Under the pieces are notes generated by a model. It worked only from the letters and a program-made list of their open reading frames with translations, ran no database searches and had not been told where the DNA came from. Shown here piece after piece: positions 1-64,000 of a stretch of 64,000 bases of DNA. This DNA comes from an uncultured Gammaproteobacteria bacterium (GTDB lineage Bacteria > Pseudomonadota > Gammaproteobacteria > CAWCPV01), in assembly GCA_963797555.1 (NCBI GenBank), contig CAWCPV010000003.1:544001-608000 (forward strand), in the 5' to 3' direction. Numbering within the stretch: position 1 is the stretch's first letter; every line of letters starts with the position of its first letter. The translations under genes were made by a program, and so were the position numbers.

Positions 1-242
1 GCAACGTCGCGCTGACGGCGCCGTACATGCACGACGGCTCGCTCGCGACCTTGCCCGAGGTCGTCGACTTCTACGACGCCGGCGGTGTGCCGAACGAGCT
101 GCTCGACCCGGCGATCCGGCCCCTCCACCTCACTGACACCGAGAAGCAGGACCTCGTCGCCTTCCTCCAATCGCTCACTGGCAGCAACGTCGGCGCCATC
201 GTCGCCGACGCCCTCGCCGCACCCGTCGGCGATCCAGGTTGA
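1..242 (+). CDS. Di-heme cytochrome c peroxidase (CcP/MauG family), C-terminal part
   Basis: [28 protein letters not shown]...LVAFLQSLT is the typical CcP C-terminal motif; truncated by the window edge. Confidence 0.85.
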
Positions 243-403
243 CCGGGTGGCTGACCTCGCGTCGTCACGGCGGCTCGCGGCCGTGCCAAGAACGACTGCA
301 TCTTGCGAGCCGAGAAGACAGAAGCCATCAAGGCATCGCCTCTCCCGGGTGTTTCTCGGAGTGGTCCTCCTGGCGACATCGCATCCGATCGTGACGAGTC
401 GGG

Positions 404-845
404 ACCGATGCGAATCCTGGCCTTCGTCACCGATACGGCCTCGGTCACCCGCATTCTCCGGCATCTCGGGGAACCGACCCAGCCGCCGCGCGTAGCCCCC
501 GCGCGAGGCCCGCCCGAATGGGCGGCACCCTTTGCTCAGAGCCCGGCATTCGACCCCTAAGCCGCGGAGCCGGCGCCGGCCTTCGAATTCGACCAGACCC
601 TGAGCTGGTAAAGCGCCGCAAGCGAGCCTGTCCCCAACGGGAACGGCAGCGTTCGCGCAGCTCGCCGGGAAACCCCCTACCGCAACCCCCAGCCACCCTC
701 CTTGGGTCGGCTCGGCCAGCCTCCGGAAGTCAAATCCGCCCCGCGGACCGGCCCCCCCTGCGCCAAACCTCCCCCGAACCTTGACCGCTGCCCGCCCCAG
801 GGCTATGCTCCCCCTACACCAGAGGCGGTTGAATTTCCTATCCTT
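404..845 (+). mobile_element. IS91/ISCR-like element 3' remnant (transposase C-terminus plus oriIS-like end), copy 1
   Basis: Near-identical direct repeat of 2739-3180; encodes MRILAFVTDTASVTRILRHLGEPTQPP with an internal stop; ends GCGGTTGAATTTCCTATCC. Confidence 0.8.
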
Positions 846-884
846 TTCCTATCCTTATTTCCTATCCTTCAGTGGAGGTGCCAG

Positions 885-1355
885 ATGACCGAGCTCCCAC
901 CGCCCCCAGAGGGAATTGTGCTGGCCCACTTCATCGTCTCGGAGGATGTCGAGCGCTCTCGGCGCTTCTACACCGAAGTACTCGGCGGCAGGGTGGTCTT
1001 CTCCGGCCCCGGAGGGCTAACCTATGTCGCACTATCCAACTGCTGGGTCATCATCAATGTCGGCGGAGGCCCGACCGACGACAAGCCGACGGTCACCCTG
1101 GAGGCGCCACGCGATCCCGACCGGGTCAGCAGCTTCCTCAATATCCGGGTCAAAGACATCGAGGCCGTGTACGCCGAATGGAGCGCCCGGGGTGCTCAGT
1201 TCCTGACGCCGCCGAAACAGCACCAGTACGAGAAGCGCTGCTACATCCGCGATCCCGACGGTCATCTGATCGAAGTGGGGCAAACCACGGACCCAGAGGG
1301 GGACTGGTCGCCCGCTCACTGGCCATCGACTACGCCCGGCCAGGAGTCCGGGTGA
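885..1355 (+). CDS. VOC/glyoxalase-bleomycin resistance family protein
   Basis: VSEDVERSRRFYTEVLG...YIRDPDGHLIEV; GGAGG RBS before ATG 885. Confidence 0.85.
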   Translation: MTELPPPPEGIVLAHFIVSEDVERSRRFYTEVLGGRVVFSGPGGLTYVALSNCWVIINVGGGPTDDKPTVTLEAPRDPDRVSSFLNIRVKDIEAVYAEWSARGAQFLTPPKQHQYEKRCYIRDPDGHLIEVGQTTDPEGDWSPAHWPSTTPGQESG

Positions 1356-1415
1356 ATGCCGAGGTCACCGGCGAAATCCCTCACATCGACGGTGGCCAGT
1401 CCCCCGGACACTCAA
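1305..1415 (+). pseudogene. Short-chain dehydrogenase C-terminal remnant
   Basis: Alternative frame reads RSLAIDYARPGVRVNA-EVTGEIPHIDGG, resembling an SDR C-terminus with an internal deletion. Confidence 0.5.
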
Positions 1416-1549
1416 ATCCCTGCCAGCCATCGGACGGCGGGGACGGTCATCCGCAGAGCACATCCCCGCCGTTCCCCCACTCTCAGCACGGCGCTGTCAG
1501 GCCGCTCGGGCCACGATGCTAGTAGCGTGACGCTGAGGAGGTTCCGGTC

Positions 1550-1908
1550 ATGACCACCGCGATCATCGGCACTGCAGGGATCGGATCGGTCATCGCCCGC
1601 CAGCTCGCCTCAGGCCGCGAAGCCCTGCGGCTCTCGAGCGCCGACCATGAGTCGGCACGAACGCTGGCTGCAGAGATCGGCCGGGCTGCCGACGCCGCTG
1701 CCGACAACCGCGACGCGTTGCAGGGCGCCGATGACGTCGTCCTCGCGCTTCGGTTTACCGCGCTGAAGGGCGTCATAACCGAGATCGCCGACTCGCTAAC
1801 CGGCAAGCTCGTGCTCGTTCCGAGCAACCCGCTCAGCACCGACGCACAAGGAAACGTCTCACGTCTCCTTCCGCAAGGCCAACCCTCCGGCGAGGTTGTA
1901 GCCGGGTG
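1550..1908 (+). pseudogene. F420-dependent NADP oxidoreductase family, truncated by ISCR transposase sequence
   Basis: Rossmann start TAIIGTAGIG, ADDVVLAL, LVPSNP; fused in frame to transposase sequence after GEVVAGW. Confidence 0.7.
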
Positions 1909-3180
1909 GCTGCTGCTGCATATTTTCCTGCGGGTGGTGGAGCAGACATTACGCCAGTCGAGTCCCGGGGCCGGTCCCCGGGCCCGTCTTGGGGCCGTCT
2001 CCTTCCTGCACCGGTTCGGCTCGGCGCTCAACCCTCACGTTCACTTTCATTGCGTGGTGATCGACGGGCTGTTCCAGCCCGACGCCGATGGGCGGGTCTG
2101 TTTTCACGAGGCGGTCGGACTCACCCAAAAGCATATCGCACAGGTCCAGGAGCAGGTGCGCCGTCGGGTGCTGCGAGTCTTTGTCCGCCGTGGTTTGCTC
2201 GAGCCCGAGGCGGCCCGCAACATGCGGGCGTGGGAAGGCAGCGGCGGCTTCTCGGTGGATGGGTCGATTCGGGTGGAGGCGCACGACCGGCTGGGACTGG
2301 AGCGGCTACTGCGCTACTGTGCGAGACCCCCTTTTGCCCTGGAGCGCCTGGCGCCCATCCCGGGGCGGGAAGAGGCATTCGTCTACCGCCTGCCCAAGGC
2401 CCTGCCCGATGGGAAAACGCAGCTCCGCCTCACGCCGCTCGAGCTCCTGGATCGGCTGGCGGTGCTCATCCCACCGCCGCGGGTCCACCGGCATCGCTTA
2501 TCACGGGGTGCTGGCGCCGAACGCCCCCTGGCGGGCGCAAGTGACCGCGATGGCGGCTGGCACTGCGGCGCAAGCGCCCTCTGAGGCGGCTCCGTGCCTG
2601 CCGCCAGGCAGCCCGGCGGCGAGCACGGAGGAGCGGGCCGCAGAGACGGTGCACCGATCGTACGCCTCCTCGCTGTGGGCGACGCTGCTGGCGAGGATCT
2701 ACGAGGTGTTTCCGCTGGCCTGTCCGCACTGTGGGGCGCCGATGCGGATCCTGGCCTTCGTCACCGATACGGCCTCGGTCACCCGCATTCTCCGGCACCT
2801 CGGGGAACCGACCCAGCCGCCGCGCGTAGCCCCCGCGCGAGGTCCGCCCGAATGGGCGGCACCCTTTGCTCAGAGCCCGGCATTCGACCCCTCAGCGGCG
2901 GAGCCGGCGCCGGCCTTCGAATTCGACCAGACCCTGAGCTGGTAAAGCCCCGCAACGGAGCCTGTCCCCAACGGGAACGGCAGCGTTCGCGCAGCTCGCC
3001 GGGAAACCCCCTACCGCAACCCCCAGCCACCCTCCTTGGGCCGGCTCGGCCAGCCTCCGGAAGTCAAATCCGCCCCGCGGACCGGCCCCCCCTCGCGCCG
3101 AACCTCCCCCGAACCTTGACCGCTGCCCGCCCCAGGACTACGCTTCCCCTACGCCAGATGCGGTTGAATTTCCTATCCTT
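1909..3180 (+). mobile_element. IS91/ISCR-family HUH transposase (5'-truncated, frameshift near 2500) plus oriIS-like end, copy 2
   Basis: HRFGSALNPHVHFHC (HUH), GGFSVDG, LERLLRYCARPP, YHGVLAPN, CPHCG; terminal GCGGTTGAATTTCCTATCC. Confidence 0.85.
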
Positions 3181-3358
3181 TCGTAACCTGGCCACGGAGC
3201 CAGAGAACGCTGGGGTGCCCCTCAACGTCGCCGCTCAGCTTCTCGGGCACAGCAAGGGCAACCTCAGCTTCGGGCTGTACTCGGGGGGCCTGGGGTTGGA
3301 CGTGCTGGCTGAGGCTGTGGGGAAGGTCAGCTATGGGACGGTGGACAGGCTGGTCTAG
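3181..3358 (+). pseudogene. Tyrosine recombinase (phage integrase) C-terminal remnant
   Basis: AGVPLNVAAQLLGHSKGNLSFGLYS resembles box II LGH and the catalytic Tyr; begins directly at the ISCR end. Confidence 0.65.
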
Positions 3359-3482
3359 GCCGCGGAGCACCAAACCGGGGCTGGTACCCTACCGGCTCCC
3401 TCACGTTCTATGTTGACCGCTCCGGGTCCCACCACTAGACTCCGACAAGGGGCAGAACCGCGGAAACGATGGGACGTAGGCT

Positions 3483-4202
3483 ATGGAAGAGTCGGAACCT
3501 GCGACTGAACGTCAATTGGCCTACGCCAAACGCCTTGGAATTAGCGTTCCGCCCGACGCCACCAAGCAACGTCTCACCTACCTGATTTCCGCAAAAACCG
3601 AAACTCCGGCAACACGCACCCAGAAGGAATGTGCTCAAAGGCTTGGCGCAACTTTGGAGGATGGTATCTTTCCTTCTCAGACCTACGCGGCAAACGCCAT
3701 CGCGAATTATTTATTGTTTGTGGAGAAGGACCAGAAGAAGTACAACGTAGAGCTTGTGAAATATTACCTGTACAGCGTGCTGAGATATCGCAAAGGTGAA
3801 TCTTGGGAGGACCCCGAGCGAAGCGGGATACCCCACGACCAGATGGAAAACCTGACCGAGGAGTTCATGTCCGACCTGAAAGGCTTCGGGGCGGTGAAGG
3901 CGCAGGTTCGGGAAAAGGACCGTTTTGACCTTCTGCGGTTCGGCCCATCAGCCGACGCCGAGCACTACTCAGTGCGTTCGCAAGCATTCCAGAAAGCCGC
4001 TCAGTATCTTGAGAGGAAGCTTGGGCTACCTAGCCGGCGTGGGGGCGTTAAGGATAGGGCTGCCTATAACAGGCTGCACCGACGAACAATCGACCTCACC
4101 GCACTGCCACGAGAGAAGCTAAGGGGTGGGGCGGGGGCCGCCGGGGGCTGGGTGGTCCTGATTGTCGTGCTCCTGCTTCTCGGGTTCTGTGTCCACGGGT
4201 AG
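3483..4202 (+). CDS. Hypothetical protein with C-terminal membrane anchor
   Basis: 239-aa ORF of lower GC; N-terminal PATERQLAYAKRLGI motif, partly repeated; hydrophobic C-terminus. Confidence 0.6.
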   Translation: MEESEPATERQLAYAKRLGISVPPDATKQRLTYLISAKTETPATRTQKECAQRLGATLEDGIFPSQTYAANAIANYLLFVEKDQKKYNVELVKYYLYSVLRYRKGESWEDPERSGIPHDQMENLTEEFMSDLKGFGAVKAQVREKDRFDLLRFGPSADAEHYSVRSQAFQKAAQYLERKLGLPSRRGGVKDRAAYNRLHRRTIDLTALPREKLRGGAGAAGGWVVLIVVLLLLGFCVHG

Positions 4203-4228
4203 AGGGCAGCAGCGAAGGACATCCTTGG

Positions 4229-4750
4229 CTACCCGATTAGAGCGTCTGCGGCATGCCACTCCTCCAAGAGTTGTTGGGCCATTTGGTCGATATGCTGTGC
4301 AGATATGGCATGCCGTCGGACGAAGCGCTCTGCTAGGGCGCTGATTTCCTTAATCAGGACCACAGCTTCGTCTGCGATGGCGTTGAGGCGGCTTACAAGC
4401 ACGAGCAGTGCGGGGTCATTATGAACCGCGCTACGACTGTCAGCGCGAGAGCGATGAACCAACCAGTTTCGCTCACCGAGTAGAGCTGTGAAGCGAGCTC
4501 CAATCTCTGAGCTGAGCAATCCTGCGTTAGTGAGTTGCCGGATGGTCAAACCGAAGGTCCTGGCTTGCGCTTTCTCGACCAGAGCATTTCCCTCGGGAAG
4601 TCCCATGCCTTTGCGTGCCTGTACGAGCAGGACAAAGCACCGAGCCGAGACACCCTCCAACTCTTGGACCTGCCACAGAGCAAAACCAATTCTCTGCGTA
4701 ATTACAGAAAGCCGGTCCGCCATTTCCAATCTCCGGGCAACGGAAGTCAT
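4229..4750 (-). CDS. Hypothetical protein, gene-cassette-like
   Basis: 173-aa ORF of lower GC; contains ERNWLVH (HEPN-like RxxxxH); 3' end abuts a group II intron end-like sequence. Confidence 0.6.
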   Translation of the reverse strand: MTSVARRLEMADRLSVITQRIGFALWQVQELEGVSARCFVLLVQARKGMGLPEGNALVEKAQARTFGLTIRQLTNAGLLSSEIGARFTALLGERNWLVHRSRADSRSAVHNDPALLVLVSRLNAIADEAVVLIKEISALAERFVRRHAISAQHIDQMAQQLLEEWHAADALIG

Positions 4751-4975
4751 GGGCTGGGACCCGTCAGGTGGATATCCACCGCATGAACCGCTCCCCCAGT
4801 CTTGTCGTGGTGTGACTTTGCGCTATAGCAGACGTGGCGTGCAGCGGTCAAGGCTGCCTCTCGCCGACTGTTCGGGGCGGCCCGACCCCAGCGACGTTGA
4901 ACCCGCCCAGTCCAGCTACTAGACTGCGAGAAGAGGCTGATGGGAGCCAAGAGCTATGAGAACAAAGCGGAGTCA

Positions 4976-5022
4976 CGGGGTCAGGTCTCGCGTTGGGGGT
5001 CAGGTAATGGGGTCAGACTCTA
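4976..5022 (+). repeat. Three GGGGTCAG motifs (RAYT-associated REP-like)
   Basis: ggggtcaggtct, gggggtcaggt and ggggtcagactc within 50 bp. Confidence 0.5.
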
Positions 5023-5118
5023 TTTTCTCAAGTGGGGGTTCTGTGGGAAGGCTTCTCCGGCCTGAAAGGTCGCCGGGGGTCCTTATTGCTGCCTCCATCC
5101 GCGTGGACGCCGATGACC

Positions 5119-5178
5119 GTGTCAAATCCGCCCTGCGGACCTTTCCCTACGCCGGTGCGGTTAAATTTCCTATCCTTC
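5119..5178 (+). mobile_element. Miniature, internally deleted ISCR-like end, copy 3
   Basis: gtcaaatccgccctgcggacc joined to ccctacgccggtgcggttaaatttcctatcctt, matching both parts of 3063-3180. Confidence 0.7.
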
Positions 5179-5306
5179 GCCGGGCCGGACCTCAGCTATC
5201 TCCGCAAGCGGCTGCGGGAGCTGGAGTGGAGCTATTGCAACGACTGCAAGCCGGCCCCCCTGAGCTGGCGTCGGCCGGGAACCGGTACGGCCACGAGAGC
5301 GGCCCA

Positions 5307-6149
5307 TCATGTCGACGCCTGACGCATGCGCAGCCTGCGCGCCAGGTTGACACCCCCAGTCGATGCCAGGTAGGAGACCGCCGCCACGAGTATCACCGTC
5401 GGCCCCGAAGGCAGATCCGGCTGGTAGGACAGGGCCAGCCCGCCGCTGGTGAACAGCATCGACAACACCGTCGCGAGCACCATCATGGCCCCGAGCGAGC
5501 GCACGTGCTGCTCGGCGATCGCGGCCGGGAGGGTGAGGAGCGCGATCACCAGGATGAGCCCGACCACCTGGATGAGGATCACGACCGTCAGCGCCACCAT
5601 CGACAACAGCAGCAGGTAGAAAAAATCGGCGTGCACCCCGCGCAGGCGGGCGAACTCCGCGTCGAAGGCCACGGCCAGGAGTTGCTTGTAGCTGAGCACG
5701 ACTACGGCGACGATCACGGCATCCAGTCCCAGCATCAGCTCCAGGTCCCCGCGCGAGACGATGAGGATGTTGCCGAACAGGTAGCTCATCAGGTCGACGT
5801 TGTAGCCCGGGGTCTTGGAGATGAACAACACGCCCACCGCCATCCCGGTGGCCCAGAACGCCCCGATGATAGTGTCCTCGCGCTCGCGGAGCCGCAGGTT
5901 GATCCAGCCGATGGCGAGAGCCGACGCCAGCGCCGTCACCAGTGCCCCGAGGACCGGGCTCCTGCCCAGGAAGTAGGCGATGCCCATCCCGCCCAGCACC
6001 GCGTGGGCGATGCCGCCGGCCAGGTAGCCGATGCGCCGCACCACCACGTAGGTCCCGATGATCCCGCAGCTCACGCTCGCCAGCAGTCCCCCGAGCAGAG
6101 CGTTCTGCATGAAGGTTTGGGTGGTCAGAACATCGATGAAGCCTGCCAT
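5307..6149 (-). CDS. znuB: Zn/Mn ABC transporter permease
   Basis: ABC-3 motifs GGIAHAVLGG, DLMSYLFGNIL, VVGLILVIALLTLPA. Confidence 0.9.
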   Translation of the reverse strand: MAGFIDVLTTQTFMQNALLGGLLASVSCGIIGTYVVVRRIGYLAGGIAHAVLGGMGIAYFLGRSPVLGALVTALASALAIGWINLRLREREDTIIGAFWATGMAVGVLFISKTPGYNVDLMSYLFGNILIVSRGDLELMLGLDAVIVAVVVLSYKQLLAVAFDAEFARLRGVHADFFYLLLLSMVALTVVILIQVVGLILVIALLTLPAAIAEQHVRSLGAMMVLATVLSMLFTSGGLALSYQPDLPSGPTVILVAAVSYLASTGGVNLARRLRMRQAST

Positions 6150-6897
6150 CTACGACCGGTCTCCCAGAGGCGCCGCCCCGTGGTGGATGAGCTGCATGGG
6201 CGCCCCGTAGAGTGCCTCGATCACCTCCCCCGCCACGGCCGACGTTGGATGACAGATGAGTGTCCGGTTCAGGCAGGCGACCTTGGAAACATACTGTGAA
6301 ATGAAGCCGACATCGTGGGAAACCACGACGATCGTCATGCGCCGGTTTAGCTGCTTGAACAGCTCGAACACGTCCACCTCCACCCTGAGATCGATGTTCG
6401 CCGTCGGCTCGTCCAGCATCAGGATCTCCGGCTCGGCCGCGAGGGCTCGCGCGATCAGCGCCCGCTGCAACTGACCGCCCGAGAGACTCGCGATGGGCCG
6501 GTCGGCCAGGTCGAGGATACGCGTCTGCGTCATCGCCTCGTATGCCACGGCCCGGTCGATGCCGCGGTAGCCGCCGAGCCAGCGCGTCTTGCCCAGCCGG
6601 CCAAGCAGCACCGTGTCCCGCACGGTAATGGGGAAATCGCGCACCAGCGTGGCGAACTGAGGAACGTAGCCGATGGCTTCCCGTGCGCGGGCGGGGGGTC
6701 CTCCCAGCACCGAGATGCGGCCCGAAGCCGGCTCCAGCAGCCCCAATATCAGCTTCAGCAGCGTCGTCTTACCGCCGCCGTTCGGCCCCACGATGCCCAG
6801 GAACTCCCCTTTCTCCACGGTGAACTCGACGTGCTCCAGCACTGCCGCATTGCTGTAGCTGAACGAGAACGTCCTGGACAGCGATGGCGGGAGTCAT
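6150..6897 (-). CDS. znuC: Zn/Mn ABC transporter ATPase (frameshift near 6866)
   Basis: GPNGGGKT, LSGGQLQR, LDEPT; the N-terminus MTPAIAVQDV lies in another frame. Confidence 0.85.
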
Positions 6898-7849
6898 GGT
6901 GCGCTCAGCGCCGCTGCGATACGCCCCGCCACCAGGCGCATATTGGTGAGATAGTCCTCCGCCAGGGGGTCCAGGGGGACTACCTTCGCGCCGACGGCCT
7001 GCGCGACAATCTGCGCGCTCCGGAGGCTGAACTGCTGCTGGACGAATATCGTCCCGATGTGCTGGGCCTTGGCCAGCTCGATGAGCGAGGCGAGAGATAT
7101 CGGGGCCCGGCTCCTTGCCTTCCGACTCGATGGCGATCTCCCGCAAGCCATAGGTCTGCGCGAAGTAGCCCCAGGAGGGGTGGAACACCATGAACGCTCG
7201 GCCGCGGTACGGCGCCAGCGTCTCACGGATAGTTGCGGTCCAGCGCGTCCAAGTCGCGCGCAAAGGCGGCCTCGTTGGCCGCATACTCGGCAGCATGGGC
7301 GGGATCCAGCTCGACAAGCGTCTTGCGGATCCGCTGCGCCATGGCCTTGACCAGAAGCGGACTGGTCCAGGTGTGCGGGTCCTTGTCGGAATGGCCGTGC
7401 GCATCTCCCCTTCCCTGCTGCCGGGGCGGCACAGGTGAGGCGGTATTGACGTCCCCGCTGGAACGCCCCGCCGGCTCCTCATGGGGCTGTCCGGCTCTCG
7501 GGGTCAAGGAGGGCAATCCGGCACTCAGGTCCACGACCTGCAGATTCGGGTTGGCACGCTCGATGCGCGGCAGCCACGCCTCCTCGAAGGGCAGGCCGAT
7601 GCGGAAATAGGCGGCGGCGCGGGCGAGCAGCGTCACCTGCCGGGGCGTCGGCTCGTAGGTGTGGGGGTCCCGTCCGGGGCCTACCAGCACCGTGACCTCC
7701 ACGTATTTTCCGCCCACCCGCTCCACGAAGTACTTCTCCGGCAGGATGCTGACCACCACGCCGACGGGGCCGGCCGATAACGCGGCCGTAGGACTGACCA
7801 GACAAAGCACGAGAAACAGGCGACACCACGAGCGGGCCGGCCAGCCCAT
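6894..7849 (-). CDS. znuA: Zn/Mn ABC transporter substrate-binding protein (frameshifted near 7226 and 7100)
   Basis: DPHTYEPTP, His-rich loop, DPHTWTSP, FHPSWGYF, LDPLA spread over three frames. Confidence 0.85.
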
Positions 7850-8180
7850 CGCGAATCCTCCGCTTACGTCGGCGAGTGCAGGGCGCTGAGAACGGTGTCC
7901 TCGCGGCGGGCGTCGCCGCGTCCCCCCCATGCGCGGGCGCACCGCGCTCGCGATGCGCACAAGCATGCGTGAATCCGCGCGCGGAGTCCAGCTTCCGGGT
8001 GCCCTGACGCCAGAGGCCAGCGGCACTCCGCTTCGGCTGTCGGCCCCGCTTACCGAGCGGAATACGCGAGGCACCGACGGCGGCGGGGGCTACGCCTGCT
8101 CGGTGCTGTTCCTCTATGCCGCGATGGATGTGCTCCTTCAGCCGTTCGGGCGACGATTTCCCTCACAAGCTCTGAGCGTT

Positions 8181-9164
8181 TCACGGTTTGGAGGAAAGGA
8201 TCTGGACCACCGCCTTCGCCCGGCCCTCTGCGGTATAGAGCCCCCAGTGGGCCTCTTCCTCCGCCAGGCGGCCGAATTCTCCGACGCCTGCGGCGGGTTT
8301 CCACGGTCCGTCGAAGGCCTCGAACCAGGCGAAGGCGCGGCCGGTCTCAGGCGGCAGGCGCTCCAGGAGCAGCCGCCAGAACTTCGCCTGCAGCCCCTCC
8401 GTATAACCTTTGCTCGCCGGGCCACTGGGCATTCCGGTTTCTTTCACCAGGACAGGCTTGCCGTATCGGTCCCTCAGCCTCTTCACCACGTTCTGCACCA
8501 GCTCGACGCCCTGGGAGTATCGTTCTGGCCGAAACCAGGTCTCGAACACCGGGTGCACGTTCGGAAGCAAGAAGTCCTGCAGCTCGACAAAGTGCGGGTA
8601 CGTTTCATCGAGGTAGGCGGCAAAGGGCTCGGAGGTGGTCACTGCGGTGCCCGGCAGCGCCGCGCGGGTCCGGCGGAGCGCCTCCTCCAACATCGGCCAG
8701 TGATAACGCTTCCAGTACAGGCCCTCGTTGCCGACGGCAACGGCCACCACCAGGCCCCGGTACTCACGGGCCAGGCGCACCGCCGTCGCCAGCTCCTCGG
8801 CGTTCGCAGGGTCCCACACCCCCAGGATCACCGCCCGGAATCCTAGCTTTCGAGCGATCTCGGGCACCCGCTCCAGACCGTAAGTGACCGAGTAGGTGAT
8901 GACGCCGTCGAAGTGCTCGCGCAGCAACGTGAGGTCCCGCCGGACACCGGCTTCCGTGGCCGCGCGGGGCTGCCCGCCGACGACCGCGAACTCCCGCGGC
9001 GTGTAGGCCACAAAGCGGACCTCGCCCAGTAAGGCGGCGATAGGGTCTTGCGTCCCCGCGGGGAGATGCGCGCCGTCCGCATGCGGAGCACGGACCCAGA
9101 GGACGGCCAGCGATATCGCGGCCAAGAGCGCCAGGGCACGCTGGCACCGCGAGGAGCGAGTCAT
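8181..9164 (-). CDS. Glycoside hydrolase family 17 (beta-1,3-glucanase-like), secreted
   Basis: AVGNE, TTSE, KETGMPSG, FEAFDGPWK, EAHWGLY; signal peptide. Confidence 0.8.
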   Translation of the reverse strand: MTRSSRCQRALALLAAISLAVLWVRAPHADGAHLPAGTQDPIAALLGEVRFVAYTPREFAVVGGQPRAATEAGVRRDLTLLREHFDGVITYSVTYGLERVPEIARKLGFRAVILGVWDPANAEELATAVRLAREYRGLVVAVAVGNEGLYWKRYHWPMLEEALRRTRAALPGTAVTTSEPFAAYLDETYPHFVELQDFLLPNVHPVFETWFRPERYSQGVELVQNVVKRLRDRYGKPVLVKETGMPSGPASKGYTEGLQAKFWRLLLERLPPETGRAFAWFEAFDGPWKPAAGVGEFGRLAEEEAHWGLYTAEGRAKAVVQILSSKP

Positions 9165-9395
9165 CCCCTCACCTTTCGGCAGCTCTCCGTGGGCTTCGTT
9201 CCGCCCGTGCGCGAAGACCGGCTAGACGAGCCGAACCGCCGCCCACCCTCCGGCACCCGCGGAAGATGGCGAGCTTTTGCGCGCCACGGCCAGCCGCGGC
9301 GTATGTCACGATCCGGAACGTGGGCCGTCGCCGTGTGGGCACCTGCGGCTGAGCGGGGAGACGGAGCCTCTCGGTCGCGACCCGCCGCAACGCGC

Positions 9396-10412
9396 TCAGT
9401 GTCCGGTTGAAAGAACGACTCGAAACCGTGCCTTGCCGCTCATCATGCGCTCGTAGGCCTCGGTGACACGATCCAGCGGGAAGACTTCATTCATGGACCG
9501 CACGCCAGCGAGCACGCTGAACGAGAGCGCATCCTCCGAATCGATCGAGGTACCGGAGTACCAGCCCACGATCGATCGGCGTCCCGAGATCAGCAACATT
9601 GGAGACACTTCGAGCGCCTCGGCAGCGCCAAGAACCATCAGTGTCCCATTCACCCCCAGACCGCCCACGGCTGCGCTCATGGCTTTGCCGTTCGTCACTG
9701 TTGCGAGGATGACCCGGGCGCCGCCCAACTTGACCAGCTCGGCCGCCGGATCCTGCGCCTGACTGTCGATGTAACGCCACGCGCTCAGCGACCTGGCGAG
9801 CGCTTCCTTCTCCTTCCCGCGTGCGATGGCAACGGTCTTGAAGCCCATCTTCGCGGCGAACTGGATGCCGAGATGGCCGAGTCCACCCATCCCGAGTACG
9901 GCGACAACGTCGCCGGGCCGGGCGCCGCTGTTTCGCAGAGCGTTGAAAGTGGTGATCCCGGCGCACATCAGTGGCGCCGCCTCTACGGCCAACAGCTCTT
10001 CGGGAAGCAGCGCAAGCGCGCGGACCGGAGCGACCATGAAGTCGGCGTACCCGCCGTCGCGAGTGACGCCGGTTACCTGGGCGTACTGGCAGGCAAAGAA
10101 GTCACCCCGACGGCATGCATCGCAGTCCCCGCAGTGACCACCGTGCCAGCCCACGCCGACCCGCTGGCCGGGCGTCCAGCCAGCGACGCCGCTACCGATG
10201 GCATCGATGAGCCCGACGACCTCGTGTCCTGGAACTCGCGGGTACTGGATGCCCGGAAAGGTTCCCTCCTTCACCAACGAGTCGCTGTGGCAAATGCCGC
10301 AGGCCTCGACCTTGATTCGCACCGATCCGGCACCGGGCGCGGGGATTTCCCGTTCAACGAACTCAAAGGGTCCATTCGGCTGAGACACCTGGACGACACG
10401 CATCCTCGCCAT
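9396..10412 (-). CDS. Zinc-dependent alcohol dehydrogenase
   Basis: CGICHSD, GHE, structural Zn CxxCxxC, GMGGLG. Confidence 0.95.
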   Translation of the reverse strand: MARMRVVQVSQPNGPFEFVEREIPAPGAGSVRIKVEACGICHSDSLVKEGTFPGIQYPRVPGHEVVGLIDAIGSGVAGWTPGQRVGVGWHGGHCGDCDACRRGDFFACQYAQVTGVTRDGGYADFMVAPVRALALLPEELLAVEAAPLMCAGITTFNALRNSGARPGDVVAVLGMGGLGHLGIQFAAKMGFKTVAIARGKEKEALARSLSAWRYIDSQAQDPAAELVKLGGARVILATVTNGKAMSAAVGGLGVNGTLMVLGAAEALEVSPMLLISGRRSIVGWYSGTSIDSEDALSFSVLAGVRSMNEVFPLDRVTEAYERMMSGKARFRVVLSTGH

Positions 10413-10639
10413 AGTTCCTCCAATTGTTCTGCCTCGGGCGTTGCGCGGCCGCGGAGCGATTCACTTCGATAACAAGTATGACATGCGGCACACTCCGCGC
10501 GCCGCGGGCTGACGATTCTGCACCGGCCGCGAACGCTACCCCGATCGCACACGCGAGCGGCCGATCCTCGCAGTCGGGCGCAGCCTCCTTCATCTGTCAC
10601 AACCGGCGGGATCGTGCGCCGTGCGACCGGTCCCCGGCA

Positions 10640-11668
10640 TCATCGCGTCTTGAGCTCCCGCAGTCGCGTACATTCGACCATGCGGTCGAGGCTGCGCGGT
10701 GTAAACACCTTCCCCCGAGTCGCGAGCAAGAGCTTTCTCATGTCCTCCCGCCGCACACCAAAGCCTCGACCGGCAATGCAGGCTATGACCTCGTAGCGAG
10801 GGCGGTCCGGCGGCTGGCCAGCCAGGCTCAATGCGCTGAGGTGTTGCACGCGCGTGACCTTGTCGCGAGCTGTTCCATCGTCCTCCGTCAGCTTTGCTTC
10901 GATGAGAGCTTGCGGGTTGAACTCGCTCGGCACGATGAAATCTGGAGCTTGGTCGAATCCAGGCAGGCGCTCTGCCCGCTTGGTTTTTCGGTAGCTCACT
11001 CCCTCGCGGGTGAGGACCTCTTCCACTGCGGATTCGAGGCTGTCTCCGACGATCTCGCTCACGGAATCGCGGTGCCCGGCAAACGGGCGGCCGAGGAACC
11101 GTTCATAAAGCAGCATTGCGTATGGCGCTCCCATGTCGGCCATCCGCCTCAGCGCTGCGGTGCCCGACCGGGTATCGGCTTTATCTAGCCGATGAATTCT
11201 GTCGGGCGCGACAGAGGGTGCCCCCTCCTCCAGCAGCTCGCCAGCAGCTCGTACCAGTGCGAGTATCCTCTCTCCGTTCACGCCCTTATCGGAAAGCGGC
11301 TTCGCGGGCGCCAGCCGTATACCTCGGTCCACGTTCCTGGCGAATGTCTGGGAGACCGTCATCCCGGTTCTCCGTGACGCGAGGTAAGCCCATTCGGATG
11401 GCGTGAATCCCAGGATCGAGCGCAGCACAATGAACGCGATCGGGACCTCAAATACGGCCTGCGCGAGTTTGGCTGCGGACAGGTCCGCGAAGTCGCCGGT
11501 CACGCGCTTGAGCGCTTCATATCCTTGCTCGAAGACAGAGTACTCTACGAATCCCATGCCTCGCGGGAGTACGAGGAATTCCGATTCGAGGCTGGAGAAG
11601 ACGGAGTCGACGAGTCCGTCCAGATCCTCCCTGACTTGCTCGAAGGAAACCTCAAAAGCGAATTTCAT
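10640..11668 (-). CDS. Putative PD-(D/E)xK restriction endonuclease
   Basis: APDFIVP...LIEAKL..DDGTARDK; overlaps the end of the upstream MTase. Confidence 0.7.
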   Translation of the reverse strand: MKFAFEVSFEQVREDLDGLVDSVFSSLESEFLVLPRGMGFVEYSVFEQGYEALKRVTGDFADLSAAKLAQAVFEVPIAFIVLRSILGFTPSEWAYLASRRTGMTVSQTFARNVDRGIRLAPAKPLSDKGVNGERILALVRAAGELLEEGAPSVAPDRIHRLDKADTRSGTAALRRMADMGAPYAMLLYERFLGRPFAGHRDSVSEIVGDSLESAVEEVLTREGVSYRKTKRAERLPGFDQAPDFIVPSEFNPQALIEAKLTEDDGTARDKVTRVQHLSALSLAGQPPDRPRYEVIACIAGRGFGVRREDMRKLLLATRGKVFTPRSLDRMVECTRLRELKTR

Positions 11669-13856
11669 CGCTTTGCCGGTAAGCCACAGCGTCCTCACGG
11701 ATCGCGCGCGCCCGCACGCCATGGGTCCCCGGCAGATCCTCCTCCAGGCGGCCTTCGACCGCGGAGGCGGGTCCGACAAGTTGCACCTGTGCATCGATCG
11801 CGGCCAGCCGCTCGGCAATCGGCCGGCTGCTATCCCATCCGTTTCTCAGCCGCCAAATACACAGGCGGACAAGGTGCCCGTACAGGATGCAGCGGAGATC
11901 GCCACGCGTGGGCCTGACACCACCCTCGCGCAGCGCGGCGAGGTCCGCGCGCACCAACTCGGCAACTCTTTCCGGCTCGTCCGCTATCCACCTGCGCGGG
12001 ACAGAGCCCGTTGTCCGACAGACGAATACCGTGTCCACCACAGATGAGCCAGTACCGTTGATGTGAATCGAAGCCCCCATCTCCGCCGGACAGGGCAGCG
12101 ACGCGGAGCAAGTCAGCCCCGCGTCCAGAATTGCGACGGCTATGGGAGAATAGGCTTCCAGCTTGTTGTGGTGATAGGTAAACACCAGCGGCGCGCCGGG
12201 CTTCAGCGCATGCACCATGCGCGCGAAGACCGCCGAGAGGCCTTCCGTGAAGTGTTCGAGCCCTCGTTCCCGAGTGATATTTTCGGTCAGCTCATCTTGG
12301 TGGCGCGTGCTGGGAGAACGAAACGCGGGCTCGCTCGCCCCCAGCAGCCGTCTGAGCCATACATAACAGAAATCCATCAGCTCCGCATATTGGACATTGC
12401 CGAAGTATGGCGGGTCGGTAAATACGGCGTCCAGGCTCCCGGCAGGAAGCTCTGCGACCGTGGCACTGCCGCATCGCAGGTCAACCCCTCGGCGCTCCGG
12501 TCCATCAGCTCCGGCCCGCACGTCGCCGATCCATTCGCCGGAGATCGGGATCTGGAGCTTTCGTCCACCCCGGTAGCGCACCTCGAACGGTCGCTCGCAA
12601 TACGCCTTCGCCTTGAAGTACTTATCGACGATGTTCGACCAGCCTCCGCTGCCGACGTTGGAGCCCCCGTCCTTCGGGATCCCGAGCAGGTTCGATTCGC
12701 ACTGGACCAGGCCGACCGGGAAGCCGTGCACGGAAAAGATGTCCAGCGACTTCAACGCGACGGTGTCGTAGCGGCAGAGCATGTTCTGGTAACGCAGCAG
12801 ATCCGACAGATTGGTGGCCAAGGCATTGCGCACCCGGACGTCAGACTCCGCTGCGATATGTCGAGCGCTCAGCTCCAGACCCAAGATCTGGCGTTCGTTG
12901 AACATTTCCCTGTACAAGCGGTACCCCCAGCGGTGCAGGCGGTCCGTCTCGTCACCGCAGGGAATCTCATCGTCCGGCACAAACTCCGCAACCAGGGTCC
13001 TGCATTGGGCCGATGCTGCAGCGTAACTGGCCAGGTCTTCCTGGTCCGGCGCCTTGAAGAAACGGCCCTTGTGCGCGGCCCTGCATGACGGACAGTGGTA
13101 TTCGATAGCGAACATCCGGTGGCGCGGGGGAGCAGGCTTCGCCCCCGGATAAAGGTTTTCTTCTCCACAATGCGGGCACAGACAACGGCCCCGCCGCGCC
13201 GGGCCTTCGAGCGTCAACGGCGCCGAGCACGCGGCACAGCGGCCCGGTCTGTGGCGGTCAACAGCCTCGGTGAGCGCACCGCACCGGCCACAAACCAACA
13301 CATTGCGCGGGTGGCGCTGGTCCGCCGCCAACAAGTAACCTGGGAAGAGGTCGATCTCCCGGCCGCAAGCTCGGCAACCCACCCACTTGACCCACAAGAA
13401 GTACTTGACGCTCGCCTCCCGAGACCCGCATTCCACGCATCCGGTCCGATACAGGTGCCCCACGTCCTGTGCAAGCCGGCGACTCAACCGCACCGCCGCT
13501 TCGCGATATGCCGCCAGATCGAGGTGCTCGATCTCCTGTCTCACCACCCAGTAGGCCATCGGGTTGATGTCCCAGCCCAGCACGTCGCATCCCAGCCGGT
13601 TGGCCTCCAAGAGCGGCGTCCCGCCGCCCATGAACGGATCTGCGATGCATAGCCCGCCGAGGTCGTTGCTACGAAAGAACGCCTCCGCGACCGGCCGGTC
13701 CCCGAACTCCGCCAGGAGCAGCCCCCGGAACAGCGTCCCCGGACGCCGCGCGAACCACTTGTGGACGGCGATGACCGGGCGGTAGTTCTGCTGAATCTGC
13801 TTCTCGCGCAGCGCCAGGTCAGCGACGAAAGGAATATCCAGATCGCGTTCGATCAC
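11652..13856 (-). CDS. Adenine DNA methyltransferase with Zn ribbons (DUF1156/COG1743-like)
   Basis: HKWFARRP, DPFMGGG, several CxxC pairs, TDPPY. Confidence 0.85.
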   Translation of the reverse strand: MIERDLDIPFVADLALREKQIQQNYRPVIAVHKWFARRPGTLFRGLLLAEFGDRPVAEAFFRSNDLGGLCIADPFMGGGTPLLEANRLGCDVLGWDINPMAYWVVRQEIEHLDLAAYREAAVRLSRRLAQDVGHLYRTGCVECGSREASVKYFLWVKWVGCRACGREIDLFPGYLLAADQRHPRNVLVCGRCGALTEAVDRHRPGRCAACSAPLTLEGPARRGRCLCPHCGEENLYPGAKPAPPRHRMFAIEYHCPSCRAAHKGRFFKAPDQEDLASYAAASAQCRTLVAEFVPDDEIPCGDETDRLHRWGYRLYREMFNERQILGLELSARHIAAESDVRVRNALATNLSDLLRYQNMLCRYDTVALKSLDIFSVHGFPVGLVQCESNLLGIPKDGGSNVGSGGWSNIVDKYFKAKAYCERPFEVRYRGGRKLQIPISGEWIGDVRAGADGPERRGVDLRCGSATVAELPAGSLDAVFTDPPYFGNVQYAELMDFCYVWLRRLLGASEPAFRSPSTRHQDELTENITRERGLEHFTEGLSAVFARMVHALKPGAPLVFTYHHNKLEAYSPIAVAILDAGLTCSASLPCPAEMGASIHINGTGSSVVDTVFVCRTTGSVPRRWIADEPERVAELVRADLAALREGGVRPTRGDLRCILYGHLVRLCIWRLRNGWDSSRPIAERLAAIDAQVQLVGPASAVEGRLEEDLPGTHGVRARAIREDAVAYRQSDEIRF

Positions 13857-13986
13857 GCTGGCGTCCCGCTCGCTAAAGGTCTAGCCGTCAACTCTCTCTC
13901 CATCGTCGGAACTCGCGCGCCCCGTTCCACGCCTCGGTCCTTGAATGACCACGCGCGGACATACGCAGCCACGCCCGCGTGGCCCG

Positions 13987-14018
13987 CGTAGCCTGGATGG
14001 AGCACAGCGGAATCCGGG
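13987..14018 (+). repeat. GTAG-family REP element
   Basis: CGTAGCCTGGATGGAGCACAGCGGAATCCGGG: GTAG followed by an imperfect palindrome. Confidence 0.7.
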
Positions 14019-14019
14019 T

Positions 14020-14069
14020 TTATTCATTCTCCAAAGCCACATCAGCACCGCGGAGGCGTCGATCACCAT
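14020..14069 (-). pseudogene. PIN/VapC N-terminal remnant
   Basis: MVIDASAVLMWL, ending at the REP. Confidence 0.4.
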
Positions 14070-14136
14070 ACGCCGCGAACCCACATCAGCGCGGCATTTG
14101 CACCAATATCATCGCCCTCAGCCAAGGGAGATACGT

Positions 14137-15138
14137 TCAATGCACTGTCTCGCGCGGCAGCAACACGTTGGCTGGCTCGATTCCCCCGGATTGGTAGAAC
14201 AGCGCAAAGTATTCCTGCGCCGCAGCGGCGGAGAACGAGAAGATACGATCCGCGACGGCGTCCCGCGTGGTGGCGGCACCATCGTCCGGGGGGGAGGCCC
14301 GAGCCAACTCCTCCAGCAGCACGCTGCGGCCGATGCGATGGGCGACACCGGTCATGGCCCACACCGCCTGTTCCCTGCTGGCCCTGTCCCCTTCCACGGC
14401 AAGCTGCAACAGGGGGATGACCGCGCGTCGGTCACCGGCGCGGCAGACGAAGCCGAAGAGTTCGTAGAAGCGGCGCCCCTGCTCGAGGAGCTCCCATAGA
14501 GCATCGGCCGCCCGTTCATCGTGCAGATCGATCAAGCCCCACAGCGCACCGATCAAGAGGTTCTCCCGGCGGTTGTCCTTGACCGTCTGATACAAGCCCC
14601 AGATCCGATCGGCCGCTTGCCGCGCCTGAAGCAGCCCGAGCGCGACAGCGGCGAGGCTGCGCCCATAGTTACTCAAGGTGTCCCAGATCTCCAGCAAGGG
14701 CGCGATGCCCGCCTCCCCGCACCAGCGCAACCCCTCGACGCACTTCTCTTCGATGACAGTGCGGTCCTTGTGGAGCGGTGCCAAATTTAGGCGCCTGAAA
14801 CCCTCCGCGATCGCCGGCGCCGCGCCGGGACCGAACTCGCCCATGCGTCTCAGCCACGCCTCCTCACCCATGCCGGTGGCCGAGGTCGCCCGCTCCAGCA
14901 ATTCCTCAACGCTCCGGGCGCTCTCGATCCGCTCCAGCCTTTTCTGGTCGCGCTTCCAGAGAGTGGGATCGAGCCTGGCCGCACGCGCGGCCACCATGCT
15001 GCGGGTCTCAGGATCGAGCAGCATCGTACGCAAGAGCGTCTGAGCACTCGGTGCCGCACCCCAGGGCATCGCCCCGCCGCCCGGCGGCCGGGTGGGCTTC
15101 GATGAGGTCTTTCGCTTGCGACGACTGGGCTTGGACAT
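14137..15138 (-). CDS. Hypothetical helical (HEAT-repeat-like) protein
   Basis: 333-aa ORF with repeated AVALGLL / ALWGL / AVIPLL helices. Confidence 0.6.
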   Translation of the reverse strand: MSKPSRRKRKTSSKPTRPPGGGAMPWGAAPSAQTLLRTMLLDPETRSMVAARAARLDPTLWKRDQKRLERIESARSVEELLERATSATGMGEEAWLRRMGEFGPGAAPAIAEGFRRLNLAPLHKDRTVIEEKCVEGLRWCGEAGIAPLLEIWDTLSNYGRSLAAVALGLLQARQAADRIWGLYQTVKDNRRENLLIGALWGLIDLHDERAADALWELLEQGRRFYELFGFVCRAGDRRAVIPLLQLAVEGDRASREQAVWAMTGVAHRIGRSVLLEELARASPPDDGAATTRDAVADRIFSFSAAAAQEYFALFYQSGGIEPANVLLPRETVH

Positions 15139-15153
15139 GGGCTGTCAATCCTC

Positions 15154-15828
15154 TCAAAGGTCGCTGAAGCGTTGGAGCACGGCCCCGTTTGGGGAGAGCC
15201 GGGTCGAGTGCACGACCATGACTGACCATCGTACCTGCACTTGGAGACGCCTTGCCTCATGGCGCCGTATATTGCACGGCCACGACCACCCTTCCACCAC
15301 CGGCGGGCAGGGCCCGGGCATCGCAGTTCGATCCCGGCGATATCTCGGCGTTAAGGTGCGACATTGGCCATGGTGGAGACCACCTCCAGGAATCTCCGCC
15401 CGTCGGACTCTCTTATGTGCTAGTCCAGGACTAATCTGTACTTCCGGGTACGTCTGCACTTTTCTCCGGATAAGGTCACTGAACGCCTTCTGGATCGCGA
15501 CGGTGTCCCCGCAAGCCCGGGCGAAAGCCGACCTGTGCTCCTGGACGAGATCCTTGCGCCGGTCCTCCGGAACCAAGGACGCGTTCCAGGCCAGGACGGC
15601 GAAGGCGAGAGCGTTGCGATATTCAGCGTCGCCGTCGGCGCTATCCAGCAACGGCCTGGCAAACTCCAGGATCACCTGGGACATCTTCTGTGCGCCTGCC
15701 GGTATCATGCGCTGGTCGGCGTCACGAAATGCAGGGATCTGCTTGACCCGCTGCACCACCCCCGCATGTCTCCCCCGGCTGTGCGCCTGACGCTTTACTC
15801 TTGCCGGCGAGTCGTCTCTTCTTTTCAT
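15154..15828 (-). CDS. Hypothetical protein (3' end possibly frameshifted)
   Basis: KMSQVILEFARPLL...LAWNASL segment looks coding; the C-terminal part does not. Confidence 0.45.
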   Translation of the reverse strand: MKRRDDSPARVKRQAHSRGRHAGVVQRVKQIPAFRDADQRMIPAGAQKMSQVILEFARPLLDSADGDAEYRNALAFAVLAWNASLVPEDRRKDLVQEHRSAFARACGDTVAIQKAFSDLIRRKVQTYPEVQISPGLAHKRVRRAEIPGGGLHHGQCRTLTPRYRRDRTAMPGPCPPVVEGWSWPCNIRRHEARRLQVQVRWSVMVVHSTRLSPNGAVLQRFSDL

Positions 15829-16001
15829 CCTTCTTCGCTGTCACCTCAGCAGTCCTCCTTCGCTCCTGGCCATGCAATCCAGCGCATTAACATGGGAATG
15901 CGCCGCAGCCGCTCTTTGTCCCCACGGCGCCTGCTGAAGGGGCAACCGATCCCCGCGTCTCGTCGCGCCCCCCTCATGCTTCTCGCTCGCCCGTCATTCC
16001 T

Positions 16002-16985
16002 TCATAACTCGCCCCGCTCCATCAGCGTCGTCACTTTCGTCAGGCCGCCCTTGCGGAGGACCGCGAGGAATTCCCGAAGCGGCACCAGGTCGCTCGCTAG
16101 CGAGAAGTGCATGTCCAGTTCCGCGGCCCGGAATTGCTGCGCGAACCCCCTAATGCGCATGGCGTAGACACGATCGAAGAGCAGAGTCCGCAGCAGCTTG
16201 TCCGCCTTCCTCGCTGAGAGCATGTACCACTGCGCCTGGGCGATCGGCTCGTAGGTGCCCCTGAATGCGTGGCCCTGCGCCTTGACTATGCTCGCGACGA
16301 CGGCGTCTTCGAAGTCCCGTTTCCCGGTTGCCCGTTTCGATTGGTGAACCAGCGCCACGGCCTCGGCCAGATCGGAAGGAAGTCCCGCAGCAACGGCGTC
16401 GCCCGAGAGAGCGGGAACACCCACGATCGCAAAGAGGTACGGCAACCCTTCCTGCTCCTGTTTCTGCAAGGCGCTGAAGATCTTGTAGGTGGCGAGAGCG
16501 AAGCAGTCGTTCGGATCGAGCCCAACCAGTTCCGGCGCGCGGCGGAACCGGGCGCCGTGGAACTTGATGTTGATCCGGTAGATGGGCCGCCCCTGGCCGT
16601 TGTAGAGGCGATAGTCGGTGTCGCTCCTCGACTCGCGCAGGTCCCGCAGCTCCAGCTCATGGGTGTGCAATTCGGCGCGGAATATCTCCTCGAATGCAAG
16701 CTCGGCGCAGCGCCCGAGCAGAAGCTGGCCCAGAATGCGCCGAGCGCGGTCGATCTGCGGCGTTTCGATTGCCTCCGGGCCGACACCCAGCAGGAAGCGG
16801 ACCGGGGCCTGCGAACGGACCACATCAGCCAGCCTGCGCTCCGACGTGCGCACGTGCTTCGCAACCGATGACAACGCTTCTCCCGACCGCACGCGGCGAA
16901 GCGCTTGCAGCAGATGCAGCGGCCGGGGCCACGGACTCTCGGGCCAACATGTCTCCAGGACCCGGACGAAGTCCTCCTCCGTCAC
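16002..16985 (-). CDS. Putative restriction endonuclease with N-terminal HTH
   Basis: GTG start overlaps the MTase stop; E...TDYRLY...RINIK is PD-(D/E)xK-like; [14 protein letters not shown] is HTH-like. Confidence 0.6.
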
Positions 16986-17947
16986 GGGCTCTCGCCGTAA
17001 AGATCGAGGCCGAAGCGCAGGGCCGAAGTCTTCAGATAGTCCAGGTTGTTCTCCGACGCGATCCACAGGCGGCCCAGATCTTCCGCAATGCGCCCCGTGG
17101 TGTTGCTGCCGGCAAAGGGGTCGAGGACGATCTCGTCTTCCTGGGTGAGCAGCCGGATGAAGAACTCCGGAAGGGCGGCGGGAAACCGGGCGGGATGCAC
17201 CTTGAGTCCCCGCTCCTTGCACGTCCGCATGTAGTCCGAGTTGCTTTCGTTGTTCCCGCGGGCGATCAGGTTGGCGGGAATCGCGCCCCCGTGGTCGCGC
17301 CGGAATTTGGCCGTGATGTTGTGGCCGCTCGGCCGCTTCTTCGCGTGGTAGCCCTTGTCGAGGATGCGCTCCATGTCGGGACTGTAAGGCACCAGGACCG
17401 CCCGGTTGTCGGCGGCGGGCCAGGGCGACGGCGCAAGCCACCACACGTATTCCACCGAATCCTTGATACGCATCCGGCGCACGTTCACCCACTCCGCCGG
17501 GGAAGGAAGCTCGGCCGGGTTGTACCAGAAACACTCCTGAGCCAAGTGGAATCCGACGCGCTCGCAGAGGGCGATCAGGAGCTTGAAGTGATAGAGCGAC
17601 CGCGTCGGGACACCGGGGTTGTAGCTCCCGCTAATGTTCAGGATGAAGCTCCCGTCGGGCATGAGGACCCGTTTGATCTCCTCCGCGAACGGCAGGAACC
17701 ACTCCACGTAGTCCTGCTTGTCGACGTTCCCGTACTCCTTCTTGAAGTGGAGCGCGTACGGCGGCGAGGTAATGACCGCCTTGACCGTCTCGGCCGGCAT
17801 CTCCCGGAGCAGTTCCAGGGAGTCGCACGCGTACGCTGCGCCGCGCGCGGTGCGGTACAGCGGCTCCCGCGCCGCCAGCAGCCGCGCCGGGTGTCGCTCG
17901 CGCGGAGGGTCCAGCAGCGACGCCTGGGCAGGGGACGGCGGGTTCAT
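16982..17947 (-). CDS. Beta-class N4-cytosine DNA methyltransferase
   Basis: TSPPY precedes HPARFP and [11 protein letters not shown]. Confidence 0.9.
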
Positions 17948-18258
17948 CGGCTCATGCCTCCCTCTTTCTCGCGTTCATTTGCCTTTTGCAGCATCCCACC
18001 CTCGCCGCGGAGCGCACTTGCTGTTGGCACGCGCCAGAGTGTCGGGCTTCCCTCCGGGGTTCCGCCTCTGTTCCTCTACCGCGCGTCGGATATCAAAATA
18101 CCAAAGCACGGCCACGGCCCCGGTCCGGGACCGAGAAGCACGGCCCCGGTCCCGTTTGCGACGAGCACAAGCTGTGGCGGTCACTCAGGCCAACCCTAGA
18201 GAAATACATGCCTCCCGAGCCCGGGTTTCGGCGGCAATTGAGCATGGTGTGTTGTCAT

Positions 18259-18290
18259 CCCGGATTCCGCTGGACTGCATCTGGGCTACG
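18259..18290 (-). repeat. GTAG-family REP element, inverted relative to 13987
   Basis: Minus strand reads CGTAGCCCAGATGCAGTCCAGCGGAATCCGGG. Confidence 0.7.
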
Positions 18291-18327
18291 TTTGTTACGC
18301 TTGCCAACCCTTGCCCGACGGGAGATC

Positions 18328-19158
18328 TCAGCCCGCAAGATGCGCCGAGCTTGTCCCGGCGCGATAACGTTCGCCTTCCCGGCTCGCCGCTTGCGCCGCA
18401 TCCTCTGGAAGGGATTGCTGGGCCACGCCTGCAACTGAACGAAAAAATCGCTCTGCTTCGTGCACGATGCGCTCTTGAACCGCGCTCGTTCGCCACGGCG
18501 GCGATGGGCTGTGCCGCATATGCCTGACAGAGTAACGGCGCGGGCGAAGAACGGGTTTCCTTCCATTGGAAAAGAGTTGCCAGAGCGCTTCGTAGAGCGA
18601 GCCGAGGAAGGCCAGCATCTTCTGTAACTCCCGGATATTCGTCTTTGCAAATAGCGCCTCAATGTCCGCCCGCAAAGAGACCTCCCTGTGCGCGAACAAC
18701 TTGTGGCGAAGGTCTCTGTAGTTCGCTTCGTAGACCTTGCGGTGTTTGCGCACATGGGCTCGCAGCCGACGGAAATCGGCCGGGGTTGGAACGTACATAT
18801 CGCGCAAACGCTCAGCCAACCAGGTAGGTGGGTTCGGGTTGCCACCCTGCTTTCGAGCACCGATGGTCGCCTTCGCGAAGATGGACGGGTTGTCCTGCGC
18901 GATGCGGAGAAGCCGATCGAGGTTGTGTGTGGAATTCTGATCGAAGACTCGTCCGAGGGCAATGAACGCGGCAGTCTGAAGCGCCGCAAGGTTCGTATTC
19001 CAGAACAGGGGAGCCGCTTTGAGTAGACGGCAAACAGGCTCATCATCCGCAGCAACCGCGTGCACCGTCAAGTACACGTAGAAGAACTGCGTCGCGGCCT
19101 CCACCTCAGTGCGGAAAATCTCCAGCTCTCGCTCAAATCTCGCTTCAGGTGAGGTCAT
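18328..19158 (-). CDS. HEPN-domain protein, AbiU2-like (gene cassette)
   Basis: IALGRVFD and RHKLFAH (RxxxxH); reads through the attC. Confidence 0.7.
   Translation of the reverse strand: MTSPEARFERELEIFRTEVEAATQFFYVYLTVHAVAADDEPVCRLLKAAPLFWNTNLAALQTAAFIALGRVFDQNSTHNLDRLLRIAQDNPSIFAKATIGARKQGGNPNPPTWLAERLRDMYVPTPADFRRLRAHVRKHRKVYEANYRDLRHKLFAHREVSLRADIEALFAKTNIRELQKMLAFLGSLYEALWQLFSNGRKPVLRPRRYSVRHMRHSPSPPWRTSAVQERIVHEAERFFRSVAGVAQQSLPEDAAQAASREGERYRAGTSSAHLAG
18362..18423 (-). other. Degenerate integron attC site
   Basis: Minus strand GCCCAGC...GCGGCGCAAGCGGC...CGTTATCG; inverse core matches the cassette start GTTGGGC except at one base. Confidence 0.6.
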
Positions 19159-19171
19159 GTCTATTGCTGTG

Positions 19172-19266
19172 CCCAACGCTGCGCGCAAGTGGCCGCCAAG
19201 GCGCGAAGCGCCGAGGAAACCCAACAGCGTAGCTGTTGGGCGGTCCGCTTGGCGCGCGTGTTAGAC
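19172..19266 (-). other. Integron attC site
   Basis: Minus strand GTCTAAC...GCGGACCGCCCAACAGCTACGCTGTTGGG...GTTGGGC: long imperfect palindrome with RYYYAAC/GTTRRRY ends, just after a stop codon. Confidence 0.85.
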
Positions 19267-19282
19267 ATTAGGCCTATTAACA

Positions 19283-19573
19283 CTAGACCTGACAATCAAT
19301 GAAGGCCATTGCCTTATCCCCTCTCCGATACTCAGCTCTCGGTGAGAAGTGATCCTCCGTCAGATTGAGAGCGAAAATCTCCGCAGTCTTCAACAGTTTC
19401 CACCCGATCCGCTCACCACTCTCGCTGCCACCTCCCAGTTGGTAGCAGCGAAGAAGGCCGTCCCCATCTGAACCTCGGCCATAAGCGTAGGGCTCCACAA
19501 CACGGGAGTAGCCGTGATACCGGAGATCGAGAATACGTCTGTCGCGTATAGCGACACAAATGCTAGAGTTCAT
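19283..19573 (-). CDS. Stand-alone WYL-like domain protein
   Basis: AIRDRRILDLRYHGYSRVVEPYAYG...GWKLL. Confidence 0.7.
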   Translation of the reverse strand: MNSSICVAIRDRRILDLRYHGYSRVVEPYAYGRGSDGDGLLRCYQLGGGSESGERIGWKLLKTAEIFALNLTEDHFSPRAEYRRGDKAMAFIDCQV

Positions 19574-19577
19574 CGCA

Positions 19578-20036
19578 CTAAGTCGCCGATCCCTTTGGAG
19601 GGGGCGGGACATAGCCAGCCAATCTACCGTAATACTTTTGGCCGCAGGACGTGCAAACGCGAAGGCCACGGTCTTTTACGTCATCCACCAACTGTCGCGC
19701 CTTACGCTCATTCTCCCAACATCGCAGGCAGTAGGGCAGGCCCGAGGGAATACCATTCTCGTCAGCCAGGTAATACGCATCGTGTCGGCGTACGAGGGAT
19801 GCCTTGAGCTGAAAGGACTCCTCAAGTTCTGTGATGCGCTTGTCCTTCTCAATCAGCGCTTCCTGAACCTCTGCGATCTCCATCTTGGCGTCTGCGAGCG
19901 CAGATACCAGCTCAGCTAGCTTGAGTTTGAGTTCCGCTTTCTCAAGCGACAGGTCGCTGTCTCGAAGAAACCTAACAATATCTGTAGCAGTCTTCAGGCT
20001 GCTCAACGCCGCGGCAATGGTTGAAAGATCGGGCAT
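19578..20036 (-). CDS. Hypothetical coiled-coil protein with C-terminal Zn ribbon
   Basis: Helical N-terminus; YCLRC...CTSC. Confidence 0.7.
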   Translation of the reverse strand: MPDLSTIAAALSSLKTATDIVRFLRDSDLSLEKAELKLKLAELVSALADAKMEIAEVQEALIEKDKRITELEESFQLKASLVRRHDAYYLADENGIPSGLPYCLRCWENERKARQLVDDVKDRGLRVCTSCGQKYYGRLAGYVPPPPKGSAT

Positions 20037-20110
20037 ACCACTCCCCCAATGTCTGGCTCTAGCCGCCCAAGTCCAGCGCGCGGCGCACCATGTTCTCCAA
20101 GACGGAGCCG

Positions 20111-20184
20111 GTCCTGGTGTCACGCAGAACCATCGAGATCGGTCCCTCGGACGGCCAACATTTCCTTCCCGGGCGAGCGGTCCC
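20111..20184 (-). repeat. Diverged duplicate of the 3' end of the Dam-like MTase gene (21111-21184)
   Basis: Encodes DRSPGKEMLAVRGTDLDGSA* versus DRSPAKEMLAVRGTDPGGSE*. Confidence 0.85.
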
Positions 20185-20253
20185 GGTGAGTCCCAGGGTC
20201 AAGTCTTACACCAATGCATTGCACCAAGCCCACGCCGCCGACCAGCCGATTGC

Positions 20254-20679
20254 TCAATCTTCACCCCAGGGGTCGTACAGATGTACAGGAAAGTGCGCGA
20301 AATCACGGACGTTTCGTGTCACCAACGTGAGATTGTGGCGGATGGCGGTGGCCGCGATGAGGCTATCCACGACCGGTACCGGGGTTCCCTTTTGCTGGCC
20401 CTGTCCCTGCAACATGCCCCACTCCAGCGCGACATCCGTGTCTACATCGAGCACCCGGCCGGCGAACCGCGCCCGCAGATCGTTTTCCAGCCATGCCTGC
20501 AGCTTTCGTTTGCGTTCCCGATCAGCCAGCGCGGCAATGCCCTTCTGAATCTCTCCCAATGCAATCACCGACAGGTACAGGCGCGACTCCGATACCTCGC
20601 CCAGCCACCCGGCTACCCCGCGGTCGGCATTACGCTTCCTCGCCTCCGACAGTACGCACGTGTCGAGCAGGTAGTTCAT
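20254..20679 (-). CDS. vapC: VapC family PIN-domain toxin
   Basis: YLLDTCVLSE, DSLIAATA, LVTRNVRDF. Confidence 0.9.
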   Translation of the reverse strand: MNYLLDTCVLSEARKRNADRGVAGWLGEVSESRLYLSVIALGEIQKGIAALADRERKRKLQAWLENDLRARFAGRVLDVDTDVALEWGMLQGQGQQKGTPVPVVDSLIAATAIRHNLTLVTRNVRDFAHFPVHLYDPWGED

Positions 20680-20921
20680 AGCTCGACTTCGCGCCCGGTG
20701 TCCTGGTTGCGACGCAAGTCAAGCTCCACATCGGCCCAGGGAGAGTCTTGCAGGAACTCGATCAGCGAGCCCTGTCTGCCGGTCAGCTTGCGGTATTCTT
20801 CGGCCGAGAGCACCACGGCCGCCTCCTCGCCGCGGACTGTGATGACCTGCGGACCCGAGCGCTGCGCCTCCTGAACCACTTGACTGAGCTTGTTCTTCGC
20901 TTCCTGAAGCTGCCACTCCAT
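20676..20921 (-). CDS. Phd/YefM family antitoxin
   Basis: WQLQEAKNKLSQVV...GPQVITVRG; overlaps the vapC start. Confidence 0.9.
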   Translation of the reverse strand: MEWQLQEAKNKLSQVVQEAQRSGPQVITVRGEEAAVVLSAEEYRKLTGRQGSLIEFLQDSPWADVELDLRRNQDTGREVEL

Positions 20922-21004
20922 TAGGCGTCTCCTGGCTAGACGGTCTAGCTACTGTAGCATAGGGCTAACGGTGTAGGACACCAGGGCCCCGACAGGTATT
21001 GGGT

Positions 21005-21075
21005 TCCAGGTGGCGTGCAGGTGATCGGGCAACCCGACAACGGCGTCGATGCGGAACGGGCGGTTGCGCCCTACC
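21005..21075 (-). pseudogene. REP-associated tyrosine transposase (RAYT) fragment
   Basis: Minus frame RPFRIDAVVGLPDHLHATW is the HUH region of YafM-like RAYTs. Confidence 0.6.
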
Positions 21076-21119
21076 TCCCGCACGCATCGCCGGAGCACAA
21101 ATAATCCCCCGTCCTGGTA

Positions 21120-21968
21120 TCACTCCGAGCCACCGGGATCGGTCCCTCGGACGGCCAGCATTTCCTTCGCGGGCGAGCGGTCCCCCGTGCAACTGATCAT
21201 CCGGGGCGCATCGAGCAGAATTAGGTGAAATCCGAGGTCCCCGTACAGCTCCAGGATGCGGCTGGTGGCCTGGTTGGAAGCGACCACGGGACCTGGATGT
21301 CTTGCGAGCCACTCGGCCAGCCTTTCCTGATCCGGCCACTCGAAGCCGTCCTTCGCGTACTGTCGAAACTGCACGTCGTAGGGAGGATCGGCGTAGATGA
21401 AGTCGTCCGGCTGCACGGGCAGGTCCGCGAAGTCGCCCGCAGTCAGATACCAGTTACGCAGAACTTTCTTGTAAGCAGCGAAGTCCCGGACGTAATTGAT
21501 ACTCTTGTAGCGACCGAACGGGACGTTGAACTCGCCGCTGCGGTTGAAGCGGCACAGTCCGTTGTAGCCGGTGCGGTTGAGGTAATAGAAGAATTCCGCC
21601 GCTTCCTGCGTCGCATCGTGACCGGACGTCACGAGCCGGTTGAACTCGGCCCGGTGCTTGTAATAAAGCTTCTCGTCGTTGTGCATGGGAATGGCCGCAC
21701 GAAGCCCCTTCTGCAGCCACCCGTAGAAGTTGATCAGGTGGGGATTGGCGTCGCTGAGGAGCGCCCGCTCCGGCTGAAGCCCGAGGGCGACCGCCAGTCC
21801 GCCGCAGAACGGTTCCACCAGCCGCCGGTCCTTGAAACGGTCCCAAATGGGCTGGAGGTGCGGCAGGAGCCAGCGTTTCCCGCCCGCCCACTTGAGGGGC
21901 GGGGTCAGGGGAGCCGGGGTGTCGCGGTCCGGTGAGGTTGTGAAGGCTTCGAACGCGAGCTGTTGCAT
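21120..21968 (-). CDS. Dam/D12-class N6-adenine DNA methyltransferase (orphan)
   Basis: LKWAGGK, EPFCGG, YNGLCRFN, FNVPFG, YADPPY. Confidence 0.9.
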   Translation of the reverse strand: MQQLAFEAFTTSPDRDTPAPLTPPLKWAGGKRWLLPHLQPIWDRFKDRRLVEPFCGGLAVALGLQPERALLSDANPHLINFYGWLQKGLRAAIPMHNDEKLYYKHRAEFNRLVTSGHDATQEAAEFFYYLNRTGYNGLCRFNRSGEFNVPFGRYKSINYVRDFAAYKKVLRNWYLTAGDFADLPVQPDDFIYADPPYDVQFRQYAKDGFEWPDQERLAEWLARHPGPVVASNQATSRILELYGDLGFHLILLDAPRMISCTGDRSPAKEMLAVRGTDPGGSE

Positions 21969-22077
21969 GGGTTATCCGTCGTAACGTTTCACGGTGGACT
22001 GGTATCCCGAAAGTGGCGCGGGTTGGCGTCGCGGACCTTCCAGCGGATAGGCGGACGGCGGCGGGACCACGCGCCTT

Positions 22078-22117
22078 TCACCCCCATCCCCGCCTTCCCC
22101 CTTCCAGGAGGAAGGAG
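22078..22117 (+). repeat. REP-like palindromic element
   Basis: cacccccatccccgccttcccccttccaggaggaaggag hairpin in an intergenic position. Confidence 0.45.
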
Positions 22118-22200
22118 TTGGCCGACCCACATGACGGCTCACTTGCACTTGCGCTCGCCGCAGATCAGGCGTGTCAGACACCGGTCGATCAGCCGGAGCG

Positions 22201-22389
22201 TCACCTGACCGCAGGGACACCAAGGTCCCTGCATATTTTGCGAGCCAAGTCATCATCGATTTCGGTGTGGCGCGGGACTGCCGAACGCTTGTTCTGGCCA
22301 GCGTTGTACCACCACGAATGACGAGCGCCCTCGCGCAACAACTCACAGCCATTGGCGCGCAGGTGGCGCAGCAGATCGCCGCGCTTCAT
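22201..22389 (-). CDS. hicA: HicA family toxin
   Basis: REGARHS...AVPRHTEI; 62 aa. Confidence 0.85.
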   Translation of the reverse strand: MKRGDLLRHLRANGCELLREGARHSWWYNAGQNKRSAVPRHTEIDDDLARKICRDLGVPAVR

Positions 22390-22598
22390 AAGGTGATGAG
22401 TTCTTCATCGAATTCGTCTCCGGCGGCTTCGAGAGCATCGCGTCTGTTTAACTCCAAAGCTTCCCGCAGCGTAACTCGCAACGTTTCGAGCAACGCCTCC
22501 TTCGAGGCTTCTTGACAGTTGACGCCCGGAATTTCTTCGATCCAGCCGATCCACCAATCGCCGGACCTCTTCACCACTGCCGTATACGCATCCTTCAT
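22386..22598 (-). CDS. hicB: HicB family antitoxin
   Basis: WWIGWIEEIPGVNCQ; ATGA overlap with hicA. Confidence 0.85.
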   Translation of the reverse strand: MKDAYTAVVKRSGDWWIGWIEEIPGVNCQEASKEALLETLRVTLREALELNRRDALEAAGDEFDEELITL

Positions 22599-22668
22599 AT
22601 GCAGCACTCCTCGGCGTCCTAAGTCGCGCACTGTCGGCGCCCAGCCGGCGCCACTCGGCAGGCGGGTC

Positions 22669-23361
22669 TCACCCGCACTTGCTCTCCCCGCAGTTCAGGC
22701 AGGTCAGGCATCCATCCAGCAGGATGACGGCCTTGGTCTGGCACTTGCCGCAGAGCTGGGCGTCCTCGGGCAAGCCCTCGGCCTGGCCGGTGCGGGCGGC
22801 ATACTTGGCGCGCTTTTCCTCGATGAGGGCCTTGCGGTGCTCGTCCATCCCCTCGTCCTTGAGCAGGCCGATGCTCCGCAGGTGCTGCTCGATGACGTCG
22901 CCAATCTCGCCGACCAGAGACGGGATGTACTTGCCGCCCTTCTTGAAGTAGCCGCCGCGCGGGTCGAACACGGACCGGAGCTCCTCAACCAGGAAGGTCA
23001 CGTCGCCGCCCTTCCGGAACACGGCGGACATGATGCGCGTGAGGGCCACTATCCACTGGAAGTGGTCCATGTTCTTCGAGTTGATGAAGATCTCGAAGGG
23101 CCGCCTCAGCTCGTGCTCGGTACCCGCGTTGAGCACGATGTCATTGATGGTGACGTAGAGGGCGTGATCGGAGAGCGGCGTCTTGATCTTGTACGTGGTC
23201 CCGCGCAGCACCTCGGGGCGCTGGATGGACTCGTGCATGTGCAAGACTTCGGCGCCATTCTCCGCGTTCGCCTGGGGCGATCCCGGCTGGGCGGAGTCGG
23301 GGACAGCCTCTTCCTTGACCACTTTGTAGTCGACGATTTTCCGGTCGATTCGGATAGGCAT
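22669..23361 (-). CDS. nrdJb: Class II ribonucleotide reductase small subunit NrdJb (TSCPD domain, Zn ribbon)
   Basis: RPEVLRGTTYKIKTP, LYVTIND, RPFEIFINSK, CLTCLNCGESKCG. Confidence 0.9.
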   Translation of the reverse strand: MPIRIDRKIVDYKVVKEEAVPDSAQPGSPQANAENGAEVLHMHESIQRPEVLRGTTYKIKTPLSDHALYVTINDIVLNAGTEHELRRPFEIFINSKNMDHFQWIVALTRIMSAVFRKGGDVTFLVEELRSVFDPRGGYFKKGGKYIPSLVGEIGDVIEQHLRSIGLLKDEGMDEHRKALIEEKRAKYAARTGQAEGLPEDAQLCGKCQTKAVILLDGCLTCLNCGESKCG

Positions 23362-23421
23362 AACCTTACTCCTGTTCAGCACCTTGTTGGGTTCCGCTTC
23401 GCTCCACCCAACCTACGTTAC

Positions 23422-26400
23422 TTAGAACTTACCGTAATATCCTTCCTTGATGGCGTCGAATAAGTTGGCCGCGGTGTGCACCTCGCCGTCGTACTCGATC
23501 TCCTCGTTGCCCTTGGCCTCGACGATCGAGCCGTCGTCCAGAGTGAAGCGGTAGATGGTGTTCTCCAGGTCCTTCTCCTTGACGAGCACGCCCTGGAACG
23601 CCTCGGGGTTGAAGCGGAAGGTGGTGCAGCCCTTCAGCCCCTTCTCGTAGGCGTACAGGTAGATGCCCTTGAAGTCCTCGTAGGGGTAGTCCGTCGGGAC
23701 GTTCGCGGTCTTGGAGATGGAGGAGTCGATCCACTTCTGAGCCGCGGCCTGGATGTCCACGTGCTCCTCGGGCGTGATGTCCTCGGCGGTCACGAAGTAG
23801 TCCGGCAGACGCTCGTCCTCGCCGTCGGCCTGCGGCGACGCTCGGGGGCTCACCAGGTGACGATAGGCAAGCAGCTCGAAGGAGTACACGTCCACCTTCT
23901 CCTTGCTCTTCTTGCCCTCGCGGATCACGTTGCGGAAGTAGTGGTGCGCGAACGAGGGCTCGATGCCGTTGCTGGCGTTGTTGGCGAGCGACAGAGAGAT
24001 GGTCCCGGTAGGCGCGATGGAGCTGTGGTGGGTGAAGCGCGCACCCATCTCGGCCAGCGCGTCCACCAGCTCAGGCGCCACCTTCGCCACTTGCTGCATG
24101 TACCGGCTGTAGCGGGCGTGCAGCACTTTGCCCTTCACCTTGTCCCCGACCGTGTAGTCGTCGGCTGCCATCTCCGGGCGCTTGACGAGCATCTCCGGGG
24201 TGACCTCGAACTCCTCTTCCATGATGGGTGCCGGCCCCTTCTCGCGGGACAGCGCCAGAGCGCTCTCCCAGCCGACCAGGGCGAGCTCGCGGGTGACCTG
24301 CTCGGTAAGCTCCAGGGACTCGGGCGAGCCGTACTTCTGGCGCAGCATGGTCAGCGTGGAGCCGAGCCCCAGGTAGCCCATGCCGTGCCGGCGCTTGCGG
24401 TAGATCTCCTCGCGCTGTTTCTCCAGCGGCAGACCGTTGACCTCCACCACGTTGTCGAGCATGCGGGTGAAGACGGCCACCACCTCCCGGAACTCCTCCC
24501 AGTCGAAGCGAGCGCGGTCGGTGAACGGGTCGCGCACGAACTGGGTCAGGTTGACGGACCCGAGGAGACAGGCGCCGTACTCCGGAAGAGGCTGTTCGCC
24601 GCACTGCCCGGTGACGAGCCCGTTAAAGATGACCGTATTGTGGTCCGCCTGTGTCGTGTCGAAGACCGGTGCCTTGCCGGTGTACACGATGTTCGTCACG
24701 CGGGTCGTGAACCGCTGGGTCTTGCGCAGGATCTTGTCCTTGACCCATTCGCGGTATTTAGCGCTCTTGCCTTCGGCGAGAAAGCCGATTTCCTCCATGA
24801 AGTGCTCGCGGGACTCTCCATCGATGATGAGATCGTAATCGGCTCCGCAGGCGTAGCACTCCGCTCCACCCTTGCCGTCCGGCATCAGCCGCTCGCGGGC
24901 CTCGCGGCGCTTGCGGATGCGACAGAAGATGCCGAAGTTGGCGAGCAGCCTCTGAACATCTTTGAGCAGGGTCGGGTAGCTCGAAGCGAGGCGAATGGAG
25001 CAGCTTTCGCCGTTGCCGGAGATGTTCACGGTGCCGTCGGCCTGGAACAGGCCGCGCAGGTAGCTGCGTACGCACTCCTCGGTACCGCGCCAGATCACTT
25101 CCGGTACGCTGTGTTTGGTGGCGGCGGTGAACCCATAGTGATCGAGGAAACGCGCCAGCAGGACCGAGCGAATGAAGGCATGATTGCGCGCCGCCACCGC
25201 TACCGGTGAGACCTCATAATGACCAGGCGCCTGCGCCAGGCCGGCTATGAGGCTGTTGATATAGCTGGCCACGACCGGTGCAAGGGTACGGTCTTCATTC
25301 CAGAAGTTGACAATGGCTGCGTTTTCGCCGTGGCCGCGGTGGGTGAAGTGTCCGTCGCCCGTGATGAGACCGATGAGCATCCCAAGCTCGGCGCCGCCTT
25401 CAGTACCGAACTGACCCTTGCCGGACTGCACCAGCAGCTCGTCGTCCGGCTGGAGATCTTTGAGCTCGATCTTGCCGCGCGCGGTGTAGAAGTCATGCCA
25501 GGCGGTCGCCTTGATCTCGTAGCCGTCCGCGGTCTCAACGCGGTAGACATCGGCTTCGCGTGCCGTCATGAAGGCGGGCACAGCACGGCGAACCAAAGTG
25601 CCTTTATCGGTACCGCCCAGGGCCCGTTTGTCCACAGTGACCTCGAGCGGCGCACCGGCGGCATACAGCTCGCCGATGGGAATCAGGCCGTATTGAGTAT
25701 GCAGGCGCGTATCCGCCGTCACACACGGATTGGTGGCGCGGATGTTCTCGCACCACCAGTTGTTGTTCATTTCGTTGACCTTGTCGATGAGCACGAAGCC
25801 GGGCTCGGCGTAGTCGTAGGTCGACGACATGATAACGTCCCACAGCCTGCGGGCACGCAGGGTCTTGTAGACCTTGCAGGCTACCTTGCCGGCGTCGTTC
25901 ACGACGTAGCCTTCCTTCACCGGCCAGTCGCGCCAGACCACCTTTTCCGGGTCGGTCAGATCGACGCCGTCGGCCTCCACTTCCTGCCGCCTGAGCGGGA
26001 ACGCCAGCGACCACGCGGCGTCGTGCTTCACCGCCTCCATGAACTCCTCGGTGACCAGGAGCGAGAGGTTGAACTGGCGCAGGCGCCCGGACTCCCGCTT
26101 GGCGCGGATGAAGGACATCACGTCCGGGTGGCTCACGTCGAAGGTGCCCATCTGAGCGCCGCGGCGTCCCCCGGCGGAGGACACCGTGAAGCACATCTTG
26201 TCGTAGATATCCATGAAGGACAGCGGGCCGGAGGTGTAGGCCCCGGCGCCGGACACATAGGCCCCTCTCGGGCGCAGCGTCGAGAACTCGTAACCGATGC
26301 CGCAGTTGTGGAGCACCGAGAGTCCGCCGTTCCCGGCCAGATAATTGTTGTGCTCCTGCACGGTGAAGTCGTAGAAGGTCTCCGGCACATCCAGGCCGCG

Positions 26401-28026
26401 GCGAATGCCCTCCACCGGCCGCAGCGTACGCGCGAACCCGATGAGGTGCGCCAGATGCGGGAAGCGCACCTCCCACCGGTCCAGCCAGACCCGGCTGACG
26501 GCGTGCCGGCGGTGGTGGCCGTGAACGAACCCGAGCCGCTCGTGCTCCTCGTAACCGAGGGCTGCAGCTTCGCCCTGCAGCGCCTCCCCGAGCGCGCGCG
26601 GCAGAACGCAGGTATCAAAGCACCCCGCCGACGCGGCGCACTTCTGGATGCGGGCGCGCTTAGCATTGTCCGCCATGTACTGCCCCACGCGGGCAAGGAA
26701 CGCTGGGTCGCAGATGTTCACCTCTGCACCGCCGTCATCTCGGACCACCTGCCCCTGACGCACCGTGGAGCGGGCCGGCGAGGCGCCAATCACGGCACGG
26801 ACGCCGAACAGTCCCAGCAGTCCCCTCAGGTCCTCCGCGAAGCGCCGGCTCCGGACGCCGATGCTGACGCCGCCGTTCTCCCGGCTCACCGTCCCGTCGC
26901 GGTCCACCAGCCCCCCGAGGAAGGGCAGGAAGTACCGCTCCGGGTGCTCGGCGATCGACCGCGGGACTCGCTCCTCGCCCGTCTCTTGACCGACTCTATG
27001 GCCGATGGGGGGCGTCGCGGGGCTCGCTTCGAAACCGGCCGCGTTGCAGTCCCAGACCGGATGCCCGTGGGGCGTCGCAGCCACGGCGACGCGAGCCGGC
27101 GAGCCGAAGGAGGCGCGGCAGAAGGCGGCGCAGCGCCCCACTACCTCTCGTTCGGCGGCGCGGATCATGAAGATGAGCCGCTCACCGCGAACCCGCACAC
27201 GGTGGAGCCAATCCCGTGGCCATGTCGGCGACGAGTGGAGCTTTGCGGACGCGCTGCCAGCGCCCGCGTGGGCCCCGGCAAGCCAGGCATCCATCGCCCC
27301 GTCCTGTTCAGCGTCCCACGGCAACGAAAACTGAATCAGCGCATCGTCACTACGGACCTCGTCCGCCCGCGCGTAGACCAGCTCCCCTTCCCGGTACACC
27401 AGCACCGGGTGCCGCGCGGAGGTGGTGAGGGTAGAGCCATGGCAGCGGATCTCGATGTTCTCTTCCTGGGGCACGTGGGTGATGAGATGACGCAGGATGG
27501 GCCGCATCTCGAAACGCCTGCGCTCACGGTCGTAGCACAGAATGCGGGCGTGCCTCTCCTCCACCGCCCGGTCGGCCGTGACCAGACCGTGCTCGGTGAG
27601 CACCAGCGTCCCCGGGGCCACGCAGCCCGCCTTGAGGGTGAGCCCGGCCTCGTGCACCTTGCCCAGGATGTCGTCCATGGAGTCGTGGATGGTGCCCGAC
27701 ACCGTGCAGTTGATGGTGGAGGTGGCGGGCTTGTGGTCCCAGGCGCCGGCGTTGGAGATGATGCGTCCGGCCGGGATGGCCCCGCGGCGCAGCGCCCACA
27801 GAAAGCGCTCGTACCAGTGCTCGCGGGCCTCGGGCGCGGCCTCTACCTCTGACAGCGCGCGGGCGACCCGTTGGTACGTGTCGTCCATAGCCTGGTCGAT
27901 CGCGGTCCCGTCCTTCTGCTTCAGGCGGTACTTCTTGTCCCAAATGTCGAAGGACGCAGGCTGGTAGGGAACGTCACCGGCGCTGGTCACGGCAAGGTGC
28001 ACGGCCTTCAGATTGGTGTTTTTCAT
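23422..28026 (-). CDS. nrdJa: Adenosylcobalamin-dependent ribonucleotide reductase NrdJa with two inteins
   Basis: PAGRI, TINC, GGRRGAQM, EPG, TNP|CGEQPL, IAPTGTIS, SISKT, GLKGCTTFR. Confidence 0.95.
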   Translation of the reverse strand: MKNTNLKAVHLAVTSAGDVPYQPASFDIWDKKYRLKQKDGTAIDQAMDDTYQRVARALSEVEAAPEAREHWYERFLWALRRGAIPAGRIISNAGAWDHKPATSTINCTVSGTIHDSMDDILGKVHEAGLTLKAGCVAPGTLVLTEHGLVTADRAVEERHARILCYDRERRRFEMRPILRHLITHVPQEENIEIRCHGSTLTTSARHPVLVYREGELVYARADEVRSDDALIQFSLPWDAEQDGAMDAWLAGAHAGAGSASAKLHSSPTWPRDWLHRVRVRGERLIFMIRAAEREVVGRCAAFCRASFGSPARVAVAATPHGHPVWDCNAAGFEASPATPPIGHRVGQETGEERVPRSIAEHPERYFLPFLGGLVDRDGTVSRENGGVSIGVRSRRFAEDLRGLLGLFGVRAVIGASPARSTVRQGQVVRDDGGAEVNICDPAFLARVGQYMADNAKRARIQKCAASAGCFDTCVLPRALGEALQGEAAALGYEEHERLGFVHGHHRRHAVSRVWLDRWEVRFPHLAHLIGFARTLRPVEGIRRGLDVPETFYDFTVQEHNNYLAGNGGLSVLHNCGIGYEFSTLRPRGAYVSGAGAYTSGPLSFMDIYDKMCFTVSSAGGRRGAQMGTFDVSHPDVMSFIRAKRESGRLRQFNLSLLVTEEFMEAVKHDAAWSLAFPLRRQEVEADGVDLTDPEKVVWRDWPVKEGYVVNDAGKVACKVYKTLRARRLWDVIMSSTYDYAEPGFVLIDKVNEMNNNWWCENIRATNPCVTADTRLHTQYGLIPIGELYAAGAPLEVTVDKRALGGTDKGTLVRRAVPAFMTAREADVYRVETADGYEIKATAWHDFYTARGKIELKDLQPDDELLVQSGKGQFGTEGGAELGMLIGLITGDGHFTHRGHGENAAIVNFWNEDRTLAPVVASYINSLIAGLAQAPGHYEVSPVAVAARNHAFIRSVLLARFLDHYGFTAATKHSVPEVIWRGTEECVRSYLRGLFQADGTVNISGNGESCSIRLASSYPTLLKDVQRLLANFGIFCRIRKRREARERLMPDGKGGAECYACGADYDLIIDGESREHFMEEIGFLAEGKSAKYREWVKDKILRKTQRFTTRVTNIVYTGKAPVFDTTQADHNTVIFNGLVTGQCGEQPLPEYGACLLGSVNLTQFVRDPFTDRARFDWEEFREVVAVFTRMLDNVVEVNGLPLEKQREEIYRKRRHGMGYLGLGSTLTMLRQKYGSPESLELTEQVTRELALVGWESALALSREKGPAPIMEEEFEVTPEMLVKRPEMAADDYTVGDKVKGKVLHARYSRYMQQVAKVAPELVDALAEMGARFTHHSSIAPTGTISLSLANNASNGIEPSFAHHYFRNVIREGKKSKEKVDVYSFELLAYRHLVSPRASPQADGEDERLPDYFVTAEDITPEEHVDIQAAAQKWIDSSISKTANVPTDYPYEDFKGIYLYAYEKGLKGCTTFRFNPEAFQGVLVKEKDLENTIYRFTLDDGSIVEAKGNEEIEYDGEVHTAANLFDAIKEGYYGKF
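24604..25725 (-). mobile_element. Intein 2 (374 aa) with LAGLIDADG endonuclease and C-terminal Gln
   Basis: NP|CVTADT...TAWHDF...LIGLITGDG...YLRGLFQADG...VFDTT...LVTGQ|CGEQ. Confidence 0.9.
26305..27624 (-). mobile_element. Intein 1 (440 aa) with degenerate LAGLIDADG endonuclease
   Basis: KAG|CVAPGT...SARHP...FLGGLVDRDG...FYDFTV..HNNY...VLHN|CGIG. Confidence 0.9.
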
Positions 28027-28049
28027 GCTCTCCCCCTCCAGTGTGGCGA

Positions 28050-28220
28050 ACACAACATCTTGTGTTCGAGGAAGAGGATAGTGCCCACATCCTGTGGATG
28101 TCAAGGCGTGAGGACTGATATATTTTATGCGTACAATCAATCGGTTACAAACTTACCCAACCTTTTCAATAGGATATCAGAGGCGCCCGCAAATTCCTAT
28201 TCATACACAACATGTTGTGG
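28050..28220. promoter_or_regulatory. NrdR boxes upstream of nrdJa (28050-65, 28083-98, 28205-20)
   Basis: acacaacatcttgtgt, gcccacatcctgtgga and acacaacatgttgtgg resemble the NrdR palindrome, in an AT-rich promoter region. Confidence 0.75.
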
Positions 28221-28287
28221 CAACAACCTGCACGCGCGTCGCCCGTTGCCGAGGCACGGACGCGCACTGCGACGGACGATCGGCGCC

Positions 28288-28896
28288 TCACCCGACCTCA
28301 TCCAGCACCCGCCTCCTAAAGCGCACGCCCAGAGCCTGGGCCAGGGCGGCGCAGGCTTCGACCTGCACCCCATCGAGGCCATCGATGGCCGTGGCGGTGA
28401 CCTCCGGCACGTAGCGGGGCGCCAATTCGAGAAACCTCAACATCGCCTCGTAAGAGCCCGCCAAGGTGGGCCGACAGTGCCGAGCATAGACTTCGGCTGA
28501 CTGGGCGTTCATGGACACCGAGAGGGCGTCCACGGCGCCCTGCATCTCGGGCAGAACATTACGCTTGTGCACTCGGTTCGCGAGTCCGTCGGTATTGAGC
28601 CGCACCCTCGCGCCGCGCGCCTTGACCTGGGCGGCCACCCGAAGCAAGAGCTTCAGGCGGAGCGTGGGCTCGCCGAAGCCGCAGAACACCACCTCGGGGT
28701 ATGGGCCCGCGCGGCCGATGGCCTCCATCACCTCGTCGAATGTCGGTCGGTGCTGCAGGGTGAGGTCATAACCGCGCACCTCGCGGCTGCCCCGGTGCTT
28801 GGGGCAGAAGGCGCACTGCAGGGTGCAGCGGTCCGTAATATTCAGATAGAGTCTCCCATTGATCGGATAAGCAATTGTCTGAGCAGAGTTATCCAT
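28288..28896 (-). CDS. TatD-associated radical SAM protein
   Basis: YLNITDRCTLQCAFC, VFCGFGEP, RLNTDG. Confidence 0.85.
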   Translation of the reverse strand: MDNSAQTIAYPINGRLYLNITDRCTLQCAFCPKHRGSREVRGYDLTLQHRPTFDEVMEAIGRAGPYPEVVFCGFGEPTLRLKLLLRVAAQVKARGARVRLNTDGLANRVHKRNVLPEMQGAVDALSVSMNAQSAEVYARHCRPTLAGSYEAMLRFLELAPRYVPEVTATAIDGLDGVQVEACAALAQALGVRFRRRVLDEVG

Positions 28897-28932
28897 CAGA
28901 CCGTCATCTCCTTACCGAAATCCGCGTAGAGG

Positions 28933-29625
28933 TTACCGCAACGCCCGCGTCACCAGGTCGTCGCTGCCGTTCAGGATGCGCTCGACCACCTCCAGCAGCT
29001 CCTGCTGACGCTGCGCTGTCGCCACGTGCAACAGGGCCCGCCACAGCGGGAAGACGTCGTCCTCCTCGCGTGCCTCGTGCTGTGCCATCGACCCGGACAG
29101 GAGGCCGACCCATGGCGCCACCTCCGCAGCCTGCGGAGACGACCCGGAGAAGTATCCGTCGAGGACATCGAGCTGCTGGAGGATCTGCTCGTGCTCCGTC
29201 AGCATGGTAACGAGCGATTGCTTGGCGCCGGGCTCGTCTATCTCCACCAGCTCGGGAGCCAGGACGTCGTTCTCGGCGTGGATGTGACGCCTCACGCCCA
29301 GGGCGAACAGCTCGTAAGGGGCACGGGCGGCGCGGCCTTCGCCTGCGTTCACTTTCTGCAGTGTATGGGCCAGCAAGCGATCCAGACGCTCATGGTCGCG
29401 CATCAGAAGGCCCGCCAGGCTCCCCGCTGCCACGTTTTCGCGTCGGCGCACCTTCAGCCGCCAGAGCGGCGGGCCCTGCTCCAGGATCTCCCAATCGATG
29501 CGTTGGCGCATCAGGGCGGACACGCTGTGCATCAGCGGGGTGGGCTCTTCGTCGCTGATCAGATCGAGCACCCGACCCGGTTGCAGGTCCTTCAGGTGAT
29601 AGAAGGCGAAGGTGCGTGCGGGCAC
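28933..29625 (-). CDS. DUF2249-like plus hemerythrin domain protein
   Basis: EQGPPLWR; DHERLD, RHIHAENDVL, EH, HEAREEDDVFP. Confidence 0.75.
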   Translation of the reverse strand: MPARTFAFYHLKDLQPGRVLDLISDEEPTPLMHSVSALMRQRIDWEILEQGPPLWRLKVRRRENVAAGSLAGLLMRDHERLDRLLAHTLQKVNAGEGRAARAPYELFALGVRRHIHAENDVLAPELVEIDEPGAKQSLVTMLTEHEQILQQLDVLDGYFSGSSPQAAEVAPWVGLLSGSMAQHEAREEDDVFPLWRALLHVATAQRQQELLEVVERILNGSDDLVTRALR

Positions 29626-29850
29626 GTCTTCCCGTTGACGCAGATCGACCCTCTCCGCGGAAGTGTCAGCCAGAACGTCCTCCAGTGTGGTTGGAAAAGA
29701 GAAGCTTACGATTAGACTGCATCTTCAGCCAGAGGTGTCCGAAAGGACAAGGTTTTCTCGCCGCACCGCCCCGGGCGCCGGCGGCACATCAGTGTCGCCG
29801 CCGCGCAGCGCTTTTGCCTTACAATGTAATCAATTTCGCCGCCTCCCGCC

Positions 29851-31023
29851 GTGAGCCACCGTCTCCGTCTCCTCGTCTCCATCCTTTGCGTCGCCTCTGC
29901 CGCAGCGGGCCTGATCTGGTACTACACCCGGCCCGAGCCGGTCGCGGTCGTCCTCAAGCCGGTGGAACGAGGCCGCGTCGAGGCCACCGTGGCCAATACC
30001 CGCGCCGGCACGGTGAAGGCCTGCCGGCGAGCACGGGTGTCGCCCGCGACCGGAGGCCAGGTGGCCAAGCTCGCCGTCCACGAGGGAGACCGCGTGCACG
30101 CCGGGCAGGTCCTGCTCGAGCTCTGGAACGACGACCTCGTGGCCCAGCTCCGGCTGGCAGAGAGCGAGGCGACCGCGTCGCGGGCCAAGTCCGAGGAGGC
30201 CTGCGTGCAGTCCGACATGGTCGAGCGCGAGGCCAAGCGGCAACTGCAGCTCAAGCGCAAGGGCCTGGTTTCCGAAGACGTCGTCGATCGGGCGGTGAGC
30301 GACGCCGCCGCGCACGCGGCCGCATGCCGCGCGGCCAAGGCCGCTGCCCAGGTCGGCGACGCGCGCATCGCCGTGATCCGAGCCGAGCTGGACCGCACCG
30401 TCCTCAAGGCCCCCTTCGACGGCGTGGTGGCCGAGCTCAACGCCAAGCTGGGTGAGTTCGTCACGCCCTCGCCGCTCGGCATCCCCACGCCCCCCGCCGT
30501 GGACCTCATCGACGATCGCTGCCCCTACGTGGAGGCTCCCATCGACGAGGTGGACTCCCACGCCATCCGTACCGGGCTGCCGGCCCGCGTCGCGCTGGAC
30601 GCCTTCCCCGGCCGGCGTTTCGAGGGCCGTGTGAGCCGCATCGCACCGTACGTCCTGGACATAGAGAAGCAGGCCAGGACCGTGGCGGTGGACGTCGACT
30701 TCGCCGACCCCGGCGAGACCACTGCCTTGCTGGCCGGGTACAGCGCCGACGTGGAAATTGTCCTGCAGACCCACGACAACGTGCTGCGCATTCCCACCGA
30801 AGCCGTCCTCGAAGGCCACAAGGTGCTGGTCTACAATCCGAAGACGAAGCGGCTGAAAGAGAGGACGATTCAGACCGGCCTCACCAACTGGGAGTTCACC
30901 GAGGTCCGCGCCGGGCTCACGCCCGGGGAGCGCGTCGTGGTGTCCGTGGGACGGGCTGGAGTCAAGGACGGCGCGCGGGTCAAGCCCGAGCAGCCCGCGC
31001 ACGCGGCCGCCGCGACGCGATGA
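29851..31023 (+). CDS. MacA-like periplasmic adaptor subunit
   Basis: N-terminal TM, VHEGDRVHAGQVL lipoyl half, coiled coil, LKAPFDGVV. Confidence 0.9.
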   Translation: MSHRLRLLVSILCVASAAAGLIWYYTRPEPVAVVLKPVERGRVEATVANTRAGTVKACRRARVSPATGGQVAKLAVHEGDRVHAGQVLLELWNDDLVAQLRLAESEATASRAKSEEACVQSDMVEREAKRQLQLKRKGLVSEDVVDRAVSDAAAHAAACRAAKAAAQVGDARIAVIRAELDRTVLKAPFDGVVAELNAKLGEFVTPSPLGIPTPPAVDLIDDRCPYVEAPIDEVDSHAIRTGLPARVALDAFPGRRFEGRVSRIAPYVLDIEKQARTVAVDVDFADPGETTALLAGYSADVEIVLQTHDNVLRIPTEAVLEGHKVLVYNPKTKRLKERTIQTGLTNWEFTEVRAGLTPGERVVVSVGRAGVKDGARVKPEQPAHAAAATR

Positions 31024-31703
31024 TCGGGCTGCAAGGCGTGCACCGGGTGTTCCAGGTCGGGGAACAGGCGGTGCACGCTTTGAACGGCGTGACCCTGGCC
31101 GTGGAGCGGGGGGAGTACCTGTCCATCATGGGCCCCTCCGGCTCCGGGAAGTCCACCCTGCTGCACATCCTGGGACTGCTGGACCGCCCCACTGCCGGGC
31201 GCTACCTGCTGGACGGCGAGGATGTGACCTCGCTGTCCGAGGATGAGCTGGCACGCACGCGGCGGGAGCGCATCGGCTTCGTGTTCCAATTCTTCCATCT
31301 GGTACCGCGGCTCACCGCGGCCCAGAACGTCGAGCTTCCGCTCGTCCTGGCGGGGATGGCCGCGCCGGCGCGCCGGGAGCGCGTACTGCAAATCCTGCGC
31401 GCATACGGCCTGGCGGACCGCGCCGAGCACCAGCCGAGTCAGCTCTCCGGCGGACAGCGCCAGCGCGTCGCCATCGCTCGGGCCACGGTCATGGCGCCGC
31501 GCCTGATCCTCGCCGACGAGCCCACCGGCAACCTCGACCGGGCCGCAGGGGAAGACGTGATCCGACTGCTGGAGGGGCTGAACGAACAGGGCATCACCTT
31601 GGTGGTGGTGACGCACGACCCGCAGCTCGGCGGTCGCGCGCGCCGGGCGCTGCGCATGGTCGACGGACAGGTCGTCTCGGACAGCGGGGCGAAACTGACG
31701 TGA
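31020..31703 (+). CDS. MacB/LolD-like ABC ATPase
   Basis: GPSGSGKST, LSGGQRQR, ADEPTGNLD. Confidence 0.95.
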   Translation: MIGLQGVHRVFQVGEQAVHALNGVTLAVERGEYLSIMGPSGSGKSTLLHILGLLDRPTAGRYLLDGEDVTSLSEDELARTRRERIGFVFQFFHLVPRLTAAQNVELPLVLAGMAAPARRERVLQILRAYGLADRAEHQPSQLSGGQRQRVAIARATVMAPRLILADEPTGNLDRAAGEDVIRLLEGLNEQGITLVVVTHDPQLGGRARRALRMVDGQVVSDSGAKLT

Positions 31704-32905
31704 GGCTGCAGGACGTGGTCCGCTTCGCGGTCCAGGCCGTCGCCGGATACCGGGTCCGCTCCGGGCTGATGCTCCTCGCCATGGCCATCGGCGTCGCGGC
31801 CGTCGTGGTCCTCACCGCTCTCGGGGAAGGCGCGCGCCGCTACGTAGCGCAGGAATTCTCCTCGCTCGGAACCAACCTCCTCATCGTCTTCCCGGGGCGC
31901 TCCGAGACGGTCGGCGGGCCGCCGCCCATCGTGGGGGAAACGTCGCGGGACCTGACCCTGGACGACGCCTTGGCTCTCCTGCGCAGCCGGGCCGTGCAGC
32001 GGGTCGCTCCCGTTACCGTGGGCACGGCGACGGTCGCATGGGAACGCCGGAACCGCGAAGCCATCGTCGTCGGCTCCACCGCCGACTTCTTCCAGGTGCG
32101 CCACCTGCAGCTCGCCCAGGGCCGTTTCTTTCCGCCCGGGGACCCGCGCCGGGCGGCGCGGGTGTGCGTCATCGGAGAGACGATTCGCCAGGAGCTGTTC
32201 GGGGCCCGCCCGGCGCTCGGGGAGTCCCTGCGCATCGGGGACAGGCGCTTCCGCGTCATCGGAACCCTGGCCTCGCGGGGGGAGTCTTTGGGCATGAAGC
32301 TGGACGAGATGGTGGTGATCCCGGTGGCCTCCGCGCAGAGGCTCTTCAACACACCTTCGCTGTTCCGCATCCTGGTCGAAGCCCGCAGCCGCGAGGTTAT
32401 CGACACGGCCAAGCGCGAGGTGCTGGACATCGTCCGGCAGCGTCACGAGGGCGAGGAGGACATCACCGTGGTCACCCAGGACTCCGTGCTCGCGACCTTC
32501 GACCGCATTCTCCGGGCACTGACCATGGCCGTCGGGGGCATCGCGGCCATCAGCCTGCTGGTCGCCGGGATCCTTATCATGAACGTCATGCTCGTCGCCG
32601 TGTCGCAGCGCACCGCGGAGATAGGTCTGCTGAAGGCGCTGGGAGCTCCGGCGCGCAACATCCTGATCCTGTTTGTCACCGAGGCGACGGTGCTGTCGAC
32701 GGCGGGGGCGCTCCTGGGACTGGCCGTCGGCGAGACCGGCAGTTGGGTCATCGGGAGGATCTACCCCAGCTTGCCGGTCGCCCCACCCTGGTGGGCCATC
32801 GCCGCAGCCCTGGGAGTCGCGGTAGCCACGGGCCTGCTGTTCGGCGTGTTACCCGCGTCGCGCGCGGCGAAGCTCGATCCGGTGCGGTCTCTGGCCCCGC
32901 GCTGA
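31700..32905 (+). CDS. MacB-like ABC permease
   Basis: IGVAAVV, IMNVMLVAVSQRTAEIGLLKALGA, PASRAAKLDP. Confidence 0.9.
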   Translation: MRLQDVVRFAVQAVAGYRVRSGLMLLAMAIGVAAVVVLTALGEGARRYVAQEFSSLGTNLLIVFPGRSETVGGPPPIVGETSRDLTLDDALALLRSRAVQRVAPVTVGTATVAWERRNREAIVVGSTADFFQVRHLQLAQGRFFPPGDPRRAARVCVIGETIRQELFGARPALGESLRIGDRRFRVIGTLASRGESLGMKLDEMVVIPVASAQRLFNTPSLFRILVEARSREVIDTAKREVLDIVRQRHEGEEDITVVTQDSVLATFDRILRALTMAVGGIAAISLLVAGILIMNVMLVAVSQRTAEIGLLKALGAPARNILILFVTEATVLSTAGALLGLAVGETGSWVIGRIYPSLPVAPPWWAIAAALGVAVATGLLFGVLPASRAAKLDPVRSLAPR

Positions 32906-32951
32906 GCGCAGGCCATGCTGCGGCCGGAACCTTAGATTCGGAAGGTCGGAC

Positions 32952-34151
32952 ATGCTGTTTCTGGACTTCGTGAAGCTATCCGTCGGGTCACTCGTGGCCC
33001 ATCGGGTACGCAGTCTGCTCACCGCCCTCGGGATCGCCGTGGGCATTGCGGCCGTCGTGCTGCTCACTTCCATCGGAGAGGGCATCCACCGCTTCGTCCT
33101 CTCCGAGTTCACGCAGTTCGGCACTCATCTCATCGCCATCACCCCCGGACGCGCCACCACGCACGGGGTATCCATCGGCATTCTGGGCACCGTCCGCCCG
33201 CTCAGCATCGACGACGCCCAGGCCATGCGGCGTCTGCCGGACGTGCTCGCGACGGTGCCGGTCGTGCAGGGCAACGCTCGCGTGGAGTGGGAACGCAGGA
33301 GCCGCCGCGCCAATGTCTTCGGGGTGGGCGCCGAGGTCCCCGAGGTGTGGCGGTTCAAGGTGGGCTCGGGCAGCTTCCTGCCCCCGGACGATCCCCAGGC
33401 CGCGCGGGCATTCGCCGTCCTCGGCAGCAAGCTGTGGGCGGAGTTGTTCGGCGGCACCCATCCGCTCGGCCAACGCATCCGCGTGGGCGGGGACCGCTAC
33501 CGCGTCATCGGAGTCATGGAGCCCAAGGGCCAGTTCCTCGGCTTCGACATCGACGATGCGGTGTACGTCCCCGCAGCCAAGGCCCTGCAGCTTTTCAATC
33601 GGGAAGGGCTGATGGAGGTGGATGTGCTCTACGCCGCGGACGCGCCGGTCAGCCGCGTGGTGGATGCCTTGCGCCGCCACCTCGTGGCCCGCCACGGGCT
33701 GCAGGACTTCACCATCGTCACGCAGGAGCAGATGCTGGACGTGCTCGGGTCGGTGCTGAACGTGCTGACTTTCGCGGTGGGTGCGCTGGGCGGCATTTCG
33801 CTCCTGGTGGGAGCGGTGGGCATCCTGACCATCATGACCATTGCGGTCAACGAGCGCACCGCGGAGATCGGCCTGCTGCGCGCCATCGGAGCGAAGCGTC
33901 AGCAGGTTCTGGCGCTGTTCCTGGCGGAAGCCGCCCTGGTGGCCGCCCTGGGCGGCCTGGCCGGCCTGGGCCTCGGGGCCGGAGGGGCCTGGCTGCTGGG
34001 GACATTCGTCCCGACCTTGCCGGTACATACTTCGTGGACTTATGCGCTGCTGTCCGAGGTCGTCGCTGCCGCCATTGGTCTCGCGGCCGGGGTGTTGCCG
34101 GCCCGGCGCGCGGCGGCTTTGGACCCGGTCGAGGCCCTGCGCGCCGAGTGA
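32952..34151 (+). CDS. MacB-like ABC permease
   Basis: ERTAEIGLLRAIGA, PARRAAALDPVEALRAE. Confidence 0.9.
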   Translation: MLFLDFVKLSVGSLVAHRVRSLLTALGIAVGIAAVVLLTSIGEGIHRFVLSEFTQFGTHLIAITPGRATTHGVSIGILGTVRPLSIDDAQAMRRLPDVLATVPVVQGNARVEWERRSRRANVFGVGAEVPEVWRFKVGSGSFLPPDDPQAARAFAVLGSKLWAELFGGTHPLGQRIRVGGDRYRVIGVMEPKGQFLGFDIDDAVYVPAAKALQLFNREGLMEVDVLYAADAPVSRVVDALRRHLVARHGLQDFTIVTQEQMLDVLGSVLNVLTFAVGALGGISLLVGAVGILTIMTIAVNERTAEIGLLRAIGAKRQQVLALFLAEAALVAALGGLAGLGLGAGGAWLLGTFVPTLPVHTSWTYALLSEVVAAAIGLAAGVLPARRAAALDPVEALRAE

Positions 34152-34239
34152 CGGTCGGTCGAGGTGTGCCAACCCTGTTGACGCCCCTTGTGGCGCATGG
34201 GGAGAATAGGTGCCCGTTTGCTTGGGACCGGTGAGCCGA

Positions 34240-35232
34240 ATGCGCTGGCACGGAGGTAGCCCAGTGGACTCTTCCTTTGCGACACGCATCTCCAACTTCA
34301 TCGGGGTAGAGTTCAGCCCTGTCGACCATGTCGAGAAGCTGGTCTCGGCGATCGGCGGCTTCATCGGGATCCTGATCGTCGCCTGGACCAGCACCTACTT
34401 CGTCGGAGCACATGCCTCGACCCTCGTGGTCGCCTCCATGGGGGCCTCGGCGGTGTTGCTGTTCGCCGTTCCCCACGGCCCCCTCTCGCAGCCTTGGCCA
34501 TTGCTGGGCGGGCACTTGGTCTCGGGCATCATCGGCGTCGCCTGCGCCCGTGCGGTCCCGGAGATCTTTCTGGCGGCAGCGCTCGCAGTGTCTCTCGCCA
34601 TCTGGGCGATGCATTACCTGCGTTGCATCCACCCTCCCGGGGGTGCGACCGCCCTGACCGCCGTGATCGGCGGCGCCAGCGTGCAGGCATTGGGATACCG
34701 CTACGTGCTCGCGCCGGTGCTGATCAACGTCCTGGTGATCCTCTGCGCGGCGGTGCTGGTCAATTACCTGTTCCCGTGGCGACGCTATCCCGTGGGTCTG
34801 GTCCGTCGGCGGGAGGAAGCAGTCCGGCTTCCGCCGGCCCAGTTGGAGGAACAGGCCGGGATCACCCACGCCGACCTGGAGTACGCGCTGCGCGAGATCG
34901 ACTCCTTCATCGACGTGACCGAAGAGGATCTGGCGCGCATCTATACGTTGGCCGCCGAGCACTCCGCCCACCGTCACCTGCAGCCCTCGCAGATCCAGGT
35001 GGGGCGCGCCTACAGCAACGGTCGGTACGGCGAGAGCTGGGAGGTGCGCCAAGTCGTGGATGCCGCCGGCGACGCGAGCCCGAGCAAGGATGTCGTCGTC
35101 TACAAGGTCGTGGCGGGGATGAACCGCCGCACCTCCGGCACGTGCACACGCCAGGAGTTCGCGTCCTGGGCGAAGTACGAGGTATCCCGCAACGAGTATT
35201 ACTGGCAGCGCGTCCCCAAGGAGGTCGCCTGA
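34240..35232 (+). CDS. HPP family membrane protein with C-terminal extension
   Basis: MGASAVLLFAVPHGPLSQPW, CIHPPGGATAL; start codon uncertain. Confidence 0.85.
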   Translation: MRWHGGSPVDSSFATRISNFIGVEFSPVDHVEKLVSAIGGFIGILIVAWTSTYFVGAHASTLVVASMGASAVLLFAVPHGPLSQPWPLLGGHLVSGIIGVACARAVPEIFLAAALAVSLAIWAMHYLRCIHPPGGATALTAVIGGASVQALGYRYVLAPVLINVLVILCAAVLVNYLFPWRRYPVGLVRRREEAVRLPPAQLEEQAGITHADLEYALREIDSFIDVTEEDLARIYTLAAEHSAHRHLQPSQIQVGRAYSNGRYGESWEVRQVVDAAGDASPSKDVVVYKVVAGMNRRTSGTCTRQEFASWAKYEVSRNEYYWQRVPKEVA

Positions 35233-35382
35233 GCCCGGCGACTCAGCGTCCGCTGGCCGCCGACGCCAGCCGCGGGCTATCGTGCGGTGCGCCCGCTTTC
35301 CCCGGGTTGCAGGCTGCGGCTTGGAAAGCCCGCTTCACGCCCCCATCTTCGGCGCTCGATTCCCTGTTGCAGGAGAACGTCC

Positions 35383-36003
35383 GTGAGCCCGCGATTGCGT
35401 GCTGTGCTTGCCCTCATGCTGACGCTGCTTCTTTCCGGCTGTGGATACAATCGGCTGCAGACCTCGGACGAGCAGATCAAGGCGAGCTGGGCGGAAGTGC
35501 TCAACCAGTACCAGCGACGGGCCGACTTGGTGCCGAATCTGGTCAACACCGTAAAGGGCTATGCGGCCCAAGAGCAGAGAGTGCTCCTGGGGGTCACCGA
35601 GGCGCGCTCCAGAGTGGGTGCCATCCAGGCCACGCCCGAACTCATCAACGACGAAGCCGCATTCAAGAAGTTCCAGGCCGCACAGGGCGAGCTGTCCTCG
35701 GCCCTTTCGCGGCTGTTGGTGGTGGCGGAGAGCTACCCGCAGCTCAAGTCCGACGCTAACTTCCGCGACCTCCAGGCACAACTGGAGGGGACCGAGAACC
35801 GCATCGCGGTCGCACGCAACCGCTATATCAAGGCGGTTCAGGAATACAACGGCTTGGTGCGGCGCTTCCCGTCCAATCTGACCGCGAAGCTGTTCGGCTA
35901 CGTAGTGAAGCCCACCTTCGCCGTGGAGCACGAACGGGAGATCTCCAAGCCGCCGACGGTGGACTTCGGCCTGCCCGCGCAGCCCCCGGCCAACGTCCGT
36001 TGA
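35383..36003 (+). CDS. lemA: LemA family lipoprotein
   Basis: LSGC lipobox, QYQRRADLVPNLV, YPQLKS, LEGTENRI. Confidence 0.9.
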   Translation: MSPRLRAVLALMLTLLLSGCGYNRLQTSDEQIKASWAEVLNQYQRRADLVPNLVNTVKGYAAQEQRVLLGVTEARSRVGAIQATPELINDEAAFKKFQAAQGELSSALSRLLVVAESYPQLKSDANFRDLQAQLEGTENRIAVARNRYIKAVQEYNGLVRRFPSNLTAKLFGYVVKPTFAVEHEREISKPPTVDFGLPAQPPANVR

Positions 36004-36869
36004 TAGGGCCACGCCTTTTAGCGTTTGTCGCACTCTTAACGCTCGCGGCCGGGGCGGCGAGCGCCGAGGTGGCGGTTCCGGCCCTCAAGACCCCGGTGAC
36101 GGACCTGACAGGGACGCTCACTGCCCAGCAGACGCAAGATCTCGATCGGATTTTGGCGGCGTTCGAGAGGGAGAAAGGCTCCCAGGTCGCTGTCTTGATA
36201 GTGCCCACGACTCGCCCGGAGACTATCGAGCAATACGGTATCCGGGTCGCCGACGCGTGGAAGCTCGGACGCAAGGGTGTGGACGACGGAGCGATCCTGC
36301 TCGTCGCGAAAGACGACCGGAGTTTGCGGATCGAGGTCGGCTACGGCCTGGAAGGCGTCCTCCCGGACGCGACTGCGGAGCGCATCATCAGCGAGACCAT
36401 TGCTCCCCGGTTCAAGGCCGGAGACTTCTACGACGGCATCCTGGTCGGGGTGCGGCGCATTACCGGGGTGATCCGGGGGGAGCCGCTGCCGCCTCCTCCG
36501 GCGCGGCGCGTCGAGGCGCAGGGAAGGGGCAGCATCGACACGTTGTTCGCCATGGTCTTCGCGGCAGCCGTGGTAGGGAGCTTCCTCTCCCTCGTCTTCG
36601 GTCGTCTGACTGCCGGCATTGTCACCGGCGGCGTAACCGGCTTGCTCGCGTGGCTGCTGCTGTCCTCCGTGCTCATGGCGCTCCTTGCCGGCGCCGCGGC
36701 GTTCGTGCTGTCGGTGGGCGAGGTATTCAGGCAGGGATACCGCAGCGGCGGCTGGCCGGGAGGTCCGTGGTCCGGCGGGGGCTGGTCGGCTGGGGGAGGG
36801 TCCAGCGGCGGCACATGGGGAGGCGGGGGCGGCGGCTTCGGGGGCGGAGGTGCTTCGGGGCGTTGGTGA
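36000..36869 (+). CDS. TPM-domain protein (YgcG-like) with Gly-rich tail
   Basis: IEVGYGLEGVLPD; GGGGGGFGGGGASGRW. Confidence 0.9.
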   Translation: MIGPRLLAFVALLTLAAGAASAEVAVPALKTPVTDLTGTLTAQQTQDLDRILAAFEREKGSQVAVLIVPTTRPETIEQYGIRVADAWKLGRKGVDDGAILLVAKDDRSLRIEVGYGLEGVLPDATAERIISETIAPRFKAGDFYDGILVGVRRITGVIRGEPLPPPPARRVEAQGRGSIDTLFAMVFAAAVVGSFLSLVFGRLTAGIVTGGVTGLLAWLLLSSVLMALLAGAAAFVLSVGEVFRQGYRSGGWPGGPWSGGGWSAGGGSSGGTWGGGGGGFGGGGASGRW

Positions 36870-36870
36870 C

Positions 36871-37377
36871 ATGTACCGCAAGCGCATGCTCCGTCATCTC
36901 CTTGCGCCCGCCATGTCGGTGCGGCGCGCGCTGCCCCGCTCTGCATCGGATACCATCGAGCGGGCAGTCCGCGAGGTGGAGGCGGCTTGCGCCGGCCAAG
37001 TCCGTGTCGCGGTGGAGGGTGCGCTGGGTTTACGGCCGCTGCTGCGAGGGCAAAGCGCGCGCGAGCGGGCGGTCGAAGTCTTCTCCGAGCTCCGCGTGTG
37101 GGACACGGAGCGCAACAACGGCGTCCTCATCTATCTGCTCCTGGCGGACCGGGACGTTGAGATCGTCGCCGACCGGGGCATCCACGGGAGAGTGGGGACC
37201 GAGGGGTGGGAGCCCATCTGTCGCGACATGGAGGAGGCGTTTCGGGCCGGTCGCTTCGAGCAGGGCCTGATCGCGGGGATCCAGGCCGTGGGCCGTCATC
37301 TGTGTAGCCATTTTCCGGGCGAAGCTCCCGGGCCGAACGAGCTTCCCGATAGGCCCGAACTGAGCCCTCGGGCCTGA
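36871..37377 (+). CDS. TPM-domain protein
   Basis: VWDTERNNGVLIY, IVADRG, NELPD. Confidence 0.85.
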   Translation: MYRKRMLRHLLAPAMSVRRALPRSASDTIERAVREVEAACAGQVRVAVEGALGLRPLLRGQSARERAVEVFSELRVWDTERNNGVLIYLLLADRDVEIVADRGIHGRVGTEGWEPICRDMEEAFRAGRFEQGLIAGIQAVGRHLCSHFPGEAPGPNELPDRPELSPRA

Positions 37378-37491
37378 CATCACCCGCTCTGGCGAAGGGC
37401 TGCTCGGTACCGAAACCCCAGCGTCGTAGAAAAGGGGCCTCTTCTCCCCACCGGACATTTGCTCGTCAGCGCTTGACCGTGCTGCGCTGCA

Positions 37492-37932
37492 CTACCATGC
37501 CTTGTACGGCAGGAACTTGCCGTTCATCGTTATCACGACGCGGTCGCCCTTCGGGTCCGCCTGCTTGTCGATGTCCAGGCTGAAGTCGATAGCGCTCATG
37601 ATGCCGTCGCCGAACTTCTCGTGAATGATCTCCTTGATGGTGTCGCCGTAGACGCCGACGATCTCGTACAGGCGGTAGACGACGGGATCCTGCGGCACCG
37701 CTTTATCCCATGCCTTGTGTGGGAACGCCTGAAGCGCTTCGAAGATATCTCCACCCAGCCCGAGGGACTCGCAGACCTTGTCCGCAGACTGCTTTGGCAT
37801 GCTGTTCATGCCGAGACAAGCCGAGGTCACCCATACCGTTCCCATGCCCACCCGGGCAGCGATCTGCTCCCAGGTCAGGGCTTTTTCTTTCTTCGCCCTC
37901 AGGATCGCGTCCTTCATCTTGTTCTTGGTCAT
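37492..37932 (-). CDS. cynS: Cyanate hydratase (cyanase)
   Basis: DPVVYRLYE, EKFGDGIMSAIDF, GKFLPY. Confidence 0.95.
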   Translation of the reverse strand: MTKNKMKDAILRAKKEKALTWEQIAARVGMGTVWVTSACLGMNSMPKQSADKVCESLGLGGDIFEALQAFPHKAWDKAVPQDPVVYRLYEIVGVYGDTIKEIIHEKFGDGIMSAIDFSLDIDKQADPKGDRVVITMNGKFLPYKAW

Positions 37933-38492
37933 GTGCAATTCCTCTTCCTCACGGTGAATCCAGCCGGATGGTGCGGGCTGCCCGCTGCCCGCACCTTACC
38001 CGTCGTCGGCCCCTGTGCCCGACGCGCCTCTGGCGGAGATGCGGAGCGGATGGGGTTGGCGCGAAAACTCAGCGCCGGCTAGGGTCCGGACAGTGTCTGG
38101 AGCGAGTGCGGGAGGCCGACCCTCGCATTACTACAGAGGCTCGTCGTGGCCGCCAGCAATGCTCTCAGAGCTGGTGAATGAAGTCGTCCACGGGAAGCAC
38201 GACCGGCATTCTGCGCCAGTCGCAGCACGCCGCACGGCAGGCTTGACTTACCCAGGCGGCGCGCGCTGGTTGAGGTCATCAGCCCCGCGCCGCTAGTATA
38301 AGGCGGGCGCGGCCGCGGCGTTTCGCGTCAGCCGCAGAATGTCCATGGGGCATTGGGATGCGCACTCGATGTCATGAAAAGAATTCCGTCCTTCCAAAAG
38401 TGCATCCCTACCGATAGGCTTTTGCTGCGGTCGTCGCGGCGCTTTCGGGCGGGGGCCCGCTCCTCGCCGATGATCTGCCGGGCCGCACCGTC

Positions 38493-40046
38493 GTGACGCC
38501 GAAAGTGTCGCCCCGGCTTCCATGTCTCCTGATCCTGCTTTTGGTACCTGGGGTGGGGGCCGGTACGGGTACGGTCGACCCAGCCAGTACGCCGCACGCA
38601 CCCTCCGCCCCGCCCGAGCGCCCCGTCTCTGCGGCGCCGACCCCGGCCGTAGCGCACTGGCTGTCACTGCTGGCGAAGGAGGTGCCTCCGCTACAGCGTG
38701 AGCGGGGGAACCGATGGCCGCTCGTCCTATGGAGCGGTCCAGGGTACGAGCCGCTGCCGTCTGACAGCATCCGCATGTTGCTCGCCAGGGGCATCACGCA
38801 GCCGATCCGCCTGGACGACCGGATGATATTTACCGCCTTGGCGCTGCAAGAGGCGGGTTCGCCGGTGATTGCGCTGGAGGGTCGCAGCGCGGCCTGGCCC
38901 GGCAACCTCTGGCCTTATGACTTGGCCGGCGACAAGAGCGAGTGGGCACATCAGTATCCCCCGGATCAGAATGTCCCGGACCGCTGGCGCCGCATGCCGT
39001 CTCCTACCTGTTTCAAGGGATGGGCCATCGCTGCAGATCGGATACGGGAGACGCTGCGACGCTTCAAAGAAGCAGGTGTCACCGTCGACGCCATGTGGCT
39101 GGATTATGAGGGCGAGCCGAGCCAGGCTAGCTACGAGGCCGCGAAGGCGTCGCCCGGAACCCGAGAGTTGCTGCCGCCGCGGGCGCTGGAGAGCGAAGAC
39201 GCGTTCTACCGATACAAGCGCCAACTTTGGGTGCAACTGATGTCGGCCTACGTGGCGGCGCCGGCGCGGGAGATCTTCCCCAAGGTATCGGTGACTAACT
39301 GGGCGCTCACTCTGTCTTCTCCGGAGTTTCCGGTCTACGGCTGGGAGGACCAACCGCACCCTCCCTTGGGGCCGACCTTGTTCACGGCGACGAACCCCAT
39401 CGCGTACGCCATCGGGCGATTCCTAGTCCGCACCCAGAAGGCTCAATACCCACGGGATCGCCGTCACGTCGACGCGATCTACATGCATCTGATGCTCAGG
39501 CAGGTGTCCGCGGACGCGTACAACCGCCAGAAGCTGGCGCCCTACATGGGCGCGATAGTGTGGGTGAGCCGCTGGGTGCCCGACGGGGGCGACCCGGGCA
39601 CGCCAGTGATGAGTCGGGAGGCCTATCGGGAGGCCCTGCGCCACCTGTGGCTACGGGGAGTGGATGCCATGGAAGTGTTCAACCCGGTACGGAAAGGCTA
39701 CGAGAACATGTCGCTGTACGAGGTCCAGGATGCCGCCGCGATCTATGACGAGATGCTGAGTTTCAGGCGCTTCCTGGACCACGGCGTGGTCATGAACTAC
39801 GCCTACCCTCCCCTGTCGGACGACGGTCCGATGTGGTCCGGCATGCGCCTGGGCGATGAGGCACTCGTCCGCGTCGCCAGCCTGGGGGCACCGGGGAAGA
39901 CTGTCCAGGTGACCGCGTGGCGAGGTTACCCGGTCAGCTTGCCGGCCACCGAGTCCGGGAGCACATATCTGCTGCGGCTGCGCAACGACCTGCACTGCGT
40001 GGAGGTGACCGAAGTCGGCGCCCCCTCCGGTGGGAAGGAGTTGTGA
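38493..40046 (+). CDS. Secreted hypothetical protein, possibly TIM-barrel hydrolase-like
   Basis: 517-aa ORF with signal peptide and Pro-rich linker; DAMWLDYEGEP. Confidence 0.6.
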   Translation: MTPKVSPRLPCLLILLLVPGVGAGTGTVDPASTPHAPSAPPERPVSAAPTPAVAHWLSLLAKEVPPLQRERGNRWPLVLWSGPGYEPLPSDSIRMLLARGITQPIRLDDRMIFTALALQEAGSPVIALEGRSAAWPGNLWPYDLAGDKSEWAHQYPPDQNVPDRWRRMPSPTCFKGWAIAADRIRETLRRFKEAGVTVDAMWLDYEGEPSQASYEAAKASPGTRELLPPRALESEDAFYRYKRQLWVQLMSAYVAAPAREIFPKVSVTNWALTLSSPEFPVYGWEDQPHPPLGPTLFTATNPIAYAIGRFLVRTQKAQYPRDRRHVDAIYMHLMLRQVSADAYNRQKLAPYMGAIVWVSRWVPDGGDPGTPVMSREAYREALRHLWLRGVDAMEVFNPVRKGYENMSLYEVQDAAAIYDEMLSFRRFLDHGVVMNYAYPPLSDDGPMWSGMRLGDEALVRVASLGAPGKTVQVTAWRGYPVSLPATESGSTYLLRLRNDLHCVEVTEVGAPSGGKEL

Positions 40047-40431
40047 TGCGGTCGCTGCTGGCGCGAACCGCATCGGCATCCACTAGCAACTGGTGAAGAA
40101 ATCGTCGCGATCACCCCGGGAGCGAGCAAGGCGCGTGGAGCGCAGCGACGAGACAACCAGTGCAACGGCGCGGCTACGTCGTTGCTGCGCCAGCAGGTCG
40201 CAGGCGGAGGGCGGCAACCGGTCGCGAAACGGTTCTGGGGCTATCCGAAGAAGCTCTTCTTGGCCAAGAGGATCCCGGACTCAACACGCTGCCGGAGCAC
40301 AACATCCGGCAGGCCGTGCACGCGCGTGGGACGAAAATTTTACCTACCGTTGACTGGCCCGTGACGGGCCTGGCTCATCCTTATGATCAGGACAGGAATC
40401 GAGGACGGCATTGGCCGGCACGGTGGTTTCG

Positions 40432-40750
40432 ATGAACGGGCACCTCACCAAGCACCGCCTTTGTCGACAGAACGACGAGTTTCGCGGGACGGGTGGTGTG
40501 AGTTCCGGCAACTGCTCCTTGGGCTTCACGCCGGCTTTTCTGGACAGCGAGACCGGACGCATCTACCGTTCCTGCTACGGCGACGGGAGGCCCGCGCCGA
40601 TCCATCTCTTAGACGGGCTCCCATCTGTCCTCCGAGTCCGGCCGGATGGCAAGAGACCTGCGACGGCCGTAAAGGGCTCGGTGATCCCCGGGTTCGCGTG
40701 CAACGGCCACTTCTATACCCGCGCCGAGGCGGCCCTGGCGGTCGCGCGGG
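40432..40750 (+). CDS. Small hypothetical protein, 3' end meets the RAYT remnant
   Basis: FRGTGGVS...PAFLDSETG...DGRPAPIHLLDGLP...FYTRAEAA. Confidence 0.55.
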
Positions 40751-41041
40751 AGATGCCCGGATCGGCGATGCCGGAGATTGGAAGCTTGGGTGAACACGCT
40801 GTTCAGTTGGCGCATTCCCTGGCAGAGATTGCCCTCCGGGGTCTCCACGACGAGACGGTAATGGTTGGTCATCAGGCAGTAGGCGTGACAGATCCAGTGG
40901 AACCGCTCCGCCACCCCTGAGAGGATTTGCTGAAAGCGGTTGCGGTCGTGATCGATCCTCGTGGATCGGCTCCCCTCGGTCACCTCTGGAGGCGAGCTGA
41001 TAGAGCGCACCTTCGAATTCGATGCGTAACGGTCGGGCCAT
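40750..41041 (-). pseudogene. REP-associated tyrosine transposase (Y1), truncated and frameshifted
   Basis: MARPLRIEFEGALYQLASRG / HAYCLMTNHYRLVVETP...MRQLNSVFT...RHRRSGHL. Confidence 0.85.
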
Positions 41042-41198
41042 GGGAGCATGATGATGGTAGACCCCGCGCGCGCTCGTCGATCTCCCGCCCGTCCATGGCG
41101 CGCGTAGCGGCGTATGATCCCGCTCTGTAGCGCCGACCCGCGCACCCATCGTGCGTGCACCGCACGCCACTATCGAGGACCAACGCTCGCCTCCACCC

Positions 41199-43772
41199 AT
41201 GCGTAGCCTTCTGAGGCGCGCTTCTTCTGCCAGGCTCCTGCGTCCCGCCGCGGCCCTCACCAGCGTGGTGGTGTTCTGCGTGGCCTTATGGGTGATTCAC
41301 CGCTCCGTTACTCAACTGTCGCTTCACGATGTGGCGCGTGCGCTGCACGCCGTGGCGTGGAGCGATGCCACTATCGCCTTCCTGCTGTCCTTCGGCAGCT
41401 ACGTGGCCCTCACCGGCTTCAACGTCCTGGGCCTTCGCTTCGTCGGCTCGCCCTTGCCCTACCGCCAGGTCGCGCTGGCCTCCTTCATGGCCCAGGCGAT
41501 TGCCCACACGGCCGGGTTCGCTGCGCTCACAGCGACCTCCATCCGCTTCCGTCTCTACTCCGACGCCGGTGTCAAGGCAGTCGACGTGGGCCGCGTGGCG
41601 GTCTTCTGTGCGACCAGCTTCGGGCTTGGCGCTACGGCGGTGATCGCGGTGGCCGCACTTTCCCAGACCCAGCATGTGGCCGACGCGTTGCGGCTGCCGG
41701 CCGTCCTGGTAAAGCTCTGTGGCCTGCTTGCCGCCGGGGCGCTGGTGGTTTACGCCGCCGTGACCGCGATGCGACCCCAGGTCCGCGTCAGGGGCTGGTC
41801 CCTGACCCTGCCGAGCTGGCGGACCACGCTAGGCCAGGCGGCCCTCGCCGTTCTCGACCTGACGCTGGCAGCGGGCGCCCTCTATGTTCTGATGCCCAAC
41901 GGCGCCGAGGGCAGCTTCCCCTCCTTCCTGGGTTTGTACACCATCGCTATCACGGCAGGCGTGCTGAGCCACGTGCCGGGCGGAGTGGGCGTGTTCGAGG
42001 GCATGATCCTTCTGTTCTTCCCGCAGCTTTCGACCGCGGACCTGCTCGGGGGCGTGCTCGTGTACCGGCTCGTCTACAACCTGCTGCCGCTGGTCCTCGC
42101 GGTCGGCTTTCTAGGGGTTTACGAGGTGGCAGACCGCCTGACTACGCTGCGGGCGGTGTTGCGCCGGGCCGGTGGGCTGGCCGAGCGCATCGCACCATCG
42201 GCGTTTGCCACTCTGGCCATGGTGGGAGGACTGGTCCTCCTCGCGTCATCGGCGACCCCGGCTGTGCCGAGCCGCCTGCATCTGCTGAGCGCTCTGGTGC
42301 CACTCCCGTTGATGGAGCTGTCGGCCATGGTGGCGAGTCTCGTCGGGGTGTTTCTGCTGCTGCTCGCCAGAGCCCTGTTCCGCCGCGTGGATGGTGCCTG
42401 GGTGGCCGGGGTAGGACTGGCCAGTGCAGGGGCCGTTGCGTCGCTGATGAAGGGCTGGGACTACGAGGAGGCCACCCTAATGGCGGTCACGGCGCTCCTC
42501 TTGGCGCTGACGCGGCGCGCCTTCTACCGCAAGGCCAGCATGCGCGCACAGCGCTTCACGGCCGGGTGGGCCGCGGCGGTGACGGTGGTGGTGCTAGGCG
42601 TGCTGTGGCTCGGATGGTTCTCTTTCAAGCACGCCGAGTACTCGACGCAGATGTGGTGGCAGTTTGCTCACGACGCCGAGGCGCCGCGCGCCCTACGGGC
42701 CACGATGCTGGCGTTGGTGGTGGCAGTCGTGGCGATGGCCTCTCGGCTGCTCTCCCCGGCGCCCCCGTCGCCTCGATGGCCGGGCCCGGAAGAGATTGAA
42801 AAGGCCGGAGGTCTGGCCCGAGGCGCTCAGTGCACTGAGGCACAGCTCGTGTATCTGGGCGACAAGCACCTGCTGTGGTCCGAGGACCGGACGGCCTTTC
42901 TGATGTATGGTCGGGCCAGCAAGTCTCTGGTGGTGATGGGTGACCCGGTCGGCCGCGCCGAAGCCTGGCCAGACCTGGTTTGGTCGTTCCGGGAGCTATG
43001 CGACCAGCATGGTCGCTGGCCGGTGTTCTACCATGTGCGGGCGGAGACGCTGCCGCTCTACCTGGAGCTGGGGCTTGGCTTTGTGAAGCTGGGCGAGGAG
43101 GCGCTGGTGCCGCTGGCCGGCTTCGGCCTGGACGGCTCGGCTCGCGCCGAGTCTCCGCTACCTACACCGCAGAGCCATGCGCAACGGGGCTACCTTCGAG
43201 CTGCTTCCGGAAGGCTCCGCCTCTCACTGGCCGGCAGACTCCAAGCCGTCTCCGATGCTTGGCTTACGCTGAAGCGTACCCGCGAGAAACGATTTTCCCT
43301 CGGGCGCTTCGACCTCGCGTACCTCGACCGTTTTCCGGTAGCTGTCGTCCGCCGGCGGGAACGCATCGTCGCCTTCGCCAATGTATGGCTGGGCGGCGAG
43401 CGCAGCGAGATGGCCATCGACCTCATGCGCCAGGGGCCGGAGGCTGGCTACGGCACCATGGATTACCTGTTCATCGAGCTGATGCTGTGGGGCAAGTCGA
43501 ACGGCTATCAAACCTTCTCGCTCGGCCTCGCACCTCTCTCGGGGTTCCGCGACAATCCCCTCGCCCCGCTATGGACACGCGTCGGGGCCTTCATCTTCAA
43601 CAACGGCGAGGGCCTGTACAACTTCCAGGGCCTCAGAAGATACAAGGAGAAGTTCGCTCCCCTGTGGCGGCCTCGCTTCATGGCGGGGCCTGGCGGCCTG
43701 GCTCTGCCCCAGGTGGCCGTGGACGTGGCGAACCTGGTTTCCGGCGGTATCATTGGACTGGTGAGCAAGTGA
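41199..43772 (+). CDS. mprF: Bifunctional lysylphosphatidylglycerol flippase/synthase
   Basis: VPGGVGVFE, KGWDYEEA, MGDPVG, KLGEEA, IDLMR, YNFQGLRRYKEKF; locally scrambled frame at about 43145-43230. Confidence 0.9.
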   Translation: MRSLLRRASSARLLRPAAALTSVVVFCVALWVIHRSVTQLSLHDVARALHAVAWSDATIAFLLSFGSYVALTGFNVLGLRFVGSPLPYRQVALASFMAQAIAHTAGFAALTATSIRFRLYSDAGVKAVDVGRVAVFCATSFGLGATAVIAVAALSQTQHVADALRLPAVLVKLCGLLAAGALVVYAAVTAMRPQVRVRGWSLTLPSWRTTLGQAALAVLDLTLAAGALYVLMPNGAEGSFPSFLGLYTIAITAGVLSHVPGGVGVFEGMILLFFPQLSTADLLGGVLVYRLVYNLLPLVLAVGFLGVYEVADRLTTLRAVLRRAGGLAERIAPSAFATLAMVGGLVLLASSATPAVPSRLHLLSALVPLPLMELSAMVASLVGVFLLLLARALFRRVDGAWVAGVGLASAGAVASLMKGWDYEEATLMAVTALLLALTRRAFYRKASMRAQRFTAGWAAAVTVVVLGVLWLGWFSFKHAEYSTQMWWQFAHDAEAPRALRATMLALVVAVVAMASRLLSPAPPSPRWPGPEEIEKAGGLARGAQCTEAQLVYLGDKHLLWSEDRTAFLMYGRASKSLVVMGDPVGRAEAWPDLVWSFRELCDQHGRWPVFYHVRAETLPLYLELGLGFVKLGEEALVPLAGFGLDGSARAESPLPTPQSHAQRGYLRAASGRLRLSLAGRLQAVSDAWLTLKRTREKRFSLGRFDLAYLDRFPVAVVRRRERIVAFANVWLGGERSEMAIDLMRQGPEAGYGTMDYLFIELMLWGKSNGYQTFSLGLAPLSGFRDNPLAPLWTRVGAFIFNNGEGLYNFQGLRRYKEKFAPLWRPRFMAGPGGLALPQVAVDVANLVSGGIIGLVSK

Positions 43773-44533
43773 TGCGATTTCTGCGTTCCGCGCTGGCGGC
43801 TTTGGTTGCCCTGGTTGCCGCGGCGGCGCTTCCAGCAGCGAGCGCTACGGGCCCTGCCCATATGGTCGATATGCCGGCGGGGAAGCCGGGGGGCGATCTG
43901 GCGGTGATCCTGTCCGGTGACGGCGGTTGGGCAGACCTGGACCGCGCGCTCGCGCGAGTCCTGGTCAAAAGGGGCGTGGCCGTAGTCGGCTTCGACTGCC
44001 TGAAGTACTTCTGGCGCCGGCGCACGCCTGAGGCCGCCGCCGCTGCCGTGGCAGATGCACTGCGGCAGCGGCTGGTCGCGTGGCACAAGCATCGAGTGCT
44101 GGTGATTGGTTTTTCCTTCGGAGCCGCCGTGGCGCCCTTCGTGGTCAATCGCTTGCCGCCCGATATCAAGGACCGGGTGGCGCTCGTTGCCATGCTGACC
44201 AGCAACACCTGGGCGAACTGGGAGGTCCATGTCGGTGACTGGCTGATCAACGCCAAGCACGACGGCTGGCTTCCAGTGGCGCCTGAAGCCAAAAGAGTCT
44301 CCGGGACGCTGCTCCTTTGCGTCTACGGACGCAACGAGAAGGAGACCTCCGTGTGTCCCCTGCTGGACGGGCCGGGGCGCGAGGTCATCGCCCTGCCGGG
44401 GGGACACCACTTCGACGGGAACTACGAAAAGCTGGCGGACCTCCTGCTATCCAGGGTGCCCACGGGTCTCGATTTCCCCGCGAAGTCTGCCGTCGGCCTG
44501 TCAGGTGGAGGACCCGCAGCAGCGGGACCTTGA
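43772..44533 (+). CDS. acvB: AcvB/VirJ family lysyl-PG hydrolase
   Basis: LSGDGGWADLD, GFSFGA, LPGGHHFDGNY; adjacent to mprF. Confidence 0.85.
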   Translation: MRFLRSALAALVALVAAAALPAASATGPAHMVDMPAGKPGGDLAVILSGDGGWADLDRALARVLVKRGVAVVGFDCLKYFWRRRTPEAAAAAVADALRQRLVAWHKHRVLVIGFSFGAAVAPFVVNRLPPDIKDRVALVAMLTSNTWANWEVHVGDWLINAKHDGWLPVAPEAKRVSGTLLLCVYGRNEKETSVCPLLDGPGREVIALPGGHHFDGNYEKLADLLLSRVPTGLDFPAKSAVGLSGGGPAAAGP

Positions 44534-45169
44534 CGCCACCGGCGGAGCCCTTCGACTCATCGGGCTTTGGACCGGGTCAGCGGTCCTCGGGATGGCGAGC
44601 GAGATTCAGCTCAAACCGATGGGGGTGCACCGTCGGCGGTTGGGGTTCTTTCCGGGGGGGTGCCGCGGAAGCCTGTCCCGTTGGCAACTCCCTTCATCGT
44701 CATCGCGTGCACTCTCGGCATCTCGTCCGGCGAGTTCAACGGTAGATAAAGCATCCCCCTGGCCGTCCGTGATGAGGGTCGAGCCAGGTTCAACGCTCCA
44801 TATCTATGTTGACTGCACTTGTATGGATACCCCACTTAAGGATTGGTGATTTTGTCTCGTGCATTCACTCCATCGATTCCCCCCGCATGCCGCGCCTTGC
44901 CGCCTTCGCCCTGCGCCTCCAGCAGGCCGGAAAACCCAAGATGCCCACCGTCGGTGTAGCGTAGCAAGACTCGGCCCCACGAGCTGCGCTCGCCAAAACG
45001 AGGCACGGCCGGCGTCGTCTTGCAGGCGGGCGCTACGCGTTGAGCGGCTCCACAACCCGGAGCTGAAGAATGTACAGTGAGCGTCATGCTCTTAGCGTGA
45101 AAGAAGCCCGTTTTTAGGCGCACGGAGGCCTGACCGATGAAGGCCATGGTCTTGGGGAAGGTGAAGGGT

Positions 45170-46390
45170 TCAGGCGGCGGCTGGCAGGAAGCCGTAGCGG
45201 CTGAGGGCCTTGATCCAGCGTGGGGCGTTGCGTTTCACAAATAGGGCTTCATAGTCAGTGGCCGAATCCCGGTAGTGTTGGCCGCGCGAGAGCATGCAGA
45301 AGATGATACGCAACATCTTGTGGGCCAGAGCGATGATGGCTCGTTTGCGGCCGCGGCGCACCACCAGAGTCTGGAGCTTCGTCTGCAAGGCGCAGCGGGT
45401 ACGGCTTGCGGCATGGGCGAACTCGCACAGCAGACGACGCACATAGGGGTTGCCCTTGCGGGTGCGCCCCGATTGGCGCTTGCCGGCCGACTCGTGGTTG
45501 CCGGGGCAGATACCCACCCAGGAAGCGAGCCGCTCGGCATGACCGAAGGCGCTCATGTCGCTACCGATTTCCACCAGCAGCATGGCGGCACCGATGACAT
45601 TGACCCCTGGTAGGGTCTGCAACAACAGCAGGCTGTTGGCCTCCTCCTTCAGGCCTTCGAGCAAGCGAGCATCGAAGCGGGCGATGCGGGCTTCGAGCTC
45701 CTCGATGTGGCGCATCAATTCATCGAGGACGAAGCGATGAGACTCGGTCAGGTCCCCCTGCAGGGCATCGAGCAGCTCCTCGCGGCTCGCCTTCAGCCGG
45801 CGGCTGGCCAGGGGCAGGACCTCGTGGGCAGCAGCCCCCTGGATGAGGGCTTTCAGCATGGCACGGGCCGACTGGCCGTGGATATCGCTCACCACCACCC
45901 CCAGGCGGATGCCACCATCGGTGAGCACCTTGTGCAGCCGGTTCTTCTCCGAGGCAGCCAAGCCCACGAGCTTCTGTCGCTGCCGGGCGATCAGGCGCAG
46001 CTCGCGCAGTTTGGCCTTCGGCACGAAGGAGGCGCGCAACAGAGCGGCGCGAGCCAACATGGCCAGCCACTGGGCATCGCCGATGTCGGTCTTGCGTCCC
46101 GGGACCTGCTTGACGTGGCGGGCGTTGACCACCTTGGCTTGGATGCCGTGCGCCTCTAGGGCTGCGTAAGGACTTTTCCAGTAAATGCCGGTGCTCTCCA
46201 TGACCACCTCCTCCGGGCGAAATCCCGCGCACCACTCCGCGAGCGCCCGGCGGTCTTTCTTGAAGGCACCGAATTGGCGTTGCTCGATGTAGACTTGGCC
46301 GTCGGCCTCCTCAAGGATGGCACAGGCGGTCACTTGCCCCTGATGCACATCCAGACCGATGACACGCTTGAAGATCGCTACCAGTTCCAT
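45170..46390 (-). mobile_element. IS110 family transposase/recombinase (element about 45090-46470)
   Basis: GLDVH, VMESTG, KTDIGDA (DEDD); LPGV, GICPGNHESAGK; intact 406-aa ORF. Confidence 0.92.
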
Positions 46391-46469
46391 GTCGTCTCCC
46401 GTCGCAATACACTCAAGAGATGGGAGACGGCGGGTGCCGGACCGAGTGAGCCTGAAGGCGGCAAGCCGA

Positions 46470-46700
46470 GACGAAGCCTACATTCGCTGGATCATAGAGG
46501 TCGTAACCCCGATAGAACACGGCGGGCCGCTGGGCAACGGGGCGCAACAGGTCGCGCAAGGTGGGCACCGAGCCGTTGTGAAGGTAGGGCGCGCTCAACC
46601 AGATACCGTCCAGATATTGAGCGACGTAGCCGACGAGCGGCGCTTCCACCAGGCCCTTCCTCTCGATGCCCATGGCGGTCACCACCGTGTTGGACGCCAC
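46470..46700 (-). pseudogene. Di-heme cytochrome c (RoxA/CcP-like) C-terminal fragment
   Basis: LDGIWLSAPYLHNGSVPTLRDLL...YDPANVGFVS, then breaks at the IS110 end. Confidence 0.7.
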
Positions 46701-46899
46701 AGCGTGCTCCTTGCCCCAGGTTGCCATACACAACCTCGGCCAAAGGTATCGGCGTCCCAGTCCTGTAACTCCCTGAGGTAAGCCCCCGGCTGCAGGCGCA
46801 GGAAGGGGTTTCTCTCGCGATGCAACGGGAGGGCTGCGCCGCGTGGTGTGCAGCACAGGGACGCCAGCTTCAAGCGGTCTTTTCCGATGACGGCGCCTC

Positions 46900-47082
46900 G
46901 GGTGGACGCCCCGAAGATCTGCTTCTTCCTGCGCTTCGGGATGAATACCACATGGTACTTACAGTCCCACTTCGTGTGGCTCGGACTCTGGTACTCTTTC
47001 ATCGTGGATCCCCTTCTCTTGGCGGAGATTGAAGATTCACGGCGACCGTCGTATAGGTCAAACCTCGGTGAGTCCCCCGGTC
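46900..47082 (-). mobile_element. tnpA: IS200/IS605 tnpA 5' remnant with left end
   Basis: MKEYQSPSHTKWDCKYHVVFIPKRRKK; upstream ccgggggactcaccgaggtttgac. Confidence 0.8.
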
Positions 47083-47592
47083 AGCATGGAAACCCTGACG
47101 TAGACAACCGCGGGGCCGTTGTTCTCTTGCGCCATGGCACAGAGCCTCTCGTCCGTCGAGTGCGTGCATTGGCCGCTTCTCAGGAAGGCAGAGCGCAGTC
47201 ATGGGCCGCTGCGTCGCGCTGCAAATAGAGGGATACAGCGCCCGGGGCGGCTCCCCGTTCCTCCCCTAAAGGCTGCGTGGCTCCTAAGGAACACCGGTGG
47301 CCGACACACGGCCGACTTGTGCTGGCGAGCCGCTGCGCCCGTGCCGGCCTCGAGCAGCACCGCGGCAGCTCTCTGCCTTCTCAGGCGGCGAGCGGCTCGC
47401 CGTCGCCGCGAGGTGGAACTGGAATTATTTGATCGACAAGGTCCTCAGAGAATCGTCGAGGACGCAAATGCAGAAATGGCAGCTCTCAGGGACATTGGAG
47501 AGCGCCGGCGCGCCACCAAAGTGCACTTCGACGAACTGAGGAATCAGGCCTCACGGGGGGTGCTCTGGGAGCAAGGGATCTCCGGCGACCCG

Positions 47593-47900
47593 ATTAGACG
47601 GCTCCTCACGGTGCCCGCAGCATCAAAAGTACCTCAAGACAAGATACGCGATGGCCGCTATACAGGCCAGAATGCCCGGAACGGCAATTAACGTCACGGT
47701 CCGTTGGCGCTGCAACGCGAGCCGCTGGAGACTGACGGACTCCGCGACGCTTTCCCTGGACTTTTTGATCTGTTCCTGTGCGATGGCCTGCTGCGCGGAC
47801 AGCAACTGAATTATCTCGCGCTGCTCGTCGCGGATCTCGCGAAGGGTATCAAGAATCTGCTGTTGGTTCTCTTCGCTCATCGCAATTTCAGCCGTCTAAT
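47593..47900 (-). other. Cassette-like unit with 11-bp inverted termini, each joined to a group II intron 3'-end-like sequence
   Basis: attagacggct (47593) / agccgtctaat (47890); flanked by ccggcgacccgat (+) and ggtgtgggggg-aggtcgtgagacct-cccctctctcaat (-). Confidence 0.65.
47623..47880 (-). CDS. Small coiled-coil membrane-anchored protein
   Basis: 85 aa; Gln/Glu-rich helix and C-terminal TM; ATG about 20 bp after the TTAGAC core. Confidence 0.7.
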   Translation of the reverse strand: MSEENQQQILDTLREIRDEQREIIQLLSAQQAIAQEQIKKSRESVAESVSLQRLALQRQRTVTLIAVPGILACIAAIAYLVLRYF

Positions 47901-48154
47901 TGAGAGAGGGGAGGTCTCACGACCTCCCCCCACACCATCGCGGGTAGAGTCCGGGTCAAGTCCTTCGCTTTGCCAACCCCGCCCGCTCGGGGCCCACTCT
48001 CGCCGTCCATGCCGCCCCATGACAGCCGACGGCCACCTCAATCGCGGCCCTTGTTAAGGCCACAACTGGCTCGAGGCCGGGGCGTTCTGCCCCTTGCACG
48101 TCGGTCAGCCCGACCAGTGGAGGGCGGCCGTCGTGAACGCGCAGCTACACCCGC

Positions 48155-48547
48155 TCAGTCGTGGGAGGCCTCCCTCACGTAGCCAGATTCTTTCTTCAGG
48201 TAGGCGATGATGTCCGCGCGTTCCTGGGCGCTGGAGACCGAGAAGTTCATGGCTTGGCCCGGGATCAGCTTCTCGGGATCGCTGAGCCACAGATCCAGGG
48301 TCCGCTCGGACCACACCACGTTGGCGGATCTCACGGCGTCGGAGTACGAGTAATCGGCGACCGAGCCCGCCTTGCGCCCGTAAACCCCCTTGTGGGCGGG
48401 GCCGACGAGGTTGTGCTCGATGGAATGACAGGCCCCGCACTGGGTTTCGTACAAGAGCTTGCCGCGAACGGCGTCGCCTGCCGCGTTGGCGCCGCCGCAT
48501 GCGCCGAGCAGGCAGAGATACACTCCCACTGTCATGTGCTTTGCCAT
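48155..48547 (-). CDS. Class I cytochrome c (c2-like)
   Basis: Signal peptide, CGACH, VGP, YSYS, IPGQAM. Confidence 0.9.
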   Translation of the reverse strand: MAKHMTVGVYLCLLGACGGANAAGDAVRGKLLYETQCGACHSIEHNLVGPAHKGVYGRKAGSVADYSYSDAVRSANVVWSERTLDLWLSDPEKLIPGQAMNFSVSSAQERADIIAYLKKESGYVREASHD

Positions 48548-48562
48548 GATCGTTCTCCTTTC

Positions 48563-49927
48563 TCAGAAAGCCATCCACGCGCTCAGGAACAGGGTATTGT
48601 TGTCGGAGGCGTTGCGACCGGCCCCATCGTAGTTGTGCGCTGCACCGTCGAACTCGCTGTAGATGACGTACTGCAGCGTGAGCTGGACGTTCAGCCACGG
48701 CCAAAACGCGGGACCGCCATTCTTGTGCAAGGGCATGTAGTCGAGCTGGATGATCCAGCCGTTGCTGTTGGGACTGCCGGTGCGACTGTCTGCGTAAAGC
48801 AGCGGGTCGGTGTTGCCGTTGATGTTGAAGTACCCGAGGTTGAACCGATACGTCTTGTCGTAGAGATAGGCGAAGCGGGCCTTGAAGGTGCGCAGCGTAT
48901 CCTCGGCATTGCTCGTCTCGCCCAGCGGCTGACTGGCATCCCACCCCTGCTGCTCATGGATCCAACTGGTCTGGAAGGTCAGGCCGTGAACGTTGCCCAA
49001 GTATTGGTACTGGGCGTCGACCGCCACATCGGTGAAGTGGTTGGTTCCGCCGAGCTCGTCCCGCCCGAGGAAGGTATGGGCATCCAGCCCGAAGGTGCCC
49101 ACCTCCAGGGAGTGTTTGCCCCAGTTGTAGGGCAGCGCCACGCGCCAATAGGGCGCGGTGCCGTCGATCCAGTCCTCCTCGCTGGTGTTGACCCCGAAGG
49201 CGCGCTGCGTGCCGTTGGAGAGGGTACGGTAGCCATCGAGCTCGGCATACACCCGGTGGTCGAACAGGGTATAGCCCCCGAGTCCGAGGACCTGCTGAGC
49301 GAGCCCCTCGTCGATGAGGGTGGAAGCCGCCGGGGTGGGCGCCAGATCGGAGCTGACGAAGGGGAAGCTCCACACCGGCGTGCTGTTCCAGAGGTCTTGG
49401 ACCGAGGGGTTGTTGTTGACGGTGATGCCGTAGGTGACCGGCCGTTCGGCCATCGAGGCGCTGTGCGCGTATCGGATGTCGAGGTTGTCCCAGCCGAGAT
49501 TGTGTTCCACGCCGCTATAGGTGATCTGGGCGAACATGCCGAGGCTATCGAGGAGCCTGCCTCCGTAGAACACACTCGTCTCCTGCAGCGCCAGATTGTC
49601 GTTCGGGCCGAAGAACTCACCGGCCCCCTCGGGCTGGGAGGCGCTGGTATGGGTGAACGTCGGTACGAGCATTCCCGAGAAATGCCCGAACCATGAGAAC
49701 GCGTGGCTGTCCTTGACATAGCCGTTGAGCTTGAATTCCCGCCCGAACGGGGTGAGCTCCGGGTACGCCGTGTGGCACACGTTGCAGCGCAATCCCGTCT
49801 GGCGGGCAAAGGAGGGAATGGCCCAGGCATCGCGTGCGGGAATGGACAGGATGCCCGCAGCCAGCATGAGCAGAGCAAGGCGAGAGAGAACCACGCGCCG
49901 ATAGCCCGTACCCGACCAGTTGAACAT
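48563..49927 (-). CDS. Cyc2-like monoheme cytochrome-porin fusion
   Basis: Signal peptide, then AIPSFARQTGLRCNVCH..PELTPFGREFKLNGY; amphipathic beta-strands; C-terminal Phe. Confidence 0.8.
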   Translation of the reverse strand: MFNWSGTGYRRVVLSRLALLMLAAGILSIPARDAWAIPSFARQTGLRCNVCHTAYPELTPFGREFKLNGYVKDSHAFSWFGHFSGMLVPTFTHTSASQPEGAGEFFGPNDNLALQETSVFYGGRLLDSLGMFAQITYSGVEHNLGWDNLDIRYAHSASMAERPVTYGITVNNNPSVQDLWNSTPVWSFPFVSSDLAPTPAASTLIDEGLAQQVLGLGGYTLFDHRVYAELDGYRTLSNGTQRAFGVNTSEEDWIDGTAPYWRVALPYNWGKHSLEVGTFGLDAHTFLGRDELGGTNHFTDVAVDAQYQYLGNVHGLTFQTSWIHEQQGWDASQPLGETSNAEDTLRTFKARFAYLYDKTYRFNLGYFNINGNTDPLLYADSRTGSPNSNGWIIQLDYMPLHKNGGPAFWPWLNVQLTLQYVIYSEFDGAAHNYDGAGRNASDNNTLFLSAWMAF

Positions 49928-50288
49928 GTTGTTTCTCCTGTTATTCTTCGAGGGTCCTCTTGTGGACCGCTCAACGGGTTAGTGGGACGTTCGCGCCGTC
50001 CGGGAACTGCTAAATCAAGTTCTTCTTACCTCCACGGTCAGGCGGACTTTCCTTTCCCGCAGACCGACTTTTGAAATGTCAACGGTCAAAACTTCGGAAC
50101 AGAGAGGCCCAGGAAATGCCGCAACACCTCCCATTCGCACGCGCAACAGGTGTCTTGGGCGGCCCTCCTACGCGCGCTCGCTAGCGCCGGACATCTACAC
50201 CTTCCCAAGCCGGACTGCCTCGCTAGACAGCCGAGCACGTGTGCCCCTGCTGCGACACTGGCCTGCCAGCGCGACATGGCTCATCTCT

Positions 50289-51113
50289 TCACCCACTGGT
50301 CGATTTCGGTCGTCCTACCGTGGTGTGGCTGACTCGGGAGGACATATTCTCGAGTGTGATCAACACGGGATCTCGCTGGAGCACGGTGACGTCGTGACTT
50401 ACGTTCCCGCTCGTCAACGTCAAGAAGGACCCGTGGTCGACGAAGGTGAAGTTGTCCCCCCTGCTTGCGGTCGTCCCGCCGGTCGTGATCGAGATGTTTT
50501 GGGAGATATTTTCTCCGCTGATCGTCATGGCCCCGCTCGCCGTGATGTTCCCTTGGGCGGTATCCAGTACCGCGCCGGTGCTCCGGCTCAGAGTCGTCCT
50601 TGTCAGGTCGTAGGTTCCGTCGAGTGAGCCGGTCGATGTCCCGATGATGGCGAAGTTCTGCATGTTCTGTTGCCACTGGAGCGTTACGTTCGTGCCCGGT
50701 GACGGAAAATCGGGCGCCAGATGCAGGTTGTTCGCCCCGCGCAGAAATTCCTGACCGAAGGTAGTGACCGTGAATGCCGCCTGCCCGAACTCGACGCCAT
50801 CGGCGAGCGCGCGCACGGTATGGGGGCCATCGCCGAGCCGGTTGAAGTTGATCAGCAACGCGAATCCGTTGTTGGTATCGCCGCACACCGGGAGGGTGTC
50901 TTCGCGGATGGTGCCGTAAGCAGCATCCACCGTCTGCACGCCGTCGAACTCGATCTCGATGCGGGTCGCGCTGCAATTCCACCCCGAGACCACACCGATG
51001 CCGCTCATATAGGAAGCGGGCGCGGGGATCTCCAAATAGCCTTGCGCCCATGCCGGCCCGCCGCTCGCCAGTCCCACCGCCAACGCGAATACCGCTCTAG
51101 TCGTCCTGTTCAT
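50289..51113 (-). CDS. Secreted hypothetical beta-rich protein
   Basis: Signal peptide AWA; SGIGVVSGWNC, Ig-like LGDGPHTVRA. Confidence 0.7.
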   Translation of the reverse strand: MNRTTRAVFALAVGLASGGPAWAQGYLEIPAPASYMSGIGVVSGWNCSATRIEIEFDGVQTVDAAYGTIREDTLPVCGDTNNGFALLINFNRLGDGPHTVRALADGVEFGQAAFTVTTFGQEFLRGANNLHLAPDFPSPGTNVTLQWQQNMQNFAIIGTSTGSLDGTYDLTRTTLSRSTGAVLDTAQGNITASGAMTISGENISQNISITTGGTTASRGDNFTFVDHGSFLTLTSGNVSHDVTVLQRDPVLITLENMSSRVSHTTVGRPKSTSG

Positions 51114-51242
51114 GGGAGCTATTTCCTCCGGTGGAAGATGCTGTCGAGCACCATGTGCCTACTCCTTCGCCCGGCGGCCCGTCCGTGCCGCCGCCTATGG
51201 CGAGCCGGGCAGAAACGGTTTCTCGGGGTGCCCATCGCTGCG

Positions 51243-52910
51243 CTAGGGGATGATCCAATCTGTCTCGGGAACGAGCTGGTCGCTGTCGGGAGCAGCAAAA
51301 CGCACGATGTATCCCCCTTTGACGCGAAGCGCTGATTGGGTCCGAGGCTGAGGCGATGGTACATGGCGGTCGCCAAGCGTTTGCTGATCACGTCCTCGGC
51401 GGTTTCCAGGAGATAATCGCGGTGCAGATTCTCCTGCATTTCGTCGAGCTTTTCCGACATGAGAGCGCAGGCGAGATAGGCATCGGTCTGCACTCGCTCA
51501 TCGACCAGTTGCAAATTCCGTTTCTTGAACCAAGTGGAAATGAACGTATAGGCCATGTTCGCGCGCCGCTTGTCCGGAAGCTCGAACGGATACGCCATCC
51601 GCGCCAGCGCCTTCCAGGCAGGTGGGACCGGTGCCTGCTCTCCTCCTGCGAGGATCGCCGAGAAATAGGCCGCCGCGCCCGCGGCCGGCACCTCCGCCAG
51701 CTTCGCCACATCGGCCCCGCGCAGCCAAAATACCAGGACGTCTCCACTTCCCACATCGGCGATAGCTTGCCGCAGCACGGCCGCGTCGACCGTGTGCAGA
51801 ACCCGTTCTTCGAGCGGGATGACCCGACTTCCGCAGTGCCTTCTCCAGCGCCTGAGCAGCCCCGGCGGCGGCCGGGTCATCGCCGCGGATCTGGACCACC
51901 CGTTTCACGCCCGCGTGCTCACCCCGCTCACTGAGCTGATGTGCGAGTATGTGCGCTTCCAGGATGACCCCTTCGGAGAAGTAGACAGGGTAGTAGTCAG
52001 CCGGCGCGACCACCGGAAGATCCACCGTCGGAAACCAGCACGGAATACCCTGCTTCTCGCAGAATTCATGCACCGGCGCCCAGTCGCCCTGCGACAGGCC
52101 CGAGATCAGTGCGAATACCGGCTGGCGCTGGTAGTGGTCGGCGAGCTGCGCCTCCCACGTCTCGGGCGGACCGCTCAGATCCCACACCTGCAGATCCCAC
52201 GAGCGGTAGGTCTTGTACTGGGAGCCGGGGTAAGGCTGCTCGCGGAGCTTGTCGAGCCGCGTCCCCCTGTTCTTGATATCGAAGAAGGTATGCAGCACAT
52301 CGAGCATGGCCTTGCGCTTGGCCGGGTCAACGTCCGGCGTCATGACCGTGGCGAAGCGAATACTGTCCTCGGTGACGCCGGGCGACCATTGCTTCGAAAG
52401 TTGCTTCAGGTAGTCGACCAGAAGCTGCGCGTCGGAATCGCTCAGCGCGTAACGCGGCATCATCCCGTCCAGAGTGACGCCTGACGAGTCCGTGCCTTCG
52501 CGGATCGCGCGCACCAAGGTCTGGTCCGTATAGGGATCGTGCAAGCGGTTCCGGCCGAGAGCGTGGGCGAAGTCCGGACCGCGGGCGCGGTGCAGGTCCA
52601 TCGGACCGCCCGCGGTTGGCCGAGGCTGATACAGGAACCGACCGGTGATGGGCAGAATAATCCGGGTGCCCTCCACCGTGCCCAGCCCACTGCGGCGATG
52701 GCACAGGACGCACGCCGCGAAAGCGCCCGACACCACGACGCCGCCCGGGTGCGCCCCCCGCAGCGGCTCCCCCGAAGGCAACACGCCTTCGCGGTAGATA
52801 CGCTGGGCCATATACCCTCCCGCGGCGGCCGGGGCTTGAGCAGCAGCCGCACTCCAAGCGGGCGCCGCACAAGCCGTCAGCAGCGCACCGAGCAGCACCC
52901 GCACGAGCAT
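51243..52910 (-). CDS. Cytochrome c plus periplasmic binding protein-like fusion (frameshifted near 51830 and 51315)
   Basis: CVLCH...MPRY, then PVFALISG...FCEKQGIPC, ending LSLGPNQRFASKGGYIVRF...WIIP*. Confidence 0.75.
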
Positions 52911-52968
52911 GGCCGGACCGGTCTGGGAACAGGGTGATGTGCGGTCTTATGTAACGCCGCGTATGCCG

Positions 52969-53610
52969 TCAGTTGGCCGCGAGGAACTGACGAGTTTCCT
53001 TGACCAGCTCGTCAGGCGGCACGAAGCCCTCGAGCCGCACCCAGGGCTTGCCCGGCGCCGCACGCAGAAACGTCACGGCGACGTGGTTCATCTTGTCCGT
53101 GCGGTACACATCGAATGCCTTCTGCAGCGCAACGCTCGCCTTCACCGTTCCGGTATAGAAGCTCCACTGCGGGCCGGCGTGGAACTTCTTCGCGTACTCG
53201 GTGAGCCGCGCCGGGGTGTCCTGCTCCGGGTCGATGGAGATCGAGACCATGCGCACTTTGCTGCCCTCGTCGCCGAGCCGGCTCTGGACTTGGGCGAAGG
53301 TCTGACTCAGGATGGGGCAGACAGCCGTGCAGGTGGTGAAGATGAAGTCGAGGATCACCGGCTTGCCGTCGTCGATCGCCTTGGGAAAGTCGACCTCGGC
53401 CCCGTCCGCCCGCACCAGCGTCACCTCGGGAACCGTGTAGCCGACCGTGGTCCTTTCCCAGGTGTCCGTCGCCGCCGCCGCAGGATGGTGATGGGCGTGC
53501 GGGTCCTGTGCGGTGTCGCCAACCGCAGCCCCCGAGACCGCCAGCGCAACGAGAGCACCCAGCAGCACCCCGCGGCCTGCGGATCGATTCGAGCGATTCG
53601 GCAGCTCCAT
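52969..53610 (-). CDS. SCO family copper chaperone
   Basis: FIFTTCTAVCP, SISIDPEQDTP, conserved His. Confidence 0.92.
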   Translation of the reverse strand: MELPNRSNRSAGRGVLLGALVALAVSGAAVGDTAQDPHAHHHPAAAATDTWERTTVGYTVPEVTLVRADGAEVDFPKAIDDGKPVILDFIFTTCTAVCPILSQTFAQVQSRLGDEGSKVRMVSISIDPEQDTPARLTEYAKKFHAGPQWSFYTGTVKASVALQKAFDVYRTDKMNHVAVTFLRAAPGKPWVRLEGFVPPDELVKETRQFLAAN

Positions 53611-53622
53611 TTCCGTCTCCTG

Positions 53623-55525
53623 CTACTTGATCTTGATCGACAGGGGTTTCGTCGCGACCAGGGGGGGGCTCTGGCTGTGGTCGGTGACTTGGGCCGTGAA
53701 GCTGTAGGTGCCCGCCGTATTAGGCATGGGCACCCCCGTGATCTTTCCGGTCGTGGCGTCGAGGCTGAGCCCGGGCGGCAAGCTGCCCGCGGCCAGCGAC
53801 CACGCGTAGGGCTTTATTCCACCCTTGGCAGCCAACGCCTTGGAGTACGCCGTGCCGACAGTGCCTGCAGCGAGGGTCGAGGTGGTGATTATCAAGGGAT
53901 CGACGACCACCATGATGGAGAGCGGCTGTGTGGCTTTGCTCCCCAGCGTGTCTTTGGCCTGGACCGTGAAGCTGAACACACCGGGCGCCGTCGGCGTGCC
54001 GGAAATGGCGCCCGTCTTCGCGACGAGACTCAGCTTCGCCGGCAGCGTGCCTGAGATACGCGACCACGTGTAAGGGGGGGTGCCGCCGCTCGCCTGCAGT
54101 ATCTGCTTGTAGGCCACGCCCACGTGTGCGTTCGGGAGAGAGGTCGTGAGGATGCTCACGGGCATCGTTCCGGTGATGTCGGCATAGGCCGCGTACACGT
54201 TGATCAGACCGTATCCGTAGTTGTTGTCCGCCCCGGCCGTGCCCAGGTCCGTTGCGGTGCTCTCGAGCTCTTGCTCGAATCTCGCCCACTGTTAGGGTCG
54301 GGGACGCGCTGAGGAGCAGGGCTGCCGCTCCGGCGACGTGGGGCGCGGAGAACGATGTCCCCGAGACCCAGACATACCCTCCGCCTGGTTTCGCGGTCTT
54401 CACGCTCACGCCCGGAGCCACCGTGCTCGGGAACACGCCATTGAAACCGGGGCAGGCCGAAGTCCCTCGGCTGCTGAAGGACGCCACCGTGTTGGTGCTG
54501 TCGACGGCACCGGCCGAGAACCCATCGAGGTTGTTAGCGGGGCTGATGCTCGTCGACAGGTGCGGTCCGGAATTACCGGCGGAGAAGACCACGACGATCC
54601 CTGCAGACCTCAGCGTCTCGAAATCGCTCTGGAACGTGTTGTCGCAGGTGTTCACCCCGCTCAGCCCCCAGGAGGCATTGACGACGTCCGGAGCGTCCGT
54701 CGTGGTCGAATTCCCATCGGGGTCGAGAAGCCACTGGAATGCCTGGTGGATGATACTGAGCGTCGTGTTGCCGGAGTCGTCGAAGATCTTCGCGGCGATC
54801 CACGTCGCGTCCGGCGCCACGCCGATCGCCGTGCCCCCGGCGCTGCCGCCCACCATGACGCCCATCGTCTGTGTGCCGTGACCGATGGCATCATAGGGGG
54901 TCGGGTGAATCTTGTAGATGTCGAACGGGTCGAACCAGCTATCCGTCCCCCCGCGCCACTTGCTCTGCAGGTCCGGATGGGTGAAGTCGACGCCGGTGTC
55001 CATGTTGGCCACGACGACGCCGCCTCCCCCATCCCCGAGACTCCACACGTCGGGGGCATGAATGTCCGTGATGTTCCATTCCGGCGCCGCGGCGGCTGCC
55101 TGAGTCACTACCGGGGCGCTGACCGTCGAGTCCAGCTCGACGCTCTGGACGCCCGGGAACCTCGTCAGTGCACGTATCAGGCCCGGCTTGGCGGCGACCG
55201 CAATGCCGTTGATGATCCAAAGCGGCGTGAACCGTGCCGCCCCCCCTGCCCGCAGCAGCGCCCTGACCGGGCCCTGGGTCGCATCGCTTTTCGCCCGCAT
55301 GGCCTGGGCGATCTGCGCCCCACGCACATGCTTGTCAGGGGCCCGAAACGCCTTCGGGTCCACTCGGTCCGAAAGCGTCACGATGACCGGTATTTCATCA
55401 TTCGGACCGGCGGACTGGAGTGCTTCGGGGAGAGTCTGCGGAGTCGCGGCCTCCTGGGCGACCGAAACGGCGCCGCAAAGCACCAGAAGCAAACACCCGA
55501 CCGACGAAGCGAAAAGTCTTTTCAT
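53623..55525 (-). CDS. S8 serine protease with C-terminal putative Ig repeats (frameshift near 54275)
   Basis: NMDTG, GHGT, SAGN, GTSFSAPH; two GGxxPYxW...G.ISGTP repeats. Confidence 0.88.
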
Positions 55526-55538
55526 GGTCTGGTCCCGC

Positions 55539-56009
55539 TCATTCCACGACGATGTTTTCCAGCTTGCAGTCCCCGATGACCACGGTGACCTTGCTGCCCT
55601 TCTTCACCTTCTCGAGGGCATTGGAAAACAAGATGTAGTACTGCTTGCCGACCACCGGCGGGTTTCTCACGCTCGCCCGCAGCGCGCCGACGTTGGTATC
55701 TTCCGGCGAGCCCAACGCCGACCGCGTTGCCGGGTCGAACAGGTAGGGCTTGATCCGCTGGTCGAAGAGAGGCCGTGCTTTGACGGCGTCGACCACCTGG
55801 TAGCGGAAATCCAGCATGCGGCCGCCGAACGTTGGGCGCAGAGCCACCGGCTTGATTCCCCAGGTGGCCTCGGGCGACGCGGCAGCGGTCTGAGCGGCCG
55901 ATGCCGGAGCCGGAGCCTGTTGCTGTTCCGCGGGGGCGGCCAAAGCCGGCGCCGCCACCGTCAGGGACGCGAGCGCACAAAGACCTACTACGCTCTCGAT
56001 ACGGTTCAT
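55539..56009 (-). CDS. Secreted hypothetical protein
   Basis: Signal peptide; GGRMLDFRYQVVD...YYILFSN...VKKGSKVTVVIG. Confidence 0.75.
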   Translation of the reverse strand: MNRIESVVGLCALASLTVAAPALAAPAEQQQAPAPASAAQTAAASPEATWGIKPVALRPTFGGRMLDFRYQVVDAVKARPLFDQRIKPYLFDPATRSALGSPEDTNVGALRASVRNPPVVGKQYYILFSNALEKVKKGSKVTVVIGDCKLENIVVE

Positions 56010-56116
56010 AGCCAGGACAGTTGGGCGTCTCACGCGGCCTTCGGTTCATCTCCCTCCCCCGGGTGTCGACCCGGGGGAGAAGAGAGTACGATGGCCCCCG
56101 ACGGCGCCGTCTCCGA

Positions 56117-57580
56117 TCAGCTTGCGGTGCCGTGCAAGGCAACGCTCAGGGTCGGCGTGGGGTTGTTGGTGGTGATGTTCAGGTTCGGCCCACCCGTGTT
56201 CCACTTGTTACCGGCCGTGCCACTGGGCGGCGCGAACCTGACGGTGAAGGTCATGCTGCCTCCTCCGGGGGCCAGGGTGGCCGGCAGCGGAACGCTGGTG
56301 GCGGTGACCGAGTACATGTTCCGGAATGCGGTGGTCCCGCCGGCAATCGTGTAGCTGGACACGAGCCCGGGTACCGTACCGGTATTGGTGACCGTCACGA
56401 CGCCTGTGGTGCAACTGCTCGTCGCCAGACAGTTGCGGGCCGAGCTCAGAACGAGCGGGGTCGGGCTCGCCCCCAGAGTCGGTGAAGCGACAGCCAGGTA
56501 CGCGAGCATGCCCCCGGGCGACAGGCCGTTGTTCGTGAGATTCAGGCGCCGGTCGAAGACCGGGATGTTGCCCAGCGCCGTCGGGGTGAGGATGGCATCC
56601 ATGGTCTTGCCCGCCGGCATCAGCACTTCATACTGCTGCTTGGGAGCGGGGACCACCGCGCCCGACGTGTCGATGGCGGACATGAAGTTCCCGTCCTCGG
56701 CAATGAGAGCCATGTCGGGCCCGAGCACCACGGGCGCCTTGGTCTCGAGGCCCGCATTCAGGAAACGCAGCAGCAGCTTGGTGCCGGGTGATCCGCCCGG
56801 CAGGGGCGCCGCGGCCCCCGTGTACGGCTGCCCATTGACGAGAAAATACTTCGGGTGGTAGTCGGACGTGCTCGTCATCGTGCCCGCCGGCCCGTAATCC
56901 CCGGTCGCAACGGCGTTGTGAAGCACCGGGTCGATCTCGCTCAGCAGCAGGGTCGTCTCGCTGTCGAACGCGCTCGACGGGTCGTCGTAGGCCCGCCCTG
57001 GGGTGGTAGGCAATACCTTGAGCACTCCATAGAGCCCCATCTGCTCCTGGACAGCCGGGTGCGTGCCGCTCTCGATCAGGTACGTTCCCGCCTTGAGGTT
57101 GTTGAAGGTGTACGTCGAGCTAACGCCCAGCGCCGTTTCCGTCGTGAAGGACCGCACCCGTTGCGTGGGGCTCGACCTGGGGCCACAGGGGCCAGTGGTC
57201 CAGCAGGGCCAACTGCCCGGCGTCAGAACAGGCGTCTGCCCGGGAATGACGACCGACACAGGCTCAATGTACAGGCCGCTCAGATCGTTCTCGACGTTGA
57301 TATTCAGCGTATCGCCCTCGACCGCCGTCAGGACCACGGGGCCCCATGGGGTTCCGGGGGCAGGCGCGGTGTAGCCGCTGTCGGTCACGTCGAAGCCCCA
57401 CATCGTGATGTCTGCGGGGGGGATGGTGGGCGCAGCCGCATTGTACGTTCCCGCGGGTATCGTGAACACGTCCGCCCTGAGGTACACATCCACCGTGGCG
57501 GCGGCTGCGTCCCCCGCCGCAACGAGCCCGAGGCATGTCGCCGCGGCAAGTCCTGCGCCGATTCTCTTCATGGTATTCAT
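56117..57580 (-). CDS. Two-domain cupredoxin/MCO-like protein C, lacking copper-ligand motifs, with C-terminal Ig-like domain
   Basis: GPVVLTAVEGD, AGTYLIESGTH..QEQMGLYG, LVNG, LLRFLNAG, PAGKTMDA; no HxH or HCH. Confidence 0.75.
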   Translation of the reverse strand: MNTMKRIGAGLAAATCLGLVAAGDAAAATVDVYLRADVFTIPAGTYNAAAPTIPPADITMWGFDVTDSGYTAPAPGTPWGPVVLTAVEGDTLNINVENDLSGLYIEPVSVVIPGQTPVLTPGSWPCWTTGPCGPRSSPTQRVRSFTTETALGVSSTYTFNNLKAGTYLIESGTHPAVQEQMGLYGVLKVLPTTPGRAYDDPSSAFDSETTLLLSEIDPVLHNAVATGDYGPAGTMTSTSDYHPKYFLVNGQPYTGAAAPLPGGSPGTKLLLRFLNAGLETKAPVVLGPDMALIAEDGNFMSAIDTSGAVVPAPKQQYEVLMPAGKTMDAILTPTALGNIPVFDRRLNLTNNGLSPGGMLAYLAVASPTLGASPTPLVLSSARNCLATSSCTTGVVTVTNTGTVPGLVSSYTIAGGTTAFRNMYSVTATSVPLPATLAPGGGSMTFTVRFAPPSGTAGNKWNTGGPNLNITTNNPTPTLSVALHGTAS

Positions 57581-57594
57581 GGCCTGCCTCCGAT

Positions 57595-59163
57595 TCACCA
57601 GATGTGGCATGGATTGGATAGACCGGGGGCGCCCGGACACACGGCGGCTACGCCTTCGATTGGCAGCACGAGGGCCATCGTAGCCATACCACCGATGAAG
57701 ATGTCATTGGTCGTCAGCTCGCGCTCGTTGTGCGAATGCCACATGTACGAGAGCCCGCCCAACGGGTTCTTGTCGACGTGAATGGTTCCGTCCGGATTCA
57801 GGGGCGGAAGGGCCCCGGGAACCCCCAGGTACGGACTGCCGCCATACAACTGGCCGAACGCGAGCGTGCTCTCGTCAGCCAGCTCTACGGGCAGCGGCTT
57901 GTTATGGTCCGCGCACCACTCGTGGCTGGTCAGGTCGAAACCGCTCCCGTCGGGGGTGCAGGTGTGAGGGTTGATGTCCGTGGTGCCGTAAACGTCCCAC
58001 CCGAGCTTGGCTCCGGTCCAGGGTCCCCAGACGGCGTCCACCGTCTCGCCCGGCACCGACGTGGTGGTGTAGTCCGACACGCCCAGATCCGCAACGGCAG
58101 AGGCGCCCGAGGTCAGAACGGCGGTGCTCAACACTCTGCCATCGCGCGCGATGACCACGTGGTTCTGGCCGTGCGTGTGGAGGGGATGCAGGTCGGCCCC
58201 CGCGCCGACCATCCGCATCAGCACCTTCTCTCCCGGGTGCATCTGCGGCCAGCCGTTGTAAGGCTGAGTCGGAAACTGCGAGGCCACCGGGTACAACGTG
58301 CGGTCGGTAGGGTAGCCCGTCTGCAGGCTCGGCGGATTCGGAAAAGTGAGGGTGTCCGGGAAGTTCCGCCCGTTGATGAACCAGTCCGTGGGATGGCGCT
58401 GGGTCATGTCGATCTGCGTGAGCCTCGCTTGGATGGCAGGGACCGTCCTGGGGGACGCCTGGGTCGCGAAAGCCACCTTCTGGTGGATCACCGGGTCGGC
58501 GTCCGACAAGAAGAAGAGATACTCACGGTCGTAGTACGTCGACGCGTCGCCGTACGCCTGGTTCGGAATGACCGTGCAATTGGCCCCCGCGCAGACGCCG
58601 CCCACCGTCGGGCGCACGATGATGGTCCCCGCGAGCCCCATCTCGTCCTGCAGATCCGGTTGCGTCCCGCTGTAGTAGATGTAGGTTCCCGGCTGTGAGG
58701 CCGTGAATCGGTACGTCACGGTGCCGGTGGTGGTGTTCGGGGCGGCCGCGCCTATCTCACCCGTCAGGATGCCCGGGGTGCCCTGGTTGCTGCCCCCGCC
58801 TCCAACGGCCGTGCCCACAGTGGCGTTCAGGCCGGGGAACACGATCAACGTCGGGACCGGCAACTGGTTGCGGAGGTTGATGGTAACGTTCGCACCCTGA
58901 TTGACGATGACCGTCGGCCCCGGGGACTGCATCCGGTTGGGACAGGTCGTCGTGCTCGCGCACAGGGCATAGCCCCACATCCACATGCTGTCGCCGTCGC
59001 CGGTGCTGATGGCGTCGGCCTTGGCCATGAGGTTCACGGTCACGTTACCCGACGTGAGTACGCGGCCGATGATCGTCGCGTCCGCGACCTTCGGGACCAG
59101 GCCCGCGATCATAGGCAGGAGCAGGGCTCCCCACCTCGCGTTCATCTTGAATGACTTGCCCAT
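57595..59163 (-). CDS. Two-domain MCO protein B, copper His motifs only in domain 2
   Basis: PGPTVIVNQG; domain 1 lacks His; domain 2 has HPLHTHG and YMWHSH. Confidence 0.8.
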   Translation of the reverse strand: MGKSFKMNARWGALLLPMIAGLVPKVADATIIGRVLTSGNVTVNLMAKADAISTGDGDSMWMWGYALCASTTTCPNRMQSPGPTVIVNQGANVTINLRNQLPVPTLIVFPGLNATVGTAVGGGGSNQGTPGILTGEIGAAAPNTTTGTVTYRFTASQPGTYIYYSGTQPDLQDEMGLAGTIIVRPTVGGVCAGANCTVIPNQAYGDASTYYDREYLFFLSDADPVIHQKVAFATQASPRTVPAIQARLTQIDMTQRHPTDWFINGRNFPDTLTFPNPPSLQTGYPTDRTLYPVASQFPTQPYNGWPQMHPGEKVLMRMVGAGADLHPLHTHGQNHVVIARDGRVLSTAVLTSGASAVADLGVSDYTTTSVPGETVDAVWGPWTGAKLGWDVYGTTDINPHTCTPDGSGFDLTSHEWCADHNKPLPVELADESTLAFGQLYGGSPYLGVPGALPPLNPDGTIHVDKNPLGGLSYMWHSHNERELTTNDIFIGGMATMALVLPIEGVAAVCPGAPGLSNPCHIW

Positions 59164-59179
59164 AGCGCTCCTCCTCACT

Positions 59180-60596
59180 TCACACTGGTGCTGGCGATAC
59201 GACGATCTCGGTCATCATGCCCCCGAAATCTTCGGCGTCGTTGCTGAGACGGTTGAGATTCGTGGTGTAGATGAAATAGGTCCCCGGTGCGACGCCGGTG
59301 GTGTCGAGCAGCACGTCCACCCCTTCCCCTCCCCCGAGGGTGACGGAGGCTCGTCGCATACGAGGTGTTCACCCCCGTCGGACCGCGCAGGAGCTGCGCG
59401 CCCTGCCCCACGATGCGCATCGGGATGCCCAGAACCCGGAGCGTGGAGAAGTCCACCGTGTTCAGGCTGGACAGATGAATCAGCACGCGCTGACCCGCCG
59501 CGATCGTGGCCGGCTGCCGGGTCCCGGCGACGATGGTCATGGGGATCGCGGGCATCGGCTGGGACGGGTTGCCGTTCTGGTTCATGATCGGGTCCGGGTT
59601 GACCGTGTCCGGATAGCCCCTTCCATTGAGCAGGAGGTAGGTGTCGTCCATATCGCTGAAGCTGATCTTGTTGTAGCTGCCGTCCGCGTTGTGGAAGACC
59701 GGGTCGAAGCCCGTCTCCTGAAGGAAGTACATGACGTTGTACCCGGTGGTGCCGCACAGATTGAGGTTCGGCGTCGGACAGTCGTCATAGGCGAACGTGC
59801 TGTACGTCATGCCGTTTATCACGTCCACGACGAAAGTCCCGTCCTGGGCGGGAAGGATGTACAGATTTCCCAGCATGCCCATCTGCATGTGCTCGGCGGC
59901 CTCCACGTGGCAGTGCCACATGTAGGTGCCGGGGAACTCGTTCCGGTAGAAGTAGGTGAGGCTGCTCCCCAGGTTGATGCCGAAGGACGCCGTCGGCTCG
60001 CCGTCGAACTGGGAGGCGGCGTTCGGGAAGCCGTGGTAATGGACCGTATGAGGGTCGAAGAGATCCGGGCGCTCGCGGAAGCCCGTGTTGGTGAGCGTAA
60101 GGTACAAGTCCTGCCCTTCCTTGGCGAACAGTGTGGGCGCGGAGAAATTGGCGCCTCCCAGCGGATATCCGGACGAATCGGTCGGATTGCCTCGGACCTC
60201 GATCTCGTTTTGCGCGACATTGGTAACGTCGGAGAAGCCGAAGATGTAGATGTCGTTCCCGTCCGCCATGTTGATGTGGCCGTCGCCGCAGGTGATGGCT
60301 CGGCACACCACGGCGGGGTCCGTGGTCGCCCCCGAGGGCTGGCCGGTAACCGGGTCGATCTGCACCTTGCAGTTATCGAAGGCGGGAGCGCCCGGGTCCT
60401 GGCAGTTGGGGTCGGTCGAATTGGATGGGGTCTTGGGGTCGAACGTGCAGACCCCCCCGCATGCGCCGGTATCCGTGTTCTGCGTCAACAGCGGGTCAGG
60501 ACACTGGTACTGGAGGGCCGCACTCACCGGCATCGCCGCAGCGAGCAGCAAGAGGCCGGGCACACCTACCAAGAATCTGTTCCTCTGAATCGTCAT
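59180..60596 (-). CDS. Two-domain MCO protein A, T1 and His motifs only in domain 1 (frameshift near 59350)
   Basis: HTVHYHG and YMWHCHVEAAEHMQMGM; domain 2 has no HxH. Confidence 0.8.
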
Positions 60597-63500
60597 GGTC
60601 TCCTCCTTCGGGTGGTCAGGCCCGCCGTGCCGGCGGGCCTGACTCTCCCGTTGCCTCTGCTGCTAGGGGGTTGGTCGACGTGCCCGTGACCGTCACGGAG
60701 ATGGCCGGCGGTGGCGTCGCTGCTCCGAACGGGTCGATGAGCACTGTCGCAGTCTTCGGACCCGCAAGCACCGCGGTCGTCGGCGCGAAGGTGACGGTGA
60801 CCGTCACGTTCCCTCCCGCCGGGACCGTCCTGTTGATGGGCCCCGAGGTGAACTGGTTGGGGCTCAGTCCAGGTCCCGCCGGTCTCGTCACCGTGAAGGC
60901 CACCGTGCCGCTCGTGTTGTTGTGCACGTTCACCAGCATTGACGTGCACGACGCGGTTGCTGCGCAGTTTCTGGGTATTCGGGAACGCGAGGCTGAGCGG
61001 CGACACGGTCAGGGGCGGACCCGCCATACGGGGCGCCGCCGTCTGGTCCGCACCGATGTCGATCGGCGCAGCCCGCGTGTCCTGGTCGAAGTCGAGGGTC
61101 TGCAGCGGCGGATACTGGATCGCGCCGCCCGCCCTCACCGCGGGCGAGAAAGTATCTCCCGGGATGTGGTGGTGTCGGGCCACGAGACCGTTCGGCGTGA
61201 AGGTGGCCACGACGAAGTTGCCCAGCGCCGCTCCCTTCGACGTCGCCGTATAGGTGTTGAAGTAGCTCTGAGGAACAGCGGATCCGTCCCGGTGAGGTTG
61301 GTCGGGTGGCGGTGGCGCCATCGGCGGCCGTGAGGATGGAGTACGTGGGGCTCATCGTCTACACCGGCTCGCCCCGGTGACCGTACCATGAGATCGCAGT
61401 AAAAGTTCGCGCCGAGCGTCGGCCCAGGCGCCGGGGCCGCGGGACAGTGGTTGTCGCTGCAAGGAGGGCACCTAGGCCATTGTTGGCGGTGGCGCACCAG
61501 TAGAACGAGCGGTTCTGCCAGACAATGTCGTCCACCAGGACCGGGTTGGAGATTCTGACACTTCGGGTGCTGTAGTTGGTAGTGCAACTCGAGCCAGCGC
61601 GATCACGCGAGCTCGGTGCTGTTGAGCCGTGGCCGTGATTCCACCGACCTGCGGTGATCGAGTTCGTCAGTCCGCCGGCAACCTCTGTAGGCGGACATTG
61701 CGCACCCGGCAGTGCCGGGGGCTCCGGGCAAGGGCCACCGAAGGCATCGGAGCTGGTGGCAGTGCTGGCGTTGTTGCGCGACGGTATTGCTGACAGCGAA
61801 TATGTTCACCGTGTCGTCGAACGCCATCCCGCCGCCCTGGTCGGCACTCGAGTTGTTGACGACCATGTTGTTGAAGATCTGGATCTGGTACCACTGGCTC
61901 GGATCGGCCGGATTGTTCGCCACGTCCAGACCGTTGACCTTGAGGGTCCGGATACCGCCGCCGTCGTCCCCGCCCTTGTTGCCCTGGATGAGGTTGCGGT
62001 TGACTACGACCGGGCCGGCGCCGTAGCTCAGCAAATCCGGCGGGACCGGCAAGTCGCCGGCGATGTGGAGCCCGCCTCCTTCGTCGAAGGACTCGTTGGA
62101 AACGAAGATGTTGTCCTGGATCAGGGACGTGTTGCCGGTCGTCGGACTCTTGAGGCTCAGGCCGAAGTGCCCGAGGCCTCCGCCGTACTGGGCCGAGAAG
62201 TTGGCGCAGACCATGTTGTGCGTGACCTGGTAGCCGTCGGAGCCCGCGTACAGCGCCATGCCGCCGCCGCCGCTGAACAGGCTGCCGTTCTTCGAGATGC
62301 GGTTGTGGTCGATGACCAGGTCCGCATTGAAGTTGCTCCCCGTCAGGTTGCCCGCCGTCCCGGCCAGAGCGCCCTCGCCGACGCGGATGCCGCCGCCGAT
62401 GCCGCCCTGGTTGGCGAAGACCTCGTTGTTGCTGATCGTCAGGTTGGGTGCGAAGCCGTTCACCAGGATGCCGCCCCCGGCCTCGGTCGCGCCGGTGATG
62501 GTCAGCCCGTCGATCTGGGCGTGCGCCCCGGGGCTGGAGAAGTCATTGCCGGTCGTGCAGCCGGCGGTGAAATCACATCCCGCCACCAGGATGCCGGCCC
62601 CTTGCTCCAGGGTGAAGTCCGAGGCCTGGCCGGGGACGATGCCGATGGCAGTGCTCGCGATCAAGCTCTGGACGGAGCCCGGATTAGTGAGGTCGCGAAC
62701 TGCCAGTCCTTGAGCGCGAAGTTGCCGAGCGCGGCGGTGCCGTCCAGGATGGTGACGGCGGCGCCGAGCCCCTGCAGGGTGATCGGCTTCCACAAGTTGA
62801 CATTCTCCTGGTAGCGGCCGACGCCCACCATGTTGTCCGGAGTCAGCACAACGATGGCGCCATTTTTCGCGGCGTCGATGGCGGGTTGGACTACCCCGCA
62901 CGCGATGCCGACGCAATTCGCGGCCGGGGGATCGACGACGAGAACGTCACAGGCGCTGCTGTACCCGCCGGGGAGACAGGAGACCGCACCAGCGCTCACC
63001 GCGTGCAGGGTGACCCCCACGGTCGAGGAGAGGCCGTTGTCCGCGGTGACCACCAGCTCGCCCGAGAGGCCGCCGGGGACGGTTGCCGTGATGGCGCCGT
63101 CGGCCCAGCCGGTGACCGCGATCGGCGTGCCGCCGACGGTCACGGTGCCGCTGCCTTGCGCTGCCCCGAACCCATGCCCCGGGACGGCGGTGATGGTGAT
63201 GCCCATACCCGTCGCCGGGATGATCACGTCACTCACCTGCTGGATCTCCGGCGTGCCGGCGACATAACTGCAGTTGACCGGTACGGGGTTCGTCACGAAG
63301 GCCGAAACCGGCAGCACGATGGTGTCGATGAACGTGGTCCGGCCGGGATAGAACTCCCAGTTCTCCCGGATCACTTCCTGGCTGTACGCCGGGTTGAAGA
63401 ACGGGTCGGTGATCCACTGGCCCGGGTCGGAGAGCGGGAGTTCGTGGATCGGACCCGGATCGTTCGGGGCGATGGTGTACATCTGCAGCACCAAGCCGAC

Positions 63501-64000
63501 GGGAATCGGCGGCGCGATGTCGTAGTTCGCCGGGACCAAGCCGTCGAAATGGCCCCACTGGTCGGTGTAGAACCGGGCGACCTCCGTCCCCTTCCAGTCC
63601 TTGATGGCGACCGGCAGGTAGGGCACCGCGAGGTTGCCGCTGGCGTTGGGGCTGTCCGGCCTGAACTCGAGCGCCAAGTCGTTCCAGACCGTACCCCAGA
63701 TGCGGGCCGCCTTGGGGACGAACGTGAACAGGTTGAAGTCGGTGGTGCCGTCGTCGCCGGGGTTCAGCGAGACTTCCTTCATGTTGCAGCCGGCGGCCTG
63801 TAAGCCCGGTACCCAGGGACCCAGGTCGCTCACGCTGGTGTCGGTCTCCACCATCTGGTCCGGGAACAGCGTGTGGTACTGCGGCACGTCGTAAAGCGGG
63901 CCCACGCAGTCCGGCAGCTCCTTCAGGAACGGGATCTTCGGATCCCCGAACTCGATGTTGCGGTCGCCCCACGAGACGACCTTGTAACCCGCCGGCGGGA
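60593..64000 (-). CDS. Very large secreted protein with IPT/TIG, right-handed beta-helix and Ig-like domains (5' end outside window; several frameshifts)
   Basis: GHGFGAAQGSGTVTVGG (IPT); VQPAIDAA, YQENV, IDGLTITG, GGGI/NN repeats (beta-helix); IDIGAD; split across ORFs 62661-63905, 61603-62916 and 60593-61355. Confidence 0.75.

What the first reader, a model, noticed from the sequence alone, without database searches (positions are those of the whole stretch)
56117..60596. Three tandem two-domain multicopper oxidases with copper ligands split between subunits: candidate obligate heterotrimeric MCO
Seen: protein A has a full T1 site and half of the trinuclear ligands in domain 1 (HTVHYH; HCH..H..M) but none in domain 2. 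Protein B has none in domain 1 but HPLHTH and WHSH (Ser in place of the T1 Cys) in domain 2. Protein C keeps the fold motifs but no copper ligands. Known: two-domain MCOs such as SLAC are homotrimers whose trinuclear cluster sits between domain 1 of one subunit and domain 2 of the next. Inference: none of the three works alone, but A-domain1 plus B-domain2 supply 8 His and one T1, giving an A/B/C heterotrimer with a single active site and C as an Ig-anchored scaffold. I do not know of a characterised enzyme with this architecture.
Basis: partly seen in the sequence, partly recalled or inferred. Interest (0 to 1): 0.85.

Follow-up and report, generated by a model that had tools for sequence, protein, structure and literature searches.

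The report
Split-site three-subunit multicopper oxidase operon
Three neighbouring genes encode related copper-oxidase-like proteins that carry a full set of copper-binding residues only when two of them are combined, a pattern kept in about 80 genomes from many phyla, so they most likely assemble into one mixed enzyme with a single active site.

Summary
On the minus strand, A (59180-60596) has HTVHYHG and HCHVEAAEHMQMGM in domain 1 only. B (57595-59163) has HPLHTHG and WHSH in domain 2 only. C (56117-57580) has neither. This is not local decay. The same A-B-C order and ligand split recur in the 80 best loci from many phyla (230 relatives found). The ligand residues are invariant there, and C has no conserved His or Cys. 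A, B and C are paralogues of N. europaea-like two-domain MCOs. A model of A+B scored ipSAE 0.79 against 0.42 for the best control, and places five of the eight candidate trinuclear His in the interface. A fourth conserved partner, X, is a giant adhesin-like beta-helix protein. It is separate, fused to A, or fused to C, which ties A and C to one assembly. Two caveats apply. The cluster is already published for Sideroxydans lithotrophicus ES-1, where it is more abundant on magnetite, but my searches found no description of the split site. In this window A, X and the MofC-like gene carry frame breaks, so this copy may be mis-assembled or decaying. C's place in the ring and the substrate are inferred.

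The parts
60616..64000 (-). X: C-terminal two thirds of a giant secreted adhesin-like protein (SdrD_B, CarboxypepD_reg, PL4 fn3_3, TIG, right-handed beta-helix, ASH/Ig). The gene starts beyond the window at about 65366 and has three frame breaks, at about 62667, 61773 and 61290.
   Evidence: Pfam. Frame map against the L014/L015 orthologues. Homologues are present in 72 of 81 loci, either separate, fused to A, or fused to C.
59349..60596 (-). A, head: signal peptide, Cys-rich N-terminus, cupredoxin domain 1 carrying the T1 site and four trinuclear His, and most of domain 2.
60030..60050 (-). A motif HTVHYHG (HxxHxH: T1 His plus two trinuclear His).
   Evidence: Invariant in 76 of 76 filled rows. 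Aligns to HTIHWHG of 3g5w domain 1.
59874..59915 (-). A motif HCHVEAAEHMQMGM (two trinuclear His flanking the T1 Cys, then the T1 His and Met).
   Evidence: H-C-H and the distal H are invariant in 78 of 78 filled rows, and the last Met in 80 of 80. Aligns to HCHVNVNEHVTM of 3g5w.
59180..59347 (-). A, tail: the last strands of domain 2 in a different frame (SVTLGGGEG...GGMMTEIVVSPAPV, stop at 59180-59182). It has no copper ligands. One extra base at about 59348 separates head and tail.
57595..59163 (-). B: two-domain cupredoxin protein. Domain 1 has no ligands and domain 2 has four trinuclear His. The start is ATG 59163 (a GTG at 59178 is also possible).
58168..58188 (-). B motif HPLHTHG.
   Evidence: Invariant in 82 of 82 rows. 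Aligns to HAIHTHG of 3g5w and HAMHSHG of 2zwn, both in domain 2.
57724..57741 (-). B motif WHSHNE (H-S-H, with Ser where T1-bearing domains have Cys).
   Evidence: H, S and H are invariant in 70 of 70 rows. A weak sub-alignment matches it to IHDH of 3g5w domain 2.
56117..57580 (-). C: ligand-less two-domain cupredoxin paralogue (about 57508-56465) followed by a C-terminal Ig-like domain (about 56458-56117).
   Evidence: The C profile aligns to 3g5w residues 28-274 with every ligand position replaced. hhalign B vs C gives E 6.9e-55, and A vs C gives 3.9e-23. choice_anch_D scores 26.8 bits, below its cut-off.
55539..56033 (-). Small secreted protein of 164 aa with no family match, conserved directly downstream of C.
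   Evidence: tblastn hits in 28 of 81 loci. No Pfam or NCBIfam match. One nearby Atlas cluster is auto-named 'Copper(I)-binding protein'; this is a lead only.
53623..55525 (-). S8 subtilase (to about 54245) and He_PIG Ig domains (53623-54198) in another frame. A frame break between them is probable.
   Evidence: An S8 homologue sits in this position in 15 of 81 loci.
52969..53610 (-). SCO1/SenC copper chaperone (CxxxC at 53314-53340).
   Evidence: Pfam 8.4e-22..
51119..52910 (-). MofC-like protein: cytochrome c (CVLCH at 52698-52712) fused to a periplasmic-binding-protein domain. One frame break lies at about 51800-51870.
   Evidence: This matches the 'mofC-like' gene in the published ES-1 cluster (PMC5566968, passages).

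Best explanation
A, B and C are three ancient paralogues of an N. europaea-like ('type C', label recalled) two-domain multicopper oxidase. I propose that they assemble into one pseudo-threefold ring. Only one of its three inter-subunit seams is catalytic.

Domain 1 of A supplies the blue T1 copper site (His, Cys, His, Met) and four His. Domain 2 of B supplies the other four His. Together they build a single trinuclear copper cluster. C fills the third position, where its domain 2 faces the ligand-less domain 1 of B and its domain 1 faces the ligand-less domain 2 of A.

Substrate electrons would enter at the T1 copper of A, pass through the Cys-His bridge to the cluster, and reduce O2 to water. 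The ring is attached to a giant adhesin-like beta-helix protein, X, which is separate here, fused to A in some lineages and fused to C in most. All parts carry their own signal peptides as judged by eye. Copper would be loaded outside the cytoplasm with help from the SCO1 protein encoded in the cluster. The MofC-like cytochrome would be a redox partner.

The likely role is oxidation of an extracellular, probably solid or metal, substrate such as Fe(II) or Mn(II) minerals.

Shown: the ligand split, its conservation, the paralogy, the synteny and the fusions. Modelled: the A-B interface. Inferred: 1:1:1 stoichiometry, C's position, copper content, O2 reduction and the substrate.
For: Conservation. 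A scan with B found 230 relatives among 559 pattern matches in one-genome-per-species contigs, and the best 80 were kept. An A-like ORF precedes B in 80 of 81 loci. A C-like ORF follows B in 77 of 81, and the other four end at a contig edge.

Ligands. The A ligands are invariant (76 of 76 and 78 of 78 filled rows). The B ligands are invariant (82 of 82). C has no conserved His or Cys in 76 rows.

Homology to solved structures. A domain 1 aligns to 3g5w domain 1 including both motifs (2e-11). B's HPxHxHG aligns to the domain-2 motif of 3g5w and 2zwn. C aligns to 3g5w residues 28-274 with all ligand positions replaced.

Phylogeny. A, B and C are each one clade (SH-aLRT 100, 97, 100). B and C are sisters (85).

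Complex model of G010's intact A+B. The median ipSAE is 0.79 and the best of three controls is 0.42. That mark was reached by 58 of 80 solved complexes and 2 of 110 mismatched pairs. The runs agree in at least 96% of contacts, and the partner's pLDDT is at least 88. The interface holds A H112 and H114 and B H242, H244 and H381, plus A's invariant GGG loop.

Fusions. The X module is in frame with C in 35 loci, in frame with A in 9, a separate gene upstream of A in 23, downstream of C in 3, elsewhere in 2, and absent in 9 of 81. The domain signature is the same in all three arrangements.

A two-gene relative. In G018, the subunit with ligands only in domain 2 has a Tat-like signal. The subunit with ligands only in domain 1 has no signal. 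This suggests export as a pre-formed heteromer.

Context. SCO1 and a MofC-like cytochrome lie in the cluster.

Literature. The matching ES-1 cluster Slit_1812-1818 is more abundant on magnetite than on Fe(II)-citrate, and its proteins are predicted to be extracellular (PMC12016527, passages).
Against: There is no biochemical evidence.

Homotrimeric 2dMCO structures are solved, so the A+B pass may reflect likeness to them rather than real binding. One control, in which chain 1 was replaced by an unrelated protein, still scored 0.42 with 173 contacts. Three of the eight candidate His (A H154 and H156, B H379) are not in the listed contact set.

C was not modelled with A and B. The smallest complete A+B+C core set was 1020 residues, above the 1000 limit.

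The homology of B's H-S-H to a trinuclear H-x-H rests on a weak sub-alignment (1.3 bits) plus its position.

In this window A has one frame break, X has three and the MofC-like gene has one, so this copy may not be functional.

Record titles include lineages that I recall as strict anaerobes (Desulfobacterales, Kiritimatiellia, Sedimentisphaeraceae). That is odd for an O2-reducing enzyme and argues against one universal role in aerobic Fe(II) oxidation.

SCO1 and MofC-like genes were seen in only 3 of 81 fetched loci. The 6-kb flanks often end inside giant C, so this undercounts them.
Confidence: 0.68

Rival explanations
1. A and B do share one trinuclear site, but the stoichiometry differs (for example AB2, A2B or a higher oligomer). 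C is not in the cupredoxin ring. It would act as an inactive cupredoxin-fold adaptor that links the enzyme to X or to the cell surface.
For: Only A+B was modelled. A two-gene relative exists without any C, so a ring can apparently close with two gene products. C is the subunit most often fused to X (35 of 81 loci).
Against: C keeps both cupredoxin domains over their full length. It is the sister paralogue of B. It follows B in 77 of 81 loci, and in all those not cut by a contig end. X is fused to A in 9 loci, so X is not specific to C. A ligand-less third ring position is what is expected once B's domain 1 and A's domain 2 have lost their ligands.
Confidence: 0.17
2. No trinuclear cluster forms. 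A would be a stand-alone blue-copper electron carrier. B's His motifs would bind copper or another metal for a different purpose, such as storage, sensing or a mononuclear site. The trio would then be an electron-transfer or adhesion module rather than an oxidase.
For: No activity or metal data exist. The cluster occurs in lineages recalled as anaerobes. The neighbouring cytochrome could serve as the real electron sink.
Against: Exactly the eight His positions of a trinuclear cluster are invariant. They are split four and four onto the two domain types that face each other in solved 2dMCO trimers. A keeps the H-C-H triad, whose only known role (recalled) is to wire T1 copper to the trinuclear cluster. 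The model puts the motifs in one interface.
Confidence: 0.08
3. In this particular genome the locus is a decaying pseudogene cluster, whatever the family does elsewhere.
For: There are five certain frame breaks (A one, X three, MofC-like one) and one probable break (S8/Ig) in about 14 kb. By contrast, seven large housekeeping-type genes covering about 19 kb show two breaks. secA, gyrA, dnaE, uvrA and carB are intact. mfd and a second dnaE-like gene are split.
Against: The assembly does break conserved genes elsewhere (mfd). It is highly contiguous yet only 84.6% complete, which I read as a sign of indel errors (inference). B, C, the small protein and SCO1 are intact. The broken genes otherwise show no in-frame stops or deletions relative to their orthologues, and A is 65-68% identical to L015/L014 across the break.
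Confidence: 0.3

Closest known systems
Nitrosomonas europaea two-domain MCO (PDB 3g5w) and metagenomic mgLAC (2zwn): homotrimeric 2dMCOs with T1 in domain 1 (the 'type C' label is recalled)
   Same: They share the two-cupredoxin-domain fold. Domain 1 carries HxxHxH plus HCH...H...M. Domain 2 carries HxxHxH plus H-x-H without Cys. The trinuclear cluster sits between domain 1 of one subunit and domain 2 of the next (recalled; also stated for a 2dMCO in PMC11761707, passage).
   Different: In those enzymes one polypeptide has all 12 ligands, and three identical subunits give three sites. Here the domain-1 set survives only in A and the domain-2 set only in B. C has none, so at most one site per trio is possible.
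Slit_1812-1818 cluster of Sideroxydans lithotrophicus ES-1 (He et al. 2017, PMC5566968; Keffer et al. 2025, PMC12016527)
   Same: The gene content matches: three tandem cupredoxin/MCO genes, one of them giant and lacking motifs, small hypothetical proteins, SCO1/SenC and a MofC-like cytochrome. The proteins are predicted to be extracellular (passages). Two Sideroxydans MAG loci in my set (L076, L082) have A of about 504-517 aa, B of about 504-511 aa and C of about 1980 aa.
   Different: The papers say that two proteins have 'canonical' MCO motifs and one has none. The words trimer, heterotrimer and AlphaFold do not occur in the text. I did not compare the ES-1 sequences directly. Their Fig. 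S4 and Table S1 are supplements that I could not open.
Six-domain MCOs (ceruloplasmin, MnxG of the Mnx complex); recalled
   Same: Six cupredoxin domains form a pseudo-threefold ring with a single trinuclear cluster at one seam.
   Different: Those are one polypeptide, with several T1 sites in ceruloplasmin. Here three polypeptides share one T1 site. No sequence comparison was made here.
Nmar_1354 2dMCO of Nitrosopumilus maritimus (PDB 9cck)
   Same: It is described as a 'heterotrimer' of 2dMCO subunits (PMC11761707, passage).
   Different: That alpha-alpha-alpha' form arises from one gene product, with or without a pendant cupredoxin domain. Every subunit has full ligands.
MofA (Leptothrix) and OmpB/OmpC (Geobacter) extracellular MCO clusters
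   Same: They have neighbouring MofC-like cytochrome and SCO1 genes and a proposed role in extracellular metal redox (PMC5566968, passages).
   Different: He et al. state that the three tandem MCOs are not homologous to these. That was not tested here.

Membership tests
Multicopper oxidase superfamily | Cupredoxin domains recognised by the Cu-oxidase profiles | tested here: met
   A matches PF07732 (1.2e-9) and PF07731 (9.3e-8). B matches PF07732 (1.7e-12). C is only sub-threshold in Pfam, but its profile matches 3g5w at 4.2e-14 over both domains.
Multicopper oxidase superfamily | T1 site (His, Cys, His, usually Met) | tested here: met
   The site is present and invariant in A domain 1 only. 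B has Ser and C has Ser/Gly at the Cys position.
Multicopper oxidase superfamily | Eight trinuclear His (four HxH motifs) within one polypeptide | tested here: not met
   A has four, B has four and C has none. The full set exists only in A plus B.
Homotrimeric two-domain MCO, T1 in domain 1 (3g5w-like) | Two cupredoxin domains per chain | tested here: met
   C aligns to 3g5w residues 28-274. B aligns to C over 256 columns and A to C over 286 columns spanning both domains.
Homotrimeric two-domain MCO, T1 in domain 1 (3g5w-like) | Each chain carries both the domain-1 and the domain-2 ligand sets, so identical chains can form the sites | tested here: not met
   No orthologue of A, B or C in about 80 loci has both sets. 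Ordinary complete relatives do exist elsewhere (L003, L004, L006, L009).
Homotrimeric two-domain MCO, T1 in domain 1 (3g5w-like) | Trimeric ring with the cluster at the domain 1 / domain 2 seam | tested here: inconclusive
   The A+B model puts five of eight His in one interface (ipSAE 0.79, best control 0.42). The full ring was not modelled.
Slit_1812-1818-type cluster (S. lithotrophicus ES-1) | Three tandem cupredoxin genes with SCO1, a cytochrome and small hypothetical genes | tested here: met
   Window gene content, compared with the published description. Direct sequence identity to the ES-1 proteins was not tested.
Choice-of-anchor D domain (NF012200) at the C-terminus of C | Profile score above the curated cut-off | tested here: inconclusive
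   The score is 26.8 bits against a cut-off of 45, with E 5.7e-6.
Six-domain MCO (ceruloplasmin / MnxG) | Six cupredoxin domains in one polypeptide | tested here: not met
   These are three separate ORFs with their own starts and signal-like N-termini. The gaps are 16 nt and 14 nt. No A-B or B-C fusion was seen in 81 loci.

The most novel reading that the evidence does not exclude
An ancient and widespread four-part extracellular machine. A ring of three different two-domain cupredoxin subunits holds exactly one T1/trinuclear copper site, built from two polypeptides. The ring is mounted on a giant adhesin and is used to oxidise solid-phase or metal substrates such as magnetite Fe(II).

It would be a living intermediate between homotrimeric two-domain MCOs and single-chain six-domain MCOs. 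The tree suggests a stepwise history: complete homotrimer, then a two-gene split-ligand heteromer, then the three-gene form.
Probability: 0.4. Interest if true: 0.85.

Novelty: new variant of a known kind. Interest (0 to 1): 0.74.

Why it matters
Every multicopper oxidase that I know of as characterised builds its trinuclear cluster from one gene product. A conserved system that divides the ligands between two genes and keeps a third, ligand-less paralogue would be a new quaternary design for this enzyme class.

It would give a concrete extant model for the step from homotrimeric two-domain enzymes to six-domain enzymes with a single cluster, an evolutionary scheme that I recall from Nakamura and Go.

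It also changes how the published Sideroxydans cluster should be studied. Expressing any one 'MCO' gene alone would be expected to give an inactive protein. The family occurs in iron oxidisers, metal reducers and many uncultured lineages. It is induced on magnetite in ES-1, so it is a candidate for extracellular mineral or metal oxidation.

Tried and rejected
A three-chain A+B+C model was not possible. The smallest complete core set among the loci was 1020 residues, above the 1000 limit, so only A+B was sent.

Public reads did not resolve the frame break in A. Three soil-metagenome runs from one study hold 5-6% of the sampled words. Their contigs, once laid, did not cover 59180-60100. No RNA holder was listed.

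rpoB and rpoC profiles found nothing in G000, so other large genes were used to gauge frame breaks.

A GC3 phase scan of the window could not separate gene boundaries from frame breaks and was dropped.

Names in the 5.8-billion-protein collection were only generic, such as 'FtsP/CotA-like multicopper oxidase' and 'multicopper oxidase domain-containing protein'.

Literature searches for a heteromeric or heterotrimeric MCO returned nothing relevant. In one search I judged only the titles and abstract openings of the 25 listed of 59 papers. The one related item, Nmar_1354, is a single-gene product.

Local decay as the cause of the ligand loss is rejected, because the split is invariant in about 80 loci.

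I considered the idea that MofA/OmpB are fused forms of this system but did not test it, as no sequence was at hand.

Supplements of the papers were not opened. Keffer et al. Fig. S4 and Table S1 may bear on distribution and expression.

Claims resting partly on the unpublished genome G039: it supplies one of the four 'complete 2dMCO' relatives (L004) listed and used as outgroup, and one 3-domain-like hit (L012). Nothing else depends on it.

Full report
WHAT IS THERE

On the minus strand of window 56117-60596 lie three consecutive ORFs.

A is listed as 59175-60596 (473 aa). That ORF is frame-broken. After ...GVNTSYATS the text turns Arg-rich, while another frame continues with SVTLGGGEGVDV...GGMMTEIVVSPAPV and stops at 59180-59182. 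Close relatives (P0002 at 74% identity, P0004, and G010's A) read straight through. One extra base at about 59348 explains the break.

B runs 57595-59163, with ATG at 59163 (a GTG at 59178 is also possible). C runs 56117-57580. The gaps are 16 nt (A stop to B ATG) and 14 nt (B stop to C ATG).

- A has HTVHYHG and HCHVEAAEHMQMGM in domain 1.
- B has HPLHTHG and WHSH in domain 2.
- C has only fold motifs.

Read through the break, domain 2 of A still has no ligands.

IS IT LOCAL DECAY? NO

A scan of one genome per species with B found 559 pattern matches, of which 230 encode a relative. The best 80 loci were kept. They carry record titles from Geobacteraceae, Myxococcales, Anaeromyxobacter, Geothermobacter, Sideroxydans, Gallionellaceae, Rhodoferax, Paraburkholderia, Ramlibacter, Verrucomicrobiota, Lentisphaerae, Kiritimatiellia, Planctomycetes, Acidobacteriota, Nitrospiraceae, Methylomirabilota and others. 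I added the same-class genome G010, giving 81 loci.

An A-like ORF precedes B in 80 of 81 loci; the exception starts at a contig edge. A C-like ORF follows B in 77 of 81, and the other four end at a contig edge.

In the alignments:
- A's H-x-x-H-x-H is invariant in 76 of 76 filled rows.
- A's H-C-H and the distal His are invariant in 78 of 78, and the last Met in 80 of 80.
- The position in A domain 2 that would hold H-C-H reads Y-T-T.
- B's three His in HPxHxHG and two in H-S-H are invariant in 82 of 82 rows. The Ser is invariant in 70 of 70.
- C has no His or Cys column conserved at 80% or more in 76 rows.

WHAT THE PROTEINS ARE

A's domain 1 matches PDB 3g5w (N. europaea two-domain MCO) at 2e-11, with both motifs aligned. 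That structure's own domain 2 carries HAIHTHG and IHDH.

The B profile aligns its HPfHtHG to that domain-2 motif of 3g5w and 2zwn. It aligns its YMWHSHNE weakly (1.3 bits) to WMIHDHVDT. B's domain 1 aligns to their domain 1 with the His and Cys replaced.

The C profile aligns to 3g5w residues 28-274 with every ligand position replaced.

hhalign gives B vs C E 6.9e-55 (31% identity over 256 columns) and A vs C 3.9e-23 over 286 columns.

I built a quick maximum-likelihood tree of 49 rows. It holds 14 sampled rows each of A, B and C, four complete 2dMCOs as an assumed outgroup, and three rows of a two-gene relative. A, B and C are each one clade (SH-aLRT 100, 97, 100). B and C are sisters (85). 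The two-gene 'B-like' proteins are sister to B+C (91).

THE A-B INTERFACE

I sent the intact A and B of G010, with my alignments of 69 and 70 rows, to the complex predictor. The median ipSAE was 0.79 (runs 0.83, 0.79, 0.78), and the best of three controls was 0.42. That mark was reached by 58 of 80 solved complexes and 2 of 110 mismatched pairs. The runs agree in at least 96% of contacts, and the partner's pLDDT is at least 88.

The confident interface contains:
- A H112 and H114, from HxxHxH;
- A residues 158-164, just after HCH;
- A's invariant GGG loop in domain 2;
- B P240, H242 and H244;
- B H381 to R384.

So five of the eight candidate trinuclear His lie in one seam.

Caveats apply. Homotrimeric relatives are solved, so the pass may be from memory. 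One control scored 0.42. Three of the His are not in the listed set.

A FOURTH PARTNER

Upstream of A lies a giant gene X. It runs from window 60616 to about 65366, as shown by L093. Pfam finds SdrD_B, CarboxypepD_reg, PL4 fn3_3, TIG, beta-helix and an ASH/Ig end.

Homologues of X are in frame with C in 35 loci and in frame with A in 9. X is a separate gene upstream of A in 23 and downstream of C in 3. It lies elsewhere in 2 and is not seen in 9 of 81, mostly short contigs. The domain signature is the same in all three arrangements.

A module fused to A in some lineages and to C in others is Rosetta-stone evidence that A and C sit in one assembly. This is the main support for C's membership.

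THE REST OF THE OPERON

Downstream of C come, in order:
- a 164-aa secreted protein with no family match (seen in 28 of 81 loci);
- an S8 subtilase (15 of 81);
- SCO1/SenC;
- a MofC-like cytochrome c fused to a periplasmic-binding domain.

The order X-A-B-C-small-S8-SCO1-MofC is the same in L014 and L015. SCO1 and MofC were seen in only 3 of 81 loci, but the 6-kb flanks usually end inside giant C.

WHAT IS ALREADY KNOWN

He et al. [quoted passage not shown] They predicted the proteins to be extracellular and drew no functional inference.

Keffer et al. 2025 (PMC12016527 and its preprint, passages read) found Slit_1816-1818 more abundant on magnetite than on Fe(II)-citrate. They say that Slit_1817 and Slit_1818 have canonical MCO motifs. 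They describe Slit_1816 as larger, lacking the motifs, and carrying adhesin-like and polysaccharide-lyase-like domains. They report similar clusters in Paraburkholderia, Ralstonia, Anaeromyxobacter and Steroidobacteraceae. The words trimer, heterotrimer and AlphaFold do not occur in the text.

Four searches for heteromeric or heterotrimeric MCOs gave nothing relevant. The exception is Nmar_1354, whose 'heterotrimer' is one gene product.

So the cluster is known, but the split-site reading was not found in print in the searched library. The equation of Slit_1816-1818 with C, B and A is inferred from the description and from Sideroxydans MAG loci L076 and L082. It was not tested by direct alignment.

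MECHANISM PROPOSED

I propose one ring A-B-C with a single catalytic seam between domain 1 of A and domain 2 of B.
- Electrons enter at A's T1 copper.
- They pass through the Cys-His bridge to the shared trinuclear cluster.
- O2 is reduced there.
- C closes the ring, in a position where both of its neighbours' facing domains are ligand-less.
- X tethers the ring.
- SCO1 loads copper outside the cytoplasm. A, B and C each have Sec-like N-termini, as judged by eye.

The tree and the two-gene relative suggest a history. A complete homotrimer gave rise to two genes with complementary loss. The domain-2-ligand gene then duplicated, and the copy facing a dead seam lost its now useless ligands.

The substrate, Fe(II)/Mn(II) or mineral-bound iron, is the weakest part. 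It rests on the ES-1 proteomics and on the taxa involved. Lineages that I recall as strict anaerobes also carry the system.

STATE OF THIS COPY

Against the L014/L015 orthologues, the genes compare as follows:
- X has three frame breaks.
- A has one.
- The MofC-like gene has one.
- The S8 gene runs into junk text before an out-of-frame He_PIG domain.
- B, C, the small protein and SCO1 are in single frames.

Elsewhere in G000, secA, gyrA, dnaE, uvrA and carB are intact. mfd and a second dnaE-like gene are each split into two frames. rpoB and rpoC were not found.

The assembly therefore does break conserved genes, but the density here is higher. I cannot decide between assembly error and decay, because the public contigs did not cover the site.

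VERDICT

It is a new variant of a known enzyme kind, in a gene cluster that is already published but whose architecture has apparently not been recognised.

Noticed in passing
L094 (G018:C1) 5005-6006 and 6025-7023, plus strand; also L005 (G002:C9) 1384-2412 and 2464-3360: This is a two-gene split-ligand relative. The first protein (333 aa) has a Tat-like N-terminus (MNRRNFLKF, judged by eye) and ligands only in domain 2 (HSVHFH, MHFH). The second (332 aa) has no signal peptide and ligands only in domain 1 (HTIHHHG, HCH...H..M). This looks like Tat 'hitchhiking' of a pre-assembled heteromeric two-domain MCO. In the quick tree, the domain-2-ligand proteins are sister to B+C.
   Followed up: partly
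window 60616-64000 and L093 to about 5366 (window about 65366): The giant adhesin-like protein X (SdrD_B, CarboxypepD_reg, PL4 fn3_3, TIG, beta-helix, ASH) is a near-universal fourth partner. It occurs as a separate gene, fused to A's N-terminus, or fused to C's C-terminus. Its function is unknown.
   Followed up: partly
window 55539-56033, minus strand: This is a conserved 164-aa secreted protein directly after C (28 of 81 loci) with no Pfam or NCBIfam match. One of the nearest ESM Atlas clusters is auto-named 'Copper(I)-binding protein' (score 0.96). This is a lead only, and the protein has no obvious His/Met motif.
   Followed up: partly
window about 51800-51870, 54200-54290, 59348, 61290, 61773, 62667; G000:C3 about 510800 (mfd); G000:C14 about 280016 (dnaE-like): There are many single-frame breaks in otherwise well-conserved genes. 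The assembly has 20 contigs, one of them 1.03 Mb, yet is only 84.6% complete. This suggests indel errors, but the breaks are denser in this locus than in the housekeeping genes that I checked.
   Followed up: partly
A orthologues, A1 alignment positions 200-210 (window A, between domains 1 and 2): An invariant Y-N-D-G-D-G-S-T-x-Y-D loop and a conserved Cys pair in the N-terminal extension of A. These could be a Ca2+ or substrate-metal site and disulfides typical of secreted proteins. Neither was examined further.
   Followed up: no
L003, L004 (G039, unpublished), L006, L009: Same-class genomes also hold ordinary complete two-domain MCOs with both ligand sets in one chain (HTIHWHG + HCH in domain 1; HxIHTHG + HDH in domain 2). 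These served as the outgroup in the tree.
   Followed up: partly
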